A stretch of DNA of 24,634 bases from a virus (lineage: Duplodnaviria; Caudoviricetes), in the IMG/VR virus record IMGVR_UViG_3300044267_004589, positions 1 through 24,634 of that record; one strand, given 5' to 3'. The translations under genes were made by a program, and so were the position numbers. The notes beneath the pieces are model-generated. The model did no database searches, was not told the DNA's origin, and saw only the letters and a program-made list of their open reading frames with translations. This document shows, in pieces, positions 1 through 24,634 of this stretch; positions within the stretch are counted from its first letter, which is position 1, and the number at the start of each line of letters is the position of its first letter.

Positions 1-10
1 GCACCACCCA

Positions 11-262
11 TTACTCATCACCCAAAGATTCCTCAAGAATACTAACTTTTTCTTGAAGAACCTGCATTTCGTTCTGCATCCTCCGTGCGTATCGTTTGAC
101 TTCGCGGAGATGCTGATTAGCAAGGGCAAGTCTATTTTTATCGGACATAGTTCGAGGTTTAAACTTAGAAATTAGTTCTTGGAGACCTAAGATGTAAGTA
201 AAGATATTTTTTTCACTAATTTCTTCGTTTAAAAAGTTTTTCCAGTCTGATTCTAAAGACAT
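11..262 (-). CDS. Hypothetical coiled-coil protein with W-x-x-F-L-x-E leader (MSLESDWKNFLNEE)
   Basis: ORF track 11..292; the ATG at 262 has CAGGAG upstream and starts the leader motif shared with neighbouring genes. Confidence 0.7.
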   Translation of the reverse strand: MSLESDWKNFLNEEISEKNIFTYILGLQELISKFKPRTMSDKNRLALANQHLREVKRYARRMQNEMQVLQEKVSILEESLGDE

Positions 263-367
263 GCCGTGCTCCTGTTGTTTTTGCAATAACAAAAGTTTGT
301 GAATAAACTTATTCCTAGATTTTCTAAGTTCAGCTCTTATCGCAACTTTTGTATTTGCCTTTCATTG

Positions 368-775
368 TTACTTACCTTTCTTTTGTGCAAATTGAATGGC
401 TTTCTTAAGAATTTCACGAATCTTGGCTTCAGTTAAACCCTTTCCGTGAGACTTTGTATGAGTCCGGGCTCTTTCGTCATCATGGCGGCCTTGTGCGTTA
501 GCTGGTGTTTTCCGTCCTTGGGAGCGTTCTTCCAGATCTTCCTCGGATTCTTCTACTGGCTCTTCTGATTCTTCGAGTTCTTCCTCAGCGGATTCCTCAA
601 CAGTTTCCCCAGCCGCCGCTTCAACTGCTTCTTCGGCAACTTCTTCTTCACCCTCTGTTTGTATCTGACCTTTTCCATCAAATTCCTCAAATTCTTGTAT
701 TGTGTTAAATTTAAAACCCCACGCTTCTGACAAAAGCGTTCCGATTTCCTTTTCTTTCCAGTCTTTCAATGACAT
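368..775 (-). CDS. Probable nested in-frame product (MSLKDWKEKE..., 135 aa, acidic)
   Basis: Internal ACTATTTA (807-814), AAAGGAG (784-790) and ATG (775) in frame within 368..1207. Confidence 0.5.
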   Translation of the reverse strand: MSLKDWKEKEIGTLLSEAWGFKFNTIQEFEEFDGKGQIQTEGEEEVAEEAVEAAAGETVEESAEEELEESEEPVEESEEDLEERSQGRKTPANAQGRHDDERARTHTKSHGKGLTEAKIREILKKAIQFAQKKGK

Positions 776-1207
776 CTTGTTATCTCCTTTTTGTAGATGT
801 TCGTAATAAATAGTCTCATTTTTCGCTTTAAGCATATCTTCAAAATCTCTTAAGCACATGCTACCAATCTTATTTGCTAATTCTTCTGCTTTACGCATAG
901 TTGGATCTTTTTGTGCATACCCGGGCCCAAGATATTCAGAGCCATCAAACATTCCATCGCAGTGCTGTTGATGATGTACTAATTCGTGCCCAAGTGAGCG
1001 TAAAATATCTTTTGGATGTCGACCAGAGATATATAAGTGTACTGATTTACTATCCGGCTCATAATGAGCTGTACGACCTAGCGGATTTTTCGCATTCTCC
1101 GAATCTCTTCTCAAAAACAGTCGCGGAGGGCTTGTAAAACCAATGTGTTTCTGCGCGAATGGCATAAACTGTTTAATCAAATCTTTTAAAATATCATCGC
1201 TGGGCAT
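368..1207 (-). CDS. Zincin-like metallopeptidase domain fused to an acidic low-complexity C-terminal region
   Basis: LRSLGHELVHHQQH (HExxH) with downstream EELAN; Glu-rich tail; ACTATTTA motif at 1233-1240 and TAAGGA RBS upstream. Confidence 0.7.
   Translation of the reverse strand: MPSDDILKDLIKQFMPFAQKHIGFTSPPRLFLRRDSENAKNPLGRTAHYEPDSKSVHLYISGRHPKDILRSLGHELVHHQQHCDGMFDGSEYLGPGYAQKDPTMRKAEELANKIGSMCLRDFEDMLKAKNETIYYEHLQKGDNKMSLKDWKEKEIGTLLSEAWGFKFNTIQEFEEFDGKGQIQTEGEEEVAEEAVEAAAGETVEESAEEELEESEEPVEESEEDLEERSQGRKTPANAQGRHDDERARTHTKSHGKGLTEAKIREILKKAIQFAQKKGK
807..814 (-). promoter_or_regulatory. CTATTTA putative late-promoter motif; other copies at 1233-1240, 1527-1533, 2620-2627, 5725-5732, 8835-8841, 10007-10013, 11602-11609, 13011-13018
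   Basis: TAAATAG on the + strand recurs 5-31 nt upstream of minus-strand start codons in the AT-rich part; the late-promoter role is inferred by analogy with single-element T4-type late promoters. Confidence 0.55.
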
Positions 1208-1252
1208 TATGACAAATCCTTAGCTTACTCAATAAATAGTTCTATTTTTGAG

Positions 1253-1519
1253 TCAGGAGTTGTTTTCTTTATTTGAACGTGAAACCAGCCGCAATGTAAA
1301 CGTAAAGAACTCAAGTTCTGTGCTCTGATCTTCTATGGGTAACACAGACGATACCGATACCATTCTATTGTCGCGGATCTGGTTATCAATCTTTACTAAT
1401 ATTCCAATATGATCGATCCAGTCATTTGTTTCTTCCGAATATTTAGACCAAGACACAATATCGCCAACTTGCAGCTTCTCAGCAACAGAGTGTCCGAATT
1501 CTTTTGTATTAGCGTTCAT
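1253..1519 (-). CDS. Small SH3/KOW-like beta-barrel protein (VGDLV family)
   Basis: LQVGDIVSW...HIGILVKI pattern; CCTATTTA 7 nt upstream. Confidence 0.65.
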   Translation of the reverse strand: MNANTKEFGHSVAEKLQVGDIVSWSKYSEETNDWIDHIGILVKIDNQIRDNRMVSVSSVLPIEDQSTELEFFTFTLRLVSRSNKENNS

Positions 1520-1544
1520 TTAGACATAAATAGGTCTATACGAG

Positions 1545-1697
1545 CTAAATCAAATGATGTGTATCTTTTAAATTTAAGCAAACTAAAATAGCCAATAATG
1601 TAGTTATAGTTATTTCATAACCAAAAAAACCATACATACACCAAGATGATATTATAATAAGCAAAGATTTCCAAAATGTTCCAAATGTAAAAAGCAT
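1545..1697 (-). CDS. Small membrane protein, 50 aa (MLFTFGTFWKSLLIIISSWCMYGFFGYEITITTLLAILVCLNLKDTHHLI)
   Basis: Hand-translated, below the ORF-track cutoff; TAATG overlap with upstream gene; two hydrophobic segments; fills the gap. Confidence 0.6.
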   Translation of the reverse strand: MLFTFGTFWKSLLIIISSWCMYGFFGYEITITTLLAILVCLNLKDTHHLI

Positions 1698-1984
1698 TAA
1701 TTAAATCCTAAATCAACAATTTCCTCTATTGGGACCGCCAAAAGATTGTTACCGTCATAAGTCAAAACTCTATCAAGTTCATCTAATTCATAATCCACAA
1801 CATAAACTTTTATTCCACAATTTACTTTGATATGTTTTCTCTTGCTAGGACAAAAATACCACCGATGGCCTTTGCATTCTATTTTTGATGGCTTAACTAA
1901 AAATTTATTCTTTGAAGTGACGTTACCGTCAAATTGTCTGATTATCTGTTTCAGCCTTTCTTCATCAAAATTTTCCCAAGCCAT
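1697..1984 (-). CDS. Hypothetical protein
   Basis: ORF track 1697..1996; ATG at 1984 directly follows the upstream stop. Confidence 0.65.
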   Translation of the reverse strand: MAWENFDEERLKQIIRQFDGNVTSKNKFLVKPSKIECKGHRWYFCPSKRKHIKVNCGIKVYVVDYELDELDRVLTYDGNNLLAVPIEEIVDLGFN

Positions 1985-1985
1985 A

Positions 1986-2237
1986 TTAAAAACCACAACT
2001 TAAATTTTTGAGACAACCCACTTCATGTTCGAGATTTCTCGCATAGATTGTTTCATTAAGTAAGTATTGGTTGTTTAGTTCTTCGAACAGCGGACTGCAA
2101 TTGTCCATGAAAAATAATTTATCATACCATATCCATTTTACAATAAAGTTGTCTTTTTGTGAATCAATAATAATGCCTAATTTTATATTTTTTTTTGTAA
2201 ATCGTAGTCCGACTAAATCACCTAAATTAAAATTCAT
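1986..2237 (-). CDS. Small SH3/KOW-like protein (VGDLV family)
   Basis: MNFNLGDLVGL...KLGIIID...FIVKW; alternative TTG start at 2273. Confidence 0.65.
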   Translation of the reverse strand: MNFNLGDLVGLRFTKKNIKLGIIIDSQKDNFIVKWIWYDKLFFMDNCSPLFEELNNQYLLNETIYARNLEHEVGCLKNLSCGF

Positions 2238-2275
2238 ATTTTTAAGTATAACATTCTGACTGGCAAATGTCAAAA

Positions 2276-2599
2276 TTAAAACATTTTTGAAACTGCAATT
2301 AGTGTCGCCATCAAAAATTGAACAACCATAAAAATGGTCATTGAGCGCGTTTTAAATTCTTTTAATTCTTCAATTTCTTGCAAAGCAGTTTTTATTTGTG
2401 GAGGCGAAGCGACGTCATCCATTTTATCCTTCCACGCTTTAATATCCTGTACTCGATCTTCTTTTGCTCTTAATTCTGTCAGTTGTTCTTTAACCATTTG
2501 AAGCTCGGTGCGTAAAGCCTCTATGCCGCTGGCCATTGTTTTAAGTTGTTGTAAAACTAATTTTGAATACGTATCCCAGCCATTATCTGAATCAGCCAT
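2276..2599 (-). CDS. Coiled-coil protein with C-terminal transmembrane helix (possibly holin-like)
   Basis: ATG 2599 with GGAGG RBS and ACTATTTA; heptad-like central part; hydrophobic end IFMVVQFLMATLIAV. Confidence 0.65.
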   Translation of the reverse strand: MADSDNGWDTYSKLVLQQLKTMASGIEALRTELQMVKEQLTELRAKEDRVQDIKAWKDKMDDVASPPQIKTALQEIEELKEFKTRSMTIFMVVQFLMATLIAVSKMF

Positions 2600-2651
2600 A
2601 ATATAGCCCTCCACGCTCTTAAATAGTAAAAGAAGAGGTATATCTTTTTCT

Positions 2652-3239
2652 TTAGGCTTCTCGGGGAGTATTTTCCGCAATATCTTCTGCGTACTTTACT
2701 TTTCTAGCCTTAATTTTAACTTCTGGATATACTTCAGATAAAGACTCCACCGCGTCGACATTTTTACCAGAGTCATCAAAGAAAAGAACATCTGTTGCCC
2801 CGGCTTCAATGCGTTCGGCTACCCACGCTGCTTTTGCTTGAGGATCAGAATCGCCTAAAAGCACAAATGTAATTTTGGAAGTGTCGAGTTCTAAGCTCTC
2901 CAAATATTTTCTTATAGCCTCTTCAGCTTCAGGCGCCCGGGCCGTTAATATCGCAATTTCTCGCCCTTCTGTTCCGGCATTAAGTGCGTTACGAACAATA
3001 TTTGTAATTTGTTTAATTTCTCTTGGGTTAATAACTTCGTCGAACTCAGAAAAGTCATATTCATAATCTGGATTAACTTTATGAGTGGCATATTGTCCCG
3101 GTGTCATAACTAATTCTCTACCAGTATCAGTGGTAATATAAATTTTGGAATCTGACTTTGCAATTGTATCATCAAAGTCAAAAACACGAAGTTTTGATTC
3201 GTTTATAAACTTTCGCCAATTTTCAAGTAGGAGTTTCAT
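2652..3239 (-). CDS. HAD-superfamily phosphatase with MKLLLENWRKFINE leader
   Basis: Motif I VFDFDDT, motif II ILTAR, motif IV FFDDS. Confidence 0.85.
   Translation of the reverse strand: MKLLLENWRKFINESKLRVFDFDDTIAKSDSKIYITTDTGRELVMTPGQYATHKVNPDYEYDFSEFDEVINPREIKQITNIVRNALNAGTEGREIAILTARAPEAEEAIRKYLESLELDTSKITFVLLGDSDPQAKAAWVAERIEAGATDVLFFDDSGKNVDAVESLSEVYPEVKIKARKVKYAEDIAENTPREA
3211..3239. repeat. 29-bp direct repeat encoding MKLLLENWRK; identical copy at 4146-4174, 24/29 copy at 5320-5348
   Basis: tttcgccaattttcaagtaggagtttcat is present identically at both positions. Confidence 0.9.
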
Positions 3240-4174
3240 GAAACAATCTCACATACAAAGTAAGTCCATATTCCCATGCCCATGCTGGTGCGATCTTTTT
3301 TTCTTACATTTACTATTCTTACTTGCTTTCCTAAGATAAACTCTTCTTCTTGGGGAAATCCGCTTAAATTTGAAATGTCAGTACCAAGCGCAGGGTTTTC
3401 TATGATAAATTGACAATATGGTCCTGCAGACATATTAAATTTATCAAAAGATTGTGCTACATCCTTACTAGCTGTCCAAGAAGAAATGGAGCTATTATTA
3501 AACACACTGCCCTCTTTTAAATTATCAACAACTTCTTGAGGTAAGCCCATGCCTCTATAAATTATTGCGGGGTTACTTAAATTATTTAAGACCCCCAATT
3601 GATTTAACACGTAATTAGCTATTGTATACAATTCTTTGGATGGCTTTAAAAGATATTGGGGAACTTTAATTCCAGATTTTACACGGTCTTTATATAAATC
3701 GCCCGGCTCTACAACATCATCGGGACTAACTCGACTGTCAACGTATTTTGCGTCTCCGTATCCGTGACCTTGAACTGGAGAGCCTAGGGTGTCGGCATCA
3801 GAGTCAGTGTATTTTTCAGGATTTCTTACTGATGCAACGTTGCCGGCAGTATACAAGAGAATAGAATTAATTACTGCTATTTCCCTAGGATCTTTTATTT
3901 TAGCCATGTCAATATTCATTTTGGCTTCAGATATTGCAATTTCACTTATATTTTTGTATTTTTCTATAAATGCTCGTAAGTATGATGGAGTTAGCTCGTT
4001 AACAATAGCAACAGGTGTAATTTGTGTATTATCTTCTGATATTTTATTAAAGGCTTTTGAGATTGGTCGACCAGAAGCGTGTGTTAAATTAAATATTTTA
4101 TCAAGATAAGCAGCTGCTTGCTGGCTTTTGTCTTCGACCAAATATTTTCGCCAATTTTCAAGTAGGAGTTTCAT
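3236..4174 (-). CDS. ADP-ribosyltransferase (R-S-E clade, VIP2/Alt-like) with MKLLLENWRKYLVE leader
   Basis: IIYRGM, SISSWTAS and QEEEFIL motifs; start moved to ATG 4174, where the shared leader begins. Confidence 0.8.
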   Translation of the reverse strand: MKLLLENWRKYLVEDKSQQAAAYLDKIFNLTHASGRPISKAFNKISEDNTQITPVAIVNELTPSYLRAFIEKYKNISEIAISEAKMNIDMAKIKDPREIAVINSILLYTAGNVASVRNPEKYTDSDADTLGSPVQGHGYGDAKYVDSRVSPDDVVEPGDLYKDRVKSGIKVPQYLLKPSKELYTIANYVLNQLGVLNNLSNPAIIYRGMGLPQEVVDNLKEGSVFNNSSISSWTASKDVAQSFDKFNMSAGPYCQFIIENPALGTDISNLSGFPQEEEFILGKQVRIVNVRKKDRTSMGMGIWTYFVCEIVS

Positions 4175-5348
4175 TTTTGTTTTTCGCCTCCGCATAACGA
4201 GTTGTCGGCGCCTGTTGTTGTCCAATTTTCTTGTCAAGAGAGGCAAACCTGTTGCTCGCATCAATTGCTTCTCTGGTTGCTGGGCATTTGAGCATTCTTA
4301 AGAATACAGTGTGTATCTTATACTCTTTAGCAGGAAATTTGGCATAGTCGACACCATATCTGGTAACTAGATTTTTATGATCACATAAAATATCTAAATC
4401 TTCCTTGGTAACGTTTCCGCCTAAGCGAGTTCTCAAGGCTTTAAAATCGGCATATAATTCTCCTAATTCATTCGACCACTGATTCAGAGTGAAATCACCC
4501 TCAAAACCACCTGAACGAGTCATATTATTCGGTAGATTAAATATTTTTCCTAACTCAGCTGTCGCGATGCTAGTTAAAATGAATTTGCCACCTGAAAACA
4601 TCTCCAAAGTACCTTCCATGAGGTGTTCAAATTCGTGAGTTAGCCCGACCATTCGCGATATCCCAGCTTGAGCTTTGAATTTTTCTTCATTATCCCATGG
4701 AAAATTAGAATTCAGTTGTAATTGAATTGGTCTGATCTGTCCATCGTCGTACTGACCAGTTGAAATTGATGCATAAGCATTTTTTGGCAGCGTGGACGGG
4801 TCCACGAATCCATATGGGAACTTTTTAATAAACTTGACTATGTTGGGATATAATGATTTCATGTAAGCGTCTGCGGCCGTTTTCTGATCACCATTAAAAA
4901 TTTTATCTGCGAACACTGCGACAATTCTAGAGCCGTCAGGATTTGTGGGCTTCCAATTCTCTAAAGATTTATCTTTAAGTGATTCGATCATTTGTATTAA
5001 TTCGCGGTTTTTAATTTTAGATAATTTAGCTGGTCCGGTCGGGGCATGGTCATGTTTATGTTTTTTCATTCCTGCCCGAGCTACGCTTGGGATCATCTGA
5101 CTAGCCGCTACTGCTCCGGCCGCAGTCGCCGCTTTTTTTAAAAATGAGCGTCTAGATAAATTCGGTTCTTGCTCAACCAATAATAACAAATCTTTTTGAG
5201 TGCCCCCTTCATTCAATATTTTGACAAATAATTCTTTTATTTGCTTAAAGGTCTCGTCATTGAATGTTTGCTCAGTTAATAAAGAATATCTACGAAGGTT
5301 ATCATCTTCTTTTAAATACTTCCGCCAATTTTCCATTAAAAGTTTCAT
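4158..5348 (-). CDS. Putative zinc metallopeptidase with MKLLMENWRKYLKE leader and an internal twin-arginine signal-like segment
   Basis: THEFEH (4623-4637) plus ELYA; SRRSFLKKAATAAGAVAASQMIPSVARA at residues 65-92. Confidence 0.65.
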   Translation of the reverse strand: MKLLMENWRKYLKEDDNLRRYSLLTEQTFNDETFKQIKELFVKILNEGGTQKDLLLLVEQEPNLSRRSFLKKAATAAGAVAASQMIPSVARAGMKKHKHDHAPTGPAKLSKIKNRELIQMIESLKDKSLENWKPTNPDGSRIVAVFADKIFNGDQKTAADAYMKSLYPNIVKFIKKFPYGFVDPSTLPKNAYASISTGQYDDGQIRPIQLQLNSNFPWDNEEKFKAQAGISRMVGLTHEFEHLMEGTLEMFSGGKFILTSIATAELGKIFNLPNNMTRSGGFEGDFTLNQWSNELGELYADFKALRTRLGGNVTKEDLDILCDHKNLVTRYGVDYAKFPAKEYKIHTVFLRMLKCPATREAIDASNRFASLDKKIGQQQAPTTRYAEAKNKNETPT

Positions 5349-5349
5349 T

Positions 5350-5475
5350 TTATTCTTGTCTTTGTTTTTTATCTTTATTTTTATTTTGTTTTATTTTTTG
5401 TTCTGTTCGAGTGGTATCGACAGACCATGTGTCCCATATTGAGTCATCATATTTAGGTTTTTGTTGTTCAGTCAT
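5350..5475 (-). CDS. Hypothetical 41-aa protein (MTEQQKPKYDDSIWDTWSV...)
   Basis: Hand-translated; fills the gap between 5348 and 5477 with 1-nt spacers. Confidence 0.5.
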   Translation of the reverse strand: MTEQQKPKYDDSIWDTWSVDTTRTEQKIKQNKNKDKKQRQE

Positions 5476-5476
5476 T

Positions 5477-5719
5477 TTAATTGTCGTAAATTTTATCATT
5501 AGTGTCGCGCACCATGCTTGTGGCCTGTAACATGTCTTCTTTATCTACTTGTTTAAGTATTAAATCGCCACTTTTTGGCTCATAATACATCCCGATCAAG
5601 TCGCCTTTTGATACATCCTTCATTTCCGCGTCAGTTATAGTTATTTTTCCACCACTTTTTTTAACAAGCATTGCTAAAACACTAAAAAGAAAATCTGGAT
5701 CTTGCATATATTTGCTCAT
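5477..5719 (-). CDS. Hypothetical protein
   Basis: ATGA overlap with upstream gene at 5716-5719. Confidence 0.7.
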   Translation of the reverse strand: MSKYMQDPDFLFSVLAMLVKKSGGKITITDAEMKDVSKGDLIGMYYEPKSGDLILKQVDKEDMLQATSMVRDTNDKIYDN

Positions 5720-8097
5720 GATTTTAAATAGTCCTTCCAAGTACTAACAATTGATTCGTTTGTTTGCATAAATGATGGCATGCGAGAATTGACGAACTGA
5801 GCCAATACTCTATTAAACACCACATTAAGGTTGTCTTCATCGTCCATCTCACCCTCTACAAGCTCTCTAAACAATCCAGTCATAATATCAGGTGCGTCAG
5901 CATTAATCGAGAATATAGCGGTAAATTTAGCCTCTCCAGTGTGTTCTATTGTTGTAGCATCCATTGACAAATAATACTCAGTGTTTTCTGTTTTTCTTGG
6001 TTCTTCAAGCAGTTGTTTTCTCAATTCAACTCTAAAGTCGCGAGAGTCAATAATCTGCATAAGTACTTCCATACTTAATCCTAAGTCTTCTGGGTCATAA
6101 TAGTGAGAGTACCGTGCTGTAGACTCATACGACTCAGTGTAATCTCCATCAGTTTGAAGATCCCACTCATAGGAAGTAAGTTCGCCATCTTCAATTTCTG
6201 TGGCCAGTTTAATATATGCAGCGCCTTCCATCTGTCCTTCGCGTTTAAAGTATTCAGTAAGAATTGCTTCCCAAGTATCTCGGGCATCATCAATTTTAGT
6301 ATCAATTTTATCAAGTGCCTCTTGATATTCAAAGGGCATTGCCATATATGAGTGTCCATAAATTTCTGGATGTTCAAAATTAATTTGAATAGTCAAGTGT
6401 ATCTCTTCTCTTATACGACGAATGACTGGCGTATCATGCTTCGAGGGAACAAAAATGTCACCATATTGATTACTTTCGTTTAATACATCGGCTGAATTCC
6501 AAACAACTTCTTCATCGTTGCCGGGAAGCCTTTTCCATTCATCAACCGACCACTTTGCAATAAAAGCAGCATAAGGTCTAATAGAGGCGCCATCCGCGCC
6601 ATCGTCATTGACTTCGTAATCAGAATATGTCTGAGCCATTTTGTTGTTGAACTCGTCCATTATTTGTTCACATTCTGCTCTATACATCTCAACAGGGTTT
6701 CGTACCATGTTTGCATCAAGATTATCTTCTGTCTCTTTATTCTGTTTCATCGAACCTTCAACTTCTACACCCGGACCAACAAGCTGTCGCATTAATGCTA
6801 AACGGCCTTCTTTGTTGGCAGTATCTTCATAGGACCCTCCAAATATCATAAATTTGCTCAGATCAATCATACCATCTTGTTTTGGCATATTTGCGATGAC
6901 TTCTTCTTGACTTGATCTCGCCCAATCAACAACGTTTTTTGTCAAACCGGGAATATCGATACCATAAACTTTTTTCTCAGGCATTCCAACGTCTTGTCCA
7001 TCATCCCAGCGTTTTGGGGGCTCATCTCCTTCGTAATACCTAACATGACGAACACGAATTCTAGAAACTGGCTCAATATCTCCAGTAAATGCGCGTTTAT
7101 CGTCATAAAATATCTCACCTTCTTGAATTTCTTGCTCTGCGCTGTCTATATTGCCCGTATTTGTGGCTGAGAGCAGGTCTTCTGTCTGTACCACGTATGC
7201 TACCGCTCCGTGACCCTGTGCCTCGGCTACAGCGCACTTATAATAGGATTGATAGGCGCTTGCACGGCTAGGTGGAGAGTGACAAGAGGTAATCGTGTCA
7301 AAATCACTCATTCTAAGCACATCTATCGGATGTCTAGTAATAATAATCGAATATTTGTCATTATCAGTTCTATTAATCTCTTTTTTGATGAATCCGGCGT
7401 TCTTTTTCCAATATTCGCCGTGTTCAGTGGCTAAATCAGTCAAATTATAGCCTGCAGGTCCCGCAACTCCCGGATTTACGACATATAAGTAAATTTGAGA
7501 GTTAATTCTTTCAAAATTCTCCAATTCCTTCTCATCGAGCGCCGCCCTGAGCATTTTCTTGGTAACGCGATGCGGTTTGTTGACGCCTCCGCCATCTGGC
7601 AACATATAGTTAATATCCGCCATGTGTTTATAGACTTTTTGGTATAATGCGTCTTTTCTTCGGCTTAAGTCAGCTAATTTAGAGAAAAGTTTGCCGATTT
7701 TCATCTGAATCTTCTTAATTTTAGGCTTTTCACGCCCACCCATGGTCATGTTGACGAGATCATCCAACAAATCGTCTGCAGAGCGCAGATCACGGGCGGC
7801 GTAAGCCATACCTTTCTCCCAATCTACGTCATATTCTTGAGATCTGAAGAATTCTACGAACTTTCCAAGCTCTGAAGTCGGATCAGTGGTCGGAAATGGT
7901 ATAACAACACGCATTTTACCGCTAAAAAGGTCATTTAGAGGCAATTTTGCTGGTTCTAAGTCATCAAGCACGCGCTCAAGCGCAACCATTTCGTCTTCGT
8001 CGATTTCTCGAAGCAATTTTTCGGGTTTTTGTTCGGAAATATTAAAATTTTCCAATAATTGTGCTGTTTTTAACAGGATTTGTTCATCATTTAGCAT
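5716..8097 (-). CDS. Large acidic hypothetical protein, 793 aa
   Basis: Long ORF; N-terminal LLE/ISE/LRE sites, RHPIDVLRMSD-x4-SCH segment, C-terminal STWKDYLKS resembling the leader motif. Confidence 0.85.
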   Translation of the reverse strand: MLNDEQILLKTAQLLENFNISEQKPEKLLREIDEDEMVALERVLDDLEPAKLPLNDLFSGKMRVVIPFPTTDPTSELGKFVEFFRSQEYDVDWEKGMAYAARDLRSADDLLDDLVNMTMGGREKPKIKKIQMKIGKLFSKLADLSRRKDALYQKVYKHMADINYMLPDGGGVNKPHRVTKKMLRAALDEKELENFERINSQIYLYVVNPGVAGPAGYNLTDLATEHGEYWKKNAGFIKKEINRTDNDKYSIIITRHPIDVLRMSDFDTITSCHSPPSRASAYQSYYKCAVAEAQGHGAVAYVVQTEDLLSATNTGNIDSAEQEIQEGEIFYDDKRAFTGDIEPVSRIRVRHVRYYEGDEPPKRWDDGQDVGMPEKKVYGIDIPGLTKNVVDWARSSQEEVIANMPKQDGMIDLSKFMIFGGSYEDTANKEGRLALMRQLVGPGVEVEGSMKQNKETEDNLDANMVRNPVEMYRAECEQIMDEFNNKMAQTYSDYEVNDDGADGASIRPYAAFIAKWSVDEWKRLPGNDEEVVWNSADVLNESNQYGDIFVPSKHDTPVIRRIREEIHLTIQINFEHPEIYGHSYMAMPFEYQEALDKIDTKIDDARDTWEAILTEYFKREGQMEGAAYIKLATEIEDGELTSYEWDLQTDGDYTESYESTARYSHYYDPEDLGLSMEVLMQIIDSRDFRVELRKQLLEEPRKTENTEYYLSMDATTIEHTGEAKFTAIFSINADAPDIMTGLFRELVEGEMDDEDNLNVVFNRVLAQFVNSRMPSFMQTNESIVSTWKDYLKS

Positions 8098-8101
8098 TTT
8101 T

Positions 8102-8806
8102 TTACTCTTTCATTGATTTAGAACCACGACATTTCCATTTTTTGCGAGATAATGCATTGGCACATGGAGGGTTTTTGCACTTTTTAATCTTTGCTGAGCG
8201 CGCACAGTATGCATCACCCTTCTTTGTACCGGGCCTGATGCGATCTCCACCGTCTTTTGCCTTTCCAGATTGACCATATGACCGGCATCTACCGTTTACA
8301 CGCTTCACGTAACGTTTTCCTTTGGCTTTTTTACAAGGTTTTTTCTTTTTCTTCTTTTTTTTTTCGTCTAAATCGTTTAAAACTGCTTCAACTTCTTCAC
8401 CAATGATATCATAAAGGTCTTGTTGTTCTTTGGTGATTTTTTTCCATGCTTTTTTAGATGGTCTATCTTCTGCACAATCTCCTGTTTTGGGCTTTCCTTT
8501 GCATCTTTTTTGTTTAGCGCGCATATTATCAAAAAAGTTGCCACCTTCTTCAAGTTCATCTTCTTTAATATTCTCCTGTACGCCATAGGTTTTACAGGGG
8601 TCTTGTCCACATCCGCAATTCTTTTTTTCACCCTCTTTTAAATCACTGTTATCAGTCTCATCAAGTATTTGTTGTATACGTTTCGCTTGAGTAGCATGCA
8701 TTTTGGATGCATTCTCCAGTTCTCCAACAATATCTTTTAATTCTTCTTCTTGTTCTTTTGTGTGTGATTCTAAGAATAGTCGCCAATTATTGTGAATTTT
8801 ATTCAT
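8102..8806 (-). CDS. Hypothetical protein, acidic N-half and Lys/Cys-rich C-half (GDAYCARS...WKC); possible internal head protein
   Basis: MNKIHNNWRLFLE leader; GGAG RBS and CTATTTA upstream. Confidence 0.75.
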   Translation of the reverse strand: MNKIHNNWRLFLESHTKEQEEELKDIVGELENASKMHATQAKRIQQILDETDNSDLKEGEKKNCGCGQDPCKTYGVQENIKEDELEEGGNFFDNMRAKQKRCKGKPKTGDCAEDRPSKKAWKKITKEQQDLYDIIGEEVEAVLNDLDEKKKKKKKKPCKKAKGKRYVKRVNGRCRSYGQSGKAKDGGDRIRPGTKKGDAYCARSAKIKKCKNPPCANALSRKKWKCRGSKSMKE

Positions 8807-9251
8807 TTTTAGTTATCTCCAAAGCTTTCTCCAATAAATAGATCGGAATTTCACTATCTTCTATGTCTTTTATATCATTAATTGTGGCCCATTTGTAGGC
8901 ATCGTGCTCAATTTCGCCGGTATGAGGGTTTGGTTTGTCGATATTAATGCTACCAGACCAATTTCTTGTCAAAAAATAGTACTTTTTGGGCTTCGGTTTG
9001 CCAAGAAAGACAAGATCTTCGGTGTTGCATAGCAAATTAGTCTCTTCATCAAGCTCTCTAACAGCACCAGACTCAATTGATTTGTCATCTTCATCAATGT
9101 GTCCGCCGGGAAGCGTCCATTGTCCCGCTCTATCATCTATATCGGACCGTCTAATAATTAAGAATCTTTGTTTTTCGTCTAAACACGCAACAACGCCTAC
9201 AGTCTTTAACTCACCTTCTGTCAAGTATTGATTCCATTGTTTAAATTTCAT
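8799..9251 (-). CDS. Nudix hydrolase with MKFKQWNQYLTE leader
   Basis: WTLPGGHID...AVRELDEETNL Nudix box. Confidence 0.9.
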   Translation of the reverse strand: MKFKQWNQYLTEGELKTVGVVACLDEKQRFLIIRRSDIDDRAGQWTLPGGHIDEDDKSIESGAVRELDEETNLLCNTEDLVFLGKPKPKKYYFLTRNWSGSINIDKPNPHTGEIEHDAYKWATINDIKDIEDSEIPIYLLEKALEITKNE

Positions 9252-9262
9252 GCTAATCTCTT

Positions 9263-9985
9263 CTAACAAAAGTTTAATTTATTATATTTGCAAATTGTCT
9301 TAATTGGTTTTTTAATATCTAGCTTAGTGATTGGTACAACCCATATCATATCTTCAACGATTGCTAATGATGGATAATACTCAGCATCTACACCCCACAA
9401 TACACCCACGACTTCGCCACTTTTGTTAAATATTACTGATCCAGAACAACCAAACCACCCATATGTGTGTAAAATAATTTGTTGCCCAGAACCTTCTTTA
9501 TTCTCATATCCAGCAACACGACCACGAATACTCATTAATTTGTGTGAAGATGGGTACCCAGAGTAAGTTATGGATTCACCAACTCCTAATATTTGTTTCG
9601 TTGGTCTGTATTTAATCGGATCTATAAATCTAAACTCTTCTTGTACGAAAAGAACAGCAATATCGTCGGTGGCATTTTGATATACTACAATTCCTTGGCG
9701 TGTCTCTTCACCCTTGCTAATCAAATAGGTAGAACCCATTCCTCGATCAGCAACATGTTGAGCAGTAAGCACAAAATGGAATCCTTTATGGACCATGTAG
9801 GTTCCGGATCCGTGACCTCCGCCCTCAGTCCAAATTTTAACAGCCGCTTCTCTTACCTTCATTTCTATTTTAGAAATTGAAGAATTGACCGACTCAACAA
9901 TCATTGCTTGTTGAGCTTTTTCAGTTGCTTGCGCTGGTTGAACTAACATTGTCAAGCTTAAAAGTAGTAAAGATAAATATTTCAT
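9263..9985 (-). CDS. Secreted trypsin-like (S1) serine protease
   Basis: Sec signal MKYLSLLLLSLTMLVQPAQA; triad motifs LTAQHV, DIAVL, GCSGS; GAGGG RBS. Confidence 0.9.
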   Translation of the reverse strand: MKYLSLLLLSLTMLVQPAQATEKAQQAMIVESVNSSISKIEMKVREAAVKIWTEGGGHGSGTYMVHKGFHFVLTAQHVADRGMGSTYLISKGEETRQGIVVYQNATDDIAVLFVQEEFRFIDPIKYRPTKQILGVGESITYSGYPSSHKLMSIRGRVAGYENKEGSGQQIILHTYGWFGCSGSVIFNKSGEVVGVLWGVDAEYYPSLAIVEDMIWVVPITKLDIKKPIKTICKYNKLNFC

Positions 9986-10017
9986 GTCGTCCCTCGTATA
10001 CTTTTATAAATAGAAAG

Positions 10018-10182
10018 TTATCGATTAGTAAGAATAAAATACATCAGAAACAACGATATATTACCTAGACTCAACATTTGTAGATCTACTGATGTCATAT
10101 ACACACCAAAAGAAAAAAGGCAAATATTAACAAATATTGCCCCCATGCTTAAGTGATCCATGAATGTTTTTGATATCTTCAT
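10018..10182 (-). CDS. Small membrane protein, 54 aa (MKISKTFMDHLSMGAIFVNICLFSFGVY...)
   Basis: Hand-translated; two hydrophobic segments; fills the gap. Confidence 0.55.
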   Translation of the reverse strand: MKISKTFMDHLSMGAIFVNICLFSFGVYMTSVDLQMLSLGNISLFLMYFILTNR

Positions 10183-10201
10183 CTATAGTATATAGGAGAA
10201 G

Positions 10202-10426
10202 TCAATCAGCTTTAGAAATTATCTGCAATGAATTAACCTGATATTCCATTATCTTGTGCTGCTTGACACAGTAAACAGGAACAAATGGAAACAAAAGTTC
10301 TTGATCAAGTCGGGCCGGCTTTGCCACAAATCCTATATGCCCATCAGTGGTTTTTACTAAATCCCCTATGTTATAACATGTTAACCAGCCGTTACCTGTG
10401 ATGGTGTAGCTATTATCATACTTCAT
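10202..10426 (-). CDS. Small SH3/KOW-like protein (VGDLV family)
   Basis: YNIGDLVKTTDGHIGFV...LQIIS. Confidence 0.7.
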   Translation of the reverse strand: MKYDNSYTITGNGWLTCYNIGDLVKTTDGHIGFVAKPARLDQELLFPFVPVYCVKQHKIMEYQVNSLQIISKAD

Positions 10427-10722
10427 TAGTTTTCGCCTCGATTTTCGATTGAGTGCAATTCTACTGTACCAATTGCGATGGACATTTTTAAACCTTCTTC
10501 TTCTAATATAGCAGTTGTTTGGTTGTTTGTGTTTTCGTTGGTTTTAAATAACTTAACTTCCCATAAAAAGACATCATCCTTAATCATATCGATATGTCTT
10601 ATTCGTTTAGATAAAAAACCACGAAAATCTGAGATGTGATCGATGACCATATCTCCGACATTCAACATAACGTTATTGGCTACATCCCGCAACTTATTAA
10701 TATCAGATTTATTTTCGCTCAT
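10426..10722 (-). CDS. Small SH3/KOW-like protein (VGDLV family)
   Basis: LNVGDMVID...RGFL...WEVK; ATG 10722 with GGAGG RBS. Confidence 0.7.
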   Translation of the reverse strand: MSENKSDINKLRDVANNVMLNVGDMVIDHISDFRGFLSKRIRHIDMIKDDVFLWEVKLFKTNENTNNQTTAILEEEGLKMSIAIGTVELHSIENRGEN

Positions 10723-10975
10723 TACAGACCTCCATTCGGCCAGAATTAAGCATACCAAGTAAACCATTTTCTGTATATGGTTGATTTTTATTTATTTCAT
10801 CGGTAGCGGGACCGGTCCAGATTATATCCCAAGCCCATATTTGTGGCTCATGTTCCCAACTCTCCATTACATCATAACGTTTGACAAGTATTCCAATATC
10901 TCCGCTAATAATATCCTCTATCATCATTCCGGCATGCAAGTCAGTTTCACAATATTGTTCAATGTAATATTTCAT
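10709..10975 (-). CDS. Small SH3/KOW-like protein (divergent VGDLV family)
   Basis: LHAGMMIED...DIGILVK...WDIIW; resembles neighbour 10426..10722. Confidence 0.65.
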   Translation of the reverse strand: MKYYIEQYCETDLHAGMMIEDIISGDIGILVKRYDVMESWEHEPQIWAWDIIWTGPATDEINKNQPYTENGLLGMLNSGRMEVCNERK

Positions 10976-11282
10976 CAATGTAATTAGCTTCTGACGAATT
11001 GATTAGAAGCCAATCACCCTTGGTCCGTATGCATTCGGTTATAAAAATTGATAGTTTTTCTGGATCGTTGATAGAACTTTTGTCAATATTGCATACCTTT
11101 TTTGGATAATAACGGTCTGCGCTATTTGGATTCTCGCGAATTATGCTGCATTCCTGCAATTGTGGTGAGTGCGAAAAAGCATTGAATTCAGTGTTTAATG
11201 TAGCCATACAAAGACCGGCGCCAAAAGAGGCGAAGAGTAGAAATTTCATTTTTTTCCCAAAATTTTTATCATACTTAGTCAC
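10959..11282 (-). CDS. Hypothetical membrane-anchored or exported protein
   Basis: Basic N-terminus followed by hydrophobic FLLFASFGAGLCMA. Confidence 0.55.
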   Translation of the reverse strand: MTKYDKNFGKKMKFLLFASFGAGLCMATLNTEFNAFSHSPQLQECSIIRENPNSADRYYPKKVCNIDKSSINDPEKLSIFITECIRTKGDWLLINSSEANYIDEILH

Positions 11283-11299
11283 CTAACCAATTAAAATCA

Positions 11300-11572
11300 T
11301 TATATTTTAATTCGATCGATGATATATGGATGTTGCAGTGATAAGTCCTTGTATAATTTTTTAAGAACAGTTTTTGTAATATCGCCAATTTGATCTTTTG
11401 TTGATTTGTCATCCAAAGCCTTTTCAACTTCCTTGGCAATCATATCCTTGAGGTCTTTGTCTTTTAAAACCTTCTCGGCCTCTTTAGCCGCGAGCTTACG
11501 AACTTCCGCCTTATCATCAGCGGTGAGTTCTTCAATTATGAGTTGTCGCAATTTAGTAAATGTAATTTCCAT
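11300..11572 (-). CDS. Hypothetical helical protein (MEITFTKLRQLIIEEL leader)
   Basis: ORF track; ACTATTTA at 11602-11609. Confidence 0.75.
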   Translation of the reverse strand: MEITFTKLRQLIIEELTADDKAEVRKLAAKEAEKVLKDKDLKDMIAKEVEKALDDKSTKDQIGDITKTVLKKLYKDLSLQHPYIIDRIKI

Positions 11573-11691
11573 GATTTTTAACCAAAAAATTTTTCCATTA
11601 TTAAATAGTCCAAAAACGCCAGTTTTCCGCTAAAAATTTCCTTTATTGCAAGACACGCACAGAACACGCGCAGACAATGCCGACCGGTGTA

Positions 11692-11994
11692 TCACCTATT
11701 ACGTGGAATATCGTCCACAGAGTCGTATATGTGATTATCAAACATTAGCTTTTCCTCCACATGCATTAGGTCTCTATCATAATGGTACGATACACTGCCC
11801 CTAGTATGGGGCGGTCTGTTGAACCATTTAATTCCACATAAGTACACAGTGCCTGCAATCCCTCTCTCGATTACTTCAACGACTGTTCCCCAGCTTGTAC
11901 GGCCCTTAATGAACTTCTCCCGGTCACATAATGTAACAACGTCGCCAAGCTTAATCTCGCCCGTTTTATAGCTACGCAATTTTAATTCATTCAT
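11692..11994 (-). CDS. Small SH3/KOW-like protein (VGDLV family)
   Basis: IKLGDVVTL...WGTVVEV...IKWF. Confidence 0.7.
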   Translation of the reverse strand: MNELKLRSYKTGEIKLGDVVTLCDREKFIKGRTSWGTVVEVIERGIAGTVYLCGIKWFNRPPHTRGSVSYHYDRDLMHVEEKLMFDNHIYDSVDDIPRNR

Positions 11995-12251
11995 GGCGAT
12001 ATCCGCCTAAGATGCTCGGACACCTCTGTTGTAGATTTTCCACTGGCAAACCAATGTACTGTATACAACACAAATGAATCATATGATATTGTACCTATAG
12101 GCGAATTAATCTTAACTTCTGTTATAATACCCAATGTGCCGTCTTTGTCATCGATCATTAGATAGTCTGGTGTATAATGATATCCATGAAATGTCACCAA
12201 ATCGCCAACAAAGAGCTGTTCGCCCTTTTCGATCTCAACGTTGTCGCCCAT
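11991..12251 (-). CDS. Small SH3/KOW-like protein (VGDLV family)
   Basis: LFVGDLVTF...LGIITEV...YTVHWF...LRRIS. Confidence 0.7.
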   Translation of the reverse strand: MGDNVEIEKGEQLFVGDLVTFHGYHYTPDYLMIDDKDGTLGIITEVKINSPIGTISYDSFVLYTVHWFASGKSTTEVSEHLRRISP

Positions 12252-12263
12252 AATATATATATG

Positions 12264-12521
12264 TCAATGATTACATTGCTTGTATTTTTGTAATCGCCCA
12301 ATTGTATGCATCCAATCTTGGGACATCATCGAGTTTGGCTTCTTTACCCACCATATTCTTGCCATGTTCATCTTTGGGTACTCCTCACCTCTCTGTCTGT
12401 CAAATAACTCGATTACGACCGCTATACCACCATGGCATGTACATGTCACTAGGTCGCCTACCGCAAGCTCATGCTTGGGTGGTATCTCAAAGAAGTCCTT
12501 CACCCTTTCCCAATATCCCAC
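12264..12521 (-). CDS. Small SH3/KOW-like protein (VGDLV family)
   Basis: LAVGDLVTC...IAVVIEL...ARIWW. Confidence 0.7.
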   Translation of the reverse strand: MGYWERVKDFFEIPPKHELAVGDLVTCTCHGGIAVVIELFDRQRGEEYPKMNMARIWWVKKPNSMMSQDWMHTIGRLQKYKQCNH

Positions 12522-12660
12522 ACAAGTAACTATCTGCTATCTGCGTTTTTTATTTTGGGGATTTTTTTAGGGCCGCTTAAATCTCGAAAAATTACATCCG
12601 TATCGTGAACGTACTTAGACCACTTGTCAGGGGTATGTCAAATATAGAGACATAGATTCC

Positions 12661-12691
12661 GGTGGGGGGGTAGGGGGGTAGTACCCCCACC
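12661..12691. repeat. G-tract/C-tract inverted repeat
   Basis: ggtggggg (12661-12668) is complementary to cccccacc (12684-12691). Confidence 0.75.
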
Positions 12692-12738
12692 TCGCTGATT
12701 GTGCGCTTTCAAACTGGACAATCATCGACTGCATTTGC

Positions 12739-12804
12739 TGTCAAATAAGTGTCATAAACAGTTCTGTCAAATATATGTCAAATAATATGTCAAAAGACTG
12801 TCAA
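12739..12804. repeat. Iteron-like array of six TGTCA boxes, plus a pair at 12625/12636
   Basis: TGTCA starts at 12739, 12750, 12765, 12776, 12788, 12799 (spacings 11, 15, 11, 12, 11). Confidence 0.8.
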
Positions 12805-12864
12805 CATTTACGTAAACGAAAACAGTTTTGTATTTGTTTATTATTATATATACAAAACGTCTAT

Positions 12865-12877
12865 TAAGTTATTGATA
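12865..12877 (-). promoter_or_regulatory. IHF-consensus site; second copy at 13083-13095
   Basis: TATCAATAACTTA and TATCAACCACTTA both match WATCAANNNNTTR. Confidence 0.55.
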
Positions 12878-12894
12878 TTGTTAGAGTTTTATTT

Positions 12895-13005
12895 TTAGTT
12901 ATCTCGCACAATCTCGTCACTGTACTGGAGAGCAAGACCGACCACCGTTATAGCTATCGCTCCCCAGAACATAACGTGGGCTGCTGTTTGTAAAACCTTT
13001 GTCAT
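12895..13005 (-). CDS. Small single-TM peptide, 36 aa (MTKVLQTAAHVMFWGAIAITVVGLALQY...)
   Basis: ATG 13005 lies 5 nt downstream of ACTATTTA; hydrophobic core. Confidence 0.55.
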   Translation of the reverse strand: MTKVLQTAAHVMFWGAIAITVVGLALQYSDEIVRDN

Positions 13006-13275
13006 AATAGTAAATAGTCTATACTCTCGCGCACTTACACAACGCATGGCCCCTGTCACATTCATGCGACAAAAAAACATTGTAAGTGGTTGATATTGTT
13101 GATGATACTCTATCTGTATAAGTATATGATATTGCTATCTTTATCTGTCGCACCAAAATCACACCTTGACAAACAGTGCGAGAGCGTATATATATTAAAT
13201 ACTATAGCAAAAATCATACACAATAAACAGATCAATATAAGACACATCAAAATAATGCACTTATAAACTAATAAA

Positions 13276-13467
13276 TCACTGACCCCCATCATCTACTGCC
13301 GCATTATATAAACTGTTTACTACAACCACGGCAACCTGTTGTAAACATTTAAGAGAGTTATTATATAACGTGTAGTTACTATCATCTTTGTCTACCACTA
13401 CACACAACGACCTTGATCGTCCATCTGATAAGGTTTTTCTTTTTACTAACTCTCCAACCTTAAACAT
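13276..13467 (-). CDS. Small SH3/KOW-like protein (VGDLV family)
   Basis: MFKVGELVKRK...LCVVVD; GGAGGG RBS. Confidence 0.65.
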   Translation of the reverse strand: MFKVGELVKRKTLSDGRSRSLCVVVDKDDSNYTLYNNSLKCLQQVAVVVVNSLYNAAVDDGGQ

Positions 13468-13756
13468 TGTCACCCTCCATATTATTACATATCTCATCCT
13501 GCGCCTGTTTTGTCATCTCAGCAATATCGGCCACAGTCAAAGGGTTTTCTTTTCTTCGCTTGTTTTGTTCTCGCATTAGCTTCTTGAACCTTTTAGCTAC
13601 ATGCTTAACAACGTGCACGTTCTCGACACCAAGAGCGCGGAACCGGCGAGCGCCTTCGCGGGCTGCGGCTTCTTCGCTTGGCTTTGTTAGGATTGTTTCG
13701 GTGCCTGTCAGCTTTCCGTCTACAATCTTTAGTTCTGTTTTGGTGACGTAGTACAT
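13460..13756 (-). CDS. Hypothetical protein
   Basis: ORF track, same strand as neighbours; no obvious RBS. Confidence 0.7.
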   Translation of the reverse strand: MYYVTKTELKIVDGKLTGTETILTKPSEEAAAREGARRFRALGVENVHVVKHVAKRFKKLMREQNKRRKENPLTVADIAEMTKQAQDEICNNMEGDNV

Positions 13757-14051
13757 GATAAAAATGTGGGGTTCTTTGTTTATTGTCGCGCCCCTCTCGA
13801 CTCCTATGTTTGAGGTTCTTTCGTTGTTATAACCGGCATCCCTCTAATCGTTTCCAGTGTTGCCCGTTTATCCTCGGGGCTGTCTTGAGTTCTCGCTATC
13901 GCATTGTATTTGTTCGCTCATTGTTAGGGTTGAACACGCTCCCTCTGTGACTAAACCAAGCCCGCCACAGTTACCGGCCTATGTAGTTGGGGGTTTTCAT
14001 TATCTTGTTACCTCTCGCGCTAAACGCTGTCAGGGTTTTGGGTTTGATAGT
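13757..14051 (-). ncRNA. Candidate structured non-coding RNA, about 290 nt
   Basis: Long ORF-free stretch in a gene-dense region; nested complementary segments with A-rich linkers on the minus strand; no family recognised. Confidence 0.35.
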
Positions 14052-14132
14052 TTAACTCATCAGGAGGATCAGCATCGCGGTCCACATGATTGCGCCAAGA
14101 GCATCGTACACTTTTTGTTCAGTGGTATACAT
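14052..14132 (-). CDS. 26-aa hydrophobic peptide (MYTTEQKVYDALGAIMWTAMLILLMS)
   Basis: Hand-translated; TAATG overlap with upstream gene; GAGGG upstream. Confidence 0.5.
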   Translation of the reverse strand: MYTTEQKVYDALGAIMWTAMLILLMS

Positions 14133-14467
14133 TAAATGCCCTCGCCATTCTCAAGTGCAGCCAGCGCAGCCTTGTCATCCTCAGTCAAGTGCTCGGCATT
14201 TTTACGCTTCAAACTCTCGGCGCTCATGCGCGTCGGGTTTTTGTGCTCGGCGTTGCAACCGGCAGCGAACGATTCCGCCCATGAAGGATCGGGGAAGTCC
14301 ATAACGGCCTGTTTGCCTTGCGTCTTGGAGTTGCGGAACACAACCCACATTTGCGGACCAACTTGCTCGACGGTCCAACCTGTGATCTGTCGGCGCGTTG
14401 GCGGTGCAGGCGCAGGTTTATACTCGCGGGCTGTTTGGATTTTGATCTGGTCGATGGCTCTTTGCAT
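14132..14467 (-). CDS. Hypothetical early protein
   Basis: ATG 14467 follows the cassette RBS AAGGAG. Confidence 0.8.
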   Translation of the reverse strand: MQRAIDQIKIQTAREYKPAPAPPTRRQITGWTVEQVGPQMWVVFRNSKTQGKQAVMDFPDPSWAESFAAGCNAEHKNPTRMSAESLKRKNAEHLTEDDKAALAALENGEGI

Positions 14468-14546
14468 AGTTTTCTCCTTTCTATACATATAATATAACAC
14501 CGGAGCGGGTAAAAGTCAAGGGTTCAAATGTCAAGGAAATGTCAAG
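14468..14546 (-). promoter_or_regulatory. Early promoter cassette P1
   Basis: TTGACA 14540-45, TTGACA 14529-34, -35 TTGACT 14514-19, 17 bp, -10 TATATT 14491-96, AAGGAG. Confidence 0.9.
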
Positions 14547-14549
14547 AGA

Positions 14550-14774
14550 TTAGTCATTACAACAATCAGGGTGCTCCCAGTTCTCGACTTGCCAATCACT
14601 GATCATCTCGCAGTCGTGCAAGTTATCAATGTAGTTGCTCCAAGCCTCGGAGCGGGCAACGATGTCAATGTGTCCAAGGCGTTGCTCATCGTCTTGGATC
14701 ATCGGAAGGATCATGTTGACAAACGAGTCGGTTGCTTGCTCATGGGTCATAACGTGGTCGAGGTTTGAAGCCAT
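14550..14774 (-). CDS. Hypothetical early protein (AWSNYIDNL...WQVENWEHP)
   Basis: ORF directly downstream of cassette P2. Confidence 0.8.
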   Translation of the reverse strand: MASNLDHVMTHEQATDSFVNMILPMIQDDEQRLGHIDIVARSEAWSNYIDNLHDCEMISDWQVENWEHPDCCND

Positions 14775-14779
14775 AGAAT

Positions 14780-14858
14780 AATCTCCTTTCTTTCTATACT
14801 TATAATATAACCCCCTAAGAGGCTATCGTCAAGGTCTGAGTTGTCAGGTAAATGTTAG
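14780..14858 (-). promoter_or_regulatory. Early promoter cassette P2
   Basis: Boxes 14853 (variant) and 14842, -35 TTGACG 14827-32, -10 TATATT 14804-09, AAGGAG. Confidence 0.85.
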
Positions 14859-14860
14859 GG

Positions 14861-15073
14861 TTATCGGTTGCGTGCAGTAAAGGCTTCGATGTTAGAAGTT
14901 GCCGCAAGTGCTTCAAGATGGGCGATGAGTTCATTCAACACTGTTTCATGTCGAATACCGCTCAACTGAGAGAAGCGCAGGAAGTTTTCAAAAGAGATAC
15001 CCAAAGGGCGAAGCAACTCAGTGCTGAGTGTTCTGGTTTCTTTCAATGCGCTAAGTGCTTGTGCGAATGTCAT
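14861..15073 (-). CDS. Hypothetical early protein
   Basis: ATG 15073 follows the cassette RBS. Confidence 0.75.
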   Translation of the reverse strand: MTFAQALSALKETRTLSTELLRPLGISFENFLRFSQLSGIRHETVLNELIAHLEALAATSNIEAFTARNR

Positions 15074-15152
15074 AGTTTTCTCCTTTCTATACATATAATA
15101 TAACACCCGCAAGGGTAAAAGTCAAGGGTTGAGTTGTCAAGGGGTTGTCAAG
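15074..15152 (-). promoter_or_regulatory. Early promoter cassette P3
   Basis: Boxes 15146 and 15135, -35 TTGACT 15120-25, -10 15097-102; 56/60 identical to P1. Confidence 0.9.
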
Positions 15153-15364
15153 TCCACTTTGTCAAGATCCTGCACTGAACAAACGCCAGAGTTGCCAGTG
15201 TGCGGCCAGAATACTTTAACAAGTCCCGATCCAGATCCGTGATCCCGCGTCATCAGTTTCTTGAGAACAAGCCCAACAGTGGGCTTACGCTTTTTGCCAG
15301 TGGCAGGGTTCCAGATGGTTGCGTTGCTGCGAACGAGGTCGCCGGGTTGAAGATCGTAGTTCAT
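15137..15364 (-). CDS. Small SH3/KOW-like protein (VGDLV family)
   Basis: LQPGDLVRS...VGLVLK...VKVFW...DLDKV; stop lies inside a P3 box. Confidence 0.75.
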   Translation of the reverse strand: MNYDLQPGDLVRSNATIWNPATGKKRKPTVGLVLKKLMTRDHGSGSGLVKVFWPHTGNSGVCSVQDLDKVDLTTP

Positions 15365-15442
15365 AGTTTTCTCCTTTCTATACCTATAATATAACACCGA
15401 CAGGGGCTAAAGTCAAGGCTGCTTCTGTCAAGGGAATGTCAA
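15365..15442 (-). promoter_or_regulatory. Early promoter cassette P4
   Basis: Boxes 15437 and 15426, -35 TTGACT 15411-16, -10 15388-93, AAGGAG. Confidence 0.9.
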
Positions 15443-15528
15443 CAACAAGGCTAACATTTGTCGGGTCGAACACGGAGCCAGATCCCGGCTTGGACATGAT
15501 GGCTAAAAAAGCTAATAGTTTCATATAC

Positions 15529-15951
15529 TTACCAGTCTGCCGGGTCGTTGCTTGGCTTTGACCAGAGATCATGTTTTTGAGTCTCGGAGAGTTCGCCATC
15601 GTTGCGAGCGGCGCTAAAGTTTAACGCACGTCGCTCGGCTGCTCGGCTGGATGCTTTCGCTTGCTCGCGGGCTGCGATCCCAGCATTGATAAACTGATCT
15701 TCTGCAACCGTGAATGTGGAGCCAACAAGATCATTGTCATGCTTCGCTTGAAAGTCAACCGGGTCCATGAACAGATCAGGATCTTCGGGGTCATTCCATT
15801 CGCCGGGCCGTGCAGCTTGCTCCATAAGATCGTGGAGTAGTTCAAAAGCGGGTTGACCAGTGGAGTCCTCCAGCGTACCAGCTTGCTCCAGTAAGCAAGT
15901 GATCAAGTCAAGTTCTGCCTCGGTTACTCGAATGTTAATAAAGTCTGACAT
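15529..15951 (-). CDS. Hypothetical acidic early protein
   Basis: AGGAG RBS; ORF track. Confidence 0.8.
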   Translation of the reverse strand: MSDFINIRVTEAELDLITCLLEQAGTLEDSTGQPAFELLHDLMEQAARPGEWNDPEDPDLFMDPVDFQAKHDNDLVGSTFTVAEDQFINAGIAAREQAKASSRAAERRALNFSAARNDGELSETQKHDLWSKPSNDPADW

Positions 15952-15958
15952 TGTTCTC

Positions 15959-16060
15959 CTAACAGGTTGCCCATTTGAAGGCGAGGAAGATGAGAGCGGA
16001 CCAACAAGTGAGGTCTGCGATAATGAGAGCGGCCATCATGCCGTTGCGGTTTTGAAGCAT
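15959..16060 (-). CDS. 33-aa single-TM peptide (MLQNRNGMMAALIIADLTCWSALIFLAFKWATC)
   Basis: Hand-translated; first gene after cassette P5, with AAGGAG RBS. Confidence 0.7.
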   Translation of the reverse strand: MLQNRNGMMAALIIADLTCWSALIFLAFKWATC

Positions 16061-16139
16061 TTGCTTTCTCCTTTCTACCCTTATAATATAGCACCGAAAC
16101 GGGCAGAAGTCAAGGTTTAAGTTGTCAAGAGGTTGTCAA
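16061..16139 (-). promoter_or_regulatory. Early promoter cassette P5
   Basis: Boxes 16134 and 16123, -35 TTGACT 16108-13, -10 16085-90. Confidence 0.9.
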
Positions 16140-16317
16140 CGAGTCTAAGGTGAGAAGTTTTCTGTACTCTTGGTTCTGTTTCGCCTTTCCATAAAACTTT
16201 AATGTTGGTGTTGCCGGTATACTTTCCAGTCTCGACAACTAAACCAACATCAACGGATTCGCCCTTCCTCCATCGAGATGTTTGAAAGGTAAATGTCACC
16301 AGATCACCGACTTGCAT
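16117..16317 (-). CDS. Small SH3/KOW-like protein (VGDLV family)
   Basis: MQVGDLVTF...VGLVVE...IKVLW...HLRLV; 14-nt overlap with upstream gene. Confidence 0.75.
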   Translation of the reverse strand: MQVGDLVTFTFQTSRWRKGESVDVGLVVETGKYTGNTNIKVLWKGETEPRVQKTSHLRLVDNLLTT

Positions 16318-16789
16318 CTTTGATCTCCGTGATATGGCGACACTTCCGACGCCAGCCAAAACCGGCGCAGGTGCACGTCCATGTGCCTCCGTGATCGGTT
16401 ACCGTGTAGATGTTCCCCTTGCTGCCTTCAACGTCATACGTGCGAACCTCGGCCACTGGAGAGGTATCTGAACGCTGGCGTACAACCATGTACCGGTCCA
16501 AGTCCTCAAAAGTGGTATCATCCGGTACTTCAATCCAGTTTTGACCGGAGATTGCCCACTTTTGATCATTCACGTCAGTATACAGCATCGGCGGCATATC
16601 AACAACGATCGGGGTTTTGTTCATCATCATATCACCAAGTTCTTCAAGGCTAATAAAAAAAGGTTTAAGGTCGATCGGGTTAGCTTCCAGAAACTCGTCA
16701 AGGATCTGCATAATATCCTCATAACGCTCTTGACGTGGTGATTTCTGTTTGCTTCTCCGATACTCGTCGAGGTCAACAAGATCGCCCAT
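16304..16789 (-). CDS. SWIM zinc-finger protein
   Basis: VEGSKGNIYTV...WTCTC-x8-CRH. Confidence 0.8.
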   Translation of the reverse strand: MGDLVDLDEYRRSKQKSPRQERYEDIMQILDEFLEANPIDLKPFFISLEELGDMMMNKTPIVVDMPPMLYTDVNDQKWAISGQNWIEVPDDTTFEDLDRYMVVRQRSDTSPVAEVRTYDVEGSKGNIYTVTDHGGTWTCTCAGFGWRRKCRHITEIKDASR

Positions 16790-17106
16790 TAAAAAGGCTC
16801 GTTTCGATCACTGAACGGTGATACTTCCCACGCCATCGGATGCATGATCTCGATGTTACCAGTCATGTACTTGGTAAGGTTGACATGGCAAGATGTGGTC
16901 TGACTGCGAAACTCTTTAACGGGTGCGGTGTAGTCAGCAAGGACAAACTCACCGCTCGCAGTGCGTTCACCGATCTTTAACTCATAGCTAAACAACTCTG
17001 CGCGTCCGTTAGGATAGGATACGCTTGTCAAACTTTCCCTGTGATTCCGGGCACTTACACCATTTTGCCATGCTCTGATCACGTTGTCATTAGTGCATAC
17101 TTTCAT
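16789..17106 (-). CDS. Hypothetical phage protein (LFSY...SQTTSCH)
   Basis: ATGA and TAATG overlaps with neighbours. Confidence 0.8.
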   Translation of the reverse strand: MKVCTNDNVIRAWQNGVSARNHRESLTSVSYPNGRAELFSYELKIGERTASGEFVLADYTAPVKEFRSQTTSCHVNLTKYMTGNIEIMHPMAWEVSPFSDRNEPF

Positions 17107-17294
17107 GCTTCACCTGCTACCCTTGGAAGGGCTGATATTGTTGTTAAAAAAATGTCTTTCATCGCTTCGCTTTCTTCCTCTGCAAGTTGTGATGCTACCA
17201 TCAAACAAGTGATCACGTTCTCACAGTTTTCGCGGCTCTCATCCATAGGTGTCAGTGAACCGCTTGCGTTTAGTAGGATTGTTGTTCCGTACAT
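17103..17294 (-). CDS. Hypothetical early protein
   Basis: First gene after cassette P6, with AAGGAG. Confidence 0.75.
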   Translation of the reverse strand: MYGTTILLNASGSLTPMDESRENCENVITCLMVASQLAEEESEAMKDIFLTTISALPRVAGEA

Positions 17295-17371
17295 TTTAAC
17301 TCCTTTCTATACTATAAATATAGCACCAGATCGTTTATTCGTCAAGGTTTTCTTTGTCAAGCAAATGTCAA
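17295..17371 (-). promoter_or_regulatory. Early promoter cassette P6
   Basis: Boxes 17366 and 17355, -35 TTGACG 17340-45, -10 TATATT 17317-22. Confidence 0.9.
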
Positions 17372-17649
17372 CGATCGCCCATGAAGATCCGATCAGCGAA
17401 TCGCTTGGCGTTTCGAAGGTTTGCCATATCGTCGAGATCCTTAATCTGATCCGATCCTTCATCGTTCAAATGTTTAACGGACTCTTTCATAAACTTGCGC
17501 AGCACCTTGATAAACTCGATCTTACCAAACGATTCCTTAGTGCCATAGCCGCCACCGCCAACATATTCAATGTGCATCAGGCGCACAACCTTTAGCGCGT
17601 TCTTAATCCCGTTGGGATCATCAGAGTCTATAACAATGGTCATTTTCAT
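17368..17649 (-). CDS. Hypothetical protein with possible bL12 C-terminal-like motif
   Basis: KIEFIKVLR...LRNAKRFAD; stop lies inside the P6 distal box. Confidence 0.7.
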   Translation of the reverse strand: MKMTIVIDSDDPNGIKNALKVVRLMHIEYVGGGGYGTKESFGKIEFIKVLRKFMKESVKHLNDEGSDQIKDLDDMANLRNAKRFADRIFMGDR

Positions 17650-17657
17650 GGTTTAGC

Positions 17658-18872
17658 CTAATCAATCGCGATAATGCGTTCATTTGTTGAGAAGTATGGC
17701 CGTGATGCGTAGTTCTTGGTGGTCATCCACATACGTTGACACTTGGAGGCGACAGGTTTGGGAGCCATTAGATCAGTCAGTACAATGTGACCATCAAACT
17801 CGCGATCGTTCACGTACTTGGTTGGAGCATCGAAGCATGTGCCGCCAGTCAACACGCGCTCAGTTTTACGGGTCTGTCCTTTCTTCCAAATATATACCTT
17901 GTCCTCTGCAACCCGTGTATCAAACGGGATCACGGTAAACTCCGCGATCTCTGCCAGTTTGTTCAGCTCGGAGAAGAACGCGGTCAACATACCATCATCG
18001 ACAGAGCCAGATTGATCAATCGAGATTGCGATCTTGGCATGGCGACGGACACGCTTACCGGGGTGAACCTTTGGGAACCGCTTGTTAAGACGGCGAGGCG
18101 TCGAACGCTTGTCAGAGCGTTGTGAAGTTTTTACGAAGTACCTGAGCACCTTGCGCCAATCGATCTTAGTGGCGATGCGGTCAAGAACGTCCTGACGCAT
18201 GGATGATGATACTGTACCCCAGTTGCGGGCTTTCTCAGCTTCCTCGGCGGCTTTCTTGATAGTTTCCTTCATGCGTTCCTTAGCGATCTCTTGTGTAGTA
18301 CCATCGACCTCACCGAAACCTTGGTGATCGTCAAGAGAGTCAGCACCACCGAAAGCATCGCCGTTACCCTCGCCGTCGCCACCATCTTTCTGCATGTCTT
18401 TCAATGCTTCAAGATACCACTCGTAGGTTTTGAATGGTGGGAGATCCTTGAACATACCTTCACCGGGGATCAGCGCCTTCATTGGCTCGTCGCCAATAGT
18501 AGGGCCGGGGTTTTCTTCCGATGGCAGGTGTCGAGAGATATGACAGTTGATTGACAAGTCCATCGCGATGTTGTCGATCCGCTTGAGTCCATCGGCAGGA
18601 AGCCGACCGGTCACATGCTCAAAGATCAAGTGATAAAACTCATGCATGAGGATACCCAACTTGTGATCATCCGAGAGCGAGCCCATAAACTCAGGGTTGT
18701 AAAGTAGTTCAAACTGAGCACTGTCAGGGTTGACACGAACACCGGCTGTAGGGATCGACGTTGTTGCAATCTTGTCAATACGACGTGAGATAGCAGCGAA
18801 GAACGGCTCACGCATAAGCAAGCGGGCAGTGTGCATGTTCAGGTTGAAAGGCTTGTTAGGCTTGTCGGTCAT
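17658..18872 (-). CDS. DUF2201-like protein: HExxH metallopeptidase domain plus VWA domain
   Basis: HEFYH, NIAMDLSIN, MIDAS DQSGS, GGT, LTD. Confidence 0.9.
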   Translation of the reverse strand: MTDKPNKPFNLNMHTARLLMREPFFAAISRRIDKIATTSIPTAGVRVNPDSAQFELLYNPEFMGSLSDDHKLGILMHEFYHLIFEHVTGRLPADGLKRIDNIAMDLSINCHISRHLPSEENPGPTIGDEPMKALIPGEGMFKDLPPFKTYEWYLEALKDMQKDGGDGEGNGDAFGGADSLDDHQGFGEVDGTTQEIAKERMKETIKKAAEEAEKARNWGTVSSSMRQDVLDRIATKIDWRKVLRYFVKTSQRSDKRSTPRRLNKRFPKVHPGKRVRRHAKIAISIDQSGSVDDGMLTAFFSELNKLAEIAEFTVIPFDTRVAEDKVYIWKKGQTRKTERVLTGGTCFDAPTKYVNDREFDGHIVLTDLMAPKPVASKCQRMWMTTKNYASRPYFSTNERIIAID

Positions 18873-18949
18873 TGTTTTCTCTCCTTACCCTTATAATATA
18901 GTCACTTAAAGGCAATAGGTCAAGGTTATTTGTGTCAAGGGAATGTCAG
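18873..18949 (-). promoter_or_regulatory. Early promoter cassette P7
   Basis: Boxes 18944 and 18933, -35 TTGACC 18918-23, -10 18895-900, TAAGGAG. Confidence 0.9.
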
Positions 18950-19095
18950 GACTTTCCTAACCCGTGAGCCAGAACAGACGCAAGCTGTTCTTCGTTCAAC
19001 GATCGCCGCATTAGTTCTTCGGCTACCTCTTGACCGTGTGTGTGCCATACATGCTGCAAAAATGACAATACTTCTTGAAGTTCTGTTTGAGACAT
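18946..19095 (-). CDS. 49-aa hypothetical protein (MSQTELQEVLSFLQHVWHTHGQEVAEELMRRSL...)
   Basis: Hand-translated; starts after the P8 RBS and stops in the P7 distal box. Confidence 0.7.
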   Translation of the reverse strand: MSQTELQEVLSFLQHVWHTHGQEVAEELMRRSLNEEQLASVLAHGLGKS

Positions 19096-19174
19096 TGTGC
19101 TCTTTCTCCTTACCCTTATAATATAGTCACTTAAAGGCGATAGGTCAAGGTTTAAGTTGTCAAGGGAATGTCAA
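19096..19174 (-). promoter_or_regulatory. Early promoter cassette P8
   Basis: Boxes 19169 and 19158, -35 TTGACC 19143-48, -10 19120-25; 47/48 identical to P7. Confidence 0.9.
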
Positions 19175-19380
19175 GGAAGATCATAATGCGCTCGAAGTCG
19201 AACCTCATCGATCCATCCCTGCTCTCCGTCAATGTGGAGTTTGAACCTCCACCTTTTGTTAGCTATGTCGCCGTACTTGGCGCGTGATGTTTCTTCTTTG
19301 CCGAGAACGATCGCAGGCTTACCGTCATTGACGGAATAAATGAGATCACCGACTTTTAGTTTATCTGTCCACATGGGCAT
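19171..19380 (-). CDS. Small SH3/KOW-like protein (VGDLV family)
   Basis: LKVGDLIYS...PAIVLG; stop lies in the P8 distal box. Confidence 0.75.
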   Translation of the reverse strand: MPMWTDKLKVGDLIYSVNDGKPAIVLGKEETSRAKYGDIANKRWRFKLHIDGEQGWIDEVRLRAHYDLP

Positions 19381-19567
19381 CTGATATTATTAACAAATCT
19401 TCTTCATGGAAGGCCATCTGTTCTTCACTTTTTAACCACTTTACATGGTACTGTATTCGCTTGCCTACCGGCTGGTAGATGCGATTAACTACCCCAACAC
19501 CGTGATGATTCGAGAAAGGTCGCGCAAGGCTCCCAAGTCCTGACAACTTAACTAAATCGCCAATCAT
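19361..19567 (-). CDS. Small SH3/KOW-like protein (VGDLV family)
   Basis: MIGDLVKL...GVGVVNR...YHVKWL...EEDLLIIS. Confidence 0.75.
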   Translation of the reverse strand: MIGDLVKLSGLGSLARPFSNHHGVGVVNRIYQPVGKRIQYHVKWLKSEEQMAFHEEDLLIISDAHVDR

Positions 19568-19595
19568 GGGAGCCCTAAGCGGCGGTCCAAAGGCT

Positions 19596-20675
19596 CTACT
19601 GTGAGCCACCAAGGATCTCCACCAGATGATCGCTCACGCCCTTACCATCGGACGTTTGTGCCTTGTGGAGCGCAATCACGTTGTTAGTGTTGTCAGCTTC
19701 ACCGAGAACGGTCCACAGCTTCATGGCGACCTCGGAAGGCAGTGCTACAAAGTAGTCAGCAAGGTTGGCGATCTGCCCATCGGTCAAGTCCTCAACAAAA
19801 GTCTCGGATGCTGCCATCTTCTCAATCATAGCAGAGTGATCATTGATACCCCACTGCGTAGTTTTGTCGATGGCACCGTTGTCCAGAAGATCCTCGATGG
19901 TCACTTGCCATTCGTACTTTTCAATGAAGTCACGGAGCGATACAGCAGCTTCAAAGCCAACAAACGCAGTTGCAAGATTGAAAAGAAGATTGCTGTCGCC
20001 ATCTTCGTTGAACACACCGGTAGATGCGGCCGTGTCATTGAAGCGTGCCCAGCTACGGCGGGACGGGTAAACCTTGTTAGGCTCGAAGTCATCGCTATGC
20101 TCAAGGTGCTGGCGGTTCTGGTTAATGAAGTCCCACAGGATAGCGTTGACGTTACCTTGTGCCCATGTCAGCCAGTCCTCAGTGGATGGTTCCACGTCGA
20201 ACACAGTCCAACGGTCAAGCTCTGCCGGGTCCATCTCGCCGACCTGATACTGAGCGCCATGCTCGCCACCATTGACGGCGGCGACAATCAGAGTCTCAGG
20301 GTGAAGGTTCCAGCCGTTGATCTTGCGGCTGTCGGTCAACTCGAAAAGACCCTGACGAACCTCCATAGTCGCACGGTCAACCTCATCAAGAAAGAGCATG
20401 ACGGGCTGCGTACAGGCTGTTACCAGCCAATCAGGAGCGTTCCAAGTGGTAGCCTTGCGACCATCCGAAAGATCGGCGGTGTCAGGCAGACCAAGAAGAT
20501 CACCCTCGGTCATCTGTGAAGCACGACGCTCGACGACTGGCAAGCCGCGAGTCTCGGCAATCTGATAGACTACCTGAGATTTACCGACACCGTGACGGCC
20601 ACGAAGAAGCACCGGAAGGCGCACATCGAGGATGTGTTCTACTGTCGAGAGGAATGTTGTGAAGTCTACTGCCAT
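19596..20675 (-). CDS. MoxR-like AAA+ ATPase
   Basis: Walker A GRHGVGKS, Walker B LFLDEVDR, sensor-1 AAVN, arginine-finger region DPAELDRW; near a VWA partner. Confidence 0.92.
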   Translation of the reverse strand: MAVDFTTFLSTVEHILDVRLPVLLRGRHGVGKSQVVYQIAETRGLPVVERRASQMTEGDLLGLPDTADLSDGRKATTWNAPDWLVTACTQPVMLFLDEVDRATMEVRQGLFELTDSRKINGWNLHPETLIVAAVNGGEHGAQYQVGEMDPAELDRWTVFDVEPSTEDWLTWAQGNVNAILWDFINQNRQHLEHSDDFEPNKVYPSRRSWARFNDTAASTGVFNEDGDSNLLFNLATAFVGFEAAVSLRDFIEKYEWQVTIEDLLDNGAIDKTTQWGINDHSAMIEKMAASETFVEDLTDGQIANLADYFVALPSEVAMKLWTVLGEADNTNNVIALHKAQTSDGKGVSDHLVEILGGSQ

Positions 20676-20710
20676 GATAATCTCCTTGAGAGAGGTTGTT
20701 TCTTTGCCTT

Positions 20711-20785
20711 ACACTATAAATATAGCACCGTAAGGCATTTAAGTCAAGTATTTTGTTGTCAAAGGAATGTTAAGAGAGTTGTCAA
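20711..20785 (-). promoter_or_regulatory. Early promoter cassette P9
   Basis: Boxes 20768 (variant) and 20757, extra box 20780, -35 TTGACT 20742-47, -10 20719-24. Confidence 0.85.
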
Positions 20786-20791
20786 TAAAGA

Positions 20792-20878
20792 TGGTAGCTG
20801 ATGCGGGACTCGAACCCGCAAGCCCATGCGGGCGCGAGATTTTAAGTCTCGTGTGTATACCAGTTCCACCAATCAGCC
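20792..20878 (-). tRNA. tRNA-Leu(UAA), with encoded CCA
   Basis: Acceptor GGCTGAT/ATCAGCT, anticodon arm CGAGA-CTTAAAA-TCTCG, long variable arm, T arm GCGGG-TTCGAGT-CCCGC, ACCA end. Confidence 0.97.
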
Positions 20879-20885
20879 ATTTCAT

Positions 20886-20954
20886 CCTCTTACCCTTATA
20901 ATATAGTCACTTAACCCTCGCCCGTCAAGGCGAGAGTTGTCAAGCAAATGTCAA
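20886..20954 (-). promoter_or_regulatory. Early promoter cassette P10, upstream of the tRNA
   Basis: Boxes 20949 and 20938, -35 TTGACG 20923-28, -10 20900-05. Confidence 0.9.
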
Positions 20955-21847
20955 GTGTTCCGCATGTCATAGTGTTCTTCAAGTCCGAGATCCCTGATCA
21001 CTTGCACGGTGACACCACTCGGATACGCATAGTCATAGTTGCGTTGCTTCTCATACTTGCGCCCCTGTGTCGGAAACTCACGCAGGATAGCTTTCTCAAG
21101 GCTCTCCGCTGTTGGTTCAAGCCAGCCTTTAGGTGGGTCAAGACCGGGCAGCAGCGATGATGCTGGCAAGTTATCACCCTCGGCGGCTGCGTATGCGCGA
21201 GCCTTTTGGTGGTTCTCCACCAGTCTTTCAAGCCTATCGCGTGAGGTCCACCGATGTTGATCTGGCGCTGCGAGTTTGCGAGCATCAATGTGATAAGCTG
21301 CCAGATTTTGACGGCCAGATACGCATGCATCCCAATCAACCGACTTGATGTAGCGCAAGGTTAAAATGTCTGAGCGGTAGTTTCCATCAGCATCATAGCC
21401 TGACGAACGAATTGGGATCATTGAACCGATACCGATACCCAAGTTCGCGGCTGTCTCAAACGCAGCGATACGGGCCCGGCGCGTTTCTTCAATGAAAACT
21501 TGCTTGTCACGCTTGACATGCGGGCATACACGGCGCGTGTGACCGCGCTCGCCGCAGTATCCGCAAGTCACTTTTTTCATGCGTTCAGCTTTCGCTACCT
21601 TGTTAGTAACCTTCTTGCCGGTAGCAAGATCGATCTTGGTGCGCTTGATGTATAGTTGACGCTTTTCTTCTGCGCGTTGCTCATACCACTTGGCATCGTT
21701 TTCGTTGCCATCGGCGCGGTGTTGTTTGACCATCGCCACAGAACCCTCATACTGATCTTTGATCTGTTCTGAGAGTACGGGACACTTACGCTTGTTGTGT
21801 CCTTGACGATAGCAGTGTGAGCAGGTGACGGTTCCAGACCATGACAT
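20951..21847 (-). CDS. Protein with two CCHC zinc knuckles
   Basis: CSHCYRQGHNKRKC and CGYCGERGHTRRVC (C-x2-C-x4-H-x4-C). Confidence 0.85.
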   Translation of the reverse strand: MSWSGTVTCSHCYRQGHNKRKCPVLSEQIKDQYEGSVAMVKQHRADGNENDAKWYEQRAEEKRQLYIKRTKIDLATGKKVTNKVAKAERMKKVTCGYCGERGHTRRVCPHVKRDKQVFIEETRRARIAAFETAANLGIGIGSMIPIRSSGYDADGNYRSDILTLRYIKSVDWDACVSGRQNLAAYHIDARKLAAPDQHRWTSRDRLERLVENHQKARAYAAAEGDNLPASSLLPGLDPPKGWLEPTAESLEKAILREFPTQGRKYEKQRNYDYAYPSGVTVQVIRDLGLEEHYDMRNT

Positions 21848-21926
21848 AATGATTTCTCCTTTCTATACTTATAATATAACAACCTGACGGGCTAAGTCAA
21901 GTTAAACTTTGTCAAGCAGTTGTCAA
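21848..21926 (-). promoter_or_regulatory. Early promoter cassette P11
   Basis: Boxes 21921 and 21910, -35 TTGACT 21895-900, 16 bp, -10 21873-78. Confidence 0.9.
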
Positions 21927-22100
21927 GAGAGTTAAACTATTTTTGCAGCACCACTCTTTGCGACCGGGACCGAACAGGGATTCGCCCTGTGTTGTCCATA
22001 ACACATGCACCGCTGCTAAACTGGATTCAGCATTGTTCATATCCAGCACAATACCGATCTGCTCGGTAAGAAAATGTCTAACAATATCACCTACTTGCAC
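21912..22100 (-). CDS. VGDLV array member 14
   Basis: GTG start, MQVGDIVRH; stop lies in a P11 box. Confidence 0.8.
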   Translation of the reverse strand: MQVGDIVRHFLTEQIGIVLDMNNAESSLAAVHVLWTTQGESLFGPGRKEWCCKNSLTLLTTA

Positions 22101-22251
22101 TGATCACCTCCAAGTATTGCGGTTGAAAGGCACACATGCGATTGTTGCTAATCAGCATGACGCCATACAAATCGGATACCTTGAAGTGTTCGACAATGAT
22201 GCCCATGCCACAACTTCCCGTCAAACATTTAACTAAGTCACCGACTTTCAT
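22087..22251 (-). CDS. VGDLV array member 13, 54 aa (MKVGDLVKCLTGSCGMGIIVEH...LEVISASR)
   Basis: Hand-translated; below the ORF-track cutoff. Confidence 0.8.
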   Translation of the reverse strand: MKVGDLVKCLTGSCGMGIIVEHFKVSDLYGVMLISNNRMCAFQPQYLEVISASR

Positions 22252-22414
22252 TGATCACCTCAAGATTCTGCGGACGGAAAGGGTAGATTGTATCATGTCC
22301 GTGCATCTTTACCTTGTACTGTGTATTGCCATGCAGTGAAGGCCATACCTCAACAATGAGTCCCAATGGTCTACCAGACACCGATGCACATATAACCAAG
22401 TCACCGACTTTCAT
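22238..22414 (-). CDS. VGDLV array member 12, 58 aa (MKVGDLVICASVSGRPLGLIVEV...LEVINESR)
   Basis: Hand-translated; first gene after P12. Confidence 0.8.
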   Translation of the reverse strand: MKVGDLVICASVSGRPLGLIVEVWPSLHGNTQYKVKMHGHDTIYPFRPQNLEVINESR

Positions 22415-22487
22415 ACCTCTCCCTTACCCTTATAATATAACACCCACACAGGAAAAGTCAATCAAAGTTGTGTCAGGGAAATGTCAA
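22415..22487 (-). promoter_or_regulatory. Early promoter cassette P12
   Basis: Boxes 22482 and 22471, -35 TTGACT 22456-61, 16 bp, -10 22434-39. Confidence 0.85.
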
Positions 22488-22636
22488 GAAGCATTTACTA
22501 ACTGCATGTATTCGATGGCTACTTTGTTGCCATTGTGAAGTTTAACGAACCTGCCGGTTTCTCTCTTGCCCCACACTTCCACGATGATGCTGTGGTTCCT
22601 ATGGTATCTGTCATATACCAGATCACCGACTTTCAT
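22484..22636 (-). CDS. VGDLV array member 11, 50 aa (MKVGDLVYDRYHRNHSIIVEV...MQLVNAS)
   Basis: Hand-translated; ATGA overlap; stop lies in the P12 distal box. Confidence 0.8.
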   Translation of the reverse strand: MKVGDLVYDRYHRNHSIIVEVWGKRETGRFVKLHNGNKVAIEYMQLVNAS

Positions 22637-22833
22637 GCACTCACCTTCTTTAGATCATAGTCCCACATTGATTCACTCACGCCTCCGCAAGTCCACACAA
22701 CCTTGAACACATCGTTGCCCTTGGCACGCGGCTGTTCAACTTTAGCCACAATGATGCCCCTGTGACCCGAAGGATAATAGCCCCGTGTGTCTCCATGTAG
22801 AAATATCGACTCGACCAGATCACCGACTTGCAT
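22633..22833 (-). CDS. VGDLV array member 10
   Basis: MQVGDLVES...RGIIVA...FKVVW. Confidence 0.8.
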   Translation of the reverse strand: MQVGDLVESIFLHGDTRGYYPSGHRGIIVAKVEQPRAKGNDVFKVVWTCGGVSESMWDYDLKKVSA

Positions 22834-22990
22834 TTAATACCTCCAGCCGCAAGCCACATTCGATCTTGGGCTTGTGTTCATCTGTCCACATGACCCACAC
22901 ATCGGCAGGCTTTGCCCATCGCTTTTTACACGGTCCCATAACAAGACCAACCGATCCTCTGAAAGCTACTAATGTTCCTGTTTTAATCAC
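22820..22990 (-). CDS. VGDLV array member 9, 56 aa (MIKTGTLVAFRGSVGLVMG...VWVMW...LEVLNASR)
   Basis: Hand-translated; GTG start after GGAG. Confidence 0.75.
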   Translation of the reverse strand: MIKTGTLVAFRGSVGLVMGPCKKRWAKPADVWVMWTDEHKPKIECGLRLEVLNASR

Positions 22991-23165
22991 TTATAATCTC
23001 CAACCACTTAACGGGCTCCCATGATACCTCTGCGTCTTGAATCCAGTAGACTTTAACGCGGGTGTGGCTTGTTCCACGATTGATGCCATCGGGTTTCGTT
23101 TGTAAAACAATGCCCGTGATTGGCTCAACGCTCTGCGGCATACATATCAGATCACCGACTTTCAT
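22983..23165 (-). CDS. VGDLV array member 8
   Basis: MKVGDLICM...TGIVLQ...VKVYW...WLEIIS. Confidence 0.8.
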   Translation of the reverse strand: MKVGDLICMPQSVEPITGIVLQTKPDGINRGTSHTRVKVYWIQDAEVSWEPVKWLEIISD

Positions 23166-23241
23166 ATCTCTCCCAATGATATATATAATATAGCATCATC
23201 GGGCCGTGCCGTCAATAGTTTGTTTGTCAAGCAAATGTCAA
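23166..23241 (-). promoter_or_regulatory. Early promoter cassette P13
   Basis: Boxes 23236 and 23225, -35 TTGACG 23210-15, -10 23187-92. Confidence 0.85.
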
Positions 23242-23387
23242 GAACTTATGCGTTCCCATGCTTCTGAGTTAAAAACCTGATTCGGTGGAAAACCAGCCAC
23301 CTTAAAGTGTGCACCATATCGACCGGTCCACGTCACTATGCTGATCTTGCCGGTTACTTTGTGCTTCACCAGATCACCGACTGTCAC
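23238..23387 (-). CDS. VGDLV array member 7, 49 aa (MTVGDLVKHKVTGKISIVTW...WERISS)
   Basis: Hand-translated; GTG start after GGAGG; stop lies in the P13 distal box. Confidence 0.8.
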   Translation of the reverse strand: MTVGDLVKHKVTGKISIVTWTGRYGAHFKVAGFPPNQVFNSEAWERISS

Positions 23388-23583
23388 TCACAACCTCCAA
23401 CCATTTGACAGGCTCCCATGATACCTCACCATCTTCGATCCAGCATACCTCAACGCGCCTAATAGCGGGGCGTCCAACACCTCCGATGGGTGTGAAACCT
23501 TTGACCTCTCCGTTGCACTGCCTTAAAACAATGCCCGACGCTGGCAGTCCTCCACGCATCCGTACCAGATCACCGGGCTTCAT
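23374..23583 (-). CDS. VGDLV array member 6
   Basis: MKPGDLVRM...SGIVLR...VEVCW...WLEVVSDSR. Confidence 0.8.
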   Translation of the reverse strand: MKPGDLVRMRGGLPASGIVLRQCNGEVKGFTPIGGVGRPAIRRVEVCWIEDGEVSWEPVKWLEVVSDSR

Positions 23584-23786
23584 GCTTCCACCTTGTTCAT
23601 CCACTTCAAAAGCCCGCGATCAATGATCCTCGGGTTTGCCTCTCCGACCATCAAAACCTGATGATTCTCGACCGTCACGCCATCGTCACGATGGATAAAA
23701 GCCTCACCGAGATAAATGGCAATCTTCCCCGCCAAACGCGGCGCTCCCCTGAACCCTTCAAATCTATACAGATCACCTACCTTCAC
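23580..23786 (-). CDS. VGDLV array member 5
   Basis: MKVGDLYRF...IAIYLG. Confidence 0.8.
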   Translation of the reverse strand: MKVGDLYRFEGFRGAPRLAGKIAIYLGEAFIHRDDGVTVENHQVLMVGEANPRIIDRGLLKWMNKVEA

Positions 23787-23955
23787 TTACTACCTCCAAC
23801 CACCTTTCGGGCTCCCATTCAACCTTACCGGGCTTCGGAAGCCATCTTATACCTACCTGCGCGGACTTATGCAGATCGCTGCGGTGAATGTCAACCACAA
23901 CCCCAACAAGCCCTGTATCATAATCTCTCATTTTGACCAAATCTCCGATGTTCAC
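23773..23955 (-). CDS. VGDLV array member 4
   Basis: GTGA overlap; MNIGDLVKM...VGVVVD...VGIRW...WLEVVSEGR. Confidence 0.8.
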   Translation of the reverse strand: MNIGDLVKMRDYDTGLVGVVVDIHRSDLHKSAQVGIRWLPKPGKVEWEPERWLEVVSEGR

Positions 23956-24152
23956 GATATGACCCAAAAGTTTGTAGCATCAGCTTCAAAGCGCGATGCA
24001 TCTGATATACATTGAACAAGGGCATCATCGTCACCATATAGGGTCTTTGTCATCTTGAGGACAAGAAAGACTGCATCTGTCAGAATAGGGGTATTCGTAC
24101 CCGTTCCATCGCAGTCGTCAATAATAAGTTTAACTAAGTCACCGACCCTCAT
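23952..24152 (-). CDS. VGDLV array member 3
   Basis: MRVGDLVKL...VFLVLK. Confidence 0.8.
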   Translation of the reverse strand: MRVGDLVKLIIDDCDGTGTNTPILTDAVFLVLKMTKTLYGDDDALVQCISDASRFEADATNFWVIS

Positions 24153-24313
24153 GCGCTCACCAAAACTTTAACGTCCTGATGAAGTGCGAGGATATTGCGA
24201 GGATGATTTTGTGGCTTGATGTGAACCCCATCCTTCGTGATATTAACAACAACACCCAGCTTCTCGCCGTAGTATTTTGTACGAACTCTAACTAAATCTC
24301 CTACTTTAACCAC
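24149..24313 (-). CDS. VGDLV array member 2, 54 aa (MVKVGDLVRVRTKYYGEKLGVVVNI...VKVLVSA)
   Basis: Hand-translated; GTG start after GGAGG; KOW-like. Confidence 0.8.
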   Translation of the reverse strand: MVKVGDLVRVRTKYYGEKLGVVVNITKDGVHIKPQNHPRNILALHQDVKVLVSA

Positions 24314-24494
24314 TTACAACCTCCATATCCTTAGCCTCAACCCATCCAGTATCGCGGCGGTGTGGCCAGTATACTTGAGCAAGTGGTTGATCCTCGTAGG
24401 CACCCTCGCGCAGCTTGATAACAATACCGATGCGAGCGCGAGCGTGTGACCCCACGGCGTATCGGCTTCTTATAATGTTTCCGACTTCAATCAT
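24306..24494 (-). CDS. VGDLV array member 1
   Basis: MIEVGNIIRS...IGIVIK...AQVYW...DMEVVS. Confidence 0.8.
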   Translation of the reverse strand: MIEVGNIIRSRYAVGSHARARIGIVIKLREGAYEDQPLAQVYWPHRRDTGWVEAKDMEVVSG

Positions 24495-24570
24495 CTGTTT
24501 TCTCCTTACTCAAATAATATAAGACCGCGCAGCGGTTACGGCAACTTTTTTCTTGTCAAGTAAATGTCAA
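24495..24570 (-). promoter_or_regulatory. Early promoter cassette P14
   Basis: Boxes 24565 and 24554, -35 TTGCCG 24539-44, -10 24516-21, TAAGGAG. Confidence 0.85.
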
Positions 24571-24634
24571 GCACTTTTCTTTCTTGGCTTGCGGTAAAGT
24601 TTAATGTACCTTTCCTCAGTTACAATAGGCGTTG

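Follow-up and report, generated by a model that had tools for sequence, protein, structure and literature searches.

A clustered array of fourteen small phage genes with a predicted SH3-type barrel fold and overlapping ends at which relatives probably exchange whole genes

The window analysed here, the whole stretch of 24,634 nucleotides from an uncultured marine Caudoviricetes virus (IMG/VR record IMGVR_UViG_3300044267_004589), contains fourteen consecutive open reading frames of 49-69 aa that fill positions 24494-21912 on the minus strand with no unrelated gene in between, as the preliminary description had reported. Six of the fourteen are shorter than 60 aa. The array is not a single unit, since two promoter cassettes (gaps of 72 and 69 nt) divide it into trains of seven, four and three genes. 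The cassettes and array genes are as follows.

24495..24569, minus: promoter cassette, head of train 1; two upstream TGACA repeats, -35, 17 nt, TATATT, Shine-Dalgarno
24306..24494, minus: a1, 62 aa; orthologue 69% identical, dN/dS 0.26
24149..24313, minus: a2, 54 aa; orthologue 83%, dN/dS 0.13; net charge +5
23952..24152, minus: a3, 66 aa, acidic; close orthologue not found
23773..23955, minus: a4, 60 aa; GTG start, alternative TTG at 23967; orthologue 75%, dN/dS 0.07
23580..23786, minus: a5, 68 aa, divergent; predicted five-stranded SH3-type barrel
23374..23583, minus: a6, 69 aa; C-terminal half common to a6 and a8
23238..23387, minus: a7, 49 aa, last of train 1; stop within TGACA of the following cassette
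23166..23240, minus: promoter cassette, head of train 2
22983..23165, minus: a8, 60 aa; predicted five-stranded SH3-type barrel
22820..22990, minus: a9, 56 aa; orthologue 84%, dN/dS 0.20; net charge +5
22633..22833, minus: a10, 66 aa; a homology block with two relatives begins within it
22484..22636, minus: a11, 50 aa, last of train 2; orthologue 96%, dN/dS 0.10
22415..22486, minus: promoter cassette, head of train 3
22238..22414, minus: a12, 58 aa
22087..22251, minus: a13, 54 aa
21912..22100, minus: a14, 62 aa, last of train 3
21848..21925, minus: promoter cassette past the array, head of a 298-aa gene

The subfamily of a14 usually closes a train in the relatives as well.

The array and its family were confirmed as real. 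A start-proximal motif, G[DNT][LI][VIY], was found in all fourteen genes, and 14 such motifs occur in the region, whereas 200 shuffles gave 0.025 on average and never more than one. The longer pattern first proposed for the family proved loose: its strict opening [VIP]GD[LI]V is present in 10 of 14 genes and its remaining elements G[ILV]3, [VI]xW and L[EK][VI][VI]S in nine, eight and four respectively. Pairwise identity between array members has a median of 27% (range 11-55%). When the first motif was removed, leave-one-out HMM searches placed eight of the 14 genes above all 200 shuffles and three further genes were equalled by at most three shuffles, while a3, a5 and a7 failed. A single family is supported.

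Thirteen dispersed candidates had also been proposed. Scored at full length, ten of them exceed every shuffle; only four still do when the first motif is removed, and three are doubtful. They are listed here together with the neighbouring genes; the tRNA was the sole Rfam match.

20951..21847, minus: neighbour, 298-aa non-member protein with two Cys/His knuckle motifs
20792..20878, minus: neighbour, tRNA-Leu(TAA)
19596..20675, minus: neighbour, AAA_5 (MoxR-like) ATPase, marker of the clade
19361..19567, minus: o1, dispersed member, start uncertain
19171..19380, minus: o2, dispersed member
17658..18872, minus: neighbour, DUF2201 metallopeptidase/VWA protein
16304..16789, minus: 161-aa non-family gene ending in a 14-nt-overlap junction like the members
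16117..16317, minus: o3, dispersed member of the largest subfamily at 60% identity (21 loci)
15137..15364, minus: o4, dispersed member immediately downstream of a promoter cassette
13276..13467, minus: o5, dispersed member
12264-12521, minus: o6, dispersed member
11991-12251, minus: o7, dispersed member
11692-11994, minus: o8, doubtful member
10709-10978, minus: o9, doubtful member
10426-10668, minus: o10, doubtful member
10202-10426, minus: o11, dispersed member
1986..2237, minus: o12, dispersed member
1253..1519, minus: o13, dispersed member

Structures were predicted for two of the fourteen array members, a8 and a5 (pLDDT 92.9 and 90.9). In both models the five strands are antiparallel and a short helical turn precedes the last one, and the top fold matches of both are of the SH3/KOW/Tudor/PWWP type over the whole chain. 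The best match of the a8 model has Z 8.2 and rmsd 1.8 over 51 aligned residues, whereas the a5 model is closest to CarD (Z 6.7, rmsd 2.2, 58 aligned) and Mfd (Z 6.3, rmsd 2.6, 57 aligned), in a tie with VapX, KOW and others. These matches are generic because Z values in the range of 8.2 and 6.7 are common and Foldseek returned no match at E<=0.001 for either model. The family is predicted to share an SH3-type barrel fold, and the two models lend support to the small beta-barrel that had been suggested.

None of the 27 window proteins reached a curated Pfam cut-off, and the best PHROGs match had an E-value of 0.009. NCBIfam and PADLOC gave only weak single-member matches, and PDB sequences gave only weak chromo, KOW and CPH matches. 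A named anti-defence homologue was not found. KOW (PF00467) was matched by one of 110 members (E 0.014) and KOW6 by two of the 110, while KOW and Sm1 patterns occur in two of 1754 members each. The PWWP motif occurs in none of the 1754, and both models lack the C-terminal helices. Tudor methyl-readers are marked by three or four conserved residues that form an aromatic cage; a single aromatic column, a Trp (83%), is conserved across the family as a whole. A likeness to DUF2158, also suggested, was not borne out, as this domain was absent from the 27 window proteins at E<=1 and from 110 members at E<=0.05. Other SH3-fold barrels (KOW, Tudor, PWWP, CPH, DsrB, YorP, R67 DHFR, DUF4314) resemble the family in overall fold and weakly in single features, but their signature motifs are missing from the members. 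Sequence kinship with CarD or Mfd was not found: a search of PDB sequences with the a5 profile gave neither protein at E<=10, and the seven members of that profile do not match the Pfam family. Comparison by hhalign with single GoF, MotB.1 or Frd.2 sequences gave probabilities of at most 0.2% each. This is a null at the sequence level, and these three proteins are mutually dissimilar in sequence, so that a link by fold may still exist.

Adjacent genes of a train overlap, and the Shine-Dalgarno site of the next gene is formed by the codons for the last strand of the upstream gene. One such junction is given as an example.

22081..22115, minus: junction repeat of ~35 nt; Shine-Dalgarno in the upstream gene's last strand, 14-nt overlap, next start

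Similar copies of the repeat were found at 22232, 22814, 23368, 23767, 16298 and 19340. The 14-nt overlap is present in 639 of the 768 chained members. The last-strand Glu is encoded by GAG in 537 of 562 chained members, compared with 177 of 261 unchained members and 1678 of 3762 interior codons, which is a Shine-Dalgarno-type bias in the last-strand codons. The ESR at the C-terminus of the members is due to the overlap with the next gene. These conserved overlapping ends are likely to couple the translation of neighbours. The junction was also acquired by unrelated genes. A literature search, mostly of non-subscription papers and without supplements, found no description of the family or the junction.

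There are 14 copies of the repeated sigma-70-type promoter within the window; two complete relatives have 15 and 12, and almost all copies lie in the array region. Eighteen of the 27 window members lie in units headed by this promoter, which bears out the earlier remark that many follow early-type promoters. Among the unchained members, 170 of 801 stop in the TGA of TGACA. Terminator-like sites number 15 against 13.1 expected, and only one of 14 cassettes folds into a stem-loop more stable than 95 of 100 shuffles; a hairpin like that of promoter early stem-loops (PeSLs) was therefore rejected.

Members are present in all 80 clade loci, and the two complete relatives, uncultured myoviruses of ~200 kb, carry 30 and 33. 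A total of 1798 distinct members were collected. They are stand-alone proteins, with more than 120 aa following the match in 4 of 1742 and preceding it in 6 of 1742. The net charge has a median of 0, with at least +4 in 14% and -3 or lower in 28% (n=1754). A hydrophobic 19-mer was found in only 26 of the 1754, and a membrane location was rejected on this ground. The best 25 of 295 matches to the AAA gene in cultured phages are 25-31% identical. The family profile found no members in T4, phiKT1024 or phage G, and a search with a4 against 50,697 phage records gave a best E-value of 4. The GroEL homologues gave no host taxonomy.

Comparison with relatives gave 65 blocks of DNA homology, of which 50 are one gene long and two are two genes long. 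Junction and promoter zones make up 34% of the region and hold 62 of the 3' ends and 47 of the 5' ends, some in promoter cassettes; a block traverses a junction because the junction is common to all members. The next gene is different in 34 of 37 orthologue pairs (75-85% identity). Gene content and order are scrambled among the relatives with fast turnover, and it is here that the variation sits, rather than in the loops. As the blocks are mostly single genes ending in junctions, it is likely that relatives exchange whole genes by homologous recombination at these sites. Exchange is not restricted to junctions, since 18 of the 65 blocks start within a gene, and the internal start in a10 may represent a half-gene swap. 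According to the available part of PMC3233612, illegitimate recombination followed by selection can likewise leave break points at gene borders. One relative (G002) encodes a recombinase resembling UvsX and a resolvase resembling RuvC. Integron cassette arrays have a tyrosine integrase and attC sites; none of the 118 large ORFs of G002 (at least 170 aa, long ones cut to 900 aa) received an integrase label from PHROGs at E<=1e-6. In eight DNA runs, joints and loose ends cluster at junctions, but their sides are short (20-35 letters) and they may derive from other phages, so they were left out of the argument.

All 11 array genes with an orthologue have dN/dS below 1 (pooled 0.25), which supports protein-coding constraint on the short frames. 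Over 199 disjoint pairs chosen at the DNA level the ratio is 0.16-0.21. Within subfamilies, loops (0.16-0.20) and cores (0.13-0.23) are under purifying selection alike, and diversifying selection on the loops was rejected. The term 'hyper-divergent', read as fast loop diversification, is therefore not supported: content and order of the array differ between relatives, but the loops, different from one subfamily to another, are conserved within each. At 60% identity the members sampled here form 608 subfamilies, of which 435 are singletons, so that constraint is demonstrated only for the subfamilies with partners. Some subfamilies span 10-21 loci. Pairs at least 60% identical within a locus are rare (7 of 8867); the set is non-redundant with few recent duplicates.

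The array is neither a case of PeSL or boundary-sequence shuffling nor of the T4 GoF/MotB.1/Frd.2 group, which are its nearest precedents. The PeSLs of T4-type phages, as far as the accessible portions of PMC2839356 and PMC4122927 describe them, likewise combine repeated sigma-70-type early promoters with an upstream stop and a downstream Shine-Dalgarno site, and small ORFans in a variable region are swapped there by recombination between the repeats. However, a PeSL lies between genes and includes a terminator stem-loop, which the cassettes of the window rarely show, whereas most break points of the array fall within coding sequence, in a second repeat, and its swapped genes form one family. 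The boundary-sequence model of mosaicism, in the part of PMC3233612 available to us, also invokes homologous recombination at short conserved intergenic sequences; the boundary of the array instead consists of the family's own first- and last-strand codons, which double as stop, Shine-Dalgarno site and start. GoF/MotB.1/Frd.2 form a group of divergent early paralogues of little understood function with an 'LSm-like fold', a five-stranded barrel near SH3 topology, but the accessible text of PMC12152347 presents three proteins of 119-141 aa, dispersed and each with two domains, in contrast to the ~30 clustered single-domain genes found here. Bacillus phage G, a large phage, shows a lineage-specific expansion in which one small domain reached ~35 copies; these are zinc-ribbons of a different fold, and the portion of PMC7824862 at hand describes no junction system. 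Nip of phage Phi3T, compared by its description in the available part of PMC11984713, is produced early and counters defence; it has two predicted SH3-like domains, binds a defence enzyme and blocks it, although it is one 279-aa multidomain gene.

The explanation that we favour, with a probability of roughly 45%, is that the members form a swappable set of early protein binders with fixed specificities, used for host takeover or counter-defence. Host sigma-70 polymerase would transcribe them from the repeated promoters, and at an early stage of infection each would bind a single, fixed host protein. The overlapping ends would couple translation and also act as whole-gene crossover points between related phages, presumably with the UvsX-like recombinase of the phage carrying out homologous recombination, so that the phage would adapt by altering which binders it carries and not by mutating their loops. 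The charge profile was counted toward protein rather than nucleic-acid targets, and Nip is a precedent; on the opposing side, a loop dN/dS of ~0.2 argues against a fast arms race on the binding surfaces. Two extensions, considered jointly, are more tentative: the array may be an integrase-free cassette library in which the first and last strands of the scaffold serve as recombination linker, ribosome site, stop and start, so that each member would be a plug-in unit, and the marine clade may share a pooled arsenal of hundreds of fixed SH3 binders directed against bacterial defences and host machinery, with ~30 in each genome.

Binding to RNA and DNA is also known for SH3-type barrels, and members resembling KOW, LSm or GoF proteins might tune the stability or translation of host or phage RNA, or act on DNA, early in infection. 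The top fold matches include KOW (Spt5/NusG) domains and PWWP domains that bind ssDNA, some members such as a2 and a9 are basic, and GoF, of the nearest studied phage family, acts at the RNA level (accessible part of PMC12152347). We nevertheless consider nucleic-acid binding unlikely given the neutral median charge, the near absence of KOW and Sm1 patterns and the missing profile link to GoF, MotB.1 or Frd.2. Rather improbable is a by-product array, in which the junction drives gain, loss and swapping of products that need only be folded and harmless, with few useful at once. The fast turnover, the many singletons and the uptake of the junction by unrelated genes would fit it, but folding alone does not need loops as constrained as cores, recent duplicates are rare, members occur throughout the clade and some subfamilies are widespread.

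The remaining readings assign a narrower role. CarD and Mfd as the two best matches of a5, together with early-type promoters upstream, could suggest that a subset mimics Tudor-like RNA-polymerase-binding domains (CarD, Mfd, NusG) and redirects host transcription; this is improbable, because those rows are tied with others, the sequence searches found neither protein and hundreds of distinct loop sets would be left unexplained. Still less probable is a role as substrate adaptors for the adjacent MoxR-like AAA ATPase and DUF2201 metallopeptidase/VWA protein, by which host proteins would be remodelled or cleaved. The array adjoins AAA and VWA genes clade-wide, with two members between them here, and HspQ, a Lon specificity factor of the same fold (5ycq), matches with Z 6.2; however, the AAA-VWA slot contains zero, one or two members of differing subfamilies, and there are cultured phages with related AAA genes but no members. 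The least probable reading is that members are packaged in the virion and injected with the DNA. A repeated motif, presumably akin to a capsid-targeting leader, stands at the N-terminus of other window proteins but is lacking in the members, and the C-terminal ESR is accounted for by the gene overlap. In favour of packaging, the internal proteins of T4 are small and variable and some counter host defences, as the accessible part of PMC4122927 states.

The coding ends of the family appear to be a shuffling device, and the junction allows the boundary-sequence model of phage mosaicism, which is debated, to be tested directly. If the members are host-directed binders, the 1798 distinct proteins form a cheaply synthesised library for finding anti-defence or host-takeover activities and bacterial targets; if they are RNA binders or near-neutral cargo, the array is of interest chiefly as a striking example of how a phage genome can be built. 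To our knowledge, phages seldom expand a set of paralogues to this extent.

Finally, the junction pattern matched ten stretches in nine MAG records of discordant taxonomy. One of these stretches (L270) resembles a phage piece with N gaps, and the matches are for both reasons taken as mis-binned.

Fourteen consecutive open reading frames of 49-69 aa, designated a1-a14, occupy the minus strand from 24494 to 21912 of the 24,634-nt virus record, which is a single contig. No unrelated gene lies between them, and the uninterrupted array claimed in the preliminary description is therefore confirmed. All fourteen genes carry the motif G[DNT][LI][VIY] near the start, whereas 200 shuffles of the region gave 0.025 such start motifs on average and never more than one. 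Pairwise identity among the genes is low (median 27%, range 11-55%) and the longer sequence pattern first proposed was found to be loose, as its four elements match 10, 9, 8 and 4 of the 14 genes. The likeness extends beyond the N-terminal motif in most of the array: with this motif removed, eight genes score above all 200 shuffles in a leave-one-out profile and three more are equalled by at most three of the 200, with a3, a5 and a7 failing this test. Thirteen further members had been suggested elsewhere in the window; ten of these score above all shuffles at full length and four without the first motif, while three, at 11692, 10709 and 10426, are doubtful. Stretches of the array up to 1250 nt were found without a difference in contigs from other seawater runs (the best-matching run is possibly the source sample), so the array is not an assembly artefact. 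The mini-gene array is a real and unusual observation.

The AlphaFold2 models of a8 (pLDDT 92.9, alignment of 110 rows) and of the outlier a5 (pLDDT 90.9, seven rows) are alike, with five strands and a short helical turn ahead of the last strand. The top solved matches are the Hpy99I N-terminal barrel (Z 8.2, rmsd 1.8, 51 aligned), Spt5 KOW domains (7.7) and PWWP (7.3) for a8, and CarD (6.7), Mfd (6.3), VapX (6.1) and KOW (6.0) for a5, scores that are near-tied and within the range rated common by the tool. Foldseek gave no PDB match at E<=0.001 for either model. Both models point to the SH3/KOW/Tudor class without any one family standing out, and at this level the predicted small beta-barrel proposed earlier is supported. 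No curated family in Pfam, PHROGs, NCBIfam or PADLOC fits the members. In a viral structure library, 25 of the best 50 rows for a8 are unnamed entries from a single accession block, and the Atlas returned only hypothetical viral clusters for a8 (nearest named DsrB and R67 DHFR, both under 0.9) and DUF4314 and YorP for a5 (under 0.9). A family profile matched 2726 proteins at E<=0.001 among 8000 candidates scored; the 120 of these that were listed include none with a Pfam domain or an informative name. The 1798 distinct member proteins gathered are almost always stand-alone. Between subfamilies, loop 1 ranges from 5 to 21 residues.

Genes overlap at eleven of the 13 borders in the array; the overlap is 14 nt at five borders, 4 nt at four and 8 nt at two (taking 23955 as the start of a4). 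The remaining two are gaps of 72 and 69 nt, each with a promoter cassette, so the array consists of three trains of seven, four and three genes. The cassette is made up of two TGACA repeats, TTGAC, 16-17 nt, TATATT (often with TG ahead) and a Shine-Dalgarno (SD) sequence. The two extra TGACA repeats stand upstream of the -35 element in each promoter, about 11 and 14 nt apart, and this helically phased TGACA triple may be a binding site for a regulator of phage or host origin; the upstream gene often has its stop codon in the first TGA. All 14 cassettes of the window lie within 14544-24569, none below. By position, 18 of the 27 candidates belong to cassette-headed units, in agreement with the earlier statement that many stand behind early-type promoters, and the nine below 13.5 kb do not. 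In the two complete relatives, G001 and G002, 14 of 15 and 12 of 12 cassettes fall within the member-rich region. Below 14 kb of the window GC content is 34-43%, and it climbs to 46-52% where the promoters and the array lie; in G002 it peaks at 47% in the equivalent region (90-110 kb) against 40.5% overall.

A repeat of about 35 nt (family D4) occurs at the gene junctions. Downstream context was available for 1569 distinct members. Another member is chained to 768 of these, with a 14-nt overlap in 639 cases and a 4-nt overlap in 74. In the 14-nt form, the last-strand codons (L-E-V) read GGAGGT and so provide the SD for the next gene; the terminal E-S-R-stop, in another frame, is that gene's M-K-V-G. 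The last-strand Glu is encoded by GAG in 537 of 562 chained and 177 of 261 unchained members, compared to 1678 of 3762 interior positions. Among train-closing members, the stop lies within the TGA of the cassette's first TGACA in 170 of 801. From this arrangement we infer that chained members are translationally coupled. The junction has also been gained by genes outside the family; among 1488 contexts, 27 show it in an apparent non-member, and diverged members account for many of these. One case, a 161-aa non-member at 16304-16789, ends in a 14-nt-overlap junction and has a C-terminal CxC...CxH motif which we take to be a SWIM-like zinc finger.

A search of IMG/VR found 235 relatives of the neighbouring AAA ATPase among 241 candidate stretches. 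Eighty loci were retained, some of them from the same phage, and every one contains at least one member. The ATPase is MoxR-like (AAA_5) and pairs with a DUF2201 metallopeptidase/VWA gene (17658-20675 in the window); the pair is conserved throughout the clade, and a slot of variable length, about 80-1300 nt, separates the two genes. G001 and G002 are 203 and 194 kb long. Annotation of 118 ORFs of at least 170 aa in G002 identified major head, portal, prohead protease, sheath, tube, baseplate and terminase genes, a structural set that marks it as a myovirus, together with DNA polymerase, DnaB, GroEL, a UvsX-like recombinase and a RuvC-like resolvase; its head families are presumably T4-type. 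Sequence searches found no cultured relative or host. The profile count across related phages suggested earlier, run as a second-round profile at 10 bits (2838 matches against one in reversed sequence), gave 33 members in G001 and 30 in G002, of which 24 each are clustered within 7.5 kb and 14 kb respectively. No member was found in T4, phiKT1024 or Bacillus phage G. Member arrays also occur in GTDB MAG records of unrelated taxa (L263-L272), including a WOR-3 bin 'chromosome' with N gaps; these are likely mis-binned phage DNA. G002 further carries a large sugar-modification cluster at about 46-68 kb (L255-L256) with five nucleotide-sugar epimerases, several glycosyltransferases, aminotransferases, a sulfotransferase and UDP-glucose dehydrogenase, and a 3860-aa ORF adjoining baseplate genes (L254:737-12316), the first 900 aa of which have no PHROG match at E<=1e-6.

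The order of member genes is scrambled among relatives. For pairs of chained orthologues, which are not independent, the following gene is the same in 41 of 47 cases at identities of at least 95%, a count that duplicate phages inflate. It agrees in 12 of 25 pairs at 85-95%, in 3 of 37 at 75-85% and in 6 of 65 at 65-75%. We found 65 distinct DNA homology blocks of at least 120 nt between the array and its relatives, leaving out those at locus edges; 50 span one gene, two span two and 13 cover part of one. Junction or promoter zones, which make up 34% of the region, hold 62 of the 3' ends and 47 of the 5' ends. A block running through a junction is expected since all members share it, and the informative case is a block that stops there. 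Speaking against a simple interpretation, 18 blocks begin within a gene, one (86-90% identity) inside a10, so half-gene swaps or faster first-loop divergence also occur. Homologous recombination at the junction would be the simplest exchange route; selection after illegitimate recombination is a published alternative, proposed for gene-border break points in the part of PMC3233612 available to us. We place the probability of the architecture together with gene-wise exchange at about 85%.

Orthologues of at least 55% identity were found for eleven of the 14 array genes, and dN/dS is below 1 in all eleven (0.07-0.70, pooled 0.25). As such pairing is biased to low dN, the analysis was repeated on 199 disjoint pairs that DNA similarity picked out among 1557 genes, gene ends excluded, giving 0.16-0.21 overall, 0.16-0.20 for loops and 0.13-0.23 for cores, with pN exceeding pS in four pairs. 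The genes are therefore kept as proteins. The loops, described earlier as differing completely among genes termed hyper-divergent, are very different between subfamilies but not hypervariable inside one, and a fast-changing character is not borne out. Clustering 1004 members from the 80 loci at 60% identity gave 608 clusters, of which 435 are singletons. Just 7 of 8867 pairs within a locus are this similar; every genome carries a set drawn without redundancy from a large pool.

The array unites two known kinds of organization, paralogue expansion and boundary-sequence shuffling. As far as the available parts of PMC2839356 and PMC4122927 describe it, PeSL shuffling in T4-type phages works alike. 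Here, by contrast, the cassettes have no stable stem-loop (1 of 14), and the main repeat lies within coding sequence. T4 GoF/MotB.1/Frd.2 (PMC12152347, in part) is a parallel case without sequence kinship to the family; another parallel is the Bacillus phage G zinc-ribbon expansion of about 35 copies (PMC7824862, in part). No published description of the family or junction was found in literature outside subscription papers and supplements.

We tentatively propose, at slightly less than even odds, that members bind host proteins for takeover or counter-defence. The barrels would act as binders, each for one fixed partner, and their usefulness would vary with the host met. Such a set fits the early-type promoters, the small stand-alone barrels with loops fixed by subfamily, and a gene content that is non-redundant and turns over fast. 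The accessible part of PMC11984713 describes Nip, a phage protein with predicted SH3-like domains that is able to block a defence enzyme. Nucleic-acid binding is unlikely, and net charge speaks against it as a family-wide job (median 0; +4 or more in 14%, -3 or less in 28%). That the members are near-neutral cargo is less probable again, and RNA polymerase mimicry is improbable. Adaptors for the AAA/VWA pair would be a slightly poorer prospect, as the slot between the two genes carries 0-2 different members, and packaged internal proteins are the least probable of these readings.

Other genes were observed in the window:

20951-21847: 298-aa protein next to tRNA-Leu(TAA), behind its own promoter and bearing two knuckle motifs (CxxC...H...C); its occurrence in the clade is patchy, at 2 viral and 22 metagenome loci
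368-1207: 279-aa protein with a HELVH metallopeptidase-type motif and a long Glu-rich tract
8102-8806: 234-aa protein, C-terminal half rich in Lys/Cys
8799-9269: NUDIX hydrolase
9263-9985: trypsin-like peptidase with a hydrophobic leader
2652-3239, 3236-4174 region and 4158-5348 (minus strand): three otherwise dissimilar proteins with a common MKLL[LM]ENWRK[FY] leader

This leader occurs six times in G001 and four times in G002, and MK[IL]T..L..[IL]I.EE leaders two and five times respectively. Both presumably resemble capsid-targeting leaders cut by a T4-type prohead protease and, if they are such, would mark a family of packaged proteins.

Follow-up and report, generated by a model that had tools for sequence, protein, structure and literature searches.

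A dual-coding joint between small genes is a favoured site of gene exchange in arrays of an uncultured marine phage and its relatives

Integron cassette arrays, with their IntI, attI, and attC elements, consist of single-gene units in one orientation that are gained, lost, reordered, and shared. The phage gene array described here is also composed of single-gene units in one orientation that are gained, lost, and reordered, but it has no tyrosine recombinase (five of five phage genomes) and no attC-like hairpin, its site is coding, and its cargo belongs to one family. A second related system is the modular shuffling by PeSL (promoter-early stem-loop) in the T4-type phages RB49 and phi1, as presented in the excerpted text of Arbiol et al. 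2010 (PMC2839356). According to that text, PeSL resembles our array in the T4-type hyperplastic region, the small orphan genes exchanged via repeated linkers, the lack of an identified integrase, and the likeness to integrons. However, PeSL is an intergenic promoter/terminator of ~100 bp (sigma70 plus stem-loop) that flanks unrelated genes (PMC2839356, same excerpt), whereas the linker of our array is ~20-33 nt long, is coding in two frames, provides the RBS, start, and stop, and serves one protein family in arrays that are reordered. The mapping of strain differences to the linker (9/9 pure indels) is a further PeSL-like feature. Because its linker is coding and neither an integrase nor attC was found, the array belongs neither to PeSL nor to the integrons.

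The internal proteins (IPs) of T-even phages carry a conserved N-terminal targeting peptide. Their loci are, like the array, hypervariable, contain small genes with repeated upstream elements, and are thought to function in defence or adaptation; in contrast to the array, the elements are promoter-based, about 30 variants are known, the products are packaged, and no overlap joint is described in the excerpt (PMC2839356). In the linker model of Botstein, as in the array, short conserved sequences at gene boundaries steer homologous exchange and expression stays intact (excerpts of PMC2839356 and PMC3029335). Such boundary linkers are undetectable at most mosaic boundaries, according to the excerpt of PMC3029335, whereas the array has a single dual-coding linker serving hundreds of gene families in tandem. 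Minihomology recombination by UvsX of T4 likewise produces deletions and amplifications at short homologies; it acts on chance matches of 3-10 bp, whereas here a dedicated repeat is present at every gene start (excerpts of PMC8262927 and PMC9391042). The excerpt of PMC7824862, which mentions MoxR-vWA pairs, contains no such array, and our search of the main texts of mostly openly accessible papers found no description of the cassette family or the joint.

The window, which is the whole stretch of DNA analysed, is an entire virus record of 24,634 nt and represents a fragment of an uncultured marine phage. Within 21912-24494, the minus strand carries 14 small genes whose products of 49-69 aa follow the pattern M-x-V-G-D-L-V ... 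L-E-V-I/V-S/N. The genes, joints, and promoter repeats are as follows.

21912..22100, minus strand: cassette gene, 62 aa; ends its run, and relatives keep the same terminal member
22087..22251, minus strand: cassette gene, 54 aa
22238..22414, minus strand: cassette gene, 58 aa; a promoter repeat lies directly upstream, and the run begins here
22484..22636, minus strand: cassette gene, 50 aa; its stop lies within the TTGACA of the next promoter repeat
22633..22833, minus strand: cassette gene, 66 aa
22820..22990, minus strand: cassette gene, 56 aa; L199 has a copy with 89% identity and different neighbours
22983..23165, minus strand: cassette gene, 60 aa; predicted SH3/KOW-type beta-barrel (pLDDT 87)
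23238..23387, minus strand: cassette gene, 49 aa
23374..23583, minus strand: cassette gene, 69 aa
23580..23786, minus strand: cassette gene, 68 aa
23773..23955, minus strand: cassette gene, 60 aa
23952..24152, minus strand: cassette gene, 66 aa
24149..24313, minus strand: cassette gene, about 54 aa
24306..24494, minus strand: cassette gene, 62 aa; a promoter repeat lies directly upstream, and the run begins here
16117..16317, minus strand: cassette gene, 66 aa; joined to the end of the SWIM-like gene
16304..16789, minus strand: SWIM-like gene; start uncertain, stop borrowed from the joint
22081..22112, minus strand: joint with 14-nt overlap 22087/22100; L-E-V-I codons are the RBS, GTG start at 22100, GGTGA is the upstream gene's stop
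22232..22263, minus strand: joint with 14-nt overlap 22238/22251; tail ESR*, next gene ATG AAA GTC GGT GAC
22617..22648, minus strand: joint with 4-nt ATGA overlap 22633/22636; GTCGGTGA retained though unneeded as a stop
22814..22845, minus strand: joint with 14-nt overlap 22820/22833; tail ASR*, identity to L199 stops at the joint
23368..23399, minus strand: joint with 14-nt overlap 23374/23387; tail DSR*
23767..23798, minus strand: joint with 14-nt overlap 23773/23786; tail EGR*
16298..16329, minus strand: joint with 14-nt overlap 16304/16317 behind the SWIM-like gene; tail KDASR*, upstream RBS GGAG, not GAGGT
10709..10722, minus strand: divergent 14-nt overlap between older family members; GGAGGT, TAA stop, without GGTGA
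22415..22487, minus strand: sigma70-like promoter repeat (TTGACA repeats, TATATT, AG-rich RBS) that splits the array; consensus match
Beginning at 24570, 23241, 21926, 20954, 19174, 18949, and 17371: further promoter-repeat copies; consensus matches
Beginning at 16139, 15442, 15165, 14847, and 14545: further promoter-repeat copies; consensus matches

The joint is coding over its length of ~20-33 nt, and the overlaps leave no intergenic DNA. The pattern GAGGTNNTNA-RTG-NNN-GTMGGTGA, put forward in a preliminary description of this DNA, fits all five 14-nt joints of the array exactly on the minus strand (22087/22100, 22238/22251, 22820/22833, 23374/23387, 23773/23786). At 22087/22100, the tail is ASR* and the next gene begins with GTG CAA GTA GGT GAT. 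The last strand of the upstream protein, L-E-V-I/V (TTG GAG GTG ATC), doubles as the RBS; the L-E-V-I codons yield GGAGGTGATC, which we take to be a full match to the 3' end of 16S rRNA. The tails ESR, ASR, EGR, and ENR arise because the start of the next gene is read out of frame, and the same five joints confirm this earlier reading of both the L-E-V codons and the tails. The segment RTG AAA GTC GGT GAY contains TGA in both off-frames, as RTGA (+2), which produces the 4-nt overlap, and as GGTGA (+12), which produces the 14-nt overlap. A gene that arrives in one of the off-frames therefore terminates just inside the following gene, after 4 or 14 nt. Overlaps of 4 nt (RTGA) occur in the same array at 22633/22636, 23580/23583, 23952/23955, and 24149/24152, and overlaps of 8 nt at 22983/22990 and 24306/24313. 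The array genes starting at 22414 and 23165 follow a promoter repeat and have no overlap joint; this PeSL-like repeat forms a second layer besides the joint. An attC-like hairpin was considered as well and rejected, as six 46-nt joints share no structure.

The 14-nt overlap at 16304/16317, where an unrelated SWIM gene had been reported to end in the same ASR*, is present. The SWIM label, which presumably came from the CxC...CxH signature, was not supported by a Pfam profile search with the product of 16304..16789, the RBS is GGAG instead of GAGGT, and the ASR* tail is not independent evidence because it is the start of the next gene in another frame. Homologues of the SWIM-like gene end in ESR, ASR, or ANR and are followed by different cassettes. 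The divergent overlap at 10709/10722 was found as described, with its TAA stop and without GGTGA.

A search of IMG/VR with the joint pattern matched about 240 stretches, from which 150 loci were returned, 80 of them with flanks; this first set was retrieved using the joint pattern itself, whereas a second set, which added 13 viral and 99 metagenome loci, was obtained with a protein-derived pattern without the joint. Five complete relatives of 190-204 kb are T4-like, with Gp23 in 5/5 and a RecA-family (RecA/UvsX) gene in 5/5; the capsid-gene evidence of T4 type comes from these relatives, and the window itself is without a capsid gene. In all five, the strict motif is limited to one strand and one 5-15 kb region per genome. 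A profile search of the five genomes detected neither PF00589 (tyrosine recombinase, 0/5; controls 14/14 positive) nor PF00239 (serine recombinase/resolvase, 0/5), in agreement with the earlier description of the array as integrase-free. The absence of PF00239 and the location of all motif copies on one strand distinguish the array from serine-recombinase shufflons and invertases. The family comprises 1405 genes in 167 stretches; clustering at 50% identity yields 600 groups, and the longest run contains 21 MxVGDL...LEV genes. No cultured phage matched the cassettes or the capsid DNA, and the best capsid protein matches were 46-51%. Four metagenome-assembled genomes from four unrelated taxa matched the joint pattern; they are taken as binned phage contigs and not as host evidence. 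Among 874 joints with tails of the type described above, ESR (443) and ASR (214) dominate; 187 of these joints have an upstream gene that the scoring did not assign to the family. Genes were called with a simple in-house caller that missed some starts, which lowers, and does not raise, the joint counts.

GTMGGTGA occurs 11 times in the window, always on the minus strand, compared with 0.84 copies expected, and 0/100 shuffles reached 11. The codons GTC GGT GAY YTR had been said to be conserved in about ten copies; the exact string is present in 8 of the 11. In copies without a 14-nt overlap and with scan-matched sites removed, GTC was used in 58/111 and GGT in 78/111 cases, against backgrounds of about 22% and 31-34%. 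A larger set of start-proximal copies without the 14-nt overlap, in which scan-matched sites were kept, gave 101/200 and 147/200. Internal VGD motifs are background-like (GTC 12/50, GGT 15/50). Because start-proximal copies are enriched in GTC and GGT and internal VGD motifs are not, the DNA motif is unexplained by codon bias and the protein motif together, which upholds the proposal of synonymous conservation beyond codon usage. Nevertheless, the dual-coding constraint contributes: GTT, the commonest valine codon, which would give a C-terminal tryptophan, occurs in 2/563 14-nt joints. The enrichment may stem from inheritance from earlier 14-nt contexts or from active homogenisation, and either implies movement between contexts. 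The gene bodies are under purifying selection, with an approximate dN/dS of 0.10 (161 pairs).

These constraints bear on an alternative in which tandem duplication, illegitimate recombination, and selection built the array, so that the joint is kept by overlap and protein constraint and only whole-gene changes survive. The near absence of GTT from 14-nt joints fits this alternative, as does the requirement of the SH3 fold for the VGD-L and L-E-V strands, and mosaicism at gene boundaries without homology is the common model (excerpt of PMC3029335). The codons contradict it, since GTC and GGT are enriched even at starts free of the overlap requirement and internal VGD copies show no such enrichment, and so do the breakpoints. 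Strain pairs were compared where flanks of 350 nt or longer reached an identity of 95% or higher, and indels of at least 60 nt were scored. The automatic scan gave 31 rows, of which 7 were dropped as the same event seen via a duplicate strain, leaving 24 non-redundant differences. All nine pure indels have both ends at a joint, in register, between copies of RTGAAAGTCGGTGAYYTRGT, although every gene starts with the motif, so that any whole-gene change appears to end there, and three of the nine belong to the reordered pair L020/L062, for which the result varies with the choice of collinear chain. The indels remove one to four whole genes (154-703 nt) between exact repeats of 6-20 nt, one of which was ATGAAA alone, and one repeat copy was retained in 9/9. 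L011 and L022, which are 99.6-100% identical, are told apart by one gene that a 20-nt repeat flanks on both sides; the single-gene difference of L020 and L079 involves a 17-nt exact repeat. The flanks of L020 and L062 are 98.9% identical, yet the arrays differ in gene content and in the order of shared genes.

Within the arrays of the first 61 stretches, 65/99 alignment ends are located at -16..+26 on both partners, compared with 22% expected. Four near-duplicate strains were excluded from this count as additional partners; the pairs are not independent of one another, the p-values are descriptive, and part of the signal could come from selection for intact genes. All 65 joint-located ends are in the same register, and many of the other 34 are about one gene length off, where starts were probably missed. 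Both results agree with the prediction, set beforehand, that breakpoints map to the motif. Exact register in 65/65 ends and the single repeat copy retained in 9/9 indels are difficult to reconcile with illegitimate recombination. Furthermore, cassettes shed neighbours at a higher rate than other small genes do: among pairs with at least 80% identity, the upstream neighbour was kept in 82/462 cassette pairs and in 394/743 pairs of other small genes, and the downstream neighbour in 136/467 close cassette pairs and in 314/763 pairs of other small genes. Illegitimate recombination is thus already largely refuted, and we consider it quite unlikely.

The 15 replacements among the 24 differences are less uniform, with both ends at a joint in four (one by eye), one end in four, and neither in seven; some of those without joint ends lie mid-gene or at promoter or tRNA boundaries. 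The joint is a favoured exchange site and not the sole one, as gene interiors and promoter repeats are also used. The earlier view of the joint as a plug-in site for gene exchange is largely supported by these data.

Repeated joints might have caused misjoins, in which case the indels and the reordering would be assembly artefacts. Unitigs do break at joints, and all comparisons were drawn from metagenome assemblies. The final k-mers of assemblies are usually longer than 6-20 nt, the length of the exact repeats at the indels. Moreover, separate records agree across whole arrays (L012/L051 and L004/L023, and L020/L079 except for one gene), moved genes differ by 1-12% from their counterparts, and unitigs reproduce the order of the window. 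Unitigs from three runs, one of them possibly the source sample, span window joints without differences (X1 22898-24147, X8 23113-23896, X9 23117-23646). We regard an assembly artefact as highly improbable.

Linkage mapping (78 and 171 pairs) locates the exchange points at about +2..+20, around GGTGA. The start base +1, which is also part of the Asn/Ser codon of the upstream gene and therefore under protein-level constraint, follows the upstream gene (0.87 vs 0.49 background), whereas three synonymous positions track the downstream gene (0.80 vs 0.45 at +16, 0.67 vs 0.44 at +18, and 0.98 vs 0.31 at +21). The moving unit therefore consists of a gene body, its C-terminal RBS, and the next start codon. 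Single cassettes of L020/L062 and L031 are 96.5-97% identical, and the capsid region of L031 is 75-85% identical to that of L020. The window gene starting at 22636 is 93% identical in L176, with different neighbours, and the identity begins exactly at the ATG; that of the gene starting at 22990 (89% in L199, neighbours different) ends at the 22814..22845 joint. In L251, a homologue of the 23955 gene is joined directly to a homologue of the 22100 gene. For the strain of the window itself, no clean deletion or circle was seen among assembled contigs and unitigs; motif joints in run contigs have 18-31 matching letters per side, may belong to other phages, and were not counted as deletions or circles.

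The narrow exchange zone centred on GGTGA could reflect a dedicated, unrecognised site-specific recombinase that would recognise the GTCGGTGA core and, like the enzyme of integrons, transfer cassettes in circular form. Consistent with such an enzyme, the motif is confined in 5/5 genomes to a single strand and a single region of 5-15 kb, and a unitig of run X1 has two ends with identical joint sequence (side 31, 'goes back 33'). However, five of five complete genomes are without a PF00589 or PF00239 match, the six joints share no hairpin, one indel relied on ATGAAA only, and exchanges also occur mid-gene and at promoter repeats; we consider the enzyme unlikely. General recombination is preferred because no recombinase family and no shared hairpin were found, the homology ranges from 6 to about 36 nt, and swaps take place at other conserved patches. 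UvsX of T4 can pair very short homologies (excerpt of PMC8262927), and T4 amplifications arise at microhomologies of 6-10 bp (excerpt of PMC9391042).

We therefore think it probable that the joint is a conserved homology patch of ~20-33 nt, common to hundreds of small predicted SH3-type barrel genes, at which phages acquire, lose, and rearrange entire genes and transfer them to one another, likely via general RecA/UvsX recombination. An out-of-register crossover between joints, in a replicating genome or between co-infecting phages, would delete, duplicate, or import units, and successive crossovers would reorder the cassettes. Frequent exchange together with the dual-coding constraint may keep the joint homogeneous, and translational coupling would leave every arrangement expressed from the sigma70-like early promoters. 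A DNA-kind search of sequencing runs matched the stretch in no RNA run.

The structure of the 22983-23165 product, predicted with 66 homologues, is a small beta-barrel with a pLDDT of 87. It resembles KOW (Spt5/NusG), PWWP, Tudor, and CPH domains, R67 DHFR, and YorP, with Z-scores of 6-7.9 and an rmsd of about 2 Å over about 51 residues at 7-24% identity; this is one of 15 aligned window members, and a Z-score of up to 7.9 indicates a common fold only. Foldseek matches of the model had TM-scores of about 0.6-0.7 and none had an E-value below 0.001; many unnamed viral proteins are also similar. The product is predicted to be a small antiparallel SH3-like barrel of about 55 residues, and the shared end motifs suggest that other family members have the same fold. 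No cassette protein obtained a Pfam or PHROGs name above cut-off, with one weak PHROG match (E 0.0024) and sub-threshold Pfam matches to Cul7 CPH, ProQ_C, KOW2_Spt5, and BAH. The ESM Atlas contained unnamed viral clusters only, with DsrB and R67 DHFR as sub-0.9 leads. The many divergent barrels, early-type promoters, and variable region point weakly to a library of diversifying binding surfaces that share a single small barrel and would be directed, early in infection, at variable host targets for host takeover or counter-defence, a reading to which we give about an even chance. More tentatively, the array might be an integrase-free analogue of integrons in coding sequence: a communal pool of hundreds of SH3-barrel binders of a marine T4-like clade, with ends maintained simultaneously as a recombination site, RBS, start, and two-frame stop. 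Individual binders would then pass from one phage species or array position to another and form a combinatorial library for counter-defence, possibly via packaged mini-circles.

Our results support the interpretation of the array as linker-mediated shuffling in which the linker is placed inside two reading frames. A recombination linker can cost zero intergenic DNA by doubling as the start, stop, and RBS of the genes, which suggests a compact design for swappable coupled operons. The small predicted barrels constitute a large unnamed family that evolves under purifying selection and lends itself to screens for host targets. With breakpoints mappable to about 20 bases, the array is an unusually clean population-level case for the long-debated linker model of phage mosaicism, and it allows tests of whether the accessory regions of phages are assembled by homology-directed or by illegitimate recombination.

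A promoter-like repeat that matches the sigma70 consensus divides the array of small MxVGDL...LEV genes (the cassette genes) into runs. The TGA within its first TTGACA is the stop codon of the final gene in several runs, so that the repeat module supplies the stop as well. The tRNA gene has its own copy of the repeat in front of it.

14545-24570, minus strand: promoter-like repeat, about 13 copies, TTGACA-N5-TTGACA...TTGAC-17-TATATT...AGGAGA
22484, 23238, 19171, 20951 and 17368, minus strand: examples of run-final genes stopping in TTGACA
20792-20878, minus strand: tRNA-Leu(TAA)
12590-12800, minus strand: stretch without genes, with many tandem TTGACA copies

The block that distinguishes the related loci L176 and L177 begins at a copy of the promoter-like repeat, which suggests that the repeat forms a second layer of shuffling, resembling that of the promoter-early stem-loops (PeSLs) of T4-type phages. 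The gene-free stretch sits where the GC-rich early region gives way to the AT-rich region, and could be a genome end, an origin, or a regulatory hub.

Four unrelated genes share an N-terminal peptide, which resembles a capsid targeting sequence of T4-type phages, and their products are possibly packaged internal proteins.

3239, 4174, 5348 and 8806, minus strand: genes starting with MKLLLENWRK..E / MNKIHNNWRLFLE
3236-4174, minus strand: open reading frame with R...S...ExE motifs

The motifs of this reading frame are typical of ADP-ribosyltransferases, and it matches the PHROG "minor head protein"; its product may be an Alt-like packaged enzyme. In the related contig L153, the 677-residue major capsid protein Gp23 (encoded at 1450-3483) contains an insertion of approximately 300 residues, which separates its conserved halves.

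Cassette-family genes also occur in other settings.

17658-20675, minus strand: pair of MoxR AAA ATPase and metallopeptidase-vWA (DUF2201) genes
1253-2273 and 10202-13497, minus strand: older members of the family, AT-rich and carrying internal x-G-D-L motifs

Two family genes are inserted between the MoxR and metallopeptidase-vWA genes, a pairing described for jumbo phages (PMC7824862). The older members have lost the DNA joint, the dual-coding patch between cassette genes, and appear to be copies that have settled and do not belong to the mobile pool. Between two strains that are 99.6% identical, the central loop of one cassette gene is swapped (L178 2028-2093 versus L188 1600-1680), which indicates that the family is diversified by intragenic chimeras as well.
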